From Alkalispirochaeta sp. (lineage in GTDB: Bacteria > Spirochaetota > Spirochaetia > DSM-27196 > Alkalispirochaetaceae): 64,000 bases of DNA. Location of the stretch: the NCBI GenBank assembly GCA_965242725.1, contig CBDESZ010000026.1, positions 64,001 to 128,000 on the forward strand, written 5' to 3'. Both the position numbers and the translations under genes were made by a program. The notes under the pieces are model-generated. The model was not told where the DNA came from. It searched no databases and saw nothing but the letters and a program-made list of their open reading frames with translations. Below, piece after piece: positions 1 to 64,000 of the stretch. Numbering within the stretch: the first letter of the stretch is position 1; each line of letters begins with the position of its first letter.

Positions 1-2
1 TG

Positions 3-401
3 CCGGCAGGTCCCGCCGGGACGGTGCCGCATATCTCCCACTGGGGACTGGCGATCTATCCGGGATCACGCAATAAAGAGGCAATGTGGCTCTTTATCGA
101 GTGGGCATCCACGGTGGAGCAGGCGCTTTCCGCGCACCTCGCGGGCATACCGTCGGCGCGCATGAGCATATGGCGGGCACCGGAAGTTACCGATGTCGAT
201 CCGGCGCCGCAATGGACGGACGCATCGACCCGGAGCTATGAGATCGCCACCTATCAGTGGAATCCTCCGGTCCGCAAGGTTGAAGAGGCGCGCGCCGTCG
301 TCGGATCCGCAATAGTCGACGCCATACTGGGACAGGAGGTGGCTCCCGCGGCGCGTCGGGCGACGGAAGGACTCAATACAATCATCCGCAGTGAAGAGTG
401 A
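3..401 (+). CDS. ABC transporter sugar-binding protein, C-terminal part (5' end outside window)
   Basis: Open frame from the window edge; WGLAI...SRNKEAMWLFIEWAS...IPSARMS is typical of carbohydrate solute-binding protein C-termini. Confidence 0.75.
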   Translation, partial: PAGPAGTVPHISHWGLAIYPGSRNKEAMWLFIEWASTVEQALSAHLAGIPSARMSIWRAPEVTDVDPAPQWTDASTRSYEIATYQWNPPVRKVEEARAVVGSAIVDAILGQEVAPAARRATEGLNTIIRSEE

Positions 402-2487
402 TATGAACCGCCCCATGAGCATCCGGAACCGCATATTTTTCTCATACGTTCTCCTCCTGGCGATCATCGGCCTGTTTGTTTCAATGTCCGGGGTGATACG
501 GGCGATCCGTTTCACCGTTGAAGAGGACCGCGCGGCGGTGCTTGAGCTCCAGTCCAACTGGGCGGCAACGCGAATGCTTTTGGGCGATATGATTATCAAC
601 TGGAGCAACGGCGCCGCCTATGAGGAGTTCATCGAGTACCGTCGACGATTCAACGACCAGCTGGCATCGCTGGAAGCGGGAATGGCGAACCGCCTCTATT
701 ACGGAGAGCGGTTTGTCCCCCTCTTCGCCGGCCTCGACGCCGTATGGACAACGGCGGACAGCCATCTGGAGCGGGTGACGGCGGTGGTGGAAGACCCGAG
801 TTTCTATCTTGTAGAAGAGATGGTACAGCGGCAGCCGGGTCTGCAGCGGCTGAACCATCTGTGGGCGGAACTCGTAGACCGCAACACCGTTCAAAGCCGC
901 AGGACCGCACATCTTATTCAACAGCTCATTACGGAAGTGGAGTTCTTTCCCATTTACGGCGACACCATGGAACGTCTGATGAGCGAGCTTGTCGGACAGG
1001 CAGAAGAGGTGCAGCGACTTATCGCCCGGGTGGAATCGGTGGGACGCCTCGTCTTTTTCCTCACCTTCCTCGCGGCGTCACTCTTCCTTGCGTCACGGTT
1101 TTCCCACTCCCTTTCACGGCCGATCATCAGCGTCACCCGTCGGGTCAGGGAGTTTGCCGGGTTGACCGGCGAGTCTCTCCCGCCGCAGACCACATATCAT
1201 GGTACGGGCCGGTGGGCGGGCGGGCAGGATGAGGTCGCCCTCCTTTCCGATACCATCGACCGCATGGTCGATCACTATACCGATCTTGCCGAACGGGCGG
1301 AGCAGCTTGCCCGGGGCGAGGTGACGGGAAACAGCCCCCAGTTTCCGCGGGAAGGTGTCGTCGGTCGTTCCCTCGACGAAATCGCGGAGTACCTTCACGA
1401 GCTTGCCAGCACGAGCGCATGGATTCGGAACGGAGAATATGGACTGCGCATCCGACAGCGGTCGGAAAATGACGTCATCACCCGCAATTTCAACATCATG
1501 TCCGCGGTCATCCATGAAAAGATAACCACCCTGCGCAACATGTTTGAGGCCGTCGATGAGGCGGTCATCGTCGTTGACGCCGACGGATCGGTCCTGGAGG
1601 TGAACTCTCAGGTCTATCACCTCCTCGGAAGGGGAACAAGAGATGACGAAACTGATGAGTACATACGCCGGGAAATCGCCCCCCTTCTGTTGAAGAGTCC
1701 CCGGGAAGAGCGGGAAGGGACAGACGGCGTTCCCAGCTATGTCTCGATGTATAACATCCACGGGCATGAGGTTCCCGTCAGAATGCTTCGCCGTACACTG
1801 CCGGGCGGCTCCGAGAGCCGGGAGCAGTGTATGTTTCTCATCACCAACGAATCTTGGCGGGCCCGGGCCAAGCGGGAACGGGAGCGGCTGCGTGCCCAGG
1901 CGACCATGGCGGAGCTGCGGGCCCTTCGCGCGCAGATTCATCCCCACTTCTTTTTCAACACCCTCAATACCATCGCCTATCTCATCGAGACCGACGGGGA
2001 ACGGGCGGTCGGTACCGTGCAGGATCTGGCGGACCTTTTTCGCTATACCCTTGCGGCGACAAAGACGGACAGGGTGCCCCTGCGGGAGGAGCTTCGGCAT
2101 ATCAGGAAGTATCTCGATATCGAACTCCTCCGCCATGGTGACACCCTGACAATTACCTACGACGTGGATGAAGCGATTCATTCCCGTGCGGTCCCGCCGA
2201 TGCTCCTTCAACCGCTGGTGGAGAACTCCATACGTTACGGCGGAGATGCGTCGGGGCATATTCATCTCACCATCAGAGGCCGTGCGGAGGGCGCCAACAC
2301 GGTCCTTGAAATCGGAGACAACGGCTGTCGCGAAATAGAACCGGAGTCGCTCTTTCACGCCCACGGTACGGGAATACGCAACGTAAACCAGCGCTTTCAG
2401 ACGCTCTTTGGAACGTCAATCAGGATTCGTCGCAATTCGCCGGAAGGATTGCTGATAACCCTGCCGATGCCGGGAGGAGGACAATGA
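391..2487 (+). CDS. LytS/YesM-family sensor histidine kinase (2 TM, HAMP, PAS-like)
   Basis: ELRALRAQIHPHFFFNTLNTI H-box, PPMLLQPLVENSIRYG, DNG and GTGIRNVNQR motifs. Confidence 0.92.
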   Translation: MKSDMNRPMSIRNRIFFSYVLLLAIIGLFVSMSGVIRAIRFTVEEDRAAVLELQSNWAATRMLLGDMIINWSNGAAYEEFIEYRRRFNDQLASLEAGMANRLYYGERFVPLFAGLDAVWTTADSHLERVTAVVEDPSFYLVEEMVQRQPGLQRLNHLWAELVDRNTVQSRRTAHLIQQLITEVEFFPIYGDTMERLMSELVGQAEEVQRLIARVESVGRLVFFLTFLAASLFLASRFSHSLSRPIISVTRRVREFAGLTGESLPPQTTYHGTGRWAGGQDEVALLSDTIDRMVDHYTDLAERAEQLARGEVTGNSPQFPREGVVGRSLDEIAEYLHELASTSAWIRNGEYGLRIRQRSENDVITRNFNIMSAVIHEKITTLRNMFEAVDEAVIVVDADGSVLEVNSQVYHLLGRGTRDDETDEYIRREIAPLLLKSPREEREGTDGVPSYVSMYNIHGHEVPVRMLRRTLPGGSESREQCMFLITNESWRARAKRERERLRAQATMAELRALRAQIHPHFFFNTLNTIAYLIETDGERAVGTVQDLADLFRYTLAATKTDRVPLREELRHIRKYLDIELLRHGDTLTITYDVDEAIHSRAVPPMLLQPLVENSIRYGGDASGHIHLTIRGRAEGANTVLEIGDNGCREIEPESLFHAHGTGIRNVNQRFQTLFGTSIRIRRNSPEGLLITLPMPGGGQ

Positions 2488-3248
2488 AAATTCTCAGGGC
2501 AGTCGTGATTGACGACGAGAAGCCGGCGCGGGATCGGCTGCGGGCGATGCTGGAACGGGTGGATGCGGTTCGCGTTGTCGGGGAGGCGGTAAACGGCTCC
2601 GACGCGGTGGGGGTCATTCGGTCACTCAAACCGGACCTGATCTTTCTGGACGTCCACATGCCGCTGCTCAGCGGGTTTCAGGTGCTTGAGCAGCTTGAAT
2701 CTCCCCCGGCGGTGATATTCACCACCGCCTACGACGAATATGCGTTGCAGGCCTTTGACGTGCACGCCGTCGACTACCTCCTCAAGCCGTACAACAAGGA
2801 TCGCCTTGAAAAATCGGTCTCCCGGGCGTTGAGCCGGCTCGACACGGTCGGGACCGACGCCGGACTGGACTCCCTCATGGAAGAGTATCGGGAACAACAT
2901 CCCTACCTCGAGCGAATGACCATACGGTCCGGGAAGAGCTACCGGGTGGAAAAGGTGGAAGACGCCGAATGTTTCGTCGCTTCGGACGGACTCGTCTTTT
3001 TTGTGACGGAACGGGAACGGCTCTTTGTGGAAGGGACGCTGAAGCATCTGGAAAGTCGCCTCGATCCCCGCATCTTCATGCGCATCCATCGCAATGCCAT
3101 CGCCAATCTGTCCCGGGTGCGGCGGGTCATACCCCTGGGGAAGGGGCGTCTCGCCGTAGAGTTCCCTTCGGGCAGCAGACTCGACGTGGGGCGGACACGG
3201 ACGGACGCGTTTCGCCGGGCCTTTCAGCTGTCCCAGGGAGAAGGGTAG
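2484..3248 (+). CDS. LytTR-family response regulator
   Basis: REC domain (VIDDE, FLDVHMP, FTTAYDEYA, DYLLKP) plus LytTR domain (FMRIHRNAIANL); ATGA overlap with the kinase. Confidence 0.95.
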   Translation: MKILRAVVIDDEKPARDRLRAMLERVDAVRVVGEAVNGSDAVGVIRSLKPDLIFLDVHMPLLSGFQVLEQLESPPAVIFTTAYDEYALQAFDVHAVDYLLKPYNKDRLEKSVSRALSRLDTVGTDAGLDSLMEEYREQHPYLERMTIRSGKSYRVEKVEDAECFVASDGLVFFVTERERLFVEGTLKHLESRLDPRIFMRIHRNAIANLSRVRRVIPLGKGRLAVEFPSGSRLDVGRTRTDAFRRAFQLSQGEG

Positions 3249-3263
3249 TGGTGTCGTATCTCA

Positions 3264-3296
3264 TCGCCGTTCATCCCTAAAAAGTCGCCGTTCGTC
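3264..3296 (+). promoter_or_regulatory. LytTR-type direct-repeat operator upstream of dctP
   Basis: TCGCCGTTCATC (3264-3275) and TCGCCGTTCGTC (3285-3296), 21-bp period; AlgR-like CCGTTCGTC core. Confidence 0.75.
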
Positions 3297-3367
3297 TCTT
3301 TTTTGTTGCGGCCCTCCCATTTCCGGCGGATTATACCGTCACACAACCATTAAGGAGGGTTTCAGAA

Positions 3368-4399
3368 ATGAAACGTGTATTGATTTTACTGGTAGCGGTG
3401 GGCCTGATTCTGAGCACCGCGACGGCGATCTTCGCCTCTGGACAGAGCGAAGGCGCGGCGGCACAGGAGACCTACACAATTACCGCAGGTATCGGTCTCA
3501 ACGACAAATCGGCGCAATATCAGTCCCTCGAGTTCTTCAAGGAACTTGTGGAAGAGAACAGCGACGGTCGCATTACCGTTGAGCTCTATCACTCCAGCCA
3601 GCTCGGTGACGACCGGGAAATGATGGAAGCGCTCCAGCTGGGAACGCAGGAAATGACCTGCCCCTCAACCGCTCCGATCGCTCCCTTTGTCAACGGCTAC
3701 AAAGTATTCGACCTGCCCTTTATCTTCCCCAACGAAGGCGCAGCGGACTACGTTCTTGACAGCGAAATCGGCCAGGATCTCCTGGATCAGCTCTCCGAGA
3801 TCGGCATTAAAGGCCTCGTCTACTGGGAAAACGGCTTCCGCCAGCTGACCAACGACGTACGGCCCGTACGGACTCCCGCCGACGTGCAGGGACTCAAAGT
3901 TCGCACGATGGAGAACCCCATTCACCTCGCAGCGTGGGAAACGATGGGCGCAAACCCCACTCCCATGGCATTCGGCGAGCTCTTTTCCGCCCTTCAGCAG
4001 GACGTCGTGGACGGACAGGAAAACCCCTGGGGTACGATCTACCTTCAGAACTTTCCTGAAGTACAGCAGTACACCACCGACACCGGCCACGTTTACAGCC
4101 CCTTCGTGCTTATGATTGCACAGAAGTTCTGGGATGACCTTCCGGCGGACCTCCAGGACGTCGTAATGGACGCGGCAGTGCAGTCCCGCGATCACAACCG
4201 AAAGCTCAACCGGGAGCTCAATGCGCAGTATCTCGAGCAGCTGAAGGACGTGATGAACGTGACCATCCTCACCAATGAGGAAAAGATGGCCTTCCAGGAA
4301 GCGACCGCAGCGGTGTACGAGCAGTATTCCGCGGAGATCGGACGTGATCTGGTCAACGACGTTCGGGCCAAAGTGTCCGAATACATGGCGCAGAACTAA
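3368..4399 (+). CDS. dctP: TRAP transporter substrate-binding protein
   Basis: Signal peptide; QLGDDREMMEALQLG, WENGFRQLTN, GLKVRTM, VDGQENP. Confidence 0.95.
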   Translation: MKRVLILLVAVGLILSTATAIFASGQSEGAAAQETYTITAGIGLNDKSAQYQSLEFFKELVEENSDGRITVELYHSSQLGDDREMMEALQLGTQEMTCPSTAPIAPFVNGYKVFDLPFIFPNEGAADYVLDSEIGQDLLDQLSEIGIKGLVYWENGFRQLTNDVRPVRTPADVQGLKVRTMENPIHLAAWETMGANPTPMAFGELFSALQQDVVDGQENPWGTIYLQNFPEVQQYTTDTGHVYSPFVLMIAQKFWDDLPADLQDVVMDAAVQSRDHNRKLNRELNAQYLEQLKDVMNVTILTNEEKMAFQEATAAVYEQYSAEIGRDLVNDVRAKVSEYMAQN

Positions 4400-4421
4400 G
4401 AGTCGGATCGCATATTGAAGC

Positions 4422-4453
4422 GGCCCGTCGACCTCGTCGACGGGCCCCTTTTT
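4422..4453 (+). terminator. Rho-independent terminator/stabilising hairpin between dctP and dctQ
   Basis: GGCCCGTCGAC-ctc-GTCGACGGGCC followed by a T5 tract. Confidence 0.75.
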
Positions 4454-4516
4454 ATGCTCCCGCATTGGCGTCCGACCATTGCGCCTTTTTATATCTATAG
4501 TATATTGGGAGTTACT

Positions 4517-5125
4517 ATGACTTTCCGTGACGTTCAATTGACAGTTGCCCGGCTCTTCAAGGCGCTGCTTATAGCCCTCGTGGTATTGATGTTTCTCGTT
4601 GTAGGCATGAACGTATTCAGCAGATACGTGCTGAACGCGTCCCTTGGCTGGGCCGACGAGCTCGCCCGGTTTCTCTTTATTTATGTCTCCCTCCTGGGAG
4701 CCGTTCTTGCCTATCACGACAACGACCACGTCGCGCTTGACATCGTCCTTTCCGGCATTCGTTCACCGAAGATCCTGAAAGTGATTCGTGTATTCGGGCA
4801 GCTACTCATCGTCGGTGCCCTTTATATCTTTACCCGGTACAGCTGGATCGTCGCCATTTCGGCACGGAACGTCAGTCCGGCGCTCTATATTCCCATGAGT
4901 ATCGTCTACGGCGTCATGCCGGTTACCGGTTTTGTCATGCTGATACAGGCGATACTGAAACTCCGCCCGATACTGAAGGGGGTACCCCTCGGGGAGGCCC
5001 ATACGGCGGAACGGGAGGCGCTGGAAGCGGCCGCCGGTCTGAAAGGCGAAGCGGAGGAGTTCAGTCGCTATCTCAAGGGCGACGAGAACGTTCGGTACGA
5101 CCGGACAGAAAAGGAAGGAAGGTAA
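4517..5125 (+). CDS. dctQ: TRAP transporter small permease
   Basis: 4 TM; SRYVLNASLGWADELARFLFIYVSLLGA...HVALD; start moved to ATG 4517 behind GGGAG. Confidence 0.9.
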   Translation: MTFRDVQLTVARLFKALLIALVVLMFLVVGMNVFSRYVLNASLGWADELARFLFIYVSLLGAVLAYHDNDHVALDIVLSGIRSPKILKVIRVFGQLLIVGALYIFTRYSWIVAISARNVSPALYIPMSIVYGVMPVTGFVMLIQAILKLRPILKGVPLGEAHTAEREALEAAAGLKGEAEEFSRYLKGDENVRYDRTEKEGR

Positions 5126-5131
5126 ACCGGC

Positions 5132-6409
5132 ATGCTGTGGCTATTTCTCGGAACACTCTTCGGCTTCATCGCCCTGGGTATACCCGTCGTATTCGCACTC
5201 ACCCTTTCCAACATCGCCCTGATCATGGCGCTGGACGTACCGTTTACCGTAATCGGAAACCGCCTCGCCTCGGGAATCAACAGTTTCCCCCTCCTGGCGA
5301 TACCGTTTTTCATGTTTGTCGGTGAAGTGATGAACAGGGGAGGCATCGCACGACGCCTTGTGGAACTTGCCGACGCCATCGTCGGACATATCACCGGCGG
5401 TCTGGGCCATGTAAACATCATGGCCAGCATGTTCTTCGGCGGAATCAGCGGATCGGCAATAGCCGACACCGCCGCAATCGGAGGACTGCTCATACCCCCG
5501 ATGGTACAGCAGAAATATCCCTCGCCGTACGCTGCGGCAGTTACCGCCTCGTCGGCGGTGATCGGTATCATCATTCCGCCGAGCATTCCCTTCATCCTCT
5601 ACGGCATCATCACCAATACATCCATTGCACGCATGTTTCTGGGGGGAATCATTCCCGGCATCATCGTCGGTGTCGCCCTGATGATCACCACCTATTTCAC
5701 GAGCAAGAAGCATGGATATGGTGTCGCCGCCGATGGACAGCGCTTCTCCTGGCATCGCCTCTGGAGAGCCTTCACCAACGTATGGCCCGCATTGAGTATC
5801 CCCTTCATCGTCGTCGGTGGAATCCTTCTGGGCGTATTTACCGCGACGGAAGCGGGAGCGATCGCCGCAGCGGCGTCTCTCCTGATGGGGCTCTTCCTCT
5901 ACAAGGAAATAAAGATATCGGATCTCCCGAAAATCCTGATCAATACCGCCAAGACGACGGGTGTCGTCCTTTTCCTCTGCGGAATGGCGATGGTGACGGC
6001 GTGGCTCCTGACGCGGGCACGGGTGCCCTTTGCCCTGGCGGATCTTCTCACGGGATTTTCCTCGTCACCTCTGGCGGTGCTGCTCATGGTGAACGTTCTG
6101 CTCTTCGCCGTCGGTTTCGTCATGGACCTCACCCCGGCGATGCTCATTCTCGCGCCGATACTCCTGCCCGTCATGGAAGCGGTGGGAATCGACCCGGTCT
6201 ACTTCGGCGTCATCATGTCCATCAACCTGGGAATCGGTCTGATCACACCGCCGGTGGGGACGGTGCTCTACGTGGCGTGCGGCGTGGCAAACATCAAACT
6301 GGAACAGCTTGTGCGCTCCCTCACGCCCTTTCTCGTCACTCTTCTCGCGGTGCTGGTGCTTCTCATCGCCTTCCCGCAGCTGGTAATGTTTATTCCAAAC
6401 TTGATGTAG
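5132..6409 (+). CDS. dctM: TRAP transporter large permease
   Basis: FPLLAIPFF, GGISGSAIADTAAIG, IIPPSIPFI, GLITPPVG. Confidence 0.95.
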   Translation: MLWLFLGTLFGFIALGIPVVFALTLSNIALIMALDVPFTVIGNRLASGINSFPLLAIPFFMFVGEVMNRGGIARRLVELADAIVGHITGGLGHVNIMASMFFGGISGSAIADTAAIGGLLIPPMVQQKYPSPYAAAVTASSAVIGIIIPPSIPFILYGIITNTSIARMFLGGIIPGIIVGVALMITTYFTSKKHGYGVAADGQRFSWHRLWRAFTNVWPALSIPFIVVGGILLGVFTATEAGAIAAAASLLMGLFLYKEIKISDLPKILINTAKTTGVVLFLCGMAMVTAWLLTRARVPFALADLLTGFSSSPLAVLLMVNVLLFAVGFVMDLTPAMLILAPILLPVMEAVGIDPVYFGVIMSINLGIGLITPPVGTVLYVACGVANIKLEQLVRSLTPFLVTLLAVLVLLIAFPQLVMFIPNLM

Positions 6410-6432
6410 CGATCACCTCCATCCGGAAGTGC

Positions 6433-6465
6433 AGGGCGGTCCCCACGGGGAGCGCCCTTTTTTTT
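6433..6465 (+). terminator. Rho-independent terminator after dctM
   Basis: AGGGCGgTCCCC-ac-GGGGAgCGCCCT followed by a T tract. Confidence 0.8.
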
Positions 6466-6542
6466 GATTTTTCTGACCTCGAAGGCGCCGCCGCGCCATC
6501 GCGCCGCGCCGCCGTCATCGTCGACACGGTCGGCCGGCAGCC

Positions 6543-7325
6543 CTATACGGTTGCCTTGGTCGCTCCCGTGGAAATGCCGCCGTCAATGAGGAGCGTCTGC
6601 CCCGTCATGTAGGCACTCCCGTCGGAGGCGAGAAAAACGACCGCCCCGTCCAGATCGTCGGGCTTGCCGGGACGCTTCAGGGGAATGCGGTCGTTGAGAT
6701 AGGTGAGCCACTCCCTGTTTTCGTAAAGCACCTTGTTCTGTTCCGTCCGGAACCAACCGGGAGCGAGGCAGTTCACGGTGATGCCGTGGGGCCCCCAGTC
6801 GTCGGCAAGGCTCATGGTCATCTGTTTGACGCCGCCGCGGCTCGCGCAGTAGGGGGTGATGCCGGCGTACCCAAAGACGCTGGTCACCGACCCGATATTG
6901 ATGATGCGGCCGTAGCCCCGGGGAATCATCGTCTTTGCCACCTCCCGGGCGACAAAAAAGGAACCCCGCAGATTGGTGTCCAGAATGGTGTTCCAGTCAT
7001 CCCAGGTCACCTCTGTCGCGGGTTTGCGGATATTGAGGCCCGCGTTGTTCACGAGAATGTCGATCTTCCCGTAATGGTCCATCGCATCGGCGACCATGCG
7101 GACGATGCTCTCCTCGTCGCGGACATCAAGCTCGAGGGGGAGCGCGCGCCGCCCCATGCTCTCAATCTCCCGGACAAAATCCCCGAGGGCGTCGCGCCTC
7201 CTGCTCGTTACCACAAGATCCGCTCCCGCCCGCGCCAGGGCACGGCCAAAATACTGTCCCAGCCCTCTGCTGGCGCCGGTCACCACGGCAACCTTGCCGG
7301 TCAGGTCAAAAAGTTCAGTGCTCAT
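6543..7325 (-). CDS. SDR oxidoreductase, gluconate 5-dehydrogenase/KduD-like
   Basis: TGASRGLG, NNAG, YCASRGG (YxxxK variant), VNCLAPGWFRT. Confidence 0.88.
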   Translation of the reverse strand: MSTELFDLTGKVAVVTGASRGLGQYFGRALARAGADLVVTSRRRDALGDFVREIESMGRRALPLELDVRDEESIVRMVADAMDHYGKIDILVNNAGLNIRKPATEVTWDDWNTILDTNLRGSFFVAREVAKTMIPRGYGRIINIGSVTSVFGYAGITPYCASRGGVKQMTMSLADDWGPHGITVNCLAPGWFRTEQNKVLYENREWLTYLNDRIPLKRPGKPDDLDGAVVFLASDGSAYMTGQTLLIDGGISTGATKATV

Positions 7326-7374
7326 ATCGTTCCTCCTTTTTTTGGGGGCGGCCCCTACGCGGGTCGTCGCGCGC

Positions 7375-7416
7375 CGCCCCCTACTCGTCGCCCCCTACGC
7401 GTCGCCCCCTACGCGT
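7375..7416. repeat. 14-bp tandem repeat x3
   Basis: CGCCCCCTAC(T/G)CGT at 7375, 7389 and 7403; partial copy at 7351. Confidence 0.85.
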
Positions 7417-8521
7417 CGGGCCGCAGAATGACCTTCATCAGGCCCTCTTTATTGTCATAGAGGCGCCGAAACCACTCGGCTCCCTCCGCCAGAGGCGCCT
7501 CGGCGCTCACCAGCGGGTCCAGCGCCACCGTGCCGGAGCGAATCAGCTCCAGGCACGCCGGATACTCCCCGGACGACGCGTTGGAACCCTTCACGGTAAT
7601 CTGTCGCGTCACCACAAGCTGCAGCGGCATCTCGACGGCGGCGGCAAAGTTGCCGATGATCGTCACCGCCCCGCCGCGCCGGACGGAGGTCACCGCCGTA
7701 TCGAAGGACTTCTGAATACCCACCACATCAAAGGCGTTGCGCACGCCCCGTCCCGCGCTCTCCCGGGCGACGACGGCGGACACATCATCCCGCACCGGAT
7801 TCACCACAGCCGACGCGCCCAGGGACGTTGCCAGCTCCAGCCTGCGATCGTCCAGGTCCACGGCGATAATGCGACCGTAGCCGCTCGCCCGCAGGACCTG
7901 AATCAGAAGAAGGCCGATCATCCCGGCTCCCACCACCACCGCCGAATCGCCCACATCATGGGGAGTGATACGCGCGGCGTGGACGGCGATCGACAGGGGC
8001 TCCACCATCGCGGCGTGTCGGTAGCTCACATCGTCGGGGAGGGGATAGACGCCCCGGGCGGGCACGGCGACGTACTCCGCAAAGGCGCCGTCCTGCCGGT
8101 ACTCATCGCAGCTCACGCCGAGAACGCGGCGGTTCTCGCAGAAATTGATCTCCCCCCGGCGGCAGTAAAAGCACTCCCCGCAGTAGAGGGTGGAGTCAAA
8201 GGTGACCCGCATGCCCGGCCGCAGCGCCGCTGCCCCGTCGTCGGACTGCGCCCTGTAGCCAGCTGCCGCCCCGTCGTCGGACTTTGACCCGCTTCCGCCG
8301 CCCGCGCGGGACCCGACCTTCACGATGTCGCCCGCCGCTTCGTGGCCCATAATGACCGGCGGAATCCGTCGTCCCGTACTGCCGTCAATGCCGTGAATGT
8401 CGCTCCCGCAGATCCCCACGGCCTTCACCGCGACGAGGACCTCGTCCTCACCGATCTCGGGGACCGGGGCGTCCTCAATGTATTCCAAATGATTGTATGC
8501 AACGAGTTTAAGGGCTTTCAC
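7409..8521 (-). CDS. Zn-dependent polyol/sugar dehydrogenase (MDR family)
   Basis: GICGSD, MGHEAAG, CGECFYCRRGEINFC, GAGMIG; GTG start at 8521 behind GAAGGAG. Confidence 0.9.
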   Translation of the reverse strand: MKALKLVAYNHLEYIEDAPVPEIGEDEVLVAVKAVGICGSDIHGIDGSTGRRIPPVIMGHEAAGDIVKVGSRAGGGSGSKSDDGAAAGYRAQSDDGAAALRPGMRVTFDSTLYCGECFYCRRGEINFCENRRVLGVSCDEYRQDGAFAEYVAVPARGVYPLPDDVSYRHAAMVEPLSIAVHAARITPHDVGDSAVVVGAGMIGLLLIQVLRASGYGRIIAVDLDDRRLELATSLGASAVVNPVRDDVSAVVARESAGRGVRNAFDVVGIQKSFDTAVTSVRRGGAVTIIGNFAAAVEMPLQLVVTRQITVKGSNASSGEYPACLELIRSGTVALDPLVSAEAPLAEGAEWFRRLYDNKEGLMKVILRPDA

Positions 8522-8867
8522 GCCGACTCCTTCTGATTCGAAATATGGCTGACCTGCCGCCCCGATTCTGCCATGAAAACCCGCCGCCGCCAAGCAACAG
8601 CCCCCGGCACTTCAGGCTGTCCAATCTATATTTCTATTTTGAACTTGCGTTCTGCCGGGACTCCACTTCCGCCCACCGCCCAAGCCCGGATCGGGGGGCG
8701 GCGAAGGGCAATATCGAGCCGCCGCCTCACCACCGCCCCGCCGCCGCCCCAAACGGGCATACGAAAAACATAATAATATTAGTAATAAATAAAATAGGAA
8801 AAAACATGATATTATATACATACATCACAGATGAGCTCTCCGACACAATCTGTTCAAGGAGGGAAGA

Positions 8868-9626
8868 ATGAAAACATCAATCCTGCACATCACGCTGATA
8901 CTCGCGCTGATCGCCGTCGTGGTTCCGGCCAATGTAGTTGCCCAGGCCCCCGCGCAAGCCCGGTCCCCGGCCCTGGAACGGCCGCCTGCCGACCACTGGA
9001 GCACCCGCATCGCCGCCCCCGGCTATGGCTTCAGCTTCACCTCCGTCGAGGTCGAATACGGTGAAGACGACGAAACGGAAGTATACCTCATGCCCGGCAT
9101 CGACCTGCGCCACTTCAACGGCATCAACGTTACCGAATCGGGGCACTTCTACTTCGGATATGAAGTGGGCGTTGCCGCCAACTTCCTTGTCGGCAGCGGA
9201 TCGACAATGGACATCGTCGGGGAAGAATACGAGCTCAACAGCGCCATGGTCGCTACGCTCCTCCTCATGGGAAAACACGGTTACCACCGGGACATCGGCT
9301 CACCCGACAAGGGCCTCGGCTTCGGCGTGGAACTCGGTCTTGGCATCATGGGCGGCGCCGGCGACATCGAAATCGAAAACACCGACGGCGATACCTTCAG
9401 TCACACCACGGAGATCATCGGACCAGTCTTTGAAGCCGCCGGCGAGTTCTCGATACGCACGGACCGCGACCTGCGCCTCGTCTGCCGCCTCGGCCTCATG
9501 GCCGGCGCTCCTCTCATCGAGACGGACGATGGCGATACCGGCGTCGACTACTTCTCCGCCGCATCCGCCCCGGTCCGCGTCTCCCTGCGCTTCGGATTTG
9601 TCAGAGATTACGGCTGGGAGTACTGA
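8868..9626 (+). CDS. Hypothetical exported protein, possibly an outer-membrane beta-barrel
   Basis: AGGAGG SD, signal peptide, alternating hydrophobic beta-strand pattern, aromatic C-terminus. Confidence 0.65.
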   Translation: MKTSILHITLILALIAVVVPANVVAQAPAQARSPALERPPADHWSTRIAAPGYGFSFTSVEVEYGEDDETEVYLMPGIDLRHFNGINVTESGHFYFGYEVGVAANFLVGSGSTMDIVGEEYELNSAMVATLLLMGKHGYHRDIGSPDKGLGFGVELGLGIMGGAGDIEIENTDGDTFSHTTEIIGPVFEAAGEFSIRTDRDLRLVCRLGLMAGAPLIETDDGDTGVDYFSAASAPVRVSLRFGFVRDYGWEY

Positions 9627-9666
9627 AAAGAGCCATCGGCAGTACAACGATCATTATTCAGAGAAA

Positions 9667-9696
9667 TGCGGAATTTTTGTAATGCAGAATTACGCA
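9667..9696. promoter_or_regulatory. Putative antitoxin operator
   Basis: Inverted repeat TGCGGAATT...AATTACGCA plus direct repeat AATGC(G/A)GAATT upstream of the AbrB gene. Confidence 0.5.
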
Positions 9697-9708
9697 TATT
9701 CTTCAGAT

Positions 9709-9942
9709 ATGAAAGTAACTCTTACCGTTACCGACAGGGGTTCGGTGACCCTCCCTGCGAGAATGCAGAAAGAGATGGGAATCGGAGCGGACTCGCTGCA
9801 TATCGCCGAGTCAACGGAAGAGGGAATACTCCTTCGGCCTGCCGTAGCCCTTCCGGTAGAGGTTTACACCCGGGATCGTCTCGAGGAGTTTGCGGCCGCA
9901 GAACGTGCCGTGGATGAATGGTACGGTGAGTCATCGCAGTAA
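9709..9942 (+). CDS. AbrB/MazE/SpoVT-family antitoxin
   Basis: MKVTLTVTDRGSVTLPARMQKEMGI...EEGILLRPA swapped-hairpin signature. Confidence 0.85.
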   Translation: MKVTLTVTDRGSVTLPARMQKEMGIGADSLHIAESTEEGILLRPAVALPVEVYTRDRLEEFAAAERAVDEWYGESSQ

Positions 9943-9945
9943 GTG

Positions 9946-10011
9946 ATGCGAATATTCGTGGATGCAAACATCCTTTTTTCCGCCGCATATGCCGACCTTC
10001 GTGCTATCTGA
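9946..10011 (+). pseudogene. Truncated PIN-domain toxin (N-terminal 21 aa only)
   Basis: MRIFVDANILFSAAYADLRAI*: first PIN strand/helix directly after the antitoxin, then stop. Confidence 0.75.
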
Positions 10012-10476
10012 CCTTTGTGACCCCCATTCCCCTGGGAAGAGCCGGAAAAATGACGTCTTTTGTTCCATACCGGACTTCCGGCGGGTACCAGACATAGCAG
10101 GGTTTTCCATCGTGGCCGGGATCGATAAGGATCATCAGCAGCTCGGGATAGGTGATCATCTTGGAAAATGGTCCCGTCTCGCCCCGGTTCAAGATGTGTA
10201 TGGCATCCTCTTCCGATGTATGTTCCGGGAACTCCGTGCGGCCGTAAAAAGCGGCGACGTAGCGGACGGCGGCATACCGGGGAAATCTCGGCCTGGCCGC
10301 CTCGCGTTCAAAAAACTCCCGGTCCGCTTCAAGACACGTTTCAAACTCGTCCCATTTCACACCGATCGTTTCTGGATATTCCGCTGAATCCTGCCACCCA
10401 TTCCGACGTAAACCTGCCACCTTGGGAGGGTTTGCAACCTCGCGTCAGCCAGCATAGGGTGCCGGCAGGTTTGGCG

Positions 10477-11211
10477 TCAATCTGAAGTGCTCTTTCGGCG
10501 TCTACTCGCTCCTTTTAGTTCAAATATCCATGGTGTATGGGCAAGGCGATCCATGATCGCGTCGGCGATAGTTGGCTCTCCGATGATTTCGTGCCACGCG
10601 CCAATCGGCACCTGGCCGGTGATGATCGTACCGGCTTTGTTATACCGGTCGTCGAGTATCTCGAGAAGGGAGAGGCGGTCATCGGCGTTCAACGGGCTGA
10701 GTCCGAAGTCGTCGATGATGAGTAATCCGGTTTTGGCAAATCGCCTGATCTCGTCGAAGTAGCTCCCGTCGGCGCGCGCAAGCCGGAGCGTCGGAAACAA
10801 TTTGGTTGCCCGCACGTAGCGCGTAGATATCCCCCGGAGACACGCTTCATGACCGAAAGCACAAGCGAGGTAGCTTTTCCCGGCGCCGGTCGGTCCGGTA
10901 ATGAGCATGGTCTCGCCACGCTCAACCCATTCCATTGTGGAGAGATTGCTCACGGTATCCCGGTCGAGATTGCGTTCCGGGCTGAACTCAATGGCATCGA
11001 TCGCCGCGGGGATACGTAGACCGGCCTGACGGAGCAGCCGTTCGGTCTTTCGTGTTTTTCTGAGATTCAATTCCGCCTCGGCCATCTGGGCAACGAGCTC
11101 ACCGGTGGTCGGGGCACTATTCGGCCCAAGACGGGCCGAGGCTTCGTATACGTCGGCCATTGCAGAAAGTTTCAGCGTCCGCAGCGTTTCAACGGTTTGT
11201 AGACGGTTCAT
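10477..11211 (-). CDS. istB: IS21 helper ATPase
   Basis: GPTGAGKS Walker A, LLIIDDFG Walker B, IADAIMDRL, LKGASRR. Confidence 0.95.
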   Translation of the reverse strand: MNRLQTVETLRTLKLSAMADVYEASARLGPNSAPTTGELVAQMAEAELNLRKTRKTERLLRQAGLRIPAAIDAIEFSPERNLDRDTVSNLSTMEWVERGETMLITGPTGAGKSYLACAFGHEACLRGISTRYVRATKLFPTLRLARADGSYFDEIRRFAKTGLLIIDDFGLSPLNADDRLSLLEILDDRYNKAGTIITGQVPIGAWHEIIGEPTIADAIMDRLAHTPWIFELKGASRRRKSTSD

Positions 11212-12797
11212 ACGTGCACTCCGTGGCGTTGGTAGGAGGCACGACCGCGAATATTGCTGTGAGGAGGAATTGAGCGGTCTGATTCGTCGGGTTCACCTGC
11301 CGATGTATCGAGTCCACGCTCAAGAATCCGTTTTAGATTCTTATAGGTCGGTACGCCGATCGTATTAGCGAAGCGACACGCCGCCTCGAGACGAGTGCGA
11401 GAATACGTCTTGGGAAGATTGAGGATACCCAGGCAGCTTTTGAATGCCTGTTGCGGCACCTCCCGGGCATCGAGCACCGCCTGAATGCACCGTTCTGTTT
11501 CCGGCCCGATATCCGCCGCCCACGAAAGGAGCCTGTCCGGACCCAACTCGTCGTGGAAGCGGTGTTCCGGTGTCATATGGTCGCGATTGGTCGTGTACTG
11601 ATGCGCTCCCGTTTCGCGACGGTGAAATGCGATCCTCACGTTCTTGTGGTAAATCTCTATCTCTCGGTGGGTATAGGAGATACGCACTTTCAGTCCGCGA
11701 TAATCGGCAGGAACGCTATAGTAGTGTTTATCCACCGGGAAGAAGACGTGGTAATTCTTTTGCACGGTGATCGGGCTGGTATAGAGCCGGACCTCATATG
11801 GTTCGGCAGGCAACGGACGAAGGCACTCCTTCTCGATCGCATCAAACCGTTCTTTCCGGCTGATGCCGACTTTCTGCATCGCTCGATCATTCAGACCGTC
11901 CAGGTTCTCCCACATCGCCGTGTTCAACTCGTCAACGGTGGTAAACGTTCGGTTCCGCAGCGGTGCAAGAATGCGCGTGTAGACCAGTCGTACCGCAGCT
12001 TCCACCAACGCTTTATCTCTCGGTTTCTTGACGCGCGCCGGCACAACGGCGCATCCGTAGTAGTGGCTGAAGACATCAAACGAAAAATTGATTCCCGGCT
12101 CGTATCGACTTGGTGTATCCACCGCCGCTTTCAGATTGTCGGGGACGAGGATTTTGGGAGCGCCTCCGGCATATTCCATCGCGTGGGTGGTGCAGCGAAT
12201 GGTGTGTTCGGTGTCCTGCGATATCGTCGCCTCGGTGTAAATCAATCCGCCTGAGGGAAACACCGCCACATACAGTTCCACAGGGATATGAATCCCCGTT
12301 TTCGGATCGACGATGAACGGACGGTCTCCGGCATAGTCGAGAAACATCTTTTCCCCCGGCTCGTGATGGAGGTGCATCGATAGTTCCGAGTCCTCCGTGT
12401 ACATCCGCATGTGCTGACAGAACTGGGAATACTGATACCCCTCGGGGTGCTCGGCGATGTATTCTTCCCACAAAATCTGTCGGGTCACCACGCCCATACG
12501 GTCGCGGCGTCGCCCCAGCTCGTTGACCATTCCCGGCATCAGATTCATCAGAACTTCGTATCGTGGATCATGACGCCGTGTTTCGCTATCCCGCAAACGC
12601 TCGAGCAACTCATCGTCGCTCATCGTCTCCACATCCGCCCATTTCAGTCCGGCATTTTCTGCCTGTTTGAGATACTCCGTCACCACCGGCCGGGATACGG
12701 CCAGTGCGCGGCTGATCTTCCGGATGGATAATCCGGAAGACTCGTTCAACCGAATGATTTCTCGTATTTTACTCATGCTGATCCTCGCTTTCGGCAT
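11208..12797 (-). CDS. istA: IS21 transposase
   Basis: N-terminal HTH, GEKMFLDYAG, VPDNLKAAV, PRDKALVE; start ATG 12797 behind GAGGAGG. Confidence 0.95.
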   Translation of the reverse strand: MPKARISMSKIREIIRLNESSGLSIRKISRALAVSRPVVTEYLKQAENAGLKWADVETMSDDELLERLRDSETRRHDPRYEVLMNLMPGMVNELGRRRDRMGVVTRQILWEEYIAEHPEGYQYSQFCQHMRMYTEDSELSMHLHHEPGEKMFLDYAGDRPFIVDPKTGIHIPVELYVAVFPSGGLIYTEATISQDTEHTIRCTTHAMEYAGGAPKILVPDNLKAAVDTPSRYEPGINFSFDVFSHYYGCAVVPARVKKPRDKALVEAAVRLVYTRILAPLRNRTFTTVDELNTAMWENLDGLNDRAMQKVGISRKERFDAIEKECLRPLPAEPYEVRLYTSPITVQKNYHVFFPVDKHYYSVPADYRGLKVRISYTHREIEIYHKNVRIAFHRRETGAHQYTTNRDHMTPEHRFHDELGPDRLLSWAADIGPETERCIQAVLDAREVPQQAFKSCLGILNLPKTYSRTRLEAACRFANTIGVPTYKNLKRILERGLDTSAGEPDESDRSIPPHSNIRGRASYQRHGVHV

Positions 12798-12905
12798 TCG
12801 GTTCCTCCTCATCAATCACGATGACGAGATCCAACGTTTCTTGCGAGGATGCAAATCTCCATTCCGATACAAACCTGCCACCCGTTACGATGACCGCCGA
12901 AAATT

Positions 12906-12982
12906 GGCAGGTTTACGTCGGAATACCCGGCAGGTTTAGCCCGGAATGGGTGGCAGGTTTAAATCGTAACAGCCGGCAGGTT
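12906..12982. repeat. IS21 subterminal transposase-binding repeats
   Basis: GGCAGGTT(T) at 12906, 12929, 12952 and 12975 (23-bp period); inverted copies near 10390-10420. Confidence 0.85.
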
Positions 12983-13242
12983 CGGGGCGTAATTTCCAGT
13001 TTCGAGGTAGGGGAGGGGGATGCGCTTGTCCATCGCGTCATAGCGACGTCGCTGATGGTCGAGTCGTCGTGCAAAATTGGGTCGTTCCGTATCGTAGCCG
13101 AGGGCTCTCCCGATCGTTCGACGTGCATCAGGTCCGGTAAAACTTTTACTTTTCCAGGCGACATATCGTTTGGTATAGAAAAACCGTTCGTATCCCGGCG
13201 TCCGATTGTCTTTCGGTACAAAGGTGTCAAAGAAGTTCGCCT

Positions 13243-13398
13243 TCATGCTTCTGTATCCCGGAAAAAGTCCCTGCCGAGTTTTTCCCGGAGTTCCCGAGTA
13301 TCAATATCCATGAGGGCACGGATTCCTTTAATGACCTGCCGTGCGTATGCCGATCCGGCATCAATTGTTTCTTTGAATAACTGCTTTTCCGTCTGCAT
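13243..13398 (-). CDS. 51-aa hypothetical protein (below the ORF-track size cutoff)
   Basis: AGGAGGAG SD; MQTEKQLFKETIDAGSAYARQVIKGIRALMDIDTRELREKLGRDFFRDTEA*; ATGA overlap with the 203-aa gene. Confidence 0.75.
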   Translation of the reverse strand: MQTEKQLFKETIDAGSAYARQVIKGIRALMDIDTRELREKLGRDFFRDTEA

Positions 13399-13480
13399 AG
13401 ACTGCTCCTCCTGTATAGGTGATCCGAGCAGTGCGTACGGTGTACAGGCAGAAACTTCCGGCAGGCAGTGAATACCTTCT

Positions 13481-13595
13481 CACATCGTTCCGGGACGCGC
13501 TGTCATATGCGTCTCCAGTCGGCTGTGGCACCTTGCCGTGGAGGCAGGTTGCCGGGCGATCTCAGGGCCGTTTCCCTCACGCCACTCGTGATGTT
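13481..13595 (-). ncRNA. SAM-I (S-box) riboswitch aptamer
   Basis: ACAUC-ACGAG-UGGCG-UGAGGGA-AAC-GGCCC-UGAGA-UCGCC-CGGCAACC-(UGCC/GGCA stem)-AGGUGCC...GGAAC-GAUGU matches the S-box landmarks AUCnnGAG, GAGGGA, GGCCC, GCAACC, GGUGC, GAnnGAU; P1 = ACAUC/GAUGU. Confidence 0.85.
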
Positions 13596-13601
13596 GGGTA
13601 A

Positions 13602-13630
13602 AACCTATCAGATATGGCATCGCCTGTCAA
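13602..13630 (-). promoter_or_regulatory. sigma70 promoter of the riboswitch leader
   Basis: TTGACA-17 nt-TAGGTT with TGn extension; predicted start near 13595, at the 5' end of P1. Confidence 0.7.
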
Positions 13631-13700
13631 TAGTATGGAAATTTGAGTGGGATAACGAAATAAATAGAGATAATGATAAATTTAATTGGCCGGCGATTCA

Positions 13701-14693
13701 CTACCGGTACCGCCCCGCCGTCTCCTGAAAACACTTCTTTGCCCGCTCCCGAAGTTCCGGCGGCTCCAGGACTTCCGCATTGGGACCCCACTGGGAGACC
13801 CAGAAAAGCACCTGCGACTGCTGGTTGGTGCGGAAACGGACGATAATGCCGCCGTCGGGGAGGCGTTCCACTTTCTGATCGTGGTGCCAGCGTCGCTCGG
13901 GGATTTTGGTGGCCGCCTCGCCGTCAAACCTGACGGCGATATCCACGGCGCCCTCGTTGACGAAGACGCCGAATGACGGGTCGATGTAGCTTTCCACAGA
14001 GAACCCGTCGGGACGGGTGAAGGTCTCCTTGCGAAGACGGGCTTGTTTGATCCGGTAGAGGGCGTAGATCCGTACCTCCTCGTGGTGGTGGGACCAGCAC
14101 AGCAGGTACCATTCACCGCGATGACCGACGAGATGCAGGGGATCAATGACGCGGATCGCCGTCTTGTCGTGCGCCGGTGCCTGGTAGTGGATTGCGATGG
14201 TGCGCTGTTTGTAGAGACCCTCCCGGACGACCGACCACACCTTCTTGTCGATCCCGGTGACGGGGTCGGAAATCACCGAGACGTGGGCGACGAGATCCTC
14301 GGAGCTGACGGTGACGTTGTCCGGAAGGAGGGTAGCGAGGCGCTTGTAGACGGACCTGAGTTGTTCATACCAGGGGCTGTTGCGATAGCCTTCCAGGGCG
14401 CGGTCGCCAACCATCAATGCCATCAGATCGCCCTCGGTGAGGTCCAGCGCCGGCAACTGCCAGGACATATCGCCGTAGTAGAAGCCTTTTTGGTGCCTGT
14501 CGAACTCAATGGGGGCGCCCCGGTCCCTCATCTTCTCGATGTCCCGCTGGATGGTACGGGTGGTGACCTCTTCAATGTTTTCATCGGACAGACCGCGAAC
14601 GATGTCCGCAGCGGAAGGGTAGTCCCGTTTGTTCCGAAGGCGTCCGTCGATATAGGCGATTCTGGTGGTGATGGCGCGGTAGCTCATAGGCAT
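13701..14693 (-). CDS. wHTH-WYL-WCX transcriptional regulator (YafY/PafBC/DriD-like)
   Basis: HTH (EVTTRTIQRDIEKMRD), IDPLHLV...GEWYLLCWS...RIYALYRI, C-terminal WGPNAEVLEPPELRE. Confidence 0.93.
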   Translation of the reverse strand: MPMSYRAITTRIAYIDGRLRNKRDYPSAADIVRGLSDENIEEVTTRTIQRDIEKMRDRGAPIEFDRHQKGFYYGDMSWQLPALDLTEGDLMALMVGDRALEGYRNSPWYEQLRSVYKRLATLLPDNVTVSSEDLVAHVSVISDPVTGIDKKVWSVVREGLYKQRTIAIHYQAPAHDKTAIRVIDPLHLVGHRGEWYLLCWSHHHEEVRIYALYRIKQARLRKETFTRPDGFSVESYIDPSFGVFVNEGAVDIAVRFDGEAATKIPERRWHHDQKVERLPDGGIIVRFRTNQQSQVLFWVSQWGPNAEVLEPPELRERAKKCFQETAGRYR

Positions 14694-14701
14694 AGTGTTG
14701 A

Positions 14702-14726
14702 ATATTTGAGCATCATTTTCAAATAT
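14702..14726. promoter_or_regulatory. Palindromic operator upstream of the WYL gene
   Basis: ATATTTGA-N9-TCAAATAT perfect inverted repeat 8 nt upstream of the start. Confidence 0.6.
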
Positions 14727-14763
14727 CTATAGTATTAGGCGGTCTGGACGGATATCTTGCGTC

Positions 14764-15162
14764 TCAGCCGGATCCGCGCAGCACTTCCAGAAAAACGCGT
14801 GGCGACACTACGAGCTTTTCGGGAGGAAAGTGTTTGTCGTTTCCCGTGACGAGATAATCGGCACCGCCCGAAATCGCCACCTCGTAGAATGGGATGTCGT
14901 CGGAATCAGGAACCACTTCCTTGGCGGGCGCGGCGGTAATGTAGGTGCTGTCGTATTCCAGGTACTCCAGGAGTGACTGGATGTAATCAACGGGAAAGTG
15001 AAACTTCGGACGTAGAAGAACTTTTCGATATTCGGATAGAATTCGATCGTCGACAAGGACGGTCACCGACTTGTTGAGTACGGCGTTGAGAATCGAGCCG
15101 GGTGCTCCATGTGGATTCAGAACTCCGGAAATCAGAACGTTGGTATCGAGAACAATGCGCAC
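14764..15162 (-). CDS. PIN-domain toxin (PIN_3 type)
   Basis: MRIVLDTNVLISG, PDSDDIPFYEVA...ADYLVTGNDKHF. Confidence 0.9.
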   Translation of the reverse strand: MRIVLDTNVLISGVLNPHGAPGSILNAVLNKSVTVLVDDRILSEYRKVLLRPKFHFPVDYIQSLLEYLEYDSTYITAAPAKEVVPDSDDIPFYEVAISGGADYLVTGNDKHFPPEKLVVSPRVFLEVLRGSG

Positions 15163-15446
15163 TAGGAACGCTCACGACGAACCGCGTCGATTTCGGCCTG
15201 TATCTCCGCTTCGGTCATTGTATCGAGCCCGTTCTCTTGGGCGGTTTTCCGCAACTGACGAAGCGCATTTGCCGCTCGGGCGCTGCGAACTGCAGACAGC
15301 GTTTCTTCAAGTGTCTCCCCTGAAAGTGGAGTGAGCAATGCGATCGGCTTTCCGTTGTTTGTGATCACCATCTCCTGCTCCGTCGGAAGCTGTTTCCAGA
15401 TTGCCGCCGGAGAGGTTCGGATGTCACGGACGGTGATGAACTTCAT
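15162..15446 (-). CDS. Phd/YefM-family antitoxin
   Basis: MKFITVRDIR...MVITNNGKPIALLTP; coupled to the PIN gene. Confidence 0.88.
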   Translation of the reverse strand: MKFITVRDIRTSPAAIWKQLPTEQEMVITNNGKPIALLTPLSGETLEETLSAVRSARAANALRQLRKTAQENGLDTMTEAEIQAEIDAVRRERS

Positions 15447-15501
15447 GTCTTTATAATCATTCTATTGTCACTTGATTGTCAACGATTCTTGTGCTCATAC
15501 G

Positions 15502-17814
15502 TTAAAACCCAATCCCCCGCGTCCGGTCCCGGCTCCGGGCGTTTGACAGGATCTCTCCAACGACGACGGCAGCCTGCACCGGGACTGCCGGCTCCTCCGT
15601 CAATGGCGTCTCGTCCCTCCCAATCTCCAGCATCTCCGCGGCCGTGGCGAGGTCGCTCATCATGAGGGGAGGCCCCTGCCCGAGGGCGGCGATATCGCCG
15701 TCGGTAAAGGTGACATCCGGAAAGATGTAGGCCAGTGCCGGGCGCAGCACATCTTCGTCGATGGCACCGAAGGTGACGTGCTTGTGGAATCGTCTGCGGA
15801 GGGCGGGGTCCACGGCGTCCACCCGGTTGGTGCAGGCGATGAGGATTCCGCTATACTCCTGGATCTACTGGAGGAACTCGGCGATTTGGGAGTGCTCCCA
15901 GGAGCGATGGGCGATGGACCGATCGTAGAGGAGGGCGTCTGCCTCGTCGATGATAAGGACCGAGCCGGCACGGGCGGCGGTGCGGAATGCCGCTGCGATC
16001 TGCTCTTCCGACTCTCCCACATATTTTGAGAGCAGGTCCGACGGGCGCTTGAGCAGGACGTCCCGGCCCAGGCGCTTTGCGAGCCACAGGGCGTACTGCG
16101 TCTTGCCGCCGCCGGGAGGCCCGCCAAAAAGGAGGCGCAATCCCTGTCCGGCCTGCGCGCGATGCGACGCCTGGCGTTCAACTCGATCCAGAGATTCCGA
16201 AGTGGAACAGAATCGGGGGTCGAAGGAGCGGGCGACCGTCGGCAGGCGGCGGACGTCACGGGCGAGGGCGCCGGTGGAGATCCGGTCGATGTAGCCGGAG
16301 ACGCGCCGGTGTACGTCGGCGGGACTGAGGTGCCCGGTGTTCAGTTCCGCGGCGATGATCCGGGCGGTACGGTCGATGGCGGCAGGGGTGATGTCGTATC
16401 GTGCGGCGATGTCGTGGAGCAAGGGGGCGATCCCGGCCGGATCGTGAACGAGGGGTGAGAGGCGTTCCGTGAGCATCCGGACTCTCGTGTCGATGGCGGG
16501 GCGGGGAAAGGCGAGGACGTGACCGAAGCGGCGCATGGCGGAGGTGGGAATCATGCGGTGGTCGTTGGTGATCCAGACGGTGGCCACCGGAAGGTGCTCG
16601 AGCAGGTCGTTGAGGACTCCCTTGTCGTAGCTCCCGCCGTCCAGACCGCCCCCCAAGAGGCCGAAGAAGGCGGCGGCGCTCTGGAGAATGGAGTCGGCTT
16701 CATCGATGATGAGGACGTCCGTGGCGGGGGAAAGCAGATTGGCTGCCATTCGGATTGCATTGAAGCGGCTCCCTTCCGCTTCGGCGCGACGTGGTCCATG
16801 GGAGTATTCGGACCGGCGGTTTTGCGCCGCGAGGGTGTGACCGGTGAGACCGAGGGAGTGGATGAGAGCGCGGGCAAACTCGGTCTTGCCGATCCCCGGC
16901 TCTCCGGCGATAAGCAGGGGGTAGACGCCGCGGACCGCTGCGGCGCAGGTGCGTATTTCGTCGGCGGGCAGCGGGAACTCGTCGAGCGGGAACCGCGGGG
17001 AGGGTGTGTCGTCAAAGAGCCCGGCCGTGAGGTCATCGAGGGTGTCGGATCGGAGTGCGAAAAGAAGGGGACGGCTGACGTTGATATCGAAAATTTCGTC
17101 GCGACCGCCCCGGAAGGCGATGAGACCGAGACGCTCCAGGGGGGAACCGGGGGCGGTCTCCCGGACAAAGGCGGGAACGTCGGTGTCGGCGGCGTCTGCA
17201 ATGATCGACATCTGGGTGCGATGGGTTGCCTGATGCATGAGGCCGGCCATCGGTTCGATATCCTCGAGGGTGTACAGTGCCATGAGAATCCGGATGTCGA
17301 GGGGCGACAGGGTGAAGATGCGGGCAATCTCTTCGACGATCGGCGGGAAGGGAGGGAAGGGCGGGACGGACTCCGCGCCGGCGCTGCTTTCTTTTGCGTC
17401 TATGTCGTCTTTGTTGTCGGCGTGGTCGTTCCGGTCGACCTGGTAGACCAGGTCGGCGATGAGATCCACGACGATGGGGTGGATCGTCTCGTTGTTGCGA
17501 CCGATGCGGTAACAGATTTGCCGCAGGCGGCGCGGGGACGCGTGCGGGGCCTCCAACTCGCTGACCGCGTCCGGCGGCAGTCTGAGGAGTTCTTTCTGCT
17601 CCAGTATGCGGGCGATGAGGGTGTGAAGTTCTTCCGGCTCGGAAACCGTAAGGGCAAACTGGACGAGGTCGTCCGATGGCGAGAGGTGTTCAGCGCATAT
17701 GCGAAAGACGTAGCGGTGGTACGCCTTCCAGTGCGTGTCTATCGGTCTCTGAAGGCGTGAGCGGCCTCCGCGCTTCCGGGTGAGGTGTTCATGGTGTCGT
17801 TGTTGTGGCGTCAT
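15502..17814 (-). pseudogene. Double-AAA+ ATPase (770 codons) with in-frame TAG at 15865-15867
   Basis: Walker A GEPGIGKT and GPPGGGKT, two IIDEAD Walker B; frame continues after the TAG as IQEYSGILIACTNRVDAVDPALRRRF...RGIGF. Confidence 0.85.
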
Positions 17815-17821
17815 GTACAGG

Positions 17822-17855
17822 AAGGTAGCCGGTGGTCCGCGACTTAGAGTGTCGC
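17822..17855 (-). promoter_or_regulatory. Palindromic box plus -10, leaderless promoter of the AAA ATPase
   Basis: GCGACACTCTAAGTCGC-N11-TACCTT-N7-ATG; no SD, no -35. Confidence 0.7.
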
Positions 17856-17939
17856 CGGGACTGACTGTTACGTTTTTTGCAAAAGACCACGTTTCTGCCG
17901 GGTTGCACGTTGACTGGTTTGGGCCCGCCCACTTCGCCG

Positions 17940-18464
17940 TTACCGCCCGCCCGACGGTCCTCGCTTCAGAAACTCCCGCTGCGCCGGCGTCTCGGGAAGA
18001 GAGCCGACCCCCGCGATCTCCCGCGAGGCGACCGGGTAATCATAGCCGAGGGACATGAGGACGGCGACGGCAAACATTCCCGTCCGGCCGATGCCGGCGG
18101 CGCAGTGAATGAAGACCCGCTCTCCGTTGTCGATCAGCTCCGCAACGTGACGGGCGGTATTCCAGAAGCGCCCCGCAGCGAAGAGGGCGGGCGCCTGGAG
18201 GTCGTCTATCGGGAGGTCTATCAGCGTGACCCGGCTCTTCCCGGTACCGTCCGCCTGACGGTGCCGGCGCCGTTCCCGCCACACCCGGTACTGCGGACTC
18301 TCTGCCGCGATCTGCTCTTCCGGTGCGAGGCAGACCACCGTACCGATGCGGTGCTCCTCCATCTCACGGAGCCACCGGGAAAAATTTCCCGCGAGGCGCC
18401 CCGCAAATTTGCGCCCGGGCATCGCGTCCAGATACAGCCTGTTTTTCCACGTTCTCATGCTCAT
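17940..18464 (-). CDS. Dual-specificity/tyrosine phosphatase-like protein (CX5R)
   Basis: LPIDDLQAP acid loop, FIHCAAGIGRTG P-loop, PETPAQREF; start set at 18464 from promoter geometry. Confidence 0.88.
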   Translation of the reverse strand: MSMRTWKNRLYLDAMPGRKFAGRLAGNFSRWLREMEEHRIGTVVCLAPEEQIAAESPQYRVWRERRRHRQADGTGKSRVTLIDLPIDDLQAPALFAAGRFWNTARHVAELIDNGERVFIHCAAGIGRTGMFAVAVLMSLGYDYPVASREIAGVGSLPETPAQREFLKRGPSGGR

Positions 18465-18471
18465 GCTATGG

Positions 18472-18507
18472 ATACTATTGTACCGTGGGCGACAGGGAGT
18501 GTCGTAT
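18472..18507 (-). promoter_or_regulatory. Palindromic box plus -10, leaderless promoter of the phosphatase
   Basis: ATACGACACTCCCTGTCGC-N11-TAGTAT-N7-ATG, same geometry as at 17822-17855. Confidence 0.72.
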
Positions 18508-18618
18508 GTTCGAGGCACGCCACGATACCGTTTTACCAATGCAAAACATATTAGTTGTTTTCTGGTGCATAGAGGATAATATAATATATGTGGGCATATA
18601 ATTATAATGGAGGCGACG

Positions 18619-18849
18619 ATGGCACAGGTGACGATTTATCTTGATGAAGCTCATGAAAGGCGGCTTCGGAAGGCGGCGGAGGATGCGGGGATGCCGGTGA
18701 GCCGGTGGGTTGCGGCTCTCATTGAACGGTATACTCGGACCGAGTGGCCTGCTGAAGTGCGTGACGCCGCCGGATCGTGGCCGGATGCCCCTGATGCAGT
18801 ATCATTGCGAAATCCGTCCGGCCGGGATGTGCCGAGAGAGTCGCTATGA
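18619..18849 (+). CDS. CopG/RHH antitoxin (VapB-like)
   Basis: GGAGG SD; MAQVTIYLDE...AAEDAGMPVSRWVA; ATGA overlap with vapC. Confidence 0.85.
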   Translation: MAQVTIYLDEAHERRLRKAAEDAGMPVSRWVAALIERYTRTEWPAEVRDAAGSWPDAPDAVSLRNPSGRDVPRESL

Positions 18850-19250
18850 CCTACGTTCTCGATACCAATACGCTCATATATTTTTTCAAGGGCCAGGGCG
18901 GCGTGGCGGATACGCTCCTGAGTACTCCGCCTGCGGAGGTTGCAGTGCCGGCAATCGTGGTGTACGAGTTGGAGACGGGAATCCGTAAGTCGTCACACCC
19001 GGAGAAGCGGACGCGGCAATTAAGCTCCCTTCTCGATGCCGCCCGGGTGCTGCCGTTTGATAGGGCGTGCGCGACCGAGGCGGCGCGGGTGCGGGCGGAG
19101 CTCGAGGCATCCGGAACACCGGTCGGTCCCGTGGACGTACTCATTGCCGGTACGGTGATAGCCTGTGACGGCGTACTGGTTACCCACAATGCGGACGAGT
19201 TTAGACGAATCTCCGGATTGCGCATCGTCGATTGGTACCGAATGACCTGA
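18846..19250 (+). CDS. vapC: VapC PIN-domain toxin
   Basis: YVLDTNTLI, YELETG, GPVDVLIAG, LVTHNADEFRRISGL...DW. Confidence 0.92.
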   Translation: MTYVLDTNTLIYFFKGQGGVADTLLSTPPAEVAVPAIVVYELETGIRKSSHPEKRTRQLSSLLDAARVLPFDRACATEAARVRAELEASGTPVGPVDVLIAGTVIACDGVLVTHNADEFRRISGLRIVDWYRMT

Positions 19251-19297
19251 TCGAGAAGCATAACCGGATAGAACCGGCACCCTCGTGGTATACTTGC

Positions 19298-20269
19298 ATG
19301 ACTTCTTCCGCTAAGGGGTCGGCGTTGCGTATATCGCGAATGTGGATAATCTCCGGGCTGGTACTCATTCTTATTGTTTCGGGCATTGCGACGCGTATAT
19401 TGGTCCGCGACGCGCGACCGCTCAGGGGACCGGCGCTGGATGACCTTGATTTTCAGGAAGTGTCGTTCCCGAACAGGGAAGAAGGGTTGCTTCTCGGTGG
19501 ACTCCTCTTCCTGCCGGGCCAACGGCAGGATATACCCGCGGTGGTCATTATCCATGGCTCCGGAACGAGCAGACGCGACAACTCATGGTACCTTTCCGTT
19601 GCCGGCTATCTACAGGAACGAGGTGTGGCGGTACTTCTTCCTGACAAACGGGGATCGGAACGCTCCGAGGGAGACTGGCGCACCGCTGGTTTTGCAGAGC
19701 TTGCTTCCGATGCGATCGCCGGTGTCACGTTTCTTGAGTCGTACGAAATCGGCGATTTCTCGAAGATCGGCGTGATTGGCATGAGTCAGGGCGGACAGAT
19801 CGCCCCGATCGCCGCGACCATGTCGGATGAGGTTGACTTCGTCATCAGCGTATCCGGATCGGCAGTACCTCTGAGGACACAGCTGTTCTATGAAGAAAAT
19901 CACAATCTTCGGGAGCTGGGCGTTCCTCCGCTTCTTTCCAACGTGCTCGCCTACCCTGCGGCCTGGAGTATCATCTATCTGCGGCAGCGGGACTTCTGGA
20001 CGGCGATCGGAAACCCCGACGCGCTGCCCAACTGGAATCAAGTGGATGTGCCTTCGCTCATCCTTTACGGTTCGGACGACACAAATGTACCGGTAACCCG
20101 CAGCGTGAACAGACTGCGTTCACTGGACAAGGAGAACCTGCACATCAACGTCTACCGGGATTCCGGGCACGCTATCGAGGATCCGCCGGGACGGGGTGAT
20201 CGCATCGTCAGAGAGGAAGTTCTCGAGGACATCGTAAGCTTCATCCGAGGGGTCCCCGGACCGCCTTGA
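19298..20269 (+). CDS. Membrane-anchored alpha/beta hydrolase (peptidase S9/S15-like)
   Basis: N-terminal TM, IIHGSG, DKRGSERSEG, GMSQGG nucleophile elbow, D..VP and GH; start uncertain. Confidence 0.85.
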   Translation: MTSSAKGSALRISRMWIISGLVLILIVSGIATRILVRDARPLRGPALDDLDFQEVSFPNREEGLLLGGLLFLPGQRQDIPAVVIIHGSGTSRRDNSWYLSVAGYLQERGVAVLLPDKRGSERSEGDWRTAGFAELASDAIAGVTFLESYEIGDFSKIGVIGMSQGGQIAPIAATMSDEVDFVISVSGSAVPLRTQLFYEENHNLRELGVPPLLSNVLAYPAAWSIIYLRQRDFWTAIGNPDALPNWNQVDVPSLILYGSDDTNVPVTRSVNRLRSLDKENLHINVYRDSGHAIEDPPGRGDRIVREEVLEDIVSFIRGVPGPP

Positions 20270-20300
20270 CCACCGGAATCGGAGCGCTCATTATGGAGTC

Positions 20301-20657
20301 ATGGATGCGAGGGAGACGTTGCGGCAGTTTTACCGGGACCGGGCGACCCGGAAGCGGGAGGATGTCCGGGAACGACGGGAGCGATTTGAGGCGCTTCTTC
20401 CGCATATTGTTGACGGTATTCTGGAACGCGACCCGGAGGTCTCCCGGATCATCCTCTTTGGATCCCTTGCGGAACGGAACGAAGGCGTCGTCAGGGATAT
20501 CGATATCGCCGTCGAAAGCACCGACTTTCTCAAGGTGAGCGGGTGGCTCTTGAGTCTGTCTGAACCTGTTGATGTCGTCGACTTGAACGATCTCTATCCC
20601 CATATCCGGGAGCGGGCGGAATCGAAGGGCAGGGTCCTGTATGAACGACGAGACTGA
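20301..20657 (+). CDS. Minimal nucleotidyltransferase (MNT) antitoxin
   Basis: IILFGSLAE...RDIDIAVE...VDVVDL. Confidence 0.88.
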   Translation: MDARETLRQFYRDRATRKREDVRERRERFEALLPHIVDGILERDPEVSRIILFGSLAERNEGVVRDIDIAVESTDFLKVSGWLLSLSEPVDVVDLNDLYPHIRERAESKGRVLYERRD

Positions 20658-21117
20658 TCGCGCACTGCTGATAGCGGAGCTGGAAGGTGATCTGGCGGCG
20701 CTTCCGGAACTCCTGGCGAGCAATCACAAAAGTATGGAGCGAATCGGTGCGGGAGCAACGGACGATCTGGATTATGCAGCTCTCGGATACACTCTTCATA
20801 ATCTGTACAACCTGATCGAAAATTCCTTTTTTCGTATAGCAAAGCATTTTGAAAATGAACTCGGCAGTGAAGGATGGCACAAGGAGCTTCTGCATCGGAT
20901 GACCCTTTTCATCGAGGGAATCCGCCCGCGGGTAATCGACCGGCCGACGGCGGAACAGATTGATGAACTGAGAGCCTTTCGCTACGTTTTTCGGAATATG
21001 TATCGAAAAAGCCTTGATCCGGAGAAGCTGCTCCTCCTTCAGAAACGGCTGCCGGATATCGTGGATGCCTGGAGACGGGCAATACAGGATTTCATTGACC
21101 TCCTGAAGACCCTTTGA
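20641..21117 (+). CDS. HEPN-domain (HepT-like) toxin
   Basis: LHNLYNLIE..F.RIA, WHKELLHRM, LRAFRYVFRNMY; overlaps the MNT gene. Confidence 0.85.
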   Translation: MNDETDRALLIAELEGDLAALPELLASNHKSMERIGAGATDDLDYAALGYTLHNLYNLIENSFFRIAKHFENELGSEGWHKELLHRMTLFIEGIRPRVIDRPTAEQIDELRAFRYVFRNMYRKSLDPEKLLLLQKRLPDIVDAWRRAIQDFIDLLKTL

Positions 21118-21220
21118 TCGCTAGGAACAGCACGCCCGGCAGCCAACCGATCCGGGCGGCGGCGTCGGACAGAGGCGCGGCCCCGCGGGACGCCCGGCGT
21201 TCAATTAAAAAAAAGAAAAT

Positions 21221-21249
21221 AAAAAAACCCGCCGCAAAGCGACGGGCTT
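21221..21249 (-). terminator. Terminator downstream of tRNA-Asp
   Basis: Minus strand GCCCGTCGC-ttt-GCGGCGGGT followed by a T tract. Confidence 0.8.
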
Positions 21250-21255
21250 GAAGGT

Positions 21256-21329
21256 CGGGAGTGACGGGGATCGAACCCGCGATCTCCGGCTTGACAGGCC
21301 GGCGCGATAACCAACTTCGCTACACCCCC
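21256..21329 (-). tRNA. tRNA-Asp(GTC), CCA not encoded
   Basis: Acceptor GGGGGTG/CACTCCC, anticodon arm CCGGC-CT-GTC-AA-GCCGG, T arm GGTTCGATCC. Confidence 0.97.
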
Positions 21330-21529
21330 TGAAGGCGATGCAACTGCCGCTTCGCGACAATTGCGATGTACGATTTATACCGATTGCGCCAACCTTTGTC
21401 AACGCCTTTTTCTGCGATTCCCTGCGTGCCCTGCAGCGCTTTGCGCGATCCGGCGCGGCGACGTCGGTTTCAGCGGCGCAGGGCGACGGCGCGGGGTGCA
21501 GTGCCCGCCAGTTTCACCTGGCGGCGGAC

Positions 21530-23572
21530 TCAGCCGGGCTGGGACGCCATGACGTCGTGGAGGCTTCCCCCGTTCTGGACGTTGGTAAATCCCAGCTGCT
21601 CGAGTATTCGCTTGCCGTAGGCGGAGCGGGCGCCGGATGCGCAGTAGAGGATGATTTCCCGGTCCCTATCGGTGATCTGCTCCGCCCAGTCGTACACGTC
21701 GTCCAGGTTGACGTTGATTGCGCCGGGATAAGCGCCCATTTGAAACTCCATCGGTGTACGAACATCGACGATGAGGGGGCCGTCGGCGGCAGGCGCGTTG
21801 TCGGCGGCCGCCGCGTCCGTATCACCCTCTGCCTGGTCGCCTGCGTGCGCGCGTCCACCTCCCGCTTCCAGGTCTTCTATGGACTTCCGTTCCACCGGAA
21901 GGAGTCCGACCCTGATGCGGTCAAATCCCGCGGCCCGGGCGTGACGCTCCAGGGAGATGTATCCGCCGGAGAGGTTGTAGACCTTTTCAAATCCGGCGGC
22001 CTTGAGCATGCGCAGGGCGACGTGTCCTTTCTGACCGTCGTCACTGATGAGCAGGATTGCCTGGTCCCGGGGTATTTCGTCCATGTGGTCCCGGAGGATG
22101 TTCTGGCTGGCGTTGGAGCTGCCGGCGAGGTTGGCTTTCCGGAAAGAGATGGGATCCCGCAGGTCTATGGCAATGGGCTGCTCTTTCACGGCGAACTCCT
22201 GCACGTCCTGGGCGAGTATGGAAGGACTGAATCCGCTCATATGATTGGAGGCGGTAAATGCGGCCATGTTGACCGGTCCGTTGGGGCTGTTGAAGGGTGG
22301 TGCGTATGCGAGATCGAGCTCCTCCAGATCCGCCACGGTGAGTTCCCCGGCGATCGCCGTCGCCATGACGTCCAGGCGCTTGTCGATGCCGACGCGACCC
22401 GCCGCCTGAGCTCCCAGTACTTTGCCGCTTTCACGGTCGAAGATCACCATGAGGCTGACCTTTTCCGAACCGGGAAAATATGCGGTGTGGCTCGCCTTGT
22501 GAACCACCACGGCGTCGGCGTTGATTTTCTGTTTTCGCGCCGTCTTCAGGTTGAGTCCCACCGATCCGGCGACGGCACCGAAGACTTTCACGATCGATGT
22601 GCCCATGGCACCCTTGTAGACGCGGGAGCCTCCCAGGGCGTTTTCCGCGACCAGACGCCCCTGCCGATTGGCGGGTCCCGCAAGGGGCATGCGTACCGTT
22701 TGACCCATGACTGTGTGTTCGATTTCCACCATGTCTCCGGCGGCAAATATGTTCTCATCGCTCGTCTGTAGGCGGTTGTTCACCTTGAGGCCGCCGGCGG
22801 CACCCATTTCAAGTCCTGCTTCCTGAGCAAGGGTGAGGGTGGGGCGGACCCCGACGGAGAGAAGGACGAAGTCGGCATCCACATGTTCTCCCGAGTCGAG
22901 TACCAGGTGCCCATCGGCGATCTCCGTCACCGATCGACCGAGGTGGAGATTGATTCCGTAGTCAAGGAGTTCCTTCTGGAGAAATCCGGCAAATTCGCCC
23001 TCCAGATTGGGCATGACCTGGGGTACCATTTCCACGAGGCTCACGTCCATACCCCGTTTGGCGAGGGCTTCAACCATCTCCAGGCCGATAAAGCCGCCCC
23101 CCACGACGACCGCCTTTCGGGGTTCTTCGTTTTCTATGAACCGGTCGATGGCATCCATGTCATCCAGCGTCCACAGCTGAAAGACGTGGTCCTTTTCCAC
23201 ACCGGGAAGGGGCGGGACAACCGGCTTGCCTCCCTGGGCGAGAATCAGACTGTCATAGGAATGCTCCCGCTCCTCACCGGTGGAGAGGTTCCTGGAGAGC
23301 ACCACATTCCGCTCCCGGTCTATTTTCAGGGCTTCCGTCTCGGTATGGACGGTCACGCGATATTGGTCTTCAAAGGTCTGCGGGCTGGCGAGAATGAGGG
23401 ACGAACGGTGCTCGATGTCCCGTCCCAGATAGTAGGGAAGTCCGCAGTTGGCAAAGGATACGTCCGCTCCCCGTTCCAGAATGGTTATTTCCGCTTCTCC
23501 GTCCAGTCTGCGTGCCCGGGCGGCTGCTGTTGCACCGGCGGCAACGCCGCCTATGATTACTATTCGTTTCAT
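21530..23572 (-). CDS. cdr: CoA-disulfide reductase with two C-terminal rhodanese domains
   Basis: GGVAAG, SFANCGLPY, GGGFIGLE, LAGPANRQG, YAPPF; last rhodanese domain YCASGARS. Confidence 0.9.
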   Translation of the reverse strand: MKRIVIIGGVAAGATAAARARRLDGEAEITILERGADVSFANCGLPYYLGRDIEHRSSLILASPQTFEDQYRVTVHTETEALKIDRERNVVLSRNLSTGEEREHSYDSLILAQGGKPVVPPLPGVEKDHVFQLWTLDDMDAIDRFIENEEPRKAVVVGGGFIGLEMVEALAKRGMDVSLVEMVPQVMPNLEGEFAGFLQKELLDYGINLHLGRSVTEIADGHLVLDSGEHVDADFVLLSVGVRPTLTLAQEAGLEMGAAGGLKVNNRLQTSDENIFAAGDMVEIEHTVMGQTVRMPLAGPANRQGRLVAENALGGSRVYKGAMGTSIVKVFGAVAGSVGLNLKTARKQKINADAVVVHKASHTAYFPGSEKVSLMVIFDRESGKVLGAQAAGRVGIDKRLDVMATAIAGELTVADLEELDLAYAPPFNSPNGPVNMAAFTASNHMSGFSPSILAQDVQEFAVKEQPIAIDLRDPISFRKANLAGSSNASQNILRDHMDEIPRDQAILLISDDGQKGHVALRMLKAAGFEKVYNLSGGYISLERHARAAGFDRIRVGLLPVERKSIEDLEAGGGRAHAGDQAEGDTDAAAADNAPAADGPLIVDVRTPMEFQMGAYPGAINVNLDDVYDWAEQITDRDREIILYCASGARSAYGKRILEQLGFTNVQNGGSLHDVMASQPG

Positions 23573-23583
23573 ATCGATCTCCC

Positions 23584-23609
23584 GTTATGTATAATAATTT
23601 ATATATAAC
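23584..23609. promoter_or_regulatory. AT-rich inverted repeat overlapping the cdr -10
   Basis: GTTATGTATAA-taat-TTATATATAAC; TTGACA-17-TATATA promoter on the minus strand. Confidence 0.6.
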
Positions 23610-23682
23610 AAGAGAGCGATTATCTGTCAAGGGGCGGCGATTTCGCGGTTCTGACTTTGCCGGGAGCCGGCGTTCCCGAGCG

Positions 23683-24477
23683 TTATGGGGCCGTCGGGGG
23701 AGCGACCTTCCGGAAGGTAACAATATCGCCGGGGGCACGACCGACGACTGTGTAGTTATACCGTCGCGAAACCCATGCCACCGTCTCCTCCGTCCAGAAC
23801 GAGACGTGGGTGTGATCGTTCCGGTACCACCAGCGGGTGAATTCGTCCCCGGTACCCGCAAAGAGACCCGTCCGAACGGCGAAGAGGCCTCCTTCTCTCT
23901 TCAGGAGCGAGTCAATTCTTCCAAGCTCCTTCCCGGGATTGTGAAAATGTTCAACCACTTCCACGGCGGTAATCGCATCGTATCGTTCTATGTGGGTGAG
24001 GGCGTCGGTTTCTGCCGTGAAAAAGGGGTCGTAGCCGGTTGCGTCATAGCCGCGCTCGCGGAGAAGCTCAACCAGAGCCGGTTCCGGACCGCTTCCGTAG
24101 TCGAGGACCGCCGGGGCACTCCCGGGGGCGACGCCTCCCGCACCGTTCTCGTGAGGCGCCGGGGCGCCCGGCTGCAGGAAGGGGGATAGGGCGCGTTCAA
24201 TAAATGTCGTAAGATAGCGGCGGTAGCGAGGGTCATCGAGGCTATTGTTGTGCTCCTGATAGCGCTCCCGCTCCTCCGCCGGAGCGGGAAGATCCGCCTC
24301 GGTACTTTGTATCAGACCGCATTCGGGACAGCGCATGTACCGCCATGTGCGGTGCCTTCCACCGATCCTTTCAGACATCGAGCCTCTCCGGACAGTTATC
24401 GGTGCGGAAATCCACAGTATCGCCGTCGTTCCGCATAGCCTGCACCGTTCGCTAATTGTTGACCGCATATGTTGCAT
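23683..24477 (-). CDS. Class I SAM-dependent methyltransferase with N-terminal Zn ribbon
   Basis: CRLCG/CPECG, VLDYGSGP, YDPFF, EVVEHF, WWYRNDHTHVSFW; start uncertain. Confidence 0.85.
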   Translation of the reverse strand: MQHMRSTISERCRLCGTTAILWISAPITVRRGSMSERIGGRHRTWRYMRCPECGLIQSTEADLPAPAEERERYQEHNNSLDDPRYRRYLTTFIERALSPFLQPGAPAPHENGAGGVAPGSAPAVLDYGSGPEPALVELLRERGYDATGYDPFFTAETDALTHIERYDAITAVEVVEHFHNPGKELGRIDSLLKREGGLFAVRTGLFAGTGDEFTRWWYRNDHTHVSFWTEETVAWVSRRYNYTVVGRAPGDIVTFRKVAPPTAP

Positions 24478-24493
24478 TTACTATATTTTCCCC

Positions 24494-24913
24494 GTGGCAT
24501 CGAAGCTTCGCAAGAGTAAACAAAGAGATCGTATCTATCAGCTTCTCAAAATGAGCAGGCAGCACGTCACCGCGCACTGGATCTGTGAAACACTTCGGGA
24601 TGAGTTCCCGACGTTGAGTCTGGGAAACGTCTATCGCAATCTCAACATTCTCGCCGAACAGGGACTCGTCAACCGCCTCGGCTTCGGGAGCAACACCGAC
24701 GTCTATGAAGCGGTGAGAGAACCGCACTATCACTTTGTCTGTGAAGTGTGCGGGGCGATAGAAGACGTCAGGATTCCTGTCGATATGCAACAGACCGTTG
24801 AAAACCTCATTCGCGACCAGTACGGACATCTGGTAACGCGGAAATCCGTGGAGTTTCACGGCATTTGCAGTGCCTGTCGGGCGAGCAGGGCGGATACTCG
24901 CGACCCTATCTGA
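24494..24913 (+). CDS. Fur/PerR-family regulator
   Basis: SKQRDRI, HVTA, LSLGNVYRNL, PHYHFVCEVCG, GICSAC; GTG start inferred. Confidence 0.9.
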   Translation: MASKLRKSKQRDRIYQLLKMSRQHVTAHWICETLRDEFPTLSLGNVYRNLNILAEQGLVNRLGFGSNTDVYEAVREPHYHFVCEVCGAIEDVRIPVDMQQTVENLIRDQYGHLVTRKSVEFHGICSACRASRADTRDPI

Positions 24914-26016
24914 TCGAGGGGCAGTATTTCCGTGGCCGCCTGCGCCTCAACGGCGGCGCGGGGCATACCATAGACAACCGATGTCGTCTCGTTCTGGATG
25001 ATCGTTGTTCCACCGGCGCGGTGTACGGCGACGCATCCTTCCGCACCGTCCCGTCCCATTCCCGTCAGGAGGACGGCGATGACGCCTTTGCCGTAGGACG
25101 ACGCGGCGCTCTCAAAGAGAATATCCACACTCGGTTTCTGAAACTGCCGTCGCTCTCCATCATTCAGCTCAACAGTATTCCGTTGTACAGTCATGTGAAG
25201 CCCCGACGGCGCCACAAGTATCGAGTCGGGTTTCAGTTCTTCCCCGCCCGTTGCGACGGAGACGTCGCGATGGGCCGTTTCACGAAGCCAGCGGGCAAAC
25301 CCTTCTGAAAATCCGTGGGAAATATGCTGTACTATCGCAACGGGAACGGGTATCGGTTCCGGCAGTTCCTGTATGACCGCCCTGATCGCCTGGGGACCGC
25401 CCGTCGATGCGCCGATGACGATGATAGTTCCGGGACGACGAGACGGTACGTGAACGTGGCGTGTTGTACCTCCGACTTCCGCGCTGGGGCGGAGGCCGGA
25501 GCGCGCGCCGGGACATGCTGCTTCTTCAGCCGCGACGGCGCGATAATGAGCCGGTGACGTGCGCCGCAGGGCGTACAGCGTCCGCAGGAGGGGCGCGCGG
25601 CCTTCCTCGGTGGTGAAGGCGCGAACATCGGGTCGACGTCGGATGAGGGTGAACCCCTCTCTTCTGAGGAGCGCTTCCCGTTGGATTGTAAACTCGGGAA
25701 TTAATACGAGTGAGGGTATGCGCGCCCGCCGCTGGACGCGGCGGGCGCTGTTGAGCTGCGCCGTATCGTCCGGGTTGAAGTCCAGCAGGAGCACATCCGC
25801 ACCCGCGGGAGCCGTCCCTGCGTCGCCCTCTCCCTCGGCCCCCGCGGCGTCTGCTTCTGCGGCGTCTCCTTTGTTTCCCGCGGCTCCCGCACCTCCCTGG
25901 CCGAGAAGGGACGCCTCCACGACAACACAATCTCCCTCGCTGCCGAAAGCGTTCGCAAGGAGCGTTCTCATTGTCGGTGAGGCGCTGAAGATTCGCAGTC
26001 GGATGAGGTCGTCCAC
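24856..26016 (-). CDS. cheB: Chemotaxis methylesterase with degenerate receiver domain
   Basis: IGASTGGP, VQHI, PSVDILF, LTGMGRDGAEG, VVYGMP. Confidence 0.88.
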   Translation of the reverse strand: MDDLIRLRIFSASPTMRTLLANAFGSEGDCVVVEASLLGQGGAGAAGNKGDAAEADAAGAEGEGDAGTAPAGADVLLLDFNPDDTAQLNSARRVQRRARIPSLVLIPEFTIQREALLRREGFTLIRRRPDVRAFTTEEGRAPLLRTLYALRRTSPAHYRAVAAEEAACPGARSGLRPSAEVGGTTRHVHVPSRRPGTIIVIGASTGGPQAIRAVIQELPEPIPVPVAIVQHISHGFSEGFARWLRETAHRDVSVATGGEELKPDSILVAPSGLHMTVQRNTVELNDGERRQFQKPSVDILFESAASSYGKGVIAVLLTGMGRDGAEGCVAVHRAGGTTIIQNETTSVVYGMPRAAVEAQAATEILPLDQIGSRVSALLARQALQMP

Positions 26017-26162
26017 TTTGTCATTGTCGGCATGACGGGGAACCCGCCCGAGGCGATCCGTGGGGAAGTGTTGTTATAAGGCCGGTCATGCCGCTCCGGC
26101 AGACCGGGCCGACGCGCCGGCGGGATGTTTTCAGCAAAACGGGCCGACGCACCTGCGGGACG

Positions 26163-27443
26163 TTAAATCACCGTTCCTGCCGGCAGAGAGGTGTTCTTCG
26201 GAACGATGATAATGCCGTCACGCACGTAGCACCGGTCGTAATCACCGTCCGGGGGCACCCCGTCCCACCCGATTGAGCAATTGTCACCGATGCGGGTGTT
26301 CTTGTCGATGATTGCGTGGCGGATACGGCAGTTCTTCCCGATACCGACGGGAGGCAGCGATTTGCCGCCGTCCATACGCTCCGGGCCCGGCTCTTCATAG
26401 TAGTCCGCACCCATGCAAATGACGCCGTCCAGATGTGTGCCTTCACGGACGATCTTGCGGATGCCCACAACCGATCGCTCGATAACGTTATCCGTGAGAA
26501 TACAGCCGTCGGCGATCAGGGAATTGGAAATGCGGGCCGAATTGATCTTGCTCGGCGGAAGGTCGCGGCGGTGGGTGTATATGGGGCTGTTCTCGTCAAA
26601 AAGGTTGAACGCCGGTGTGATATCGGCGAGAGCGAGGCTGGTGTGGTAGAAGCTCTCGATCGTACCGATGTCTTCCCAGAATCCGTCAAAGAGATAGGCG
26701 TTGACCTCCATTTTGTCGATCATCATGGGAATCACTTCGTGGCCGAAGTCGGTGTACTGATTGTCCAGCGCCCGCTCCAGCGCATCGGCGTTGAAGACGT
26801 AAATGCCCATGGACGCCATGTAGTCCCGTCCGGGGCGGTAGTTGGGCACCGCATCCCTGGCGCCCTCGGGGATTTTCATGGCGGTAATGTCCTTTTCCAG
26901 CGGCGGCTTCTCGGTGAAGTTGTTGATCCGCAGCTCCTCGTCTACGGTGAGAATCCCGAATCCCACCGCCTCCTCCCGCGTTACCGGAAGGACCGCCACC
27001 GTTGCGTCGGCGCCGCTGGCCACATGCTTTTCGTAAAAGTCCTTCAGATCCATACGGTAGAGCTGGTCTCCCGAAAGGATCATGTAGTGGCTCGGTTTGC
27101 GGGTCCGGAAATGGACGAGATTCTTCCGTACCGCGTCGGCAGTTCCCTCATACCAGCCGCTGTGTTCAAAGGTCTGTTCCGCCGCGAGGATTTCGACGAA
27201 ACCCTTTGTAAAACTGTCAAAAATATAGGTGTTGTTGATATGTAAATGCAGCGAAGCCGAATTGAACTGGGTCAGTACGTATATTTCCTTGAAATTTGCA
27301 TTGATACTGTTTGAAAGGGGAATATCCACCAACCGGTATTTCCCTCCGAAGGGCACTGCCGGTTTGGAACGCTCTGCTGTCAGCGGGAAGAGACGCGTCC
27401 CTTTGCCTCCACCCATTACAACGGTCAGTACATCATTTGCCAT
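26163..27443 (-). CDS. glgC: Glucose-1-phosphate adenylyltransferase
   Basis: GGGKGTRLFPLT..RSKPAVPFGGKYRLVDIP, WYEGTADAV, LSGDQLYRMD, ASMGIY, WEDIGT; TTGACC-17-TACACT-6-ATG promoter. Confidence 0.96.
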   Translation of the reverse strand: MANDVLTVVMGGGKGTRLFPLTAERSKPAVPFGGKYRLVDIPLSNSINANFKEIYVLTQFNSASLHLHINNTYIFDSFTKGFVEILAAEQTFEHSGWYEGTADAVRKNLVHFRTRKPSHYMILSGDQLYRMDLKDFYEKHVASGADATVAVLPVTREEAVGFGILTVDEELRINNFTEKPPLEKDITAMKIPEGARDAVPNYRPGRDYMASMGIYVFNADALERALDNQYTDFGHEVIPMMIDKMEVNAYLFDGFWEDIGTIESFYHTSLALADITPAFNLFDENSPIYTHRRDLPPSKINSARISNSLIADGCILTDNVIERSVVGIRKIVREGTHLDGVICMGADYYEEPGPERMDGGKSLPPVGIGKNCRIRHAIIDKNTRIGDNCSIGWDGVPPDGDYDRCYVRDGIIIVPKNTSLPAGTVI

Positions 27444-27502
27444 AATTTCAGTGTAAGACCGGCGACTGGAGCGGTCAAGGAAATACATGCTACCATACGG
27501 CG

Positions 27503-29792
27503 ATGGTAGCAGCCTTGATTGATGAACTGCGTGGCGACCGGGCGTTTATGGACAACGTCCGACACTGGCAGGTTGTGCCCGCCCGGGACGGGCGATACCG
27601 GGACATTCCCCCCTTTCTCGACGGCCGTATCGTGTCGGCGCTGCAGCGCCGCGGAATTGACCGGCTCTATTCCCATCAGGCCGATGCGATTGAGGCGGTG
27701 GCGGAGGGCCGGCACGTCGTGGTGGTGACGCCCACCGCTTCGGGAAAGACGCTGAGTTACAATCTTCCCGTCCTCAACCGTATTCTTTCCAACCCCGACT
27801 CGCGCTCCCTCTATCTCTTTCCCACCAAGGCGCTCAGCCAGGATCAGCAGGCGGAGCTCAACATGACCGTCGAGGAGGGGGGCCTGCCCGTCGCGGTGAT
27901 GACCTTCGACGGCGATACGCCCCAGGCTATTCGCGCCAATGCGCGACGGCAGGGACGGATCATCATTACCAACCCGGACATGCTTCATGCCGGAATCCTC
28001 CCCAACCACACAAAATGGGTGCAGTTCTTTCAGAATCTCGATTACGTCGTCATCGACGAACTGCACACCTATCGCGGGATTTTCGGCTCGCATGTGTGCA
28101 ACGTCATACGCAGGCTCAAGCGGATCGCGTCCTTTTACGGCGCCTCGCCGCAGTTCATCATGTGTTCCGCCACCATCGGCAATCCCGGAGAACTGGCGGA
28201 GCAGATGGTGGGGGAGCAGGTGCGTCTCATTGACGACAACGGGGCGCCCCAGGGGGAAAAGCACATCGTTCTGTACAATCCGCCGCTGGTGGACAGCGTT
28301 CAGGGTATCCGGCAGGGAATCGTCCACTCCTCACGCCTTCTGGCGCTGCGATTTCTCAAGGCCGGCGTGAGAACGATCGTCTTTTCCCGCTCCCGGCAGC
28401 GGACGGAGCTTGTGGCTGAGTATATCCGTAAGAGTCTGGCGAACCACTATACCGAAAACGGACGTATACGGGTGGAATCGTACCGCGGGGGCTATCTGCC
28501 CTCGGAGCGACGCGCCATCGAACGGGGTCTTCGGGACGGCTCCATTCACGGCGTGGTAAGTACCAACGCCCTTGAACTGGGTATCGACATCGGTGGTCTG
28601 GACGCCGCCGTCCTGGGCGGATTTCCGGGGAGTATCGCAGCCTCCCTGCAGCAGGCGGGCCGGGCCGGGCGGCGCCGGACGGTCTCTCTGGCGGTCCTCG
28701 TCGCCGGGGCATCGCCGCTGGATCAGTTCATCATCGAGCATCCGGAGTACTTCCTTGAGGGCAACCCGGAAAAGGCGTATATCAACCCGGACAACCCCTT
28801 CGTCCTCTACGACCAGCTCAAGTGCGCCGTCTTTGAACTTCCCATGGAAGAGGAAGAAACCTTTGCCCCCGACGCGCCCAACATGCTCATGCTTCTGGAA
28901 GAGGCGGGCGTCCTGCACCGGACGGGGCGGACCTATCACTGGGTTGAGCAGTCATACCCCGCGGAGGAGGTGAGTCTCCGCAGCGCCACCAGCGACAACG
29001 TCGTCATTGTCGATACCACCGCCGGTCGCAACGACGTAATCGGGGAAATGGACCGCCCCTCCGCCAAGGAGCTTCTCTTTAAGAAACGCAATATATCTCC
29101 ATCGGGGTTCCCAGTTTGTGGTGACCGAACTGGATATTGAAAACCGGCGCTGCTATGTCGCCGAGACGGACGTTAACTACTATACCGATTCCCTCGTCAA
29201 GGTCGATTTGCGGGTGTTGACTGAAGATGAACGCACGGCGTCACCGCAGTGTCAAACGGTAATAGGAGACGTGCTTGTTCGCAGTATCGTGGGCAAGTTC
29301 AAGAAGATCCGCTTTCAGTCCCATGAAAACGTGGGATACGGCGACATCGATCTCCCGGAGGAGCAGATGCACACCCGATCGGTGGTTTTCCTCTTTCCCC
29401 CGGAGACGGCGGTGGGAACCGCCCTTGAAGCGATGGCGGCTCCGGGACGCGCCGTGGCGCTCCAGCGGCTCGTACGTCTCCTGCGCAGCGTCGCTCCGGT
29501 GTATCTCATGGCGCAGACCCAGGATCTCGGCGTCCACGCGAGCGTCAGAGATCCGCACTTCAATATGCCCGCCTGCTATCTCTACGACCAGTACCCCGGA
29601 GGCAGCGGACTCTCCGAGGCCTTTGCCCTTCGCTATGAATGGATCGTCAACGCCGCGGTTGAGCGGGTGACCGAATGCATGTGTGACGGCGGCTGTCCCT
29701 CCTGTGTTGGTCCGCCGGATATTCACGACGGATGGGACGGCAATCCCAAGGAGGCGGTGATGCTCCTGCTCTCCGCCTGGACGCATGGGTGA
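27503..29792 (+). CDS. DEAH-box helicase with C-terminal DUF1998 Zn domain (MrfA/Hrq1-like); apparent +1 frameshift near 29085
   Basis: PTASGKT, DELH, SAT, ALELGIDIG, QQAGRAGR; second frame continues NAIYLHRG...YDQYPGGSG...CMCDGGCPSC. Confidence 0.88.
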
Positions 29793-31086
29793 TCTCTACA
29801 ATCGCCTGCGGGAGATTCGCTCCCGCAAGCCTGCCGCGGAGAAACGTCGCGTACACCTTCAGCCACCCGGCGGAGCGTGGACGCCTATCGCCGAGGGGGC
29901 GTACCGGCGGACGACGGAACATGAAATCGATATCGGCCGATGGGGAGACCGCTTCACCTCCGACGGCCGGTGGCAGACCCTCTCCCCCGTAACGGGTCAC
30001 GACGATCACCGGACACCGCTTTTTCTGGATATCGAAACCAATGGACTGTCCGGAGGGGCGGGGACGATTGCGTTTCTCATCGGCATCGCGTTTCCCATCG
30101 CGCCTGGTCGTCTGACCTTGGAGCAGTTCTTTCTTGGTGATCCGGCGGGCGAGCGGGCATTGATCGCCGCCCTTGTCGATGCGATTGCCGCCGTACCCCG
30201 GCCGCTCTATGTAACCTACAACGGAGGCAGCTTTGATCTCCCGGTGCTCAGAAGTCGCTGTGTGATAAACCGCACTCCCTTTCCGGAGGAAGCCCATTGG
30301 GATGTACTCCACACGATTCGGCGTCTCTATTCCGGTACGATCGGTAACTGTTCCCTCGGCAATGTGGAATCCGCCGTCCTGAAACGACCTCGTCTCGAAG
30401 ACGTTTCCGGACAGGAGGCGCCGGAACGCTATCAGCGATACCTCTCGACGGGACAGATTGATGAGGTGCGCCCGGTCTGGACACACCATGAGCGGGACAT
30501 CGTCCATCTCGCAGAGGTTGCGCTCCTGGCTAACGCAATACTATCCGGCGTCTGGGACGGGGAGGTGAGGGAGGACGGGACGTCGAGAGAGGGAACTCCC
30601 ATGATGCCCGATGGTATCGCCCTCGCAAAGACACTCATCCGGAGAGGGGGAGAAGCTGAGAGGCGACGGGCGGAGCGCATTGTTGAGAGGGTGTGCGTCG
30701 CAACGGAACGACAGCGTATGGCGCTTCGCGCCTTCGCCCGGTCCCGGCGATTCCCGATGCGTCCCGGCGCGGCGTGGATAGAAGCGCGTACCGTCGGCGC
30801 GCGTCTCTCCCGGGAGCGGGGAGACATGGAACAATATCGGGCGTTATTGGAGCAGCTCGCCGACGTCGCCGCCCGAAAGGTTGATGTCGAGGCGTACGCG
30901 AAGCTCCTGGAACACCACGACGGCAATTACATTCACGCCGCCGCGATCATCGAGGATTGGTGTCGTCGGAACGCATGGGATGAGGAACTGCGTCACAGGT
31001 TTCGTCGACTTCAGCGTCGATTATCCCGTCGTACAATCGTTCATACTGTTCAATGGAGCGGTACAGCCCGAAATCACGGGTCATAG
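29785..31086 (+). CDS. RNase H-like (DnaQ-type) exonuclease with TPR-like C-terminus (MrfB/YprB-like)
   Basis: FLDIETNGLSGGAG, TYNGGSFDLP, HHERDI; overlaps the helicase stop. Confidence 0.85.
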   Translation: MGDLYNRLREIRSRKPAAEKRRVHLQPPGGAWTPIAEGAYRRTTEHEIDIGRWGDRFTSDGRWQTLSPVTGHDDHRTPLFLDIETNGLSGGAGTIAFLIGIAFPIAPGRLTLEQFFLGDPAGERALIAALVDAIAAVPRPLYVTYNGGSFDLPVLRSRCVINRTPFPEEAHWDVLHTIRRLYSGTIGNCSLGNVESAVLKRPRLEDVSGQEAPERYQRYLSTGQIDEVRPVWTHHERDIVHLAEVALLANAILSGVWDGEVREDGTSREGTPMMPDGIALAKTLIRRGGEAERRRAERIVERVCVATERQRMALRAFARSRRFPMRPGAAWIEARTVGARLSRERGDMEQYRALLEQLADVAARKVDVEAYAKLLEHHDGNYIHAAAIIEDWCRRNAWDEELRHRFRRLQRRLSRRTIVHTVQWSGTARNHGS

Positions 31087-32446
31087 CGGTGTGCTGCATC
31101 CGTTTGAGTTCTTCCCGATCGGTGGTATAGACGGCAACGGCATGTGCGATTGCGTCAAATACGGCATCAGGATTGTGCGCCTCAATATGAAATCCCGTTG
31201 AAGAATCAACGGTATCGGCGAGACCTCCTGTGCGCGTTACGATGGGGATCGTTCCGTACCGCATTGAATACATCTGGTTGAGACCGCACGGTTCATACCG
31301 GCTGGGCATGAGAAAGAAATCGCTTCCCCCTTCAATCTGATGGGCGAGGGTGTCGCTGTACATGGCGAGTCCCGCAAAGTTTTCATACATGTGCGAGAGC
31401 TCCCTGACGCGATCTTCACACCACCGCTCTCCCGTTCCAAGGACGACCCACTGGACGGGAAGTTCGGTGAGTATACGCTCGGCCGCGCCGTACTGGGGAT
31501 CAAAGAGCTCTTCTATTCCCTTTTGACGGGTCAGACGGGTCACCATGCCGATCAGGGGTGTGCCGGACGAGACGGGAAGCTCCAGCTCATCCTGAAGTTG
31601 GGCCTTGCACACCCGTTTCCCCCCGCATGTCCTCTGCATTGAACCGTGCAGGCAGATATGGATCGGTGTCGGGGTTCCACACGGTCGTGTCGATCCCGTT
31701 GAGGATTCCCCGCAGATCGGGAGCGCGCATTTGCAGCGCCGTATGGAGGTTGTATCCGTAGCGGGCTGCTGTATTTCCCGGGCGTAGGTGGGACTCACCG
31801 CGACGATCCGGTCGCTGCTGTAAATGCCGCCCTTGAGGAGATTGAGAGATTCACCCTGAATCAGCCCGAAGCTCTCCGCCTCCGTTTCGGACATACCGAT
31901 CGTACTCAACCCCTCCGTTTTCGGGATCGTTCCCTGAAATGCGAGATTATGTATGGACAACACCGTGCCGGCGGCACCGATCGCCGTCTTTCGATAGAAG
32001 TGTCGCAGAAAGACCGGCGTCAATGCGCCGGACCAGTCGTGGGCGTGGATCACATCGGGCACAAAGTTCTTGAGCAGGGCAACCTCAAGGGCACCCCGGG
32101 AGAGCAGGGCAAATCGCAGTGTGTTGTCACCGTAGCTCTGGTCCGCGGTCGGACCGTAAATGCCGTCCCGACGAAAGAGCACCTCATGTTCGATGAGGTG
32201 AATCGTGACGCCCTGTACCTTCGCCGTCAGGACGGCACATCCATAGTCGTGACCGGCGATCACCACCGACAGCGGCGCCGCTTCCCGCTCAAACGAGTCA
32301 GTCTGCACCATTTTGTACTTCGGCATGACCACGTGGACGTCGTGTCCTCCCGCGGCGAGTCCGGTTGCGAGGGCGGTGACGGCGTCGGCAAGGCCGCCCG
32401 CCTTGGCAAGGGTGTAGTATTCACTGGTCACCAGAAGGATGTTCAC
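30947..32446 (-). CDS. glgA: Glycogen synthase (two compensating frameshifts near 31762 and 31620)
   Basis: KAGGLADA, HAHDW, IHNLAFQG, RLTRQKG, MPSRYEPCGLNQM, TGGLADTV. Confidence 0.93.
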   Translation of the reverse strand: MNILLVTSEYYTLAKAGGLADAVTALATGLAAGGHDVHVVMPKYKMVQTDSFEREAAPLSVVIAGHDYGCAVLTAKVQGVTIHLIEHEVLFRRDGIYGPTADQSYGDNTLRFALLSRGALEVALLKNFVPDVIHAHDWSGALTPVFLRHFYRKTAIGAAGTVLSIHNLAFQGTIPKTEGLSTIGMSETEAESFGLIQGESLNLLKGGIYSSDRIVAVSPTYAREIQQPATDTTSIRRCKCALPICGESSTGSTRPCGTPTPIHICLHGSMQRTCGGKRVCKAQLQDELELPVSSGTPLIGMVTRLTRQKGIEELFDPQYGAAERILTELPVQWVVLGTGERWCEDRVRELSHMYENFAGLAMYSDTLAHQIEGGSDFFLMPSRYEPCGLNQMYSMRYGTIPIVTRTGGLADTVDSSTGFHIEAHNPDAVFDAIAHAVAVYTTDREELKRMQHTAMTRDFGLYRSIEQYERLYDGIIDAEVDETCDAVPHPMRSDDTNPR

Positions 32447-32448
32447 GG

Positions 32449-33282
32449 TTACCTATAGTAACTTATTCGGAAGTCCGACTCAAATGAAAAATTCAACGCC
32501 TCATATAATTTCACGGCGGCGACGTTGTTTCGCTTTACAAATAACGACGTTCCCCGGCCTTCTTCGGAAAGACGTCGCATGAGATGCGTCATGAGCCACC
32601 GCGCGAGACCACGGCCGCGCCACGCAGGGTCTGTGTAGACTCCGCCGATCTGGTCCGTCCGATATCCCCGCGCATTTGTCGCAACCCTGGCAATTGCCTG
32701 TCCCCGGTAATAGGCGACGAGGACGACGTGTTTTCTGAGACTCTCCGTGAGAGTCGCCTTGCTTGCCGAGATGGTTGATGTCCGACCGGGAAGAAGAACT
32801 TCTTCCGCCTCATACGCCATATGGAGGGGGAGGAGCTGACGCCACTCGTCGCTCCCCGGAACACGTACCGATATTTCCGGATGAGGCGGACTGTTGGGTT
32901 CGACTGAGCAGGGAGGGTGAGAAAGAAGAAAATAGTCGACGGAAATCGAGGGTCGGCCTGCGAAAGAACGGGCGATCGCAGCGACGTCATTGCTCTGCCC
33001 CATAATTGCGTAGAGACGGACAAACGACCCGATAAGACTTCGCAACTGGCCGGCCCGGGGAACGTTCGGCGCAACACCGGCGGGATAGAAGAAACCGCCC
33101 GGGCCGTGATAGAGGGCCGCTGACTCTCCGTACCGGTAAAAACGGCCTCCCTTTCTCAGGCGTTTGTCCAGCGGCTCCGAGCGATATTTCTCGCTCATTA
33201 CCGTCGTTCGGGGCTCATTCCTCGCGAGATAATCGGCAAATCCGCGGTCATTTCCTGAGGTAAGGAGGCGCCATTCTTCCAT
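32449..33282 (-). CDS. GNAT acetyltransferase
   Basis: QIGGVYTDPAWRGRGLA...LFV...NVAAVKLYEALNF. Confidence 0.85.
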   Translation of the reverse strand: MEEWRLLTSGNDRGFADYLARNEPRTTVMSEKYRSEPLDKRLRKGGRFYRYGESAALYHGPGGFFYPAGVAPNVPRAGQLRSLIGSFVRLYAIMGQSNDVAAIARSFAGRPSISVDYFLLSHPPCSVEPNSPPHPEISVRVPGSDEWRQLLPLHMAYEAEEVLLPGRTSTISASKATLTESLRKHVVLVAYYRGQAIARVATNARGYRTDQIGGVYTDPAWRGRGLARWLMTHLMRRLSEEGRGTSLFVKRNNVAAVKLYEALNFSFESDFRISYYR

Positions 33283-33298
33283 AACAGGTCTTCCTTCC

Positions 33299-35068
33299 TC
33301 AGTCGCTCACCCCGTCAATAGCCACCGGCAGCTTCCCCAGCGCCTCAAAATCTCCACGGAGGGCGGCAAATCCCGTTTCGAAGCTTTCCGTTCCCCATCC
33401 GTAGACGGCGATGGCCGACTGAACCCATGGAAGATCTTCAAGATAGATCGGGGTGAGGATGCTGTATACAATCACCCGGGTGTCGATGTCCCGTACCGTT
33501 TCAAGGACTTCAGCGCTGTTGGGATCGCTGAGCAGAAATATCACCGTATCGTAATCTTCTGCGGTCTCCTGAAAGCGCCGCCTGTCGACGGCGGTCGAGT
33601 TGTAGAAGGTATTGTTTGAAAATCGGAACTCTCCGGTAACCGGCAGGAACCGCCTGCCTACCCGAAAAAAGTCCGGATCCTTTCCGGCGAGGAGAATCCG
33701 TTCTCCCGGGGCCGGCTGATATGGTATCTCTTCGTCCCGTACGATGGTCACGCTTCGTCCCGCCTGATCGAGAAAAAATTGCTGCGCCGGCCGTGATCGC
33801 ATATATGATCGAATCCGGTTCGTATCAGGTATGAGAGGCACCCGTCCATCGGGTCTGAGATAGGCGAGTTTTACCCGCAGTATGCGGCGTACCGATTCGA
33901 CAACACGGCGCCGGAACTCCTCTTCCTCATGGTACGCCGTGACGAGACGATTCCATATGTCGCCGTCAAATCCGGGCGTCTGGGAGAGCATGACCATGTC
34001 ATTCCCCGCTTCGATTGCACGTTTTACCAACTCCGCAAAATCCCATCCCCGGGTCTGTCCATATTCAAGTGCACCGCCCATGTACAGGTCATCGGTGATA
34101 ACGATACCTTCAAAACCGAGGCGTTCCCGGAGGACGTGGCGTTTGAAATATGGGGAAATACTTGCCGGTACGGTGTCGCCGGTGATGGCGGGAAAGCTCA
34201 AATGGCCGCTCAGGACGGCGGGAATACCCTCGCGTACCAGCATGCGGAAGGGAAGGAGGTCACGTTCCCAGATCGTGTCAAAATCGTCTTCGATGACCGG
34301 GAGCATGCCGTGGCTGTCGCCGCGAGCGTTCCCATGACCGGGAAAGTGTTTGGCCGTCGCGATGACGCCGGACTGCTCCATACCGCGATAAAAGGCGACT
34401 CCCAGAAGCCCCGTCGCCACCGGGTCATCGGAAAACGCCCGGGGACCGATGACATGGGCCTCGGCGTTCACATAGACATCGACGGTAGGAGCAAAGTTCA
34501 TATTGACGCCCAGCGCCCTGAGCTCCTGGCCGATGTAGTGGGCGCTGGTGAATGAGTCGTAGGGCAACCCCGTCGCGCCGATTGCCATATTCCCGGGAGT
34601 TATGGATGTCCCGTCCTTGATATGTCTGACCCAACCACCTTCCTGGTCGGTGGCGGTAAAGAGGGGAATCGAGAGGGGTGTCTGTAAACTGGCCCTCTGC
34701 ATCGTGCCGACCGCCTCGGCAAGGGCTGCCAGATTTTCTCCGTTCCATCCGAAAATTTTCACCCCGCCGATGTTGCGCTCGGTTATCCACTGCATGATTT
34801 CAGGTGTCGGGGCTTCAGTTGACCAGCTCACCATGAGCAGTTGTGCCAGTCGCTCTTCGTCGGACATCTGCGATATGAGCGAATCGATCAGGCGGCTCAC
34901 CTCACCGTCGGCTTCCACCCGATGGTCGGTAATGGAAAAGTCGCCGTCCCAGAACGGACCGGACGGTCTATCCTGGCCGGCGACCGGTTCCGACACGAGT
35001 ATTGACATGGCCGCAATGAGGGCGAAGAACATTGTGCGACGGTACCACGACTCAGGCACCATCAACAA
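33299..35068 (-). CDS. Glycoside hydrolase family 3 (beta-N-acetylhexosaminidase-like), exported
   Basis: DQEGG, NFAPTVDV, KHFPGHG...DSH, ITDDLYM. Confidence 0.9.
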   Translation of the reverse strand: MLMVPESWYRRTMFFALIAAMSILVSEPVAGQDRPSGPFWDGDFSITDHRVEADGEVSRLIDSLISQMSDEERLAQLLMVSWSTEAPTPEIMQWITERNIGGVKIFGWNGENLAALAEAVGTMQRASLQTPLSIPLFTATDQEGGWVRHIKDGTSITPGNMAIGATGLPYDSFTSAHYIGQELRALGVNMNFAPTVDVYVNAEAHVIGPRAFSDDPVATGLLGVAFYRGMEQSGVIATAKHFPGHGNARGDSHGMLPVIEDDFDTIWERDLLPFRMLVREGIPAVLSGHLSFPAITGDTVPASISPYFKRHVLRERLGFEGIVITDDLYMGGALEYGQTRGWDFAELVKRAIEAGNDMVMLSQTPGFDGDIWNRLVTAYHEEEEFRRRVVESVRRILRVKLAYLRPDGRVPLIPDTNRIRSYMRSRPAQQFFLDQAGRSVTIVRDEEIPYQPAPGERILLAGKDPDFFRVGRRFLPVTGEFRFSNNTFYNSTAVDRRRFQETAEDYDTVIFLLSDPNSAEVLETVRDIDTRVIVYSILTPIYLEDLPWVQSAIAVYGWGTESFETGFAALRGDFEALGKLPVAIDGVSD

Positions 35069-35071
35069 GCT

Positions 35072-36031
35072 TTACACTAACGAGGCCTGCGCCGTTGTCT
35101 GAGCGGATATGTACTTACCCGCGGCGTGGGCGGCGACGGCTCCGTCGGCGGCGGCCACTACGAGCTGTCTGAACGGCGTCGTCCGCACATCTCCAACCGC
35201 AAAGAGTCCCGGCGAGGAAGACTCCATCAACTCATTGGTAACGACATACCCCATCTCATCCTTGCGCACGAAGGGCACGAGATCCGTCGCGGGGTCGGAG
35301 CCGATAAAAATGAAAACTCCGCCTACGACCTCTTCGGTTCCCTCACCCGTCGTGACGTCCCGCAACCGTACACCGGCAACGGCATCGATTCCGTATTCGT
35401 TTTCCCCGCCGATGATTTTCTCGAGAACCGTATTGAACCGGACGTCGATCCGGGGGTTCTCCAGTACCCGCTGCGCGATCGCGCCCTGGGCGCGAAATGT
35501 GTCCCGCCGGTGAACGAGAATGACCCTGTCTGTCAGTGACGACAGAAAGGTAGCCTCATCACATGCGGCGTCACCTCCCCCGACAACCACCATCGGCTTG
35601 CCGGCAAACATGGGCCCGTCGCAGGTCGCGCAGTAGCTTACTCCCCGTCCGGCAAACTCTTCCTCTCCGGGGACGCCGAGATGACGATGCCGTGCCCCCG
35701 TGGCGAGGATCACCGTATCCGCGGCGTAGGTGAGGTCTTCGGTCACAATTTCGTATACGCCCGATGCGGTTCGGGTTATCGATTCAACCTCCGCGAGTGT
35801 GATCTCGGCACCGAATTTCCGCGCCTGCGTTTCAAACCGTTCGGAAAAGTCCGCGCCGTTCATCGGTTCCGGAAAACCGGGATAGTTTTCAAGGTCGTTA
35901 ATCACGTTGCACTGACCACCGGGTGCGCTCCGTTCCAGGAGAAGGGTCTTGAGATTGCCCCGGGCGGCGTATTGTGCCGCCGTCAGTCCGGCGGCGCCTG
36001 CGCCGATGATGATCACGTCGTATCGTTCCAT
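35072..36031 (-). CDS. trxB: Thioredoxin reductase
   Basis: GAGAAG, ENYPGF, GVSYCATCDG, GGGDAA, HRRD, GDVR; GGAGG SD before ATG 36031. Confidence 0.95.
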   Translation of the reverse strand: MERYDVIIIGAGAAGLTAAQYAARGNLKTLLLERSAPGGQCNVINDLENYPGFPEPMNGADFSERFETQARKFGAEITLAEVESITRTASGVYEIVTEDLTYAADTVILATGARHRHLGVPGEEEFAGRGVSYCATCDGPMFAGKPMVVVGGGDAACDEATFLSSLTDRVILVHRRDTFRAQGAIAQRVLENPRIDVRFNTVLEKIIGGENEYGIDAVAGVRLRDVTTGEGTEEVVGGVFIFIGSDPATDLVPFVRKDEMGYVVTNELMESSSPGLFAVGDVRTTPFRQLVVAAADGAVAAHAAGKYISAQTTAQASLV

Positions 36032-36119
36032 GTGGCCTCCATATTCCATATAATCATATATATAAAAAACCAGTTATTGTCAAACGCCACACATCGTACT
36101 TCCGTTCATGCCATTTCCT

Positions 36120-36146
36120 TAATATCACCGCCGGGAATACCGATAC
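36120..36146 (+). promoter_or_regulatory. sigma28-like promoter for flgN-flgK-flgL-fliW-csrA
   Basis: TAAT-N15-ACCGATAC versus consensus TAAA-N15-GCCGATAA. Confidence 0.6.
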
Positions 36147-36165
36147 ACAATATCGGAGGCGTAGC

Positions 36166-36660
36166 ATGAAACAAACGACGGCGATCCATCTATTTCTTGA
36201 ATTGCTGGAACGTCAAACGACGCTCATAGAAGAACTGACGGAGAAGCAGACGACCCTCCAGGGACTGGTAGTCCGTAAAGACTGGACCGGAATGGAACGG
36301 CTCGTTCCCGAAATGACGGCACTGAGTGAGGCGATAAGCCGCGTGGAGTCGAAGCGGAACGACGTCTTCGGCGAGCTGAGTGCCTCTTTCGGCCAGGTGA
36401 ATTCGTTTGCCCATATTCTCATACATCTTCCGGAAGAGATTCGCAGTGCGATCTCGCGGCAGTATCGGGCTCTGAAGATTGCGGTATTGCGACTTCAGTC
36501 ACGGACGGCGACGATGGACGCCTACGTGCGCTCAAATATGTCGACCAACCGCGATGTTCTGCGGGAGTTGATGCCGGAACACTCAACAAATGGCTACACC
36601 CGTGAGGGGCGCGGCCACTTCTCCACGGCTTCTGCGGTGGTTGTCAACCACGAATTATAG
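36166..36660 (+). CDS. flgN: FlgN-like flagellar export chaperone
   Basis: Helical 164-aa protein directly upstream of flgK. Confidence 0.65.
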   Translation: MKQTTAIHLFLELLERQTTLIEELTEKQTTLQGLVVRKDWTGMERLVPEMTALSEAISRVESKRNDVFGELSASFGQVNSFAHILIHLPEEIRSAISRQYRALKIAVLRLQSRTATMDAYVRSNMSTNRDVLRELMPEHSTNGYTREGRGHFSTASAVVVNHEL

Positions 36661-36671
36661 GCGAGGGCGAT

Positions 36672-38579
36672 ATGCAGTCCACTTTTGCAGGAATCGAGCT
36701 GGGAAAACGGGGCATTCTTGCCCATCAGCGGGCACTTCAGACGGTGGGTCACAACCTCACAAACGCGTCGACTGAGGGCTACTCCCGTCAGCGCGTACAC
36801 ATGCAGGCGACTCAGCCGATTTACCGTCCTCAGTTGAACCGCGCCGAGACGGCGGGGCAGATCGGTCAGGGAGTGGATATCGCCAGGGTTGAACGCGTCA
36901 GGGATCACCTTCTTGAAGGGCGCATCATCACCTCTTCGGGCGACCAGAGTTACTGGGATACCCGGGACCGCTATATTCTCCAACTGGAACAGGTCTACAA
37001 CGAAGTCGGCGATTCATCGGTGCGAAACCTTATGGACCGCTTCTGGGACTCCTGGCAGGAGCTCTCCCTCTATCCGGACCAGCGTGCCGCCCGGGAGGCG
37101 GTCCTGCAAAGGGGTGAGGCCCTTGTCGACGGAATTCGGCTGCGCTACAACAGTCTGGACCGCATCTCCGCGATGACCGAACAGGAAATCAAGGGAAATG
37201 TTGAAGAAGCCAATACCCTGATTCGTGATATCGCCGCGGTGAACCGGGAAATTACAAACGTCAAAGCTGCCGGTGACAGTCCCAACGACCTCATGGATCG
37301 TCGGGACCTGCTGGTGGAGAAACTCGCTGAAATCATCGACGTCACCGTCGACGATCGCGACCCCGACGAGTTCAGCGTGTACACCGCAGGCTTTCACATC
37401 GTCCAGGGACGGATCGGCCGGCCTTTTGAACTCGCGCCAAATCGACAGAACGAAGGGTACAGCTCCGTGGTGTGGGCCCACAGCGGTGAGGAGGTTCGCT
37501 TTCGCGGCGGTTCTCTCGGCGCGCTGCAGGAACTGCGGGACGGTGACATTCGGACGGAAATACGCGCCCTCGACAGCATGACCATAAACGTAGTGGACCT
37601 CGTCAACGAGATCCATCGCGAGGGGTACGGCCTTAACGGAAGAACCGGCCGGGACTTTTTCACGGAGTATCCCGCCATATTGAACGCCCAGGGCAACTTT
37701 GATTCTGATCTTGACGGAAACTTCGACACCAGCCTCATCTTCCGCCTCTCCGGAGGAAACTCCCTGAATCTTCAGGCCCAGATCGGTCTCGAGGGAACCA
37801 TTCGCCTTCCTTCAACGTCACCTGCCGCCGTAGACGGCCTGGTGGACGTACCATATCGGGCAACGGACACGGTGGAGGACGTCATCGCGCGGATCAACAA
37901 CGCCGGCGCGGACGTCGTGGCCCGTCTTGATCGACAGGGACGGCTGGAGTTCAAAGGAACCCCCGTCGATACAATGGAACATCGGGACTTTGTGATTCGT
38001 CATCTCGAGGACGACGGACAGTTTCTCACCGGATACGCGGGACTCCTCGGCGAGAGCGGCCCCGACGGTGCGTTCCGGTGGGATCAGGCGGATGCGATTC
38101 TCTCGCTGCGGGGAGAGGGGCCGGACCGGCCCGCTGCGGCGTACTCGGTCGCTCCGCTGCAGCATCCGGCGGGATGGATGGAAATCAACCCCGACATACG
38201 CCGCGAACCGGCGTCCATCGCCGGCTCTTTTTCAAACGCCGGCGGCCCGGGTGAAACCGGTGACGGACGTGCTGCGCTTGCGATTGCGCAAATCAGAAAT
38301 ACCACCGTCGGAATCGGTCGTACCGAGACGCTGGACGACTATTTTGCCGACAGCGTCGCCCGCATAGGTCTCAAGGGAGAAGAGGCGGAGCTTTCACTGG
38401 ACACCAGCCGGCGCATACACAAGGATCTCACCGACATGCGTCAATCCATAAGCGGCGTAAATCTGGACGAGGAACTGGCGGAGATGATCAAGTATCAGCA
38501 CGGATATCAGGCGGCGGCGCGGTATATCTCCAACATCGACCAAATGCTGGATACCATTATTAACCGCATGGGAGTGTAA
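36672..38579 (+). CDS. flgK: Flagellar hook-associated protein 1
   Basis: GHNLTNASTEGYSRQRV, PNDLMDRRD, SGVNLDEE...YQAAA. Confidence 0.96.
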   Translation: MQSTFAGIELGKRGILAHQRALQTVGHNLTNASTEGYSRQRVHMQATQPIYRPQLNRAETAGQIGQGVDIARVERVRDHLLEGRIITSSGDQSYWDTRDRYILQLEQVYNEVGDSSVRNLMDRFWDSWQELSLYPDQRAAREAVLQRGEALVDGIRLRYNSLDRISAMTEQEIKGNVEEANTLIRDIAAVNREITNVKAAGDSPNDLMDRRDLLVEKLAEIIDVTVDDRDPDEFSVYTAGFHIVQGRIGRPFELAPNRQNEGYSSVVWAHSGEEVRFRGGSLGALQELRDGDIRTEIRALDSMTINVVDLVNEIHREGYGLNGRTGRDFFTEYPAILNAQGNFDSDLDGNFDTSLIFRLSGGNSLNLQAQIGLEGTIRLPSTSPAAVDGLVDVPYRATDTVEDVIARINNAGADVVARLDRQGRLEFKGTPVDTMEHRDFVIRHLEDDGQFLTGYAGLLGESGPDGAFRWDQADAILSLRGEGPDRPAAAYSVAPLQHPAGWMEINPDIRREPASIAGSFSNAGGPGETGDGRAALAIAQIRNTTVGIGRTETLDDYFADSVARIGLKGEEAELSLDTSRRIHKDLTDMRQSISGVNLDEELAEMIKYQHGYQAAARYISNIDQMLDTIINRMGV

Positions 38580-38585
38580 TGAACA

Positions 38586-39833
38586 ATGGACCGGATAAGT
38601 ACCAATCTACCCAATGACAGTATGCAGTTCCACCTCAGGGAACGGACAAAGGCGATGGAACAGCTCTCAAACCAGCTTGCCGGTCAGACCCGCATTCTCA
38701 ATCTCCGGGACGACCCGATGGCTGCCGCCCACGCGACACGATACCGGTCGTATACGGCGCGCCTGGAACGGTTCAGCGAAAACATAGAGACGATCAGGGA
38801 CCGGAATGTGATCACCGAGGGTTACATCCAGCAGGCGGGAGACATGCTCCAGAGAGCCCGGGAGATCGCGGTACAGAGCGCCAACGGCACCTATACCGCC
38901 GAGGACATGCGTCATATGGCGACGGAAATCGACCAGATTCTCAATGAGATGGTCGAGGTTGCCAATGCACGCGGCTCCGACGGCACGACGATTTTCTCCG
39001 GTGACCGGGGCAACCAGCTCCCGTTCCGTGCCGTAGAGGGAATACGCGCCGGGGGAGAGCGGTCGGTGATCACGGAAGTGCAGTATCGGGGCACGATCAA
39101 CCGCCAGAACGCTGAAATCGGCGAGAACTCGTTTATCCAGACAAACTGGCCGGGCAATCAGGTTTTCTGGGCGGAAAACCAGCAGATCACCTCCCGTACC
39201 GATGCACGTGATTTTCAGGTTCATCAGAATGGAACGGTTTCAGTCGACGGCGTCGATATCGAGGTGCGCGAGGGCGACACAGTTCACTCTCTGGTACACA
39301 AAATCAATGAATCGGGGGCGCCCGTAAAGGCCCATGTCGATCCCGTATACTCAAGCCTTGTTATTCAGAGCACATCACCCCATCAGATCTGGCTGGAAGA
39401 CGACACGCAGGGACGCGTCTTTGAACGCCTTGGCCTCGTCCGGTCCGCACAGGATCCGCCTCCCGACAACGTGGCGCCGTCGGCGCTTCGTTCCGGCGGC
39501 TCCGTCTTTGATACGCTGATCAGCCTTCGGGACAATCTGTTTGCAGGCGATCAGGAAGCGATAGGCGGACGGGGAATTCAGTCGGTAGATCAGGCCCTTG
39601 ACAACATCTTTGCCGGCCTGGGAAAACTGGGTGCCATTAACTCCCGGCTGGACTACGCATATGAGCGCACGGAAATGGAAATTCCCCGGGTGATTGCCCA
39701 GGACTCACGGAATACCGATGTGGATATGGCGGAAGCGATCATGGAACTGCGACAGCTGGAGCAGACACATCGCGCCGCATTGGGGGCGTCGGCCCGGGTC
39801 ATACAGCCGACGCTTCTCGATTTCCTCCGATAG
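38586..39833 (+). CDS. flgL: Flagellar hook-associated protein 3
   Basis: LRDDPMAA, REIAVQSANGT, DVDMAEAIMEL...QPTLLDFLR. Confidence 0.95.
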   Translation: MDRISTNLPNDSMQFHLRERTKAMEQLSNQLAGQTRILNLRDDPMAAAHATRYRSYTARLERFSENIETIRDRNVITEGYIQQAGDMLQRAREIAVQSANGTYTAEDMRHMATEIDQILNEMVEVANARGSDGTTIFSGDRGNQLPFRAVEGIRAGGERSVITEVQYRGTINRQNAEIGENSFIQTNWPGNQVFWAENQQITSRTDARDFQVHQNGTVSVDGVDIEVREGDTVHSLVHKINESGAPVKAHVDPVYSSLVIQSTSPHQIWLEDDTQGRVFERLGLVRSAQDPPPDNVAPSALRSGGSVFDTLISLRDNLFAGDQEAIGGRGIQSVDQALDNIFAGLGKLGAINSRLDYAYERTEMEIPRVIAQDSRNTDVDMAEAIMELRQLEQTHRAALGASARVIQPTLLDFLR

Positions 39834-39846
39834 CAGTAACGCGACG

Positions 39847-40296
39847 ATGAAACAGCGAACCATTGAAACCAAAGCGTACGGCGTCATTCCGATTGAAGAA
39901 CGCCAGATTGTCTCATTTCCCCTCGGTCTCTACGGATTTGAAGGACACCGGGAGTTTGCACTTCTTGATTCCGATACGCCGCCATTTTACTGGCTTCAAA
40001 GTATGGAAAGCAGGGAGGTCGCGTTCATCCTTGTAAATCCCTATGTCATCGTGCCGGAATACGTTCTTGATATTTCGGAAGATGACCTTGATACGATCGA
40101 AAATCCCGCGCCGGAGGATCTCCTCGTCTTTGCCATTGTGACCATCCCCGCAGAACGGCGTGACATGAGCTGCAACCTTCAGGGACCGGTGATCATACAC
40201 CGGGACCGGAGAATCGGACGTCAGTCGATATCTCTGGACCAGCGATGGCCGATCAAACGGTATCTGCTTCCCCGGGAAGGGCGGGAATCATGCTGA
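39847..40296 (+). CDS. fliW: Flagellar assembly factor / CsrA antagonist
   Basis: [23 protein letters not shown]. Confidence 0.93.
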
Positions 40297-40553
40297 TTCT
40301 CAGTCGCAAGGTCAACGAACGGATCATGATTGGTGATTCCATCGAGGTTTCCGTTCTTGAAATCCGGGGAGACCAGGTGAAACTGGGTATCATCGCACCG
40401 AGAACCGTTCACGTCCATCGGCGAGAGGTTTTTGACGCGATTCAGGAAGAAAACAGGGCGGCCGCCCAGGGCCTTCCTGAGGACCTGCAGGGACTGTCGG
40501 ACCTTCTCGGCGGGAACGGTAACGGTGAATCCTCCGCGCCGTCGGATGAGTAA
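40290..40553 (+). CDS. csrA: Carbon storage regulator
   Basis: [16 protein letters not shown]...QVKLGIIAP...VHRREV. Confidence 0.96.
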
Positions 40554-40576
40554 CAGCCGGCGGTCATCGCGCGAGG

Positions 40577-41311
40577 TCAACCCTGCGGATCGGGACGGAA
40601 CGTTGGGTGCGATTTTCGCGTTCCGATCTCTTCACTGCGCAAATATTCCGGTCCCTGGTACGGATCATCCCACTCCCGCAGCCCATACTTCCTGAAGCCC
40701 AGAAGCGCGACACCGACAGCACAGGAGAGTCCTCCCGCCTTCGGGCGTTCCAACCCGACGGGTACCGTCTCCGGAAGAGGGTCGGGACCGGTAAGGCACG
40801 TCCCGGGATATGACCGGGCCATCGCGATCACCTCCTCGACGGGAATATCCCTGTCTGCCACCACCCGGGAGAGCATTTCCGCATCAGAATCGTGGACAAA
40901 GAGCGCCGCGTAATAGCGCTGCTTACGTGCATCCATAAACGGCAGGATTGCCTCAGGTACCGGTATTCCCCGGACAGCTCGAAAATAACGCTCCGTTTCG
41001 GCAATTCCATGCAGAGAATCGACGGAAATGACGGGGCACTTCCATGCAAGGGCGAGCGCTTTTGCCGTGGACATCCCGATACGGAGACCCGTAAAACTGC
41101 CGGGGCCGCAGGCGACGGCAACCGCCGACAGGGGAGCCGACTGCCGGTCCCGGTCATGGGTCCGCAGAAAGTCGTCAATGGCGGGCAGGAGGTTTTCAGT
41201 ATGCCGCAGCCCGTTCGGATCGTCGATATTTCCCAGAAGGCTCCGGTCCTCCATGAGGGCAAGCCCGAGGATTCCGTTGGAGGTGTCTATCGAAAGGATA
41301 CGATCACCCAT
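40577..41311 (-). CDS. tsaB: t6A biosynthesis protein TsaB
   Basis: ILSIDTS, GPGSFTGLRIG, MDARKQRYY. Confidence 0.93.
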   Translation of the reverse strand: MGDRILSIDTSNGILGLALMEDRSLLGNIDDPNGLRHTENLLPAIDDFLRTHDRDRQSAPLSAVAVACGPGSFTGLRIGMSTAKALALAWKCPVISVDSLHGIAETERYFRAVRGIPVPEAILPFMDARKQRYYAALFVHDSDAEMLSRVVADRDIPVEEVIAMARSYPGTCLTGPDPLPETVPVGLERPKAGGLSCAVGVALLGFRKYGLREWDDPYQGPEYLRSEEIGTRKSHPTFRPDPQG

Positions 41312-41777
41312 CGGATGCCTCCCTGCCGGTCCCGTCGGTCCCGCCGTTTCGGAACGTTACGGAGACACGCCGGGTGAGTTCATTGTCATGGAGGACTTCA
41401 AAATGGATGGAGATATCCGTCGATTCCGCCAACTCCGGGACGCGGTCAACCCATTCAATAAAGGAGATGCAGCGGGGAAAGCTCTCTTCCAGCCCGAGCA
41501 GGTAAAACTCGTCGGGACCGGCCAATCGGTAAAGATCGATATGGAGTACCGTAAAGGCGTGAAGGGGGTACTCTTCAACGATTGTGTAGGTCGGGCTCGG
41601 CATGCGCTCCGTCACCCCCAGTTCGGCGGCGGCGGCGCGGACAAAGACGCTCTTGCCGGCACCGAGGTCGCCTGAGAGACCGACAACCATCCCGGAGACG
41701 AGCTTTCCGGCCATGCGGGATGCCAGGCTGATCGTTTCCTCTTCTGAATGGAGGGTATGGACAACGGATTCGGGCAT
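41304..41777 (-). CDS. tsaE: t6A biosynthesis ATPase TsaE
   Basis: GDLGAGKS, SPTYTIVEEY, HIDLYRL, IEW. Confidence 0.95.
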   Translation of the reverse strand: MPESVVHTLHSEEETISLASRMAGKLVSGMVVGLSGDLGAGKSVFVRAAAAELGVTERMPSPTYTIVEEYPLHAFTVLHIDLYRLAGPDEFYLLGLEESFPRCISFIEWVDRVPELAESTDISIHFEVLHDNELTRRVSVTFRNGGTDGTGREASDG

Positions 41778-41786
41778 GGAGGGATG

Positions 41787-42050
41787 CTACGGGAGAGAAC
41801 CGGCTTTGTCGATATCCTTGATATACTGTTTCAGCAATTTCATCGCCGGGACGAGGGGATAGTCCGCCCCGTCCAGAAAACGGACATGTACCTCCTTGGT
41901 ACCGTAGGGAGACATCTCAAGGGAAAATTCGATGTTTACCGGCTCGCTCGAAGTCGATGCAATCTGTATGACCGCCGCGGCGCGGTAAAGTCGACGGTAT
42001 TCGATTGCGAGGGGAACGCGTTCAATATGATCTAGTCGTTGTACCTTCAT
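41787..42050 (-). CDS. Hypothetical protein
   Basis: Fills the gap co-directionally; IEFSLEMSPYG...DYPLVP. Confidence 0.7.
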   Translation of the reverse strand: MKVQRLDHIERVPLAIEYRRLYRAAAVIQIASTSSEPVNIEFSLEMSPYGTKEVHVRFLDGADYPLVPAMKLLKQYIKDIDKAGSLP

Positions 42051-42103
42051 GAATGCTCTCAGCTTAGACCAGGACTATTGTTTTCGCAAATTCGGCATTG
42101 AAC

Positions 42104-42997
42104 TCACCGGGATGTATCGCTTTTCTCGGTCAGGAGATGTCGTTGAACGACGTCATTGAACGCGCGAAATCGCGGCAGCATTTCGTATTCAAGGATATCA
42201 CCGATGAGGACCAGATCATTGTGTGTAAAGGCTTCCTCCAGTTCAAGAAACAGCTTGTTCAGCTCGTGAATTGATTCATGAATGGGTGAATCATCGACCG
42301 TCTCAGTTTGCAGCTCCGGCTTCACCGTCATCAGGACGGGGAGAATACGCAGCTCCTTGGCGACCAGTTCGGAAAAGCGGGTAATCGTATCGAGAGCGCC
42401 TTTGCGATCGCCGCCCTGAATTTCCGCGGGTATCTCTTCAAAGGTGGGCAACACCGATTCCAGCGCCGTGAGGGTATGTGCCATCTCCTGTTCAGGATAA
42501 AGGAGCTCCCGCTGACGAAGATCAAATATTCTGGTCAGTTCCTCGCATCGCCGGGCGACGGCGGCCCGGACGGCCGCATCATGGTGAGACGCGTCGGCAA
42601 GGGGTTCCTCCAGGAGGCCTTTAAGGTCGGGGGCGTTCCTCTCGATCCCCTGGAGGACATGAGGCAGCTCTTCCAGGACCGCTTCCCGCTGTGATGCATC
42701 ACCTTCATCCATCACCCTTCGGAGAAGATCGGTGTAGGAGATGATCGTTTCAAAATCATTGACCTGACGCTCCCGGACACTTACGGCGTCGACATCGAGG
42801 GTTTCGACCTTTTCTACCGGCGTGTCCCGCCACTGCGTGTCCGACTCAGATACCGACGCGCCGTTCAGGGTAATTGACGTGATTCTATGTCCCGATTCAT
42901 GCAGCCACGCGGATACACCGGCGAAAACCTCTCCGGCTGTCTTTTCATGTTCCAGCTGAAAATCGATGGATACACCGTTTATCTGTATTTTCATCAT
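42104..42997 (-). CDS. Hypothetical protein downstream of fliD
   Basis: ATGA overlap with fliD; C-terminal DLVLIGDILEYE. Confidence 0.75.
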   Translation of the reverse strand: MMKIQINGVSIDFQLEHEKTAGEVFAGVSAWLHESGHRITSITLNGASVSESDTQWRDTPVEKVETLDVDAVSVRERQVNDFETIISYTDLLRRVMDEGDASQREAVLEELPHVLQGIERNAPDLKGLLEEPLADASHHDAAVRAAVARRCEELTRIFDLRQRELLYPEQEMAHTLTALESVLPTFEEIPAEIQGGDRKGALDTITRFSELVAKELRILPVLMTVKPELQTETVDDSPIHESIHELNKLFLELEEAFTHNDLVLIGDILEYEMLPRFRAFNDVVQRHLLTEKSDTSR

Positions 42998-44967
42998 CGG
43001 TTTTGTGATCCTTGTGTTCCAAGTCTGTCCAGCGCCTGGGATGTATCTTCCATTTGCTCCATCATTCCTTCCATGCGTCCAAAGTCGGTGCGCAACTCCT
43101 GCTCATAATCCTCAAGCCGCTCGTTGTAGCGGGAAATGCGGTTCTGAGTCTGGTCGATGCGCGTATTGATGCCGTCGGTTCGTCCGGCGATGATGCCGCC
43201 GGTGCGAACATAGGGGGTGACATACTGTTCCAGTGCAACCGCTGCGCCGGTGTCTACGGTGAGGTCGTTGTTGGAGTCACGACCGAAGAGACGTCCCACG
43301 GACTGGAAATCCCGTGCCAGGGCATCGTCGAGGGCGGTTTCGTTGATTTCAAGATACCCCCGCAGCCGGGATGCGTCGTAGCCGCCGCCCGCACCCGATG
43401 CGTTTGTTGAAATTCCGATCTCCGAAAGGAGGCCGAAGGAGCCGTCGACGCCGGTGTCGTAGGGATTCATCATGATCGTCTGCAGACGGCTCCGCAGCTG
43501 GTTGAGACTGCTTTCTCCCTGGAAGATACCGAGGCGTTCCTCCATCGTCTCCCGCTCGCTGTCGCTGAAGTATTCAATTTGATCGATCAGCGATTCCTCG
43601 TTCCGGGTATAGATGTTGATGTCCCGAATGACCTGGTTGTAATAACCGACAAACTCGATGATCCGTTCCTTGGCGTTTTCCCGATCGGGCTCTACCGATA
43701 CCTCAACGGGCTCCTGAGAGGGGCGCCGAAGGTTGAGGGTTACGCCCGGTATCAGATCGTCGACGGTATTTGATTCCCGTACGATCTCCACGCCGCTGTA
43801 CTCGAGGCGCGCATTCCGGGCGGTCTCCAGTGGACGTGCCGGAACACTGCCGCCCCGCGTCGTGGGATCGACGATTTCGATATTTCGAATTTCCAGCGTA
43901 CGGTTTGTATTCCTGTTCACCATCGAGAATCCCGAGGTACTGGAAGGCAGGTCGGAGGCGGCTATCTCCACGGTGGTAAAGGATGACGTTTCAGGAAGGG
44001 GGGGAAGCTCTCGCGCCCCTCCCGTGGTAAGGATTGACAGCGCCCGGTTGTCCTCAACGAAGGGCGGCGGTTCCGGCGCTTCCGGAACGGGAATGTCAAA
44101 TCCCAGCGCCTCATTGCGTATGGTGATGTCTCCAAATGTTGTGGATCCCGGATCAACCGCAGCCACGCCGGGAGGAGTGTCAAATGCTTCCTGTTCCTCC
44201 CGGGGGATGTTGATACTTCGCGCTTCATAGCGCAGAACCATTCCGGGAGCGATATTGAAAGGCGAGGGGAGGGACAGCTCTTCCTGTGCCCCCGGCTGAA
44301 GGGTCAGTGGTTCATCGCGGAGGAAGGAAATCGCCTTGTCCGGCTGAGGCCGGGACATGACGCCGATCTCTTCCATGAGGGAGACACCGTCCTGACCGAA
44401 TGAAAGCTGTGCGGCGGCGCCTTCCCGAGTCCCTTCAAAAATGATGACATTGGTAGAGGAGGTGTCGGGGACGACGGTGGCTCTGACCACGCCCTCCATG
44501 CGTCGATTGACCTCCGCTGCAAACTCTCTGAGGGAGCCTCCGGCGAAACGCATGGAGCGGCTCTCGTCGCCCACCGAAAATTCATAGCGACCTGAGGGGA
44601 TACGGAAGTCCTGGGAAAGCGGTCGGGAGGCAAATCTGTCACGGCCTGCAGTCTGAAGGACCGTGACCGTTTCAACTCCCTCGACGGCCTGTCTGCTCGC
44701 CGTGGCGGTCAATACCGATTCATCCGAGGATGAGCCGATGCGATCACGAAAAGGGTTTTCAAATCCGTACATCGTACGGGCGGTATCCCGCAATCGACCT
44801 ATCTGCCGGCCAAGGGACTGCCACGCCTGTCGTTGAGTTTCATAGCTTTCAACCTGCCGTTCCATGCGGCGAACGGGAATGCGTTCGACCTCCATGAGGT
44901 CTTCCACCATCTTGGAGGTGTCCATCCCGCGATTATTTGAGATTCCTGGAATCGAAATATCAGACAC
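42994..44967 (-). CDS. fliD: Flagellar filament cap protein
   Basis: GMDTSKMVEDLMEVERIP, SNTVDDLIPGVTLNL, C-terminal coiled coil. Confidence 0.95.
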   Translation of the reverse strand: MSDISIPGISNNRGMDTSKMVEDLMEVERIPVRRMERQVESYETQRQAWQSLGRQIGRLRDTARTMYGFENPFRDRIGSSSDESVLTATASRQAVEGVETVTVLQTAGRDRFASRPLSQDFRIPSGRYEFSVGDESRSMRFAGGSLREFAAEVNRRMEGVVRATVVPDTSSTNVIIFEGTREGAAAQLSFGQDGVSLMEEIGVMSRPQPDKAISFLRDEPLTLQPGAQEELSLPSPFNIAPGMVLRYEARSINIPREEQEAFDTPPGVAAVDPGSTTFGDITIRNEALGFDIPVPEAPEPPPFVEDNRALSILTTGGARELPPLPETSSFTTVEIAASDLPSSTSGFSMVNRNTNRTLEIRNIEIVDPTTRGGSVPARPLETARNARLEYSGVEIVRESNTVDDLIPGVTLNLRRPSQEPVEVSVEPDRENAKERIIEFVGYYNQVIRDINIYTRNEESLIDQIEYFSDSERETMEERLGIFQGESSLNQLRSRLQTIMMNPYDTGVDGSFGLLSEIGISTNASGAGGGYDASRLRGYLEINETALDDALARDFQSVGRLFGRDSNNDLTVDTGAAVALEQYVTPYVRTGGIIAGRTDGINTRIDQTQNRISRYNERLEDYEQELRTDFGRMEGMMEQMEDTSQALDRLGTQGSQNR

Positions 44968-45003
44968 GTCCCCTCCCGTGCCCTACGCGAACCGTAACTC
45001 CCG

Positions 45004-45366
45004 TCAGACCGATTCGTCCAGAAGCAGGCCGATCGCCTCGCGAATACGTAGGTGTACGCGCTGCAGCTCGCTAGGCGGTAGTTCCTTGATCACAGTATCG
45101 GTTTCCCGATCGATTACTTTAACTACCATCTGCTCGAGTTGTTCGTTGTACGAGAAACTGAGGCGTTTGTTGAAAGCCCGGGAGACGTCCCGCAGCTCCT
45201 GGGTGAGTTGCTTTACCTGCTCGCGGTTGATCCGTTCTTCCCGCTCACGCAGTTGTTCTTCCGCTCGGGCCGCAAAGGCCTGTCGGACTTCTTCTATCGG
45301 CCGACCCGTATCACGACGCGGGGTATTTGGTCCGTTCGGCAATACGTGTGTAACTTCCATAGCCAT
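45004..45366 (-). CDS. flaG: Flagellar protein FlaG
   Basis: LSFSYNE...VVKVIDRETDTVIKELPP; GGAGG SD before ATG 45366. Confidence 0.9.
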   Translation of the reverse strand: MAMEVTHVLPNGPNTPRRDTGRPIEEVRQAFAARAEEQLREREERINREQVKQLTQELRDVSRAFNKRLSFSYNEQLEQMVVKVIDRETDTVIKELPPSELQRVHLRIREAIGLLLDESV

Positions 45367-45472
45367 ACTGTACCTCCATGTACAAGCCAACCAGGAGGGG
45401 AGAGCGCGCGCCCCCCCCTGTGGCCGGGTGAAAGATGACGTCCAGAAATCTTTCACCATAAAAACGGTTTTT

Positions 45473-46327
45473 TTATGCGAGCAGCTGGAGTACAGACTGG
45501 GTCTGCGTATTGGCTTGCGCCAGCATCGCCGTATTGGACTGCATCAGGATTTGATTCTTGGTGTAGTTCACCACTTCTGATGCCATGTCCACGTCACGAA
45601 TCCGTGATTCCGATGCCGCAAGGTTTTCAGCCGCAATGGAGATACCCTGCTGTGCAGTTTCAAACCGGTTCTGGTATGCACCCAGATCCGCCCGCTGTTG
45701 CGAGACGCGACGCAATGCCGAATCGATGACACCGATTGCGGAGTTTGCCGCTTCGACGGTGGAGATGCTAATCATCCCCTCCTGACCCTGTGCGTTTTCA
45801 AGTCCCAGAGCCTGTGCGGTCATTGTACCGACAAATACGCGCTCCGATTGGTCCATGTTTGCACCAACTTGAAATTGCATTGTCATTCCCACGGCGCTGT
45901 CCTCGGCAAACGATCCGGTCAGAATATTCATACCGTTGAACTGAGCGTGCGAAGCGATGCGATTGATCTCGTCCACCAGCTGGGAAACTTCCACCTGAAT
46001 CTGCATTCGATCTTCGGCGGTATAGATTCCGTTTGCGGATTGAACCGACAGTTCACGCAGGCGCTGAAGTATATCCTGGGACGACTGGAGGAAACCTTCC
46101 GTCGTCTGGATGAAAGACACTGCGTTCTGTACGTTCCGTTCCGCCTGGTTGAGACCGCGTACCTGGCTGCGCAGCTTTTCGCTGACGGCAAGTCCGCTGG
46201 CATCGTCTCCGGCACGGTTGATTCGCTGGCCCGAACTCAACGCTTCGATGTTCTGCTGGGTTGCAGCAGTCCGCTGGTTGAGAGTCCGGTTTGCAAATGC
46301 CGCACTCGCGTTGTGATTGATGATCAT
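45473..46327 (-). CDS. flaB: Flagellin (FlaB core protein)
   Basis: [44 protein letters not shown]. Confidence 0.97.
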
Positions 46328-46552
46328 GTGATCCTCCTTGATACAAGATTACCGGCACTCATTGCCGGAACCTTCTGAAGCGAAGGGGGTTGGAAGAGTC
46401 GTTGCGCGCTTCTTCCAAACCGTTATCCCCGCACAACGAAGGGACACGCCGACTCGTCCATGAGCCGGCTCGTCCCTTCCTGCTCGCCTATCAGGAAGGA
46501 TCACTTCCTATGTCAAAGAACAGTATTACTCGGTACCTGAAAAGGTACTACG

Positions 46553-47407
46553 CTATCCGAGCAATTGCAAGACTGATTGTGTCTGCGTGTTCGCCTGAGC
46601 GAGCATGGCGGTGCTGGATTGGACAAGAATCTGGTTCTTGGTGTAGTCCACCACTTCCTTTGCCATGTCGACGTCGCGGATACGGGATTCCGCCGCCTGG
46701 AGGTTCTCGGCACCGATATCGATACCCTTGATCGCCATTTCCAGCCGGTTCTGGTACGCACCCAGGTCAGCACGTTGCTTGTTGATGCGACGCAGTGCGG
46801 AGTCGAGCGTTCCGATCGAGGTATTCGACATATCCGGTGTGGAAAGCGACATGATCGTCTGATCGCCGCGGAGTCCGAGAGACTGGGCGGTCATCGTTCC
46901 GATGTAGACCCGTTCCCGCTGGTCCATGTTTGCCCCGATCTGGAAGTACATGGAAGCCGTCACGATATTGTTGCCATCCTCGCGACCGAAGCGGCCGGTC
47001 AGAAGGTTCATGCCGTTGAACTGCGCATGTGAAGCGATACGATCGATCTCGTCAACGAGCTGCGAGATTTCCACCTGGATCTGCATGCGATCTTCTGCGG
47101 TATAAATACCGTTTGCCGATTGTACGGCCAGTTCGCGCATTCGCTGCAGGATGTCCTGGCTTTCCTGAAGGTATCCTTCCGTCGTCTGAATGAACGAAAC
47201 GCCGTTCAGGGCGTTCTCCGATGCCTGATTGAGTCCGCGAATCTGGGACCGCATTTTCTCACTGACGGCCAGTCCACTCGCGTCGTCCCCCGCCCGGTTG
47301 ATACGCAGGCCCGAGCTGAGTTTTTCGATGTTTCCCTGGACCTCTCGGGTGTTAACCGATTGCTGACGCTGCGAAAACATCGCACTCATGTTGTGATTAA
47401 TGATCAT
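46553..47407 (-). CDS. flaB: Flagellin (FlaB core protein)
   Basis: [49 protein letters not shown]. Confidence 0.97.
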
Positions 47408-47411
47408 ACTT

Positions 47412-47447
47412 CATCCTCCATGAACAGTTTCCGGGCATCCTTGCCCG
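47412..47447 (-). promoter_or_regulatory. CsrA-binding sites in the flaB leader
   Basis: Hairpin CGGGCA-AGGA-UGCCCG and AUGGAGGA over the SD; same layout as the Bacillus hag leader. Confidence 0.75.
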
Positions 47448-47505
47448 TTTTTTTTCGGTTTTCCGGCGGGAGAATACCGACGTGCACGTTTTTCACATGC
47501 AGTAT

Positions 47506-47532
47506 TCAAGTCCCTTCCCGGAACGCCGATAA
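47506..47532 (+). promoter_or_regulatory. sigma28-like promoter antisense to the flaB leader
   Basis: TCAA-N15-GCCGATAA. Confidence 0.55.
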
Positions 47533-47594
47533 TCAGAGTAGGGGAGATTCTGCCCGCTTCGGCCGTAAGCGAAACAAAGACTTCCCTATACACT

Positions 47595-47621
47595 TTATCG
47601 GCCGGGGTGGGGATAAACTAA
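47595..47621 (-). promoter_or_regulatory. sigma28 promoter of flaB
   Basis: TTAG-N15-GCCGATAA. Confidence 0.75.
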
Positions 47622-47649
47622 AATTCGGGATGAAGTATTTTTTGGAAAA

Positions 47650-48786
47650 TCAGCGGTAGGTCTCGTCTATAAGCTCGAGATACTGTTTGGCAACCGGATC
47701 ATTGGGATCCAGCTCCCGTACCGTTTCAAAATAACGACGAGCTTCACCGGGCTTGTCCTGTTTCAACTCCAGAACGCCCATATTGGACATGATTTTGGTG
47801 TTGTCCGGTTCAAGCTTGAGGGCTTCCTCCAAATGGCGCCGGCTTTCCTCATGGGATCCGACCTCCATTTCGCAAATGGCGAGTTCATTGAGGGTGTCCG
47901 CATTTCCCCCGCCCAGGGACAGAGCCTTTTCAAATGCGGCTTTTCCGTCTTCAAAACGGGCCAGTCTCCGCAGACCCCAGCCGAGAAGAAACCAGCCGTT
48001 CCAGACATCGGGATTTTTCTCGAGAAACTCCCGTATTTTCTGTATTCCCCGTTCCTCGTCGCCGATCTTAATGAAGTCGAAGGCTTCCTTGAAGAGCTGG
48101 TCATTGAGGTTGTGGGATTTTATTTCCGTGAGAATACGCCGGGCGTGCTCCTTCTTCTCTACGTCGTCGCTTTCAGCGAGGTAATACTCAAGCTGCGCCT
48201 GTGCCGACGGATAGTCCTGGATCTTGATGAAGAACATTCCTGCGTTGAGCCGTACGTCGGGAGCGATATCCTCCCTGGTCAACAGGTCGCTGTAGATCTC
48301 CCTTGCCCGGTGGCGATAGCGTTCCGCATCCTCTTCACGGCCAACCCGCTCAAGGTTATCCGCCCGGTGCTCGTGAGTGATCGCCAGGTTGGCGGGTCCT
48401 TCGGACCGGTCCGGATCCAGGCCCGCAAGGGCGGAAAAAATATCGGTGGCAAGCTGAAAATTTTCGTTCTTTGCGGCGATGATTCCCGTCTCGGAGAGCT
48501 CCGTAAAGATTTCCGGTCGTGCGGCGACGACAAATTGGCGGTAGTAGGGCGCGTATTCGTGATCGGGATCGGCGGCGAGGACGGTGAGCATGCCGGAGAT
48601 GATCATCTCCCAGGTCAATGACTCGACGTTCCATTCCGACGGGTCGCCGTCGGGTTCCACCGGAAGTGGGATGGATGGGTCTATCGCCATATCCCCGACG
48701 TGATTATGGAAGCTCTCGGGTACGGTAATGAAGAGCAGGCGCTCAATGGGGGACTGTTGGGAGTCGGAAGAAGATTGTGAATGCAT
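47650..48786 (-). CDS. Tetratricopeptide-repeat protein
   Basis: Multiple TPR motifs (WNGWFLLGWGL...A...FEKAL; ALKLEPDN). Confidence 0.88.
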   Translation of the reverse strand: MHSQSSSDSQQSPIERLLFITVPESFHNHVGDMAIDPSIPLPVEPDGDPSEWNVESLTWEMIISGMLTVLAADPDHEYAPYYRQFVVAARPEIFTELSETGIIAAKNENFQLATDIFSALAGLDPDRSEGPANLAITHEHRADNLERVGREEDAERYRHRAREIYSDLLTREDIAPDVRLNAGMFFIKIQDYPSAQAQLEYYLAESDDVEKKEHARRILTEIKSHNLNDQLFKEAFDFIKIGDEERGIQKIREFLEKNPDVWNGWFLLGWGLRRLARFEDGKAAFEKALSLGGGNADTLNELAICEMEVGSHEESRRHLEEALKLEPDNTKIMSNMGVLELKQDKPGEARRYFETVRELDPNDPVAKQYLELIDETYR

Positions 48787-48828
48787 CGCAGAATCCTTAG
48801 GTTGTTGTACTGGCCGACCGATTCGGCA

Positions 48829-49644
48829 TCAGCCGACCGGTTTCTTTTTGACCAGGCGAAGATAGTTGCTCAGGCGCATTTTGTACGCCATCGGAATCGT
48901 CTCGGCGTTGAAATTGACGGCGAAGGCGGCGATGTCCGATCTGCCTTCCACCGGTTCGTACCGAACGATATTGCCCTTCAGGTGGAGCGTTTCCGTCGGG
49001 TCTTCAAAATCGAAACTGACCTGGATCGGTTTGTTTACAAGAAACTTTGCGAGTCCCGGCATGATGATCTTGGTCCCGCTGAAGGAAATGTCCCGGACGA
49101 GTGCCCGTCTCGGCACGTTGTCCACGACGACCTGTGCTCCCTTTGAGGCGAGGCCGATCTTCTTGGCGATGTCCGGAGAGACGATAATCCGCTCCTCGCC
49201 GCGTCGCTGCGCCGCATGGTTTGCGTCAAGTATATTTCCGAGACGCTCTATCAGATCATCCGGGGGACGTTGGGTGAAGACGAGATTCATGAAACTGAGG
49301 CCCTTTTTGGGATCACCATAGGACGATATTCCGGATATCTTGGAGGAGACAAAAAAGGCAAGAGGATCGTTCTTTTCCCGCTGAATGAAACTGAACCGCA
49401 AGGTGACGAGGTTTTTCGACTTCTGCAGCGTCTCCTTGAGGGAGGGTTGCATCGTGGTGATGATTTTTGCCCCCGTCATGGAGCTGGAGTAGATAATGCA
49501 CGGCCACTGATAGCCCAGGGCTTTTATGAAAACCTGCTTGGTGTTGAGAAAAAGAGCACGAATAATCTCTTTCGTAAATGTCACCTCGGTGGTCTGATAG
49601 TTCTCATAGTACCGGGATATCTGTTGGCTGGTTGTTACGGCCAT
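48829..49644 (-). CDS. PilZ-domain c-di-GMP receptor (spirochete PlzA type)
   Basis: RRGEER (RxxxR) and DISFSG (DxSxxG) motifs after an N-terminal barrel domain. Confidence 0.85.
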   Translation of the reverse strand: MAVTTSQQISRYYENYQTTEVTFTKEIIRALFLNTKQVFIKALGYQWPCIIYSSSMTGAKIITTMQPSLKETLQKSKNLVTLRFSFIQREKNDPLAFFVSSKISGISSYGDPKKGLSFMNLVFTQRPPDDLIERLGNILDANHAAQRRGEERIIVSPDIAKKIGLASKGAQVVVDNVPRRALVRDISFSGTKIIMPGLAKFLVNKPIQVSFDFEDPTETLHLKGNIVRYEPVEGRSDIAAFAVNFNAETIPMAYKMRLSNYLRLVKKKPVG

Positions 49645-49690
49645 CGCTGCCTGCAGATTATGTCATCCTCGGATTGGATGTCAACAAAGG

Positions 49691-49999
49691 CTATCGTTCA
49701 GGAAAGGTGGAATCGATCTTGTCGATGAGGGAAAGGGTGATTTTTTCAATTTCCGCAACGTGGTCCGCCGGCAGGTTAACACCCCGGGGTGGGGTGGTTT
49801 TGTGGTCCCGCTCCCGAAAGAGCTCATCCGTGACCAGAAGTGCTGCAAGGATCGCCTTCTTCAGCGGGTCCCCCGTCGCGACGGAGGACTCAATTTCCCG
49901 GACACGGTCGGAATAGTGATTCAGAATTTTTTCTATGTATTCCGGCGATTCGTCCGACTGTATTTGAAAGGATGTACCAAGGAGCTCAATGCGCATCAT
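49691..49999 (-). CDS. zapA: Cell division protein ZapA
   Basis: IELLGTSFQI.SDE..EY...AILAALLVTDELF. Confidence 0.85.
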   Translation of the reverse strand: MMRIELLGTSFQIQSDESPEYIEKILNHYSDRVREIESSVATGDPLKKAILAALLVTDELFRERDHKTTPPRGVNLPADHVAEIEKITLSLIDKIDSTFPER

Positions 50000-50004
50000 T
50001 TCGC

Positions 50005-50463
50005 TCAGAAGATATCGAGTTCCGGCCCCGACTCCTCCGAGTCATACAAATTCTGCGATTCATCATCGGATTCATTGAGTTGTGCCGTCTCGGTGAGCTC
50101 CGTTTCGTCGGCATCGCCGTCATCCGCCGGAATGTTCTCATCCGAGGTATAAGGCTCATCCGCCGTGACTTCCTCTGCCGGCGATTCATCCTGATCGCTG
50201 TGCACGACCCGGTCTTCCTGTACGCCTTCCACGACGGCGTCTTCAACTTCATCAAGACGCTGGAGGGCATTGAGGACACCCTGCTCGATTTCCGCCTGAT
50301 TGGAAGAGTATTGTTCGATCTTGCCTTCAAGATCCTGGATGCGTTCCTGATAACCTTCAAGACGTTCCCGAAGTTCGCGGTTTTCCCGTTGGAGCTCGCT
50401 CGTCCGGGTTATGACACGTTGGACGCGTTCGTCCAGGAGGCGGACCTGTTCAAGACTCAGCAT
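50005..50463 (-). CDS. ZapB-like coiled-coil protein with acidic tail
   Basis: MLSLEQVRLLDERVQ coiled coil; lies between rplT and zapA. Confidence 0.65.
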   Translation of the reverse strand: MLSLEQVRLLDERVQRVITRTSELQRENRELRERLEGYQERIQDLEGKIEQYSSNQAEIEQGVLNALQRLDEVEDAVVEGVQEDRVVHSDQDESPAEEVTADEPYTSDENIPADDGDADETELTETAQLNESDDESQNLYDSEESGPELDIF

Positions 50464-50482
50464 AGTTGATTCACCCTTCGAC

Positions 50483-50842
50483 TCAGCTTTTCAGCTGAGC
50501 CTGGGCGGTTGAAACGAGTTCCCGGAATGCGTCGCGATCCTGAATCGCGAGATTGGAAAGGGCCTTGCGGTTGATTTGCACATCCGCCTTGTTCAGTCCC
50601 TCCATGAAACGGGAGTAGGTGAGACCTTCGGCACGGCACGCTGCATTGATACGGGCGATCCAGAGGCGGCGGAAATCCCGCTTTCTCGCCTTTCTGTCAC
50701 GATAGGCGTATTCGCCCGCTTTCATCAGCGCATCTTTGGCCGTCCGGAATGTGTTCTTTCGTCGACCCCAGTACCCTTTTGTCTGGGATGTAATCTTTCG
50801 GCGACGATCCTTTCGTCGCGTTCCGTCTACTGCTCTTGGCAT
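50483..50842 (-). CDS. rplT: 50S ribosomal protein L20
   Basis: KGYWGRR, YAYRDR, RRLWIARINAA, NRKALSNLA. Confidence 0.98.
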   Translation of the reverse strand: MPRAVDGTRRKDRRRKITSQTKGYWGRRKNTFRTAKDALMKAGEYAYRDRKARKRDFRRLWIARINAACRAEGLTYSRFMEGLNKADVQINRKALSNLAIQDRDAFRELVSTAQAQLKS

Positions 50843-50907
50843 TGTATCGTTACCTCTTCAAGCTAATATTACGTTCAGTATTGGTGATGCCGGGAGTTGC
50901 CGCGTCA

Positions 50908-51105
50908 TCAACCGTAGGGGAGCAGCGTCTTGGCCCGTTTCTGCTCGGCAGGGCTGAGAATTCCCGCTTTTCGCAGATGCCGTTTTCTCTTCGTCGATTT
51001 CTTGGAGAGAATATGACGCATTCCCTGCTTCTTGTATTTTACCTTACCGTTTCCCGTAACGGTATAACGCTTCGCCGCGGCGCGGCGGGTCTTCATTTTC
51101 GGCAT
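50908..51105 (-). CDS. rpmI: 50S ribosomal protein L35
   Basis: [13 protein letters not shown]...[15 protein letters not shown]. Confidence 0.98.
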
Positions 51106-51126
51106 TCCATGCTCCTTGAATCGAAA

Positions 51127-51651
51127 TTATTTTCCCTTGCCGCCGGGAGACAGAATCATAGACATGAAACGCCCTTCCATAGCCGGTTTTTTATCGACCT
51201 GAAAGGGAACCTCGATCATATCAACAATCTTATCGAGAACAACTTTTCCAAGTTCCGTATGGGCAAGTTCCCGTCCGCGAAACCGGATCGTCACCTTTAC
51301 TTTTGACCCCGCGTCGAGAAAGTCCTGAATATGACGGGTCTTGAACTCCAGATCGTGAGATTCGATCTTGGGCTGCATCCGGACCTCTTTCATCTTCAGA
51401 AGCTTCTGTTTCTTGCGGGACTCCCGGGCGTTTTTTTCCTGTTCGAATTTGAACTTACCGTAATCCAGCAGCTTGCACACAGGCGGTTTTGCCTGAGGTG
51501 CCACCTCAACAAGGTCGACGCCCTGTTCCTGTGCCATTTTGAGCGCTTCGAGCGTGGGGACAATGCCCAACTGCTCACCATCGCTGCCGACGAGTCGAAC
51601 TTCTCGTACCCGTATCGCCTCATTTGTGCGTAGCTCTTGTTTGGCCAACAT
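51127..51651 (-). CDS. infC: Translation initiation factor IF-3
   Basis: [36 protein letters not shown]; start is ATG 51651 or TTG 51648. Confidence 0.97.
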
Positions 51652-51876
51652 ACCTCCCGTGTGTGTTACTCATACTCCAGATTACAGGTGGAAAACCATA
51701 TCATCGGCGTCAAAAAGAGTCAAATCCCATGAGCGCATCAATGGCTCCGGCATAGTTCTTTTTTAAGATACTCTTTTCCGCCGGAGGATTTCCATAGCAA
51801 CCGGGAGATTCCATTACCCGATTCCGCAACGGGATTGCTTGTATTCCCCGGGAGAGTAGTGATACCGTTCCGTGTC

Positions 51877-52575
51877 ATGGCGCTCTTTCCAGTTCTCTTA
51901 CCCGTCCTCGGGGCGATAGCATGTCTTTCCTTTTTCGGGCCGCGGTTCCGGGAGATTACCTATTTCAAGGATCTTCCTGTAACGGTTTCGACCGTCAGAA
52001 ATCCCTTTGTAAAAGCGTTTTTCCTCTTTGTACCGTTTTACCTCGTGAGACTTGCGTATTTCACATACCTTGAAATGAGTTACTCCCTCGGCGGTATCTA
52101 TATGTACTATCTGGTCGGCGATTATGTCGGCGTGTTTTTCATCATCGCCGGGGCGGCCTTCTTCTTTAACCGTTCACTCAGGAACCGGGAACCTCTTGAA
52201 CAGTACGTCGGATACCTGACCTTCTTTACGGTCATTCTCGTACTTACCGCTTTCATGGACGCAATTCTCGGCGACGGGTACTGGACACTCTACGAGCTCT
52301 TTCTGCGGCCCCTTATCAACGTAGCCCTCCTTACCCTCATCCCGCTTTCCATTATCCATGCAGACACGGCGCGGGGAGGAGGATGGGCGGTCCTCTTTAT
52401 TCTCGTCGCCCCCTTTATTGCGGGACTGTCCGCCATGTGGAGCGAGTGGCTGCGACCGTCGTCGGCGTTGTTCGGCCTCGTTGCCGTATGCGGTTTTTCG
52501 GTTTTCGGCGTATATTGGCAGCTCTTCCGAACCGCCGGCGGCACGGGAGGCGATGCAACCACCGGTGAGCCCTAA
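51877..52575 (+). CDS. Hypothetical integral membrane protein
   Basis: About 7 hydrophobic segments. Confidence 0.7.
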   Translation: MALFPVLLPVLGAIACLSFFGPRFREITYFKDLPVTVSTVRNPFVKAFFLFVPFYLVRLAYFTYLEMSYSLGGIYMYYLVGDYVGVFFIIAGAAFFFNRSLRNREPLEQYVGYLTFFTVILVLTAFMDAILGDGYWTLYELFLRPLINVALLTLIPLSIIHADTARGGGWAVLFILVAPFIAGLSAMWSEWLRPSSALFGLVAVCGFSVFGVYWQLFRTAGGTGGDATTGEP

Positions 52576-53303
52576 ATCTGTTCTACCGATTGTCGCAATT
52601 GCATTCCTTCTTCCTGCGCTCATCGGGTGCGCTCCTCCGGCCGTACTCTATATACCTGAATCTCTGACGGAGCCGCCCTTGCGGGAGGTGCTGGAGGATT
52701 CCCTTCCGTCGCAGGCGGGAAGGCGCCCGACGGTATCGCTGAGGTCCAGGGAGGAATTCCCGGGGAGGAGCGACGTCGTCCTTTCAAACGATTCATTCGT
52801 CATATGCACCTCCGACGGCGGACGGTGCGCAACACTTCTCTTTGACGGGGCGGGAATCACGGAACGTATCGAGGAGGCGGCGGCGTATCTTCTCGCCGAC
52901 CCGCATATTGAACGGGTCATCGTTGCCCTGGACGACGACCGCAGACGTGTTGCGGATACCCTCAGGACGGGATCATCGGTTGAAATTCGCATTCAACATG
53001 AAAGAGACGCGTCAAATTCTTTCGAATCCCTCGCCGGAGAGGTGGCCTCGTCTGAAGTTGGGGTTTATACTGTTACTGGGGCGGGAGAACGGAGGTATTC
53101 TCCGCAGCATGGGAGTTACCGACGGTACGCGCCGGGTCGTGGCTGAGTTTCTGCTGCCCGCCGGCGGTGACCGGTTGGCGGCTGCCGGATACCCTCTCGC
53201 CGGCGTGATCAGTTACTCTTGGACGGAGGCGGTCGACCGCTTCCTTCGGGGGGACGCTGAAGGGGACAGAATTAACGTTCCATTGCAATTTTTCCGATAT
53301 TGA
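52553..53303 (+). CDS. Hypothetical lipoprotein; apparent +1 frameshift at G4 53060-53063
   Basis: Lipobox LIGC; removing one G joins ...SSEVG to FILLLGRE...LQFFRY. Confidence 0.55.
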
Positions 53304-53317
53304 GGGACACATGTGGT

Positions 53318-53347
53318 TTGACAAAGGGAATGGTCGGTTTCTATAAT
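53318..53347 (+). promoter_or_regulatory. sigma70 promoter of the flaA pair
   Basis: TTGACA-N18-TATAAT. Confidence 0.8.
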
Positions 53348-53407
53348 GCCGAAGATGAATAGGTATATCATCCCCGTTATTTTGACGCACTCGATAAGGA
53401 GCAAAGC

Positions 53408-54178
53408 ATGAAAATAGGTCGCCTGCTCGGTATTGGCCTTCTTGCCGTGTTGTTAATGCCCATGGTGGCTTTCGGACAACAAGAAGCAACGACCAACTAC
53501 CAGTCAATCGTGATAGAGGATTTTGACAATCCCGAGGAAAGCCGGTGGACTGTCCAAGCGAGCAAGTTTATCGCGGAAGGCTACCCGCGACAGGCGTCGG
53601 TCAATACATGGCCGGAGGCGTTGTATCGACGGGAGCCGGAAGGAAGGACGCTGCGCGCCCTGGGTGTACAGGCGGCATTTGATCGACAGGGGTATAACTT
53701 TCTCGAGTTCATACCGGTGGAAGAAAACGAAAACGGCGAGGAAGTCCCCCGGGGAATCCCGATTCCCGGTAAGGTCAACAACATGGATATCTGGGTCTGG
53801 GGTTCAAACTTCGACTACTACATGGATGTCCACCTTCGCGACTATCGCGGAATGACCCACGTTGTCCGCCTTGGTGATATCAACTATCGCGGTTGGAGAA
53901 ATACACGCATCAACATTCCCACCTGGATTCCTCAGGACACTCGTTACGTCGCAGAGTTGCGCAACGGCGAGTTTGCCTCGGATTTACGTGGTCTCGAGCT
54001 TACAAAACTCGTATTGTGGACGCGTCCGCAGGAACGGGTGAACGGATTTTTTGTCTACATCGACGAAATTAAAGTGGAAACCGACATGTATCGTGATCCT
54101 TTTGACGGCGAAGAGCTGCGGGATGCCGAATACGTGCAGGAATTGTGGGCCAACGCGTCTGAAGGCGAGGGGAATTAA
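53408..54178 (+). CDS. flaA: Flagellar filament sheath protein
   Basis: Signal peptide; DIWVWGSNFDY, LGDINYRGW...IP, FFVYID. Confidence 0.88.
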   Translation: MKIGRLLGIGLLAVLLMPMVAFGQQEATTNYQSIVIEDFDNPEESRWTVQASKFIAEGYPRQASVNTWPEALYRREPEGRTLRALGVQAAFDRQGYNFLEFIPVEENENGEEVPRGIPIPGKVNNMDIWVWGSNFDYYMDVHLRDYRGMTHVVRLGDINYRGWRNTRINIPTWIPQDTRYVAELRNGEFASDLRGLELTKLVLWTRPQERVNGFFVYIDEIKVETDMYRDPFDGEELRDAEYVQELWANASEGEGN

Positions 54179-54181
54179 ACC

Positions 54182-54886
54182 ATGAAACGAGTAATTGTGT
54201 TGGCGTCTATAGTGGCGCTCCTGAGTGTGGCCGGGGTTTTTGCCCAGGAAACTCAACCGGATCCCGAATCTCTCGGGGTGGATACGGCTCAACAGAACCT
54301 TCAAGAAATTTCAATCGATCGGTTTGAGGATCCCGGATTCTGGTTGTCGTCCATACCGGCCGACCGTGGCCTGATCATGCATCGCCGCGTTCAGGGCGGT
54401 CCCATGGACAAGGAACCGATTCCGGCGGAGGTGGAAGCGGGCATCGAACCGACCGACGAAAACGTCATCGGCGTCAAAGCTGATTTTTATCGCCGCGGGC
54501 CCGTTACGATCTCCCTTGTGCCCACGCGACCGCTAGCAGTTCCCGGTATCGTGAAGACGCTCTCACTCTGGGTCGTCGGACGGAATTTCAACCACCGTCT
54601 CAACATCATCCTGGAAGACTACTACGGGAACATCGCGGTCCTGCCCATGGGCAGACTGAATTTCAGCGGCTGGAAACAGCTTACCGTGGCGATTCCGCCG
54701 ACGATGGTGCAGCGTAATCCTCATTACACCGTCGAGACGGGTATCAGGGTACGGGGATTCACAATTGATACCAATATCAACGAAACCTACGGAACCTACT
54801 ACGTCTACTTTGATGATCTGCGGGCGGTGACGGACCTCTTCGGTGAAGAGGCTCGTGATCCCGACGACATGGTCGACAATTGGTAA
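54182..54886 (+). CDS. flaA: Flagellar filament sheath protein, second paralog
   Basis: Signal peptide; SLWVVGRNFNH, GRLNFSGWKQL.VAIP, YVYFDDLRAVTD. Confidence 0.88.
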   Translation: MKRVIVLASIVALLSVAGVFAQETQPDPESLGVDTAQQNLQEISIDRFEDPGFWLSSIPADRGLIMHRRVQGGPMDKEPIPAEVEAGIEPTDENVIGVKADFYRRGPVTISLVPTRPLAVPGIVKTLSLWVVGRNFNHRLNIILEDYYGNIAVLPMGRLNFSGWKQLTVAIPPTMVQRNPHYTVETGIRVRGFTIDTNINETYGTYYVYFDDLRAVTDLFGEEARDPDDMVDNW

Positions 54887-54911
54887 GTTCTTTTTCTTCA
54901 AGGAATGTAGT

Positions 54912-54938
54912 AGCCTCCCCCCGGGGAGGCTTTTTTTT
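54912..54938 (+). terminator. Terminator after flaA, overlapping the SD of the next gene
   Basis: AGCCTCCC-cccg-GGGAGGCT followed by a T tract. Confidence 0.8.
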
Positions 54939-56138
54939 ATGAGACCTGGGCGAGAGTTTCTTCGCCACGCGTACTTTTTTCGTGAGCTCGATGATTCTGT
55001 AATCGACGCGGTATCCCGGGTCTGTGGAGAGATCTCATTTCCCGCAGGGGAGATCATTTTCCGGGAAGGTGAGCGGGGCAATACGCTTTTTATCGTCCTG
55101 TCCGGTGAGATCGGCGTGTGGAAACACTACGGGATGGATGACGAGAGCCTCCTCTTTCGTAATCAGACGGGCAGGATATTCGGTGAAATGGCCCTTGTTG
55201 ACGAGCTGCCCCGAAGCGCCACCGCCGTCGCGATGGAAGACAGCGATCTTCTCTACCTGCGGCGTGACGATTTTGCACAGCTTGTCGGGCGGTATCCGGA
55301 CCTTGCCATCTCCATCATGCGCTCCCTTTCCGCCATTGTTCGTGAAAGCAACGACAGTTTTGTCGCGGACCTCCATCGACGCAATCAGGAGCTGGAAGAA
55401 GCGTACCGGAAACTTGAAAAAGCGCAGAATGATCTCCTTGCACAGGAGCGTCTCTCCAACCTCGGAAAGATTTCAAATATGATTCTTCACGACATCCGTA
55501 ATCCGGTTTCCGTGCTCAGGGGGTACGCGGATACCCTTGAAAAGAGCGCAAACAATCCGGACCGCGTTCGTGAGTTTGCAGGAAGGGTAAAGACCGAGGC
55601 CGACCGGCTCGCCAACCTTGCGGGAGAACTGCTGGACTACTCCCGGGGGGAAATTCGGCTGGATCTCTCCGTCAGCAATCCGAGTACGATCATTTCCACA
55701 GCCCTGGAGTATCTGGTGCATCGTCTCGATGCGGCGGGGGTGACGGTGTCGACTGAAATTCGCAACGATACGGCGGTGGTCGTCGATTTTCAACGCATGG
55801 TTCGATCCGTCCTCAACCTGCTGGATAACGCGGGGAAGGCGTGTCACAGCGGTGACGTCATTTCCATTTGTGCCGATCGATCTGAACAGTACTGGTGGTT
55901 TACGATAAGCGATACCGGAGAGGGGATGTCCGAGGAGACGAGGGAACGGATGTTTGAACCGTTCTTTTCCGTTTCTTCCCGGGGCGGCTCGGGGCTTGGA
56001 CTTGTAATCGTCAGGAATACCGTAGAGGCACACGGCGGAAAGCTCTCTGTACAGTCCGCACTGGGGAAGGGAACGACATTTACCGTTACCATTCCGGTTC
56101 GCGCGGGAATGGTACAGCGCAACCCGGAGGCATTGTGA
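54939..56138 (+). CDS. Cyclic-nucleotide-binding-domain histidine kinase
   Basis: IFREGERG...FGEMALVDELPRSATA; HDIRNP, NLLDNA, DTGEGM, GSGLGL. Confidence 0.9.
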   Translation: MRPGREFLRHAYFFRELDDSVIDAVSRVCGEISFPAGEIIFREGERGNTLFIVLSGEIGVWKHYGMDDESLLFRNQTGRIFGEMALVDELPRSATAVAMEDSDLLYLRRDDFAQLVGRYPDLAISIMRSLSAIVRESNDSFVADLHRRNQELEEAYRKLEKAQNDLLAQERLSNLGKISNMILHDIRNPVSVLRGYADTLEKSANNPDRVREFAGRVKTEADRLANLAGELLDYSRGEIRLDLSVSNPSTIISTALEYLVHRLDAAGVTVSTEIRNDTAVVVDFQRMVRSVLNLLDNAGKACHSGDVISICADRSEQYWWFTISDTGEGMSEETRERMFEPFFSVSSRGGSGLGLVIVRNTVEAHGGKLSVQSALGKGTTFTVTIPVRAGMVQRNPEAL

Positions 56139-57145
56139 CGGCAGGAATGGTTACCTTCTATTCCGTACTGGTAGTCATCGGTATGGGGCTTCTGTACCTC
56201 GGCGGCGGGGGGCTCGTGAAAGGTGCCGGCGGAATGGCGCTGCATTTTCGTATTCCGCCCCTCGTCATCGGATTGACCGTCGTTGCCTTCGGCACGTCGG
56301 CGCCGGAGCTGTTCGTGAGCGTCCTCTCCGCGCTTCAGGGGAAAATGGGCGTCTCGATCGGTAATGTGGTGGGCAGCAACGTCATAAACATCGCGCTTAT
56401 TCTCGGAATTTCCGCGGTGGCCAGACCGGCACCGGTCGATCGGGGCGTCATCAGGATTGATGCCCCCTTTATGCTTTTTACCTATCTCCTCGTCGCGCTG
56501 GCGGCTGTCCAACTCGGAGGCGCCCCCGCGGTCTGGCTGGGGGGTGTTATGGAACGATGGGAAGGACTGGCTCTCGCTGCGGTCCTCGTCTGGTATGTGC
56601 TGCTTCTCTATCGTCGCAGCGTACACACGAAGCGTACCTCCGCGCCCCTCGTAGAGTCATTACCCGATGAGCGTGACGCATCACGGTCGGTGGCGATGGA
56701 CATCGTTCTGGTCGGCGGCGGGATTGCCGCACTCGCCGTCGGGGCGGAGCTGCTTGTACGCGGCGCAAGCACCCTGGCGACGGATGTGTTCGGCGCGAGC
56801 GACCGTTTTGTCGGCATCGTCATCGTCGCATTCGGCACGAGTCTCCCCGAGCTCTTCACTACCATCGCCGGCATCAGCCGGGGAGAAATGGATATATCCG
56901 TCGGCAATATCGTGGGCAGCAACATATTCAATTCGCTTATGGTTCTGGGAATGACGGCGATGGTACGTCCCATTGAGATCGGCACCACCGATTACCGTGG
57001 CGATTTTGCCTTTATGGTCGGAACGACACTGCTATTGGTTCTGTTTCTGGCGGCCAGGCGAAAGGTGCCACGGGCGGGCGGAGTGCTTTTTCTGACGATA
57101 TACGTCGCGTATTTCACGTTCCTGGTAATGACCAGAACGGTGTAA
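56135..57145 (+). CDS. Ca2+/Na+ antiporter (YrbG family)
   Basis: Two alpha repeats: AFGTSAPE/GNVVGSN and AFGTSLPE/GNIVGSN. Confidence 0.92.
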   Translation: MTAGMVTFYSVLVVIGMGLLYLGGGGLVKGAGGMALHFRIPPLVIGLTVVAFGTSAPELFVSVLSALQGKMGVSIGNVVGSNVINIALILGISAVARPAPVDRGVIRIDAPFMLFTYLLVALAAVQLGGAPAVWLGGVMERWEGLALAAVLVWYVLLLYRRSVHTKRTSAPLVESLPDERDASRSVAMDIVLVGGGIAALAVGAELLVRGASTLATDVFGASDRFVGIVIVAFGTSLPELFTTIAGISRGEMDISVGNIVGSNIFNSLMVLGMTAMVRPIEIGTTDYRGDFAFMVGTTLLLVLFLAARRKVPRAGGVLFLTIYVAYFTFLVMTRTV

Positions 57146-57165
57146 CTGTATTCAGGGAGAGACAG

Positions 57166-58068
57166 TTGGCACGTAGTGTAGATTTAATCGGTATCACCCT
57201 CATTGGAGCCGTCGCAAATATCATTCTCGCCGCCGGTAAGATCGTCGGCGGAATCTTTGCCTTCAGTGCCGCTCTCGTCGCCGACGGAGTCCACTCCCTT
57301 TCCGACCTCGCGACGGATGCGATTGTCGTTTTTGGGGTCAAGGCTGCGAGGCGGCCGCCGGATGACAACCACACCTTCGGCCACTGGAGATATGAGACGA
57401 TCAGTGCCCTCTTTGTCGGGTTGTTTCTTATTGCCGCGGGGATAGCCATTGGATGGCAGGGTGTTGAACGAATCGGCCATATCCTGGAAGGGGGGGCCGT
57501 CCCGCCGCCGCGAAGCCTCGCGGTCTGGCTCGCCGCGATATCGATCATTACCAAGGAAATCCTCTTTCGGGTTACCCGGCGGATCGGCTGGAATCAGGGA
57601 AGTACCGCCATCGTCGCAAACGCGTGGCATCACCGCTCCGACGCGTTGAGTTCCGTCGCATCGTTCTTCGGCATATCGGGAGCGATCATTTTTGGAGATC
57701 ACTGGGTGATACTCGACCCGTTGACGGCGATTGTCGTTGCCGTTCTTATCGTCTATGTCGGGGCTCGGACCGGTGTTGAGGCACTTCGGGAAATGTCGGA
57801 CTATTCCCTGTCGGAAGAGGAGTGTAACGAGTTGCTCACGATCGTTGCCGACGTACCCGGTGTAAGTGATCCCCACAACCTCAAGACGCGCCGACTTGGC
57901 CCGGTGGTGGCGATTGAAGTCCACTTCCGTGTCCGCGGGGCAATGACCGTCAGGGACGGACACGTTCGTGCGACGGAAGTGGAACGACGTGTACGGGAAC
58001 GTTTCGGTCCGGAGACGCGGGTCATCACCCATGTGGAGCCGGAACTGCCGCAACAGGATGTCAATTAA
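57166..58068 (+). CDS. Cation diffusion facilitator transporter
   Basis: ADGVHSLSD, PPDDNHTFGH, AWHHRSD, THVEP. Confidence 0.92.
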   Translation: MARSVDLIGITLIGAVANIILAAGKIVGGIFAFSAALVADGVHSLSDLATDAIVVFGVKAARRPPDDNHTFGHWRYETISALFVGLFLIAAGIAIGWQGVERIGHILEGGAVPPPRSLAVWLAAISIITKEILFRVTRRIGWNQGSTAIVANAWHHRSDALSSVASFFGISGAIIFGDHWVILDPLTAIVVAVLIVYVGARTGVEALREMSDYSLSEEECNELLTIVADVPGVSDPHNLKTRRLGPVVAIEVHFRVRGAMTVRDGHVRATEVERRVRERFGPETRVITHVEPELPQQDVN

Positions 58069-58070
58069 TA

Positions 58071-58088
58071 ATGTGAAAGAATTCACAA
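58071..58088. promoter_or_regulatory. Rex operator
   Basis: ATGTGAA-AGAA-TTCACAA versus Rex consensus TTGTGAA-N4-TTCACAA. Confidence 0.75.
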
Positions 58089-58167
58089 TAAAAAACAAAA
58101 TGATCAGTTAATGTTGCATCATTCGGAATAATATTTTACAATCGATCATTCGATTCACGGAGGCTAC

Positions 58168-60144
58168 ATGAGCGAAAAGATAAAGATTGTAATACTTGGT
58201 GGTGGTTACGGAGGGGTTCATGCGGCCAAGCAGCTATACAAGAGGTACAAGCGTCGGAACGACGTGGAAATTACTCTTATAGATAAGAACCCTTACCATA
58301 CCCTTATGACGGAATTGCACGAAATTGCCGGATCCAGAACGGAACCGGAAGCGGTGCAAATCAGCTTTCATAAGATATTCGGCGGAAAACGGATCAACGT
58401 CGCCATCGACGAGATCACCGGGGTCGATTTTGACGAGAAAGTGCTGAAGTCAAAAGACTCCACCTATGCCTATGACTATCTTGTCATCGGCGCGGGCGGT
58501 GCGCCGGAGTTCTTTGATATTCCCGGCGTTCAGGAGAACTGTTTTACCCTGTGGTCTCTGGAAGACGCGATCCGTATCAGAACCCACGTGGAAAACCGGT
58601 TCCGGGAAGCGGCAAAAGAGCCGAATACGCTGCGACGCCGCCAGCTTCTGACCTTTACCATCGCCGGTGCAGGATTTACCGGTATCGAGCTGGCAGGGGA
58701 GCTGCTGGAACGGCGGGATGTACTCTGTCCCAAGTATCACATCGATCCCAATGAGGTGCGGGTACTTATCATCGAGGCAAAGGACTCGATTCTGCCCATT
58801 TTTCACGGTAAGCCGAAAAAGAAAGCGGAAGTGCGTCTGAGCAAAATGGGAGCCGAGGTGATGCTCAACACGATGATCACCGGAGCCGACGAAGGAATCG
58901 TCAAACTCGGTGATGAAGAGATCAAGACGGATACATTTATCTGGACCGCCGGTATTCACGGCGGTGAGTTCAGCACCCGCGTGGATCTGACCAAAGGTCA
59001 TACCGCCCGGGGAGAGTGCTCCGTCGCATCAATCGAAGGTATTCACGGTATGGCCGGATGTGCCTTTGACGAAGATGAACGATATGTCGTCGGGCAGCGC
59101 GGACGCCTGCTTGTGAACGACTACATGCAGTCGGTGGATCGGAAGAACGTCTTCATCGTCGGTGATATCAACTGGTACGTCGAAGAAGAGCACGTTCTGC
59201 CGCAGGTTGTTGAGACGGCGTTGCAGACAGCTGAGACGGCGGCAAAAAACATCATTGCCGAAATCGACGGCAAGGAAAAAGAAGAGTTCAAATCCAACTA
59301 TCACGGATTCATGGTCTCCGTGGGCAGCAAGTACGGTGTCGCCCACGTGATGGGGATGTCTCTTTCGGGCTTTTTTGCCCTTGGGGTGAAACACCTCATC
59401 AACCTTCACTACCTCTTCGGCGTGGCCGGTATCAATGCGGTGTGGGAATATATCCGCGAGGAGTTCCTCACTATCAAGGATCGCCGTTCCATGTTTGGAG
59501 GTCACTTCGCGTGGAAGGTACCGGTATACTGGGCCGTTCCGTTGCGACTCTTTCTCGGTGCAAAGTGGCTTACTGAAGGCATCAAGCACATCACTGAAGG
59601 ATGGTTGAATCCGGGCGACGGCGGAATCTTCAATGTCGCTGCAGATGCGGTCCGCCTTCCGGGAGTGGTTCTGAGCGATGCCGCGGCGGCGGCAACCGAC
59701 GCCGCAACCGCCGCCTCCGGCGCGTGGGAAGAGGGAGCGGAAGCGGTCGCCTCTACTGCAGCGTCCTATGGTGAGCCGCTCATGCAGGCACTTGGCGCCT
59801 ATACATGGTTTGCGGAAAATATTTTGAGCACCTTTCCGACCCTGGCTTTTCTCCTCCAGGCGAGTGTCGTCATCCTGCAGGTCTGTATCGGTCTCGCCCT
59901 CATCGGCGGTCTGCTGACCTTCCCCGCCGCGGTGGTTTCCATCGGTTTTGGTCTGATGTTTATCGCATCCGGCTGGGGCAACCCGGAACTATTGTGGTAC
60001 ATCGCCGCATCGATCGTCATGCTTGGCGGTGCCGGTCGGGGATTCGGACTTGACCACTGGGTCATGCCGTGGCTGAAAAAGTGGTGGAACGCCCGCGGAA
60101 TTGCGAAGCGGACCTATCTGTACACCGGCGAACCCCGCGACTGA
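58168..60144 (+). CDS. Type II NADH dehydrogenase with C-terminal DoxX-like membrane domain
   Basis: GGGYGG, YHTLMTELHE, GAGFTGIE, WTAG; TM tail ending GAGRGFGLDHWVMPWL. Confidence 0.9.
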   Translation: MSEKIKIVILGGGYGGVHAAKQLYKRYKRRNDVEITLIDKNPYHTLMTELHEIAGSRTEPEAVQISFHKIFGGKRINVAIDEITGVDFDEKVLKSKDSTYAYDYLVIGAGGAPEFFDIPGVQENCFTLWSLEDAIRIRTHVENRFREAAKEPNTLRRRQLLTFTIAGAGFTGIELAGELLERRDVLCPKYHIDPNEVRVLIIEAKDSILPIFHGKPKKKAEVRLSKMGAEVMLNTMITGADEGIVKLGDEEIKTDTFIWTAGIHGGEFSTRVDLTKGHTARGECSVASIEGIHGMAGCAFDEDERYVVGQRGRLLVNDYMQSVDRKNVFIVGDINWYVEEEHVLPQVVETALQTAETAAKNIIAEIDGKEKEEFKSNYHGFMVSVGSKYGVAHVMGMSLSGFFALGVKHLINLHYLFGVAGINAVWEYIREEFLTIKDRRSMFGGHFAWKVPVYWAVPLRLFLGAKWLTEGIKHITEGWLNPGDGGIFNVAADAVRLPGVVLSDAAAAATDAATAASGAWEEGAEAVASTAASYGEPLMQALGAYTWFAENILSTFPTLAFLLQASVVILQVCIGLALIGGLLTFPAAVVSIGFGLMFIASGWGNPELLWYIAASIVMLGGAGRGFGLDHWVMPWLKKWWNARGIAKRTYLYTGEPRD

Positions 60145-61160
60145 TGATGTGGGACGGTTTCCCGGAAATACGCCGGGAGCTCGACCGCGTCAAATCGGAA
60201 ATCCTCCGGGAGGTATCCCGTCCCGGAGGAAAAATCACTGAAGGACTGGTAGAATTGTTCTCCCGGGACGCAAAGCTTTTGCGTCCCGCCTTCACGATTT
60301 TGGCGGCACGAATACAGAACGGCGGTCGGGCTGCGGAAGAAAAAATAATAAAAATTGCGGCTGCCCTTGAAATGCTGCACGTGGCATCCCTCATTCATGA
60401 CGACATCGTCGATGATGCAAACCGGAGAAGGGGCGGTGAAGCGCTCCACCGTCGCTACGGTGACCGGACGGCGGTTCTCATGGGGGACTATCTCTTTGCA
60501 AAGTGCTTTTCCCTCGTCTCCGAATATGCGAGACCGGAAAACGCAACGCTGGTGAGTGCCGTCGTGGGTCATCTCATTGAGTCGGAAGTTTCCGAATACG
60601 CCGACAGCGGTGAAGACGAATGGTCCGTCAGAAGCTATTTGCACCGGGTCATCGGAAAAACGGCGGTCCTTTTTTCCCTCAGTTTTCATCTCGGAGCTGC
60701 AGAGGCGGCGGCCGAGGATGATGATTCTCTCACGGTGGAAATACTCAGGCGCGTCGGATACAACGTCGGTATCGGTTTTCAAATCATAGACGACGTATTG
60801 GATATTTTCGGCGAAAGCAAGACGACGGGCAAACCCCTCGGGACGGACCTGAAGCAGGGTATTCTTACCCTCCCGGTCATCCTCGCCGCCAACAATGGGC
60901 AGCGGGCACGTCTCATTCGCGTATTGGAGCGCATATCCCGACGGTCCTCCCGCACATACGGTCTTCTCAGGTTATGGGAAAATCGAGCCCTGGACGAAGT
61001 TCGTCTTCGCATTGAGGAGGCGGGGGGACGGCATGGAGCTCTCGCTGCGGCGGAGCTGTACACCCGCAGGGCCCACCGGGAAATGAGGCGTCTTCCCGAA
61101 ACACGGGACCGTGATATTCTCAGAACGGTAACGACACAGCTTCTTTCACGGGCAAGTTGA
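60144..61160 (+). CDS. Polyprenyl diphosphate synthase
   Basis: KLLRP, IHDDIVD, GDYL, KTA, FQIIDDVLD, GKPLGTDL; TGATG coupling. Confidence 0.92.
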   Translation: MMWDGFPEIRRELDRVKSEILREVSRPGGKITEGLVELFSRDAKLLRPAFTILAARIQNGGRAAEEKIIKIAAALEMLHVASLIHDDIVDDANRRRGGEALHRRYGDRTAVLMGDYLFAKCFSLVSEYARPENATLVSAVVGHLIESEVSEYADSGEDEWSVRSYLHRVIGKTAVLFSLSFHLGAAEAAAEDDDSLTVEILRRVGYNVGIGFQIIDDVLDIFGESKTTGKPLGTDLKQGILTLPVILAANNGQRARLIRVLERISRRSSRTYGLLRLWENRALDEVRLRIEEAGGRHGALAAAELYTRRAHREMRRLPETRDRDILRTVTTQLLSRAS

Positions 61161-61213
61161 CCCGATCCGTCGTCGTGATATAGTACGATGCATGGGACGG
61201 CACCGGTAGAGGC

Positions 61214-61885
61214 ATGAAGATGACGGAACGGGGTGGTGAAAGCAGAGACCGCATCCTTGACGGTGCGGAACAGCTTTTCAGTAAAAGGGGATACAACGCC
61301 GTCTCCCTCCTTGATGTGGCAAAAGCGGTGCACATGCGGAAACCCTCTCTCTACCACCACTTCCCCGGCGGAAAGGAAGAGCTGTTTACGGCAGTCCATG
61401 AACGGATGTTTGCCCGAATCGGCGACGCCCTCGACACCCTCCTTGTGGGGGTGTCCGATGAAGCGGGCGACGGCGATAATCTTCTTGAAAAGGGACTCTA
61501 TGCGGCTGCGGGGTGGTTTCTCAGGCAGCCGCCGATGTTCCTGTTGTCGATGCTCCACAACGATATGCCCGACTTGAGCGACGAGGCGCAACAGCGGCTC
61601 ATTGCGTCCAGTTACGGTGTAATAATGGGACCCCTGGTGGATCTCGTCCGGCGTGCATCTGAACGGGGCGATGCAAAGGGGATCAATCCTCACATCATTG
61701 CCGGCGGATTTCTTTCACTCCTTGAAGGAACAATGATCGCCTCCGGTATGGGATTCGGCGCCGATGTATCTGCAATGGTCTACTCCAGCGTGGATATGCT
61801 TGTCTACGGCGCGGCAACGCCTCATGCGGTCACAAGGGGTGCGGTATCGCCCGATGCGCCGGGCACTTCCGTAAAGAAGGGGTAG
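61214..61885 (+). CDS. TetR-family regulator
   Basis: RILDGAEQLF...GY...SLYHHFPGGKEEL. Confidence 0.9.
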   Translation: MKMTERGGESRDRILDGAEQLFSKRGYNAVSLLDVAKAVHMRKPSLYHHFPGGKEELFTAVHERMFARIGDALDTLLVGVSDEAGDGDNLLEKGLYAAAGWFLRQPPMFLLSMLHNDMPDLSDEAQQRLIASSYGVIMGPLVDLVRRASERGDAKGINPHIIAGGFLSLLEGTMIASGMGFGADVSAMVYSSVDMLVYGAATPHAVTRGAVSPDAPGTSVKKG

Positions 61886-61895
61886 ACGCCTGGCC

Positions 61896-63053
61896 ATGCG
61901 ACTGGTCCTTGTCGGTGGAGGACATGGACATCTTGCAGTAATTCACGCAATTCCGGAATTGCGGCGCCTGGGATACGACGTTACCGTTATTGACCCGTCT
62001 CCGTACCTGTGTTACTCGGGAATGCTTGCGTCCGTCATCGGCGCCTCCGTAGAGCGGTCTGCCTGTATGATTCCAATTGCCCGGATGACGGAGACGCAGA
62101 GCGCCTCCTTCGTCGGCGCGGCGGTGAAACGCATAGACACGGAACAGAGAACGCTCGTTCTCTCCGACGGCTCATCCCTTCCGTGGGACATCCTCAGTTG
62201 CGCCGTGGGGAGCAGAACGTTCTGCTCGTTGCCGGCGGGGTACGCCGACCGGACGAAGATCATACCGTTGAAACCCTTTTCCACCGCAACCCTGGATATT
62301 CTCGATGAAATTGACGGTCCCGCGCGTATCGCCGTCATCGGGGGCGGAGCGTCCGGAGTGGAACTGGCCGGAAATCTCAGACGACGCTTCGAAAACAGCG
62401 CGTCCGAGGAGCGTGTTGATGTAACGCTTTTCAGCGCCGGAAGGCGTCTTGTCTCAGATCTTCCCGATGCAGCAGGTGACTACGCCCACTCAAGCCTCAC
62501 CGCCTCGGGGGTTGTGGTTCACCTGGGAATGAGGGTGACCTCTGTAGAGAATGGATACATTTTCCCTGATGCGTCGGCGAAGCCATTCGGTCCCTACGAC
62601 CTCGTCATCATGGCGACGGGATTTGAGGTGCCTCCCGTGTTCAGGGAGTCGGGATTGCAGGTGGAACGTGACGGTTCTCTTGTTGTCGCGCCGACCCTGA
62701 AGGTCGTCGGACAACCGATCTTTGCCGTCGGCGATTGTGCAGCGATAGGAGACTACAATCTTGCGAGGGTCGGCGTCCACGCGCTCCGACAGGGACGGGT
62801 CCTTCTGGACAATCTGCGGAAAATTGCCGGCGGTACGGCTCTTCGCTCGTATCAACCTGCACCAAAGTATCTGCAGATCATCAACCCCGGTGACGGTACG
62901 GCTGTCGCGGTACGGGGCAATTGGGTCGGGAAAGGCCGATTCTGGATGGTCCTGAAAGAACGCATCGACTGGTCCTATGTGCGTACCGAGGGACGTTCCA
63001 TAGTTCCTTCTCTTGCGCCGCCGCCCCGGCCCGGCGGAAGGCCCCGGTCGTGA
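61896..63053 (+). CDS. FAD-dependent pyridine nucleotide-disulfide oxidoreductase (SelD N-terminal/NDH-2-like)
   Basis: LVGGGHGH, YSGML, GGGASGVELA, FAVGDC, GVHALRQG, LKERID. Confidence 0.85.
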   Translation: MRLVLVGGGHGHLAVIHAIPELRRLGYDVTVIDPSPYLCYSGMLASVIGASVERSACMIPIARMTETQSASFVGAAVKRIDTEQRTLVLSDGSSLPWDILSCAVGSRTFCSLPAGYADRTKIIPLKPFSTATLDILDEIDGPARIAVIGGGASGVELAGNLRRRFENSASEERVDVTLFSAGRRLVSDLPDAAGDYAHSSLTASGVVVHLGMRVTSVENGYIFPDASAKPFGPYDLVIMATGFEVPPVFRESGLQVERDGSLVVAPTLKVVGQPIFAVGDCAAIGDYNLARVGVHALRQGRVLLDNLRKIAGGTALRSYQPAPKYLQIINPGDGTAVAVRGNWVGKGRFWMVLKERIDWSYVRTEGRSIVPSLAPPPRPGGRPRS

Positions 63054-63057
63054 CGGC

Positions 63058-63972
63058 TTACGTCGCCGTGTGAGGCGCGCTGCGGGCGACAATTCCCATG
63101 ATACGGTAGGTGAGTTCCGCGGCTGTGTAATTCCACACGTGAAAGCCGGAAATCGGCGCCAGCTCAACGACGTCAAATGCGACGATTTTCGTCCTCTCTG
63201 CAAGGGAGTGAACGATCGAGAGCAGCTGATACCATCCCAGCCCTCCCGGTACGGGGGTGCCCGTCGCGGCCATGAGTGACCCATCCAGGCCGTCCACATC
63301 GACGGTCAGGTATGCGAGCTCAGGGAACCCGTCGGGAAGTTCTATTGACGAGATGCCTTCGGGAACGATATCGGCGGCATCGTGATACCAGATGGGGGTG
63401 TCGGCGTCGGCGGTGTGGGTGTGGCGATAGACCACCTCCTCAGGTGAGAGGGAACGGACTCCGATTTGCAGAACCGGTACTCCCTGATCCTCGTGTATCC
63501 GCCGTACCACGCAGGCGTGACTGTTTTTGTCACCCTCATACTCGTCGCGGAGATCTCCATGGGCGTCGATTTGAATCAGCCCGACGGGGGCGTCCCTGCC
63601 CAGCCCTTCCCTGACACCCCGGACTGCCGGTGCAGTGATTGAGTGTTCTCCTCCGAGGAGAACGGGAATCCCGCGTCGTTCTTTGCCCCGGTACAGGACG
63701 TCGCGAACCGCGTCGGTAATGCGGGGGAAGACCTCGTCGGCGGTTCCGGTACAATCAACCGCCCGGTGGGTGTGTATTCCCTCTTCACCGGGAGTGCCGA
63801 CGCCGTCAAATACCTCAAGCTGATCGCTTGCTTCCAGAATTGCCGCCGGACCTCCCGCGGTCCCGCCGCCGTAGGATACCGTCGCCTCATAGGGAACGGG
63901 TAGTACGTGAAAAAGGGCGTGTTCAAGGGGGTATTGGGAGAATTCACTTCCAAGAAAGAGACGATCCGTCAT
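63058..63972 (-). CDS. speB: Agmatinase
   Basis: PYEATVSYGGG, GGEHS, DAHGD, SHAC, DVDGLD, TGTPVPGG, DVVELAP. Confidence 0.9.
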   Translation of the reverse strand: MTDRLFLGSEFSQYPLEHALFHVLPVPYEATVSYGGGTAGGPAAILEASDQLEVFDGVGTPGEEGIHTHRAVDCTGTADEVFPRITDAVRDVLYRGKERRGIPVLLGGEHSITAPAVRGVREGLGRDAPVGLIQIDAHGDLRDEYEGDKNSHACVVRRIHEDQGVPVLQIGVRSLSPEEVVYRHTHTADADTPIWYHDAADIVPEGISSIELPDGFPELAYLTVDVDGLDGSLMAATGTPVPGGLGWYQLLSIVHSLAERTKIVAFDVVELAPISGFHVWNYTAAELTYRIMGIVARSAPHTAT

Positions 63973-64000
63973 GTCATCACACCTCCCAGTCGATTTCTGA
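63969..64000 (-). CDS. Possible 3' end of an upstream gene (carboxynorspermidine decarboxylase-like terminus)
   Basis: Reads ...RNRLGGVMT* with ATGA overlap onto speB; only about 10 codons visible. Confidence 0.3.
   Translation of the reverse strand, partial: RNRLGGVMT

What the first reader, a model, noticed from the sequence alone, without database searches (positions are those of the whole stretch)
10004..13630. SAM-I riboswitch controlling two genes of unknown function inside a TA/WYL accessory region
Seen: a sigma70 promoter (13602-13630) starts at the P1 strand of a sequence with all S-box landmarks (13481-13595). It leads into a 51-aa ORF coupled (ATGA) to a 203-aa ORF. Neither resembles a methionine, cysteine or SAM synthesis enzyme or a transporter. 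Known: SAM-I switches are OFF switches that normally precede sulfur/methionine genes, and some phages (T3-type SAM lyase) deplete SAM to disable SAM-dependent restriction. Inference: this module is induced when SAM falls. It may be a new SAM-homeostasis function or, given the neighbouring WYL and TA genes, a defence effector triggered by SAM depletion. The 203-aa N-terminus (IGRALGYDTERPNFARRL) may be HTH-like, which is weak inference.
Basis: partly seen in the sequence, partly recalled or inferred. Interest (0 to 1): 0.88.

Follow-up and report, generated by a model that had tools for sequence, protein, structure and literature searches.

The report
SAM riboswitch gating broken island genes
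A genuine RNA switch that senses the methyl donor SAM sits, in a group of environmental spirochaetes, not in front of methionine genes but in front of unknown genes on toxin-antitoxin islands, which suggests that a fall in SAM is used as a stress or infection alarm, although the copy in this genome has been knocked out by a transposon.

Summary
The SAM-I riboswitch is real (RF00162, 55.8 bits, the genome's only one). Its promoter and ribosome-site hairpin are kept in relatives whose coding synonymous sites are saturated, so it is not an orphan. Folding favours a translational OFF switch. Both genes are broken here: the 203-aa gene is split by an IS21 (10373-12998; the empty site is seen in an independent run), and the 51-aa ORF is an in-frame deletion remnant of a 141-aa gene. 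The 203-aa protein belongs to an unnamed family (114 clusters) with a weakly XRE-like N-domain. None of 12 SAM-I hits in this order heads a Met/SAM gene, against 16 of 16 elsewhere in the phylum; 12 of 15 loci lie among TA, nuclease or WYL genes. Five of 16 riboswitch-less relatives of the gene carry a DriD-like WYL box instead. Best reading: a stress or defence-island cassette rewired from WYL control to low-SAM control. Defence activity and a SAM-lyase trigger are untested. Precedent: Desulfovibrio DseA (SAM-I before a hypothetical gene). This scan noted SAM switches on island genes before, on other DNA.

The parts
13602..13630 (-). sigma70-type promoter: TTGACA, 17 nt, extended -10 TG-n-TAGGTT; start predicted near 13595
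   Evidence: sequence; same -35 and extended -10 in 4 of 4 relatives; not listed by the consensus scan
13479..13597 (-). SAM-I (S-box) aptamer, subtype with a 5-bp P1 and G-C in place of the U64-A85 pair
   Evidence: RF00162 55.8 bits; covariation over 30 aptamers; position census
13458..13477 (-). short hairpin after P1 followed by CCUGCYGG, which can pair with the 5' strand of P3 (anti-aptamer segment)
   Evidence: folding; shuffles as good: 3, 33, 4, 9, 25 of 300 in five leaders
13401..13432 (-). hairpin that hides the Shine-Dalgarno sequence (AGGAGG near 13412-13405): translational expression platform
   Evidence: an SD-hiding hairpin of different sequence forms in 4 of 4 relatives when P1 is enforced
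13243..13398 (-). 51-aa ORF: in-frame internal-deletion remnant of a 141-aa gene of no known family; stop overlaps the next start (ATGA)
   Evidence: the short form found only in this genome
12999..13246 (-). 5' part (codons 1-82) of the 203-aa gene; reads on into the IS end to give a 95-aa truncated product
10373..12998 (-). IS21-family element (istA 12794-11208, istB 11211-10477), multiple terminal repeats, 5-bp target duplication at 10368-10372 and 12999-13003
   Evidence: empty site in run X7
10004..10372 (-). 3' part (codons 82-203) of the 203-aa gene
   Evidence: 56-66% identical to intact 196-203-aa homologs
9709..10003 (+). AbrB/MazE-type antitoxin gene and the first ~16 codons of its PIN partner, cut off where the 203-aa gene ends
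   Evidence: the same pair is whole beside the module in L076, L085 and matches in L019
13701..14693 (-). HTH-WYL-WCX regulator directly upstream (context; not kept next to the switch in relatives)
17840..18504 (-). two perfect DriD-type boxes CGAC-N7-GTCG (17854-17840 before the AAA gene, 18504-18490 before the DSP-PTPase gene): the island's WYL regulon (context)
   Evidence: motif from PMC13010146 (passages)

Best explanation
This is a promoter + SAM-I riboswitch + cargo cassette of a TA/WYL accessory island. Shown by computation: the aptamer is SAM-I with its core intact; with P1 formed, a hairpin hides the ribosome site, and opening that site is cheapest when the aptamer is taken apart, so cargo is translated when SAM is low. 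Inferred: the ligand is SAM. The main cargo is a 203-aa two-domain protein with a divergent Cro/XRE-like helical N-domain, so most likely a DNA-binding regulator or effector. Its nearest riboswitch-less relatives stand behind a DriD-like WYL box, that is in a nucleic-acid-damage/infection regulon. In one clade the WYL input was replaced by a constitutive promoter plus the SAM switch, so a fall in SAM serves as the stress cue (starvation, methylation drain, or phage SAM lyase). The same switch heads other, unrelated orphan cargo in relatives. In this genome the cassette is dead: IS21 cut the main gene and a deletion gutted the 141-aa gene. Step odds: aptamer real 0.97; binds SAM 0.85; translational OFF 0.75; inactive here 0.9; cargo acts in stress or conflict rather than Met metabolism 0.55; phage SAM depletion is the selected trigger 0.25.
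For: RF00162 match. Covariation in P1, P2, P3, P4 over 30 aptamers, 95.3% of cells paired, 0 of 500 shuffles as high. Folding in the window: P1 enforced -69.3 with SD hidden, ribosome site open -67.0 with the aptamer broken, both together -58.2 kcal/mol; same order in 4 of 4 relatives. Promoter-aptamer 84-87% identical over 149-194 nt while coding pS is 0.69-0.88 and pN 0.15-0.26. 0 of 12 RF00162 places in the order head a recognisable Met/SAM gene against 16 of 16 others in the phylum sample (8 confirmed by NCBIfam). The G-C subtype also heads metK, metY and a metX-like gene (L063, L131, L138), which fits SAM as ligand. 12 of 15 loci have TA, nuclease, Schlafen or WYL genes in the DNA fetched; 5 of 15 with PIN/Phd/WYL against 114 of 4092 8-kb windows of this genome. 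SAM-linked members form one clade, 100/99. Box plus -10-like hexamer within 800 nt upstream of 5 of 16 riboswitch-less members, 0.04 expected; two of them lie next to a WYL gene. T3 SAMase lowers SAM and de-represses the met regulon (10.1101/2023.02.27.530186, passages).
Against: No activity was tested. No PADLOC match for any cargo. XRE likeness is weak: best Z 4.6, rmsd 3.5 over 75 residues, in the range the tool calls a common arrangement; Foldseek found nothing at E<=0.001. The relaxed WYL-box pattern was set after seeing three of the five loci; the strict literature box alone is not enriched (1 seen, 0.61 expected), and a second cargo family showed it in 0 of 17 further loci. 11 of 16 riboswitch-less members have no box. 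3 of 15 loci sit among housekeeping genes. The leader's MFE is not better than shuffles (z -1.11) and the 5'-aptamer/anti-SD duplex is mostly not better than shuffles. Loci are kin, so counts overstate. SAM binding was not measured.
Confidence: 0.45

Rival explanations
1. SAM/methionine homeostasis: the 203-aa protein is an unrecognised regulator or helper of SAM-cycle genes, made when SAM is low, as has been suggested for the hypothetical gene behind Desulfovibrio DseA.
For: DseA binds SAM and controls the 62-aa hypothetical DVU1170 (10.1101/803072). The same subtype heads metK plus an HTH gene in L063. This genome has metK and metY-like genes with no SAM-I of their own.
Against: Cargo is unrelated from locus to locus. 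The family is patchy: 11 of 99 genomes of the order. No Met/SAM pathway gene was found beside any member whose neighbours were scanned. The gene is lost here with no second copy.
Confidence: 0.18
2. The RNA itself is the selected unit (a trans-acting SAM-I sRNA like DseA or Listeria SreA) and the downstream genes are incidental passengers.
For: DseA also acts in trans on sahR mRNA. Here the RNA is intact while both genes are broken, and cargo varies.
Against: No terminator that would release a short RNA was found in this leader; the platform acts on the cargo's ribosome site in 5 of 5 leaders; cargo was under purifying selection; the IS insertion looks recent (perfect duplication, empty site in a ~93%-identical contig).
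Confidence: 0.12
3. A nutrient-proxy switch on a mobile cassette: SAM is read only as a sign of growth, and the cargo serves dormancy or the element's own spread, with no link to phage.
For: Half-aptamer relics next to TA and Rpn-like genes in two genomes of the genus (L112, L113) show the DNA is shuffled often; TA neighbours also fit general stress islands.
Against: Long conservation of promoter, aptamer and SD hairpin; WYL boxes on sister genes point to a nucleic-acid-damage regulon.
Confidence: 0.15
4. The subtype has changed ligand (a SAM derivative such as MTA, decarboxylated SAM or SAM-AMP), like the spermidine-sensing SAM-I variant.
For: Unusual gene associations are the standard sign of a ligand change (PMC10853860). 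G-C at 64-85 is present in 30 of 30 aligned aptamers (G fixed by my search pattern, C not).
Against: The spermidine variant is mutated at SAM-contacting positions; here AUC/GAU of P1, the J1/2 G and GCAACC/GGUGC of P3 match the SAM-I consensus (residue roles recalled). The same G-C form heads metK, metY and a metX-like gene.
Confidence: 0.1

Closest known systems
SAM-I / S-box riboswitch (Rfam RF00162)
   Same: Four-stem aptamer over the gathering score, conserved core, pseudoknot pairs covary; OFF logic predicted.
   Different: Short P1, G-C at the 64-85 pair, control predicted at the ribosome site rather than by a terminator, and cargo that is not Met/Cys/SAM (0 of 12 in the order against 16 of 16 elsewhere in the phylum).
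DseA of Desulfovibrio vulgaris Hildenborough (10.1101/803072)
   Same: A SAM-I switch before a hypothetical gene, SAM binding shown. Four Desulfovibrionaceae loci of my alignment head a related small ORF, 62 aa from its second Met in L059, the length of DVU1170; that they are DseA is inferred, the supplement was closed.
   Different: DseA works by termination and also in trans; its cargo is fixed across Desulfovibrio. Here control is translational, cargo is variable and sits on TA/WYL islands.
WYL regulons: DriD (Caulobacter), DdaA (Acinetobacter), PafBC (mycobacteria)
   Same: CGAC-N7-GTCG boxes (PMC13010146) stand before the island's AAA and PTPase genes and, in relaxed form, before five riboswitch-less relatives of the cargo.
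   Different: The SAM-led copies lack the box (1 of 27 aptamers has a relaxed box within 310 nt upstream, about chance); the input is a metabolite read by RNA.
Cro/XRE-family HTH regulators (e.g. 5woq, 3f6w, R-M controller C proteins)
   Same: Five-helix N-domain aligns at Z 3-4.6; about 20 of the 50 listed rows are such proteins by title or my recall.
   Different: No Pfam HTH match in 87 members bar one weak hit; the C-terminal alpha/beta domain has no clear match.
Spermidine riboswitch (SAM-I variant; PMC10853860)
   Same: SAM-I architecture with unusual downstream genes.
   Different: That class is changed at ligand contacts, heads polyamine genes and is limited to Gram-positives; this one keeps the core.

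Membership tests
SAM-I riboswitch (RF00162) | Covariance-model match over the gathering score | tested here: met
   55.8 vs 44.4 bits
SAM-I riboswitch (RF00162) | P1-P4, kink-turn P2 and L2-J3/4 pseudoknot supported by covariation | tested here: met
   14 pairs with two-sided change, 0 of 500 shuffles; outer pseudoknot pair poorly kept
SAM-I riboswitch (RF00162) | SAM-contact nucleotides in P1, J1/2 and P3 conserved | tested here: met
   match the Rfam consensus; residue roles recalled from the T. tengcongensis structure
SAM-I riboswitch (RF00162) | Binds SAM and switches expression | not testable with these tools
   folding suggests two exclusive states; no binding data for this RNA
SAM-I riboswitch (RF00162) | Heads Met/Cys/SAM genes (typical, not defining) | tested here: not met
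Cro/XRE HTH regulators | HTH_3-like profile match | tested here: not met
   0 of 87 members match an XRE profile at E<=0.05; one weak HTH_30 hit
Cro/XRE HTH regulators | Five-helix fold | tested here: inconclusive
   Z 4.6, rmsd 3.5, 75 aligned with 5woq; domain not folded alone
Cro/XRE HTH regulators | Sequence-specific DNA binding | not testable with these tools
   none
WYL (DriD/DdaA-type) regulon | CGAC-N7-GTCG box at the promoter of the SAM-led gene | tested here: not met
   absent upstream of the window's aptamer
WYL (DriD/DdaA-type) regulon | Box at promoters of riboswitch-less relatives | tested here: inconclusive
   5 of 16 with a relaxed, partly post-hoc pattern; 1 of 16 strict
Known anti-phage systems | PADLOC profile match of the cargo | tested here: not met
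   (library of 2023)
Type II toxin-antitoxin pair (51/141-aa + 203-aa) | Obligate two-gene linkage | tested here: not met
   small gene absent in L047 and L019
IS21 family | istA/istB, multiple terminal repeats, TG..CA ends, target duplication | tested here: met

The most novel reading that the evidence does not exclude
A SAM-I subtype serves as an RNA-based infection or conflict sensor: island cargo that elsewhere answers to WYL nucleic-acid sensing has been rewired to fire when SAM collapses, for example when a phage SAM lyase disables SAM-dependent restriction, making it a riboswitch-armed guard over R-M; the 203-aa family is its XRE-like effector and the other orphan genes behind the same switch are a list of further effectors.
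Probability: 0.25. Interest if true: 0.92.

Novelty: new variant of a known kind. Interest (0 to 1): 0.64.

Why it matters
SAM-I switches are textbook feedback devices for sulfur metabolism. A subtype that, in one order, never heads a Met gene but heads orphan genes on TA/WYL islands would show SAM being read as an alarm. It gives a direct test (SAM lyase or methionine starvation on a reporter) and a ready list of unnamed cargo families. If the phage link holds, it would be a metabolite-sensing riboswitch acting as an immune trigger, which my searches did not find in print. The window's own copy is a pseudogene; the intact copies in relatives are the ones to study.

Tried and rejected
Family scans of the cargo: no Pfam, NCBIfam, PHROGs or PADLOC family; no PDB sequence relative. 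Foldseek on the 203-aa model: nothing at E<=0.001 in PDB or viral models; VIA best Z 4.7; absence of a match does not show a new fold. Atlas: unnamed, mostly viral clusters at 0.93-0.94 for the 203-aa protein, a lead only; nothing at 0.9 for the 141-aa protein. The 141-aa protein folded without alignment is unusable (pLDDT 36); one cluster of relatives only, none in 301 genomes of the class, one weak phage hit (E 0.05). Homodimer prediction gave no verdict. Neither protein found in viral contigs; the aptamer pattern gave 1 viral match, scored as chance. No attachment-site repeat of the tRNA at 21256-21329 at the other island end. An RNA-library contig (run X5) covers 13022-13270 at 96%, depth 2.2; it may be DNA and shows no expression. 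The idea that the L043-type cargo is SAM-lyase-like (recalled motif) found no support. WYL boxes before a second cargo family: 0 of 17 further loci. No PglZ (BREX) found in this 92%-complete genome; two N6-methyltransferase loci are present. Rows left out: L051, L054, L056, L068 of the 33 pattern hits were not aligned; L054 and L068 score as chance, L051 and L056 as real.
Full report
OBSERVATION. Rfam finds a SAM-I aptamer at 13479-13597 on the minus strand (55.8 bits, cut-off 44.4), the only one in the 4.34-Mb, 92%-complete genome. Upstream are TTGACA, 17 nt and TG-n-TAGGTT. The promoter scan missed it, but the same hexamers stand in 4 of 4 relatives. The 51-aa ORF and the ATGA overlap are real. 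The 203-aa ORF is not continuous: an IS21 (10373-12998, istA/istB, 23-nt terminal repeats, GTTTC duplication) splits it after codon 82. There is no second copy in the genome. A contig of an independent DNA run joins 10367 to 12999, and intact 203-aa homologs at 56-66% exist. The organism is a spirochaete: the closest named homolog is labelled Alkalispirochaeta.

THE SMALL ORF. In genome G010 one copy of the switch leads straight into the 203-aa gene (L003/L047), as in metagenome locus L019; a second copy leads into a 141-aa gene and then the 203-aa family gene (L034/L067). The window's 51-aa ORF matches the first ~30 and last ~21 codons of that gene with about 250 nt missing in frame. The short form was found only in this genome (lengths 28-90 searched). 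Members of the 141-aa and 203-aa clusters share contig lengths (1653 and 46149), so the whole pair probably exists elsewhere. Both genes are therefore broken in the window, and the neighbouring PIN gene is cut off at about 9996.

NOT AN ORPHAN. Between the window and relatives the coding synonymous sites are near saturation (pS 0.69-0.88, pN 0.15-0.26), yet promoter, aptamer and leader are 84-87% identical over 149-194 nt. Switch and cargo have travelled together for a long time under selection.

HOW THE SWITCH WORKS. An alignment of the window and 29 of 33 pattern hits from many phyla shows two-sided changes in P1, P2, P3 and P4; 95.3% of cells pair, 0 of 500 shuffles reach it, slid controls 28-46% (kin inflate this). 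The SAM-binding core matches the consensus (residue roles recalled). The subtype has a 5-bp P1 and G-C for U64-A85. No terminator follows the aptamer here. With P1 enforced the SD lies in a hairpin (-69.3 kcal/mol); with the ribosome site held open the best fold breaks the aptamer (-67.0); both at once cost -58.2; the order holds in 4 of 4 relatives. Against this: the unconstrained leader is not more stable than shuffles and the 5'-aptamer/anti-SD duplex beats few shuffles, though the P3/CCUGCYGG duplex does better. I read it as a translational OFF switch, inferred, not shown.

WHAT THE SWITCH CONTROLS. RF00162 matches 12 places in 10 of 99 genomes of the order. None heads a recognisable Met, Cys or SAM gene; the first ORFs fall into at least six unrelated families without Pfam match. 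In a phylum sample the 16 other places (17 of 151 genomes with G000) head metX (13), metK (2) or metY (1) (8 of 16 checked with NCBIfam; the rest by likeness of their N-termini). 14 of them have U64, one G64, one is degenerate. Of 30 ORFs scanned behind pattern hits, 22 have no Pfam family, one is MetK, two GNAT. G-C forms before metK (L063), metY (L131) and a metX-like gene (L138, by eye) argue that SAM is still the ligand. 12 of 15 spirochaete-labelled loci have TA, nuclease, Schlafen or WYL genes in the 3-17 kb fetched; L047, L082 and L046 do not. With three fixed families the count is 5 of 15 against 114 of 4092 8-kb windows of this genome. The same AbrB/PIN pair lies beside the module in the window, L076, L019 and L085; L085 also shares the AAA and PTPase genes but has other cargo behind the switch.

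THE 203-AA PROTEIN. phmmer finds 114 clusters at E<=0.001; 87 full-length members were aligned. It occurs in 11 of 99 genomes of the order and 9 of 401 of the phylum. AlphaFold gives pLDDT 94, five N-terminal helices and an alpha/beta C-domain. Foldseek finds nothing; VIA lists many Cro/XRE proteins on residues ~15-105 at Z 3-4.6, which is weak. The profile aligns weakly (P 0.001, probability 22%) with another HTH-like protein found behind the same switch in L064. SAM-linked members, with two of unknown context, form one clade (100/99; 33 rows). Model R1 finds no aptamer upstream of the 16 more distant loci. Their neighbours include WYL (L022, L089), PIN/Phd, GmrSD-HNH, PTPase, GGCT, HicA and WapI-like genes, but also housekeeping genes. 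Looking upstream I noticed a palindrome plus TAnnnT. The DriD/DdaA box is CGAC-N7-GTCG (PMC13010146, passages). A relaxed form with a -10-like hexamer lies within 800 nt of 5 of 16 loci, 0.04 expected; three of the five shaped the pattern, L088 and L086 did not; the strict box alone is not enriched. Perfect boxes precede the window's AAA and PTPase genes. A second cargo family did not repeat the pattern (0 of 17). So the WYL-to-SAM swap is supported for this family's sister lineages only.

LITERATURE. 10.1101/803072 (parts 1-4 of 6 read: abstract, results, discussion, part of methods; supplements and figures not seen, and they bear on whether DseA is this subtype): a SAM-I switch before hypothetical DVU1170 binds SAM, terminates, and acts in trans on sahR. 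PMC11124144 (passages): the single SAM-I of O. alaskensis heads a hypothetical gene. PMC10853860 (parts 1-2 of 9 and passages): spermidine variant with changed contacts. 10.1101/2023.02.27.530186 (passages): T3 SAMase lowers SAM and defeats R-M and BREX. PMC6789036 (passages): PafBC and RecA-NDp. PMC12255297 on SAM-AMP was seen only in a listing. Searches found no paper on SAM-I switches in spirochaete islands or on a riboswitch as a SAM-depletion defence trigger; the library lacks most subscription papers. Earlier notes of this scan report SAM-I, SAM-II and SAM-V switches on island genes in other genomes; they are unchecked and not counted as support.

VERDICT. Real riboswitch, real but broken cargo, and a real pattern beyond this window: a SAM-I subtype that fronts orphan island genes. 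Best explanation (0.45): a low-SAM-induced stress or conflict cassette whose XRE-like cargo came from a WYL regulon. Rivals: SAM homeostasis 0.18, nutrient proxy on a mobile cassette 0.15, trans-acting RNA 0.12, changed ligand 0.10. New variant of a known kind; interest 0.64.

Noticed in passing
window 8700-21330: The accessory island holds four TA-type pairs (AbrB/PIN remnant, Phd/PIN, RHH/PIN, MNT/HEPN-like), WYL, a double-AAA ATPase and a DSP-PTPase, and ends at a tRNA gene (21256-21329); no att repeat found.
   Followed up: partly
window 10373-12998: istAB lies in the same direction as the SAM promoter with no terminator seen between, so the leader transcript may read into the transposase. 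A 506-bp end fragment of the same IS (97%) is on contig C16.
   Followed up: no
window 15502-17814: The AAA ATPase is split into 649-aa and 106-aa frames; the homolog in L085 is one ~798-aa frame.
   Followed up: no
L086:499-1041, L046:1-282, L045, L053, L064, L092: An unnamed ~150-190-aa family (GWIR[VI]R motif) recurs both next to the 203-aa family and behind the SAM switch; found in 13 of 99 genomes of the order.
   Followed up: partly
L063:1559-2668, L098:5949-7139, L092:1900-2469: A Cys-containing domain (CPC..GSPLSG) is fused to an XRE HTH behind SAM-I + metK in a Myxococcota MAG, fused to the 203-aa family in L098 and adjacent to it in L092.
   Followed up: partly
L049, L070, L073: Actinobacterial copies of the aptamer lack P4 entirely and sit directly on GNAT acetyltransferase genes.
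   Followed up: no
L050, L052, L057, L061, L066, L074: Planctomycete copies of the same subtype head unnamed genes; L057, L066 and L074 share a family.
   Followed up: no
L112, L113: Half-aptamer relics (5' half before an Rpn-like fragment; 3' half right after a PIN gene) in two genomes of the genus.
   Followed up: partly
   Followed up: no

What the first reader, a model, noticed from the sequence alone, without database searches (positions are those of the whole stretch)
17812..18507. Two leaderless promoters with the same CGAC-N7-GTCG box and identical spacing: candidate WYL-activated regulon
Seen on the minus strand: GCGACACTCTAAGTCGC-N11-TACCTT-N7-ATG (AAA ATPase) and ATACGACACTCCCTGTCGC-N11-TAGTAT-N7-ATG (phosphatase). 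They share CGACACTC...GTCGC and lack both -35 and SD. Known: the Caulobacter WYL activator DriD binds ATACGAC-N7-GTCGTAT, and mycobacterial PafBC activates promoters with a TGTCGG element about 10 nt before the -10; both respond to nucleic-acid damage signals. Inference: the WYL protein at 13701-14693 activates a phosphatase plus double-AAA ATPase stress or anti-phage module. I know of no such regulon described in spirochetes.
Basis: partly seen in the sequence, partly recalled or inferred. Interest (0 to 1): 0.82.

Follow-up and report, generated by a model that had tools for sequence, protein, structure and literature searches.

The report
WYL activator boxes in spirochete promoters
Two neighbouring genes in this alkali-lake-type spirochete carry the same short DNA palindrome at a fixed distance from their start, and relatives keep it in front of the same genes; it is likely the docking site from which the nearby WYL regulator switches on a phosphatase and a double-ring ATPase (broken in this genome), probably when it senses single-stranded DNA, as known DNA-damage activators do.

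Summary
Confirmed. Both minus-strand promoters read CGACAC-N5-GTCG, 12 nt, TANNNT, 7 nt, ATG, and they are the only such sites in the 4.3-Mb genome. The box sits upstream of 19 of 21 orthologous ATPase genes and 12 of 21 phosphatase homologs. The refined consensus is (C/T)GACA-N5-TGTC(G/A), the motif class of DdaA and DriD.

The neighbouring wHTH-WYL-WCX protein keeps DriD's base-reading arginines. Where relatives carry Lys at the helix position that reads base 1, the box begins with G (6 of 6 sites, against 0 of 15 with Gln/Glu). That is one phylogenetic contrast. Binding, activation and start sites are untested.

The regulon is local: recA and lexA have no box. The Cdc48-like ATPase here is cut by a TAG stop. 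Distant ATPase homologs on plasmids sit beside WYL genes in 9 of 12 loci examined.

This is a new member of a known kind. My paper searches found no spirochete case or WYL-ATPase module, but this scan noted such modules on other DNA before.

The parts
18490..18504 (-). Box A, 15-bp imperfect palindrome CGACACTCCCTGTCG (predicted WYL operator, about -40 to -26 if the ATG is +1)
   Evidence: same box upstream of close phosphatase orthologs
18472..18477 (-). -10-like hexamer TAGTAT, 12 nt after box A, 7 nt before ATG
   Evidence: TANNNT at the same spacing in orthologs
17940..18464 (-). Dual-specificity/PTP-fold phosphatase, 174 aa, intact HCxxGxGRT loop; predicted leaderless
   Evidence: Pfam Tc-R-P 2.8e-10, PTP-SAK 4.7e-7; PDB PTP hits; alignment A2
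17840..17854 (-). Box B, CGACACTCTAAGTCG (predicted WYL operator)
   Evidence: box upstream of 19 of 21 ATPase orthologs
17822..17827 (-). -10-like hexamer TACCTT, 12 nt after box B, 7 nt before ATG
15865..17814 (-). Tandem (type II, Cdc48/Rix7-like) AAA+ ATPase, residues 1-649, ending at a premature TAG in the second ring
   Evidence: model of an intact ortholog matches Rix7/Cdc48/p97; 10 of 10 homolog loci read Gln at this codon; same letters in contigs of runs X1, X2, X4, all one sample
15502..15864 (-). Remainder of the ATPase frame after the stop (120 codons: second Arg-finger region and RGIGF tail)
   Evidence: contiguous with the ATPase in homologs
14764..15446 (-). Phd/YefM antitoxin plus PIN toxin pair between ATPase and WYL gene, with its own TTGACA/-10-like promoter and no box
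   Evidence: also beside the WYL gene in L221 and near it in L052
13701..14693 (-). wHTH-WYL-WCX regulator, 330 aa; recognition helix R46-T-I-Q49-R50; no box upstream of its own gene

Best explanation
The two 15-bp palindromes are likely the binding sites of the neighbouring wHTH-WYL-WCX protein, which is predicted to act as a DriD/DdaA-type activator that would recruit the housekeeping RNA polymerase to promoters with a -10 but no -35, probably after sensing single-stranded DNA. SHOWN: the sites, their fixed 12-nt spacing to TANNNT, their conservation upstream of orthologs, their physical linkage to orthologs of this WYL gene, and the matching change of box base 1 with helix residue 49. INFERRED from DriD and DdaA: a dimer binds through R46 and R50 over the -35 position and recruits polymerase; transcription starts at or next to the ATG (leaderless mRNA); the signal is ssDNA from DNA damage or incoming DNA. 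INFERRED more weakly: the output is a local conflict or stress kit for mobile-DNA islands, with a Cdc48-like ATPase that unfolds or extracts proteins and a small phosphatase as its core. In this genome only the phosphatase arm is intact.
For: Uniqueness of the architecture in the genome. Pattern search in 61 related genomes: 24 matches (22 outside the own genome) against 2 for the reversed pattern. Footprints: box upstream of 19 of 21 ATPase orthologs with upstream sequence, own included, 18 of the 19 with an in-frame start 6-7 nt after the -10; 12 of 21 distinct phosphatase loci. Held-out loci: 8 sites in 4 of 8 loci against 0 in the reversed control, and 8 of 8 with ATG at 6-7 nt. WYL orthologs sit beside the ATPase and/or phosphatase in 11 of 20 regions fetched. 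Covariation: the Lys clade (98/97 support) has G at box base 1 in 6 of 6 ATPase/phosphatase promoters; genomes with a Gln/Glu-helix ortholog (Gln/Glu clade 99/97; G006, G016 and G055 are not in the tree) have C or T in 15 of 15. DriD Glu40 reads base C1, and E40K cuts binding 83-fold (PMC10853764 passages). DriD sites overlap the absent -35 at a fixed distance from the -10 (PMC13004042 passages). DdaA binds CGACAATATGTGTCG through R47/R51 and senses through Y173/Y200 (PMC13010146 passages); R46, R50, Y170 and Y196 here are conserved.
Against: No binding, transcript or start-site data exist. The helix-box covariation is one contrast between two clades. Boxed ATPase genes occur in G002, G004, G054 (no ortholog found with this query; 94, 78, 91% complete), G005 (fragment only) and G020 (only a 37%-identical Lys-helix WYL found, yet a C-type box). 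Another WYL protein of this genome (C4:161808) also has an RTIQRD helix. Of 11 DriD ssDNA-contact positions, 4 differ here (S172, R176, K202, R207 read A174, A179, E206, A211; mapped by eye). Nine of 21 phosphatase loci lack the box. Outside the order the pattern is at background: 57 matches against 81 control in 187 genomes. The ATPase here is truncated, so the local module may be decaying.
Confidence: 0.8

Rival explanations
1. The same WYL protein binds the boxes as a repressor (BrxR/CapW style), blocking the -35 region until ssDNA releases it.
For: The box covers the -35 position. WYL repressors of defence islands exist (PMC11662680 search listing; PMC13004042 passage). The targets lie in defence-like islands.
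Against: There is no -35 to occlude. Spacing to the -10 is fixed at 12 nt, as activation would need. The motif and base-reading residues match the activators DriD and DdaA. No box precedes the WYL gene here.
Confidence: 0.08
2. The boxes are read by a different factor, such as another WYL protein of this genome or an alternative sigma factor, and the neighbouring WYL gene is a bystander.
For: Three further WYL proteins are encoded, one with the same RTIQRD helix. Four genomes hold boxed ATPase genes without a detected ortholog, and a fifth has only a fragment.
Against: No exact G(A/T)CA-N5-TG(A/T)C core lies within about 4-5 kb of the other three WYL genes. Box base 1 follows the helix of this WYL clade. 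Boxes directly follow the ortholog's stop codon in several genomes. A palindrome suits a homodimer rather than a sigma factor.
Confidence: 0.08
3. The two promoters are copies of one ancestral stretch or chance matches, with no current function.
For: The bare palindrome is at chance frequency, and the ATPase gene is broken.
Against: The spacers and -10 interiors differ between the two sites while box and distances are fixed. The same holds across genera, orders of genes and unrelated target genes.
Confidence: 0.02

Closest known systems
DdaA of Acinetobacter/Moraxellaceae (PMC12392091, PMC13010146)
   Same: wHTH-WYL-WCX architecture; motif CGWCA-N5-TGWCG fits box A exactly and box B with one mismatch; two helix arginines and two WYL tyrosines at matching positions; first beta4/beta5 Arg replaced by Ala (A211 here), as the paper states for DdaA; the paper says pre-Moraxellaceae DdaA putatively regulated nearby genes of unknown function.
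   Different: DdaA runs a global damage regulon (recA, ssb, uvrA, Cas, RM) in place of LexA, with the motif about 50 bp upstream of the TSS. Here LexA is present, recA and lexA have no box, the regulon is two genes in this genome, and the box would span about -40 to -26. I could not obtain the DdaA sequence, so orthology is untested.
DriD of Caulobacter crescentus (PMC9186387, PMC10853764, PMC13004042; PDB 8tp8, 9pfq)
   Same: CGAC-N7-GTCG core with AT-rich centre; R-x-x-(E/Q)-R recognition helix; site over an absent -35 at a fixed distance from the -10 (11 or 12 nt by my reading of the printed promoters; the figure that fixes it could not be seen); no self-activation.
   Different: Only the WYL/WCX part aligns (E 1.8e-10). 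DriD targets are didA, bapE, recJ and dnaG. R207, R176, K202 and S172 are not kept. Most targets here are predicted leaderless.
PafBC and SiwR of mycobacteria (PMC6789036, PMC10693628)
   Same: Class A WYL activators; SiwR is a homodimer controlling adjacent genes through a palindrome upstream of the -10.
   Different: PafBC is a heterodimer on a non-palindromic -26 element. SiwR's targets are DinB-like. Neither motif was matched here.
Type II AAA+ ATPases Cdc48/p97, Rix7/NVL, Drg1, VAT
   Same: Two AAA+ rings with intact Walker A/B and Arg fingers in intact orthologs; best fold matches (Foldseek E 8.6e-17 to Rix7; VIA-align Z 18.9, rmsd 4.5, 239 aligned to CDC48).
   Different: 18-23% identity; a helical N-terminal region of about 240 aa with no fold match obtained; a conserved C-terminal (I/V/L/M)GF tail. 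Below the IetA/IteA cut-off (93.7 against 510 bits).

Membership tests
Class A WYL regulators (wHTH-WYL-WCX) | N-terminal HTH, WYL and WCX domains in one protein | tested here: met
   WYL 6.6e-17 and WCX 2.8e-16 over cut-off; HTH_11 1.4e-4, under cut-off; class definition from PMC6789036 passages
DriD/DdaA-type activators | Target palindrome CGAC-N7-GTCG / CGWCA-N5-TGWCG | tested here: met
   against motifs
DriD/DdaA-type activators | Base-reading helix residues (DriD R37, E40, R41; DdaA R47, R51) | tested here: met
   R46, Q49, R50; R50 invariant and R46 in 18 of 19; placed by motif, since HMMER did not align the HTH to DriD
DriD/DdaA-type activators | Site over the absent -35 at a fixed distance from the -10 | tested here: met
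   12 nt in both sites and in orthologs; -10 assigned from conservation, not from a mapped start
DriD/DdaA-type activators | ssDNA-binding residues of the WYL domain | tested here: inconclusive
   7 of 11 DriD positions kept or conservative (Y170, R181, Y196, R208, Y210, F244, R288); 4 differ; A211 is the substitution stated for DdaA
DriD/DdaA-type activators | Binds the box and activates transcription after DNA damage | not testable with these tools
   needs EMSA, ChIP or reporter assays
DdaA clade (as defined by PSI-BLAST and tree in PMC12392091) | Groups with DdaA in a WYL tree | not tested
   no DdaA sequence came from any call; the supplement has no 'Spiroch', 'Treponema' or 'Sphaerochaeta' entry in its text; its tree figures could not be seen
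Global SOS-independent damage regulon (DdaA, DriD, PafBC) | Boxes upstream of core repair genes such as recA | tested here: not met
   best matrix scores near recA-like and lexA-like ORFs -7.4 and -4.8; only 2 strong sites in a 92% complete genome; lexA present
IetAS anti-phage system | ATPase over the IteA cut-off with an adjacent S8 protease | tested here: not met
   58.4 and 93.7 bits against cut-off 510; neighbours are a phosphatase and a TA pair
Leaderless transcripts | Transcription start at the A of ATG | not testable with these tools
   -10 to ATG distance of 6-7 nt fits; start sites need 5'-end mapping

The most novel reading that the evidence does not exclude
A cross-phylum, undescribed module in which an ssDNA-sensing WYL activator switches on a bacterial Cdc48/p97-like double-ring ATPase plus exchangeable nucleotide-repair or nuclease partners (phosphatase, ADP-ribosylglycohydrolase, Sir2, macro, RtcB, PD-(D/E)XK). 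The ATPase extracts or disassembles protein complexes during DNA damage or invasion, possibly docking on a protease through its conserved IGF-like tail. The spirochete branch shows a natural one-residue specificity code (Gln/Glu reads C, Lys reads G) that would let WYL regulons be predicted from sequence.
Probability: 0.3. Interest if true: 0.75.

Novelty: new member of a known kind. Interest (0 to 1): 0.5.

Why it matters
It extends DriD/DdaA-type activation to spirochetes and gives a testable picture of the local regulons from which, by the DdaA paper's account, global ones arose; that paper leaves the functions of such neighbouring genes open. The recurring target is an uncharacterised Cdc48-like ATPase, found in several phyla, with a WYL gene beside it in most loci examined, so the box says when that protein is made and points to a damage or invasion role. 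The natural Gln/Glu-to-Lys change with a matching C-to-G change in the box mirrors a DriD mutant and can be tested with one substitution. Orthologs are on record for cultured species (Alkalispirochaeta americana, A. sphaeroplastigenens, Spirochaeta africana).

Tried and rejected
The bare palindrome as evidence: rejected, it is at chance level. A class-wide pattern search gave no enrichment outside the order: 57 against 81 control in 187 genomes, and 17 against 3 in the 14 genomes of the order.

Expression: no RNA holder listed. The four runs laid are contigs of one sample and may be this DNA's source; they show only that the TAG is not peculiar to one assembly.

ATPase tail with two copies of this genome's ClpP: no answer, score 0.01, no verdict either way. 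The single-sequence model of the ATPase N-terminal region had pLDDT 45 and was not searched. The whole-model searches barely tested residues 1-242, so no fold is claimed for them.

A locus search with alignment A1 could not run for lack of conserved stretches; the single-protein searches gave 12 and 8 loci. NCBIfam gave no family for the WYL protein or the phosphatase; PADLOC gave generic WYL, Cas3c-fusion, IetA and TRIP13 partial hits only.

Paper searches that found no description of this system: WYL + spirochet + regulon + DNA damage, 0; WYL + AAA+ ATPase + ADP-ribosylglycohydrolase + conflict, 0; WYL domain + AAA ATPase + gene neighborhood + Sir2 + nuclease, 0; WYL + Cdc48 + bacterial + defense island, 1 listing on another system; WYL domain + Spirochaet, 7 listings, not read. 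Searches were uninformative. The library lacks most subscription papers.

Rows dropped before counts: L170 (no upstream sequence) and L188 (weak own-genome hit with 2 stops) from the ATPase footprint; duplicate loci L146/L156 and L158/L159 were merged in the phosphatase count. In one search three rows (G006 and G037 ATPase, G054 phosphatase) picked a neighbouring or divergent box; I used the sites for them.
Full report
OBSERVATION. Both elements are present as described. On the minus strand, box A (18504-18490) and box B (17854-17840) are each followed by 12 nt, a TANNNT hexamer, 7 nt and an ATG. The palindrome alone is common: 4 in the window against 3.54 expected and 208 in the genome. The whole architecture occurs twice in 4.34 Mb, both times here, and 0 of 2424 control palindromes with other spacers show it. 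A matrix built from 22 sites of other genomes ranks the two sites at 28.5 and 24.5 bits, with the next site at 16.5 and the reversed-genome maximum at 17.7. Those training sites were selected with a pattern taken from the window.

ANATOMY. Site A opens a 174-aa PTP-fold phosphatase with an intact HCAAGIGRT loop. Site B opens a tandem AAA+ ATPase with two Walker A/B pairs. A model of an intact ortholog (pLDDT 76.9, 6-row alignment) matches Rix7, Cdc48/p97, Drg1 and VAT. In this genome a TAG at 15867-15865 cuts off the last 120 codons; 10 of 10 homolog loci read Gln there, and contigs of three runs from one sample carry the same letters. A Phd-PIN pair follows, then the 330-aa HTH-WYL-WCX gene, which has no box of its own. 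Record titles of the closest WYL loci are mostly Alkalispirochaeta/Spirochaeta MAGs.

FOOTPRINTING. In 61 related genomes the pattern had 24 matches against 2 for the reversed control. Starting from the proteins instead of the motif, 19 of 21 ATPase orthologs with upstream sequence carry the box (own copy included), 18 of the 19 with an in-frame start 6-7 nt after the hexamer. Of the two without it, G023's ATPase directly follows a boxed upstream gene and G057's has none. Twelve of 21 distinct phosphatase loci carry it and nine do not. In 8 loci not used for training, 8 sites scored 17 bits or more (in 4 loci), none in the reversed control, and all 8 had ATG at 6-7 nt. The consensus is (C/T)GACA(C/T)T(C/T)T(A/G/T)TGTC(G/A)-N12-TANNNT. 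Some boxed genes have an SD and a 19-29 nt leader, and TANNNT at 6-8 nt before ATG is enriched genome-wide (132, 66 and 60 of 2975 ORFs against about 30 at other distances). Leaderless starts are therefore a habit of this genome, not a special feature of the regulon. Outside the order the pattern is at background.

WHICH REGULATOR. Orthologs of this WYL gene lie beside the ATPase and/or phosphatase in 11 of 20 regions fetched, often with a box just after the WYL stop. DriD reads its box with Arg37, Glu40 and Arg41; Glu40 contacts base C1 and E40K lowers binding 83-fold (PMC10853764, passages). The matching helix here is R46-T-I-Q49-R50. In a 30-protein tree the orthologs split into a Gln/Glu clade (99/97) and a Lys clade (98/97). 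ATPase and phosphatase promoters start with G in 6 of 6 sites of Lys-clade genomes and with C or T in 15 of 15 sites of genomes with a Gln/Glu-helix ortholog (G006, G016 and G055 were not in the tree, and G016 and G055 share one site sequence). G023, with Gly, shows mixed bases. This is one contrast between two clades, so it ties the box to this family but does not prove co-evolution. Against it: G020 has a C-type box with only a distant Lys-helix WYL found; G002, G004 and G054 have boxed ATPases and no ortholog with this query; G005 has a fragment. One other WYL of this genome shares the RTIQRD helix, but no exact box core lies near any of the three paralogs.

MECHANISM (inferred). DriD binds over the absent -35 at a fixed distance from the -10 and recruits polymerase (PMC13004042, passages). 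From the promoters printed there I count 11 or 12 nt from box to -10 (the deciding figure was not visible), against 12 here. DdaA binds CGWCA-N5-TGWCG, has Ala for the first beta4/beta5 Arg, and before its transfer to Moraxellaceae was a putative regulator of nearby genes of unknown function (PMC12392091, passages and supplement part 188). Its R47, R51, Y173 and Y200 (PMC13010146, passages) correspond in number and context to R46, R50, Y170 and Y196, and A211 sits at the Arg position. Seven of 11 DriD ssDNA-contact positions are kept (PMC9186387, passages; mapped by eye). I conclude that the protein most likely activates both promoters (0.8) and that ssDNA is the likely signal (about 0.65).

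SCOPE OF THE REGULON. It is local. LexA is encoded, and recA-like and lexA-like ORFs have no box. The complete genome G028 has 14 matches against 4 control, 9 at the conserved spacing and 6 of those within 70 kb. That region holds Mrr, MazG, Schlafen-helicase, HNH, SNF2, C5-methylase, PD-(D/E)XK and NYN genes and transposases (72 proteins scanned, 68 of them picked from the 162 listed ORFs or their neighbours and 4 from the window). Other boxed genes include NUDIX, DUF4240, DUF4236, SHOCT, DUF285 and a DnaB_C-like fragment; 15 of 21 had no Pfam match at 0.01.

BEYOND SPIROCHETES. The ATPase family spans several phyla. Of 129 plasmid records with a match I fetched 12 of the 25 listed. A WYL gene is annotated within 4-5 kb in 9 of 12, with partners such as ADP-ribosylglycohydrolase, Sir2, macro, a dual-specificity phosphatase, HEPN, RtcB and PD-(D/E)XK nucleases. 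A 9-10 of 10 match to CGACA-N5-TGTCG lies within 180 nt upstream in 5 of 12 (random windows of the same loci 1-2%), 8 of 10 in 4 more, and 7 or fewer in 3. The adjacent WYL proteins belong to different subfamilies (21-29% identity). An (I/V/L/M)GF motif stands near the C-terminus in 11 of 12 distant and 5 of 5 intact spirochete ATPases; its likeness to the ClpX IGF loop is recalled and only a lead.

KNOWN OR NEW. It works like DriD/DdaA and is a class A WYL regulator. DdaA-clade membership was not tested, and the global repair regulon of those systems is not met. Five searches found no paper on a spirochete WYL regulon or on the WYL-tandem ATPase pairing (listings only for the last two). SiwR (PMC10693628, passages and section 12) and the class definitions (PMC6789036, passages) were read for comparison. 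Earlier notes of this scan describe DriD-type boxes and WYL-ATPase pairs on other DNA; they are not independent support, and none matched this WYL sequence. Verdict: a real, conserved regulatory feature; new member of a known kind; interest 0.5.

Noticed in passing
window 15867-15865 (-): Premature TAG in the tandem AAA+ gene; 10 of 10 homolog loci read Gln. The promoter box is still intact, so the break looks recent.
   Followed up: yes
window 15502-15520 (-); L205-L217: The ATPase family ends in a conserved (I/V/L/M)GF motif (11 of 12 distant, 5 of 5 intact spirochete copies), reminiscent of protease-docking tails.
   Followed up: partly
window 13479-13597 (-): SAM-I riboswitch (RF00162, 55.8 bits) directly after the WYL gene, ahead of small orphan ORFs and an IS21 element; already noted by this scan (e1-8431982).
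   Followed up: partly
window 14764-15446, 18607-19250, 20301-21117: Three TA-like pairs (Phd-PIN, small antitoxin-PIN, nucleotidyltransferase-HepT) and an IS21 (10477-12815) around the locus, marking a mobile or defence-type island.
   Followed up: partly
L052 (G006:C14) 1-17000: At least nine boxes within 12 kb, with two WYL copies (one split) and ATPase fragments; boxed promoters seem to be duplicated with short gene fragments.
   Followed up: partly
L208:5965-5997 (Treponema saccharophilum plasmid pTS2): A 34%-identical WYL with a Gln helix is followed by TGACA-N5-TGTCA, 12 nt, TAGAAT in front of two dynamin-family genes: same geometry, different targets.
   Followed up: no
whole genome G000: TANNNT is enriched 6-8 nt before the first ATG of long ORFs, suggesting that many genes of this spirochete are leaderless.
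   Followed up: partly
L029:1181 (G052) and L030:2277 (G058): More distant WYL genes (about 26% identity) also have GAC-N7-GTC boxes nearby, with TANNNT at 11 rather than 12 nt.
   Followed up: no
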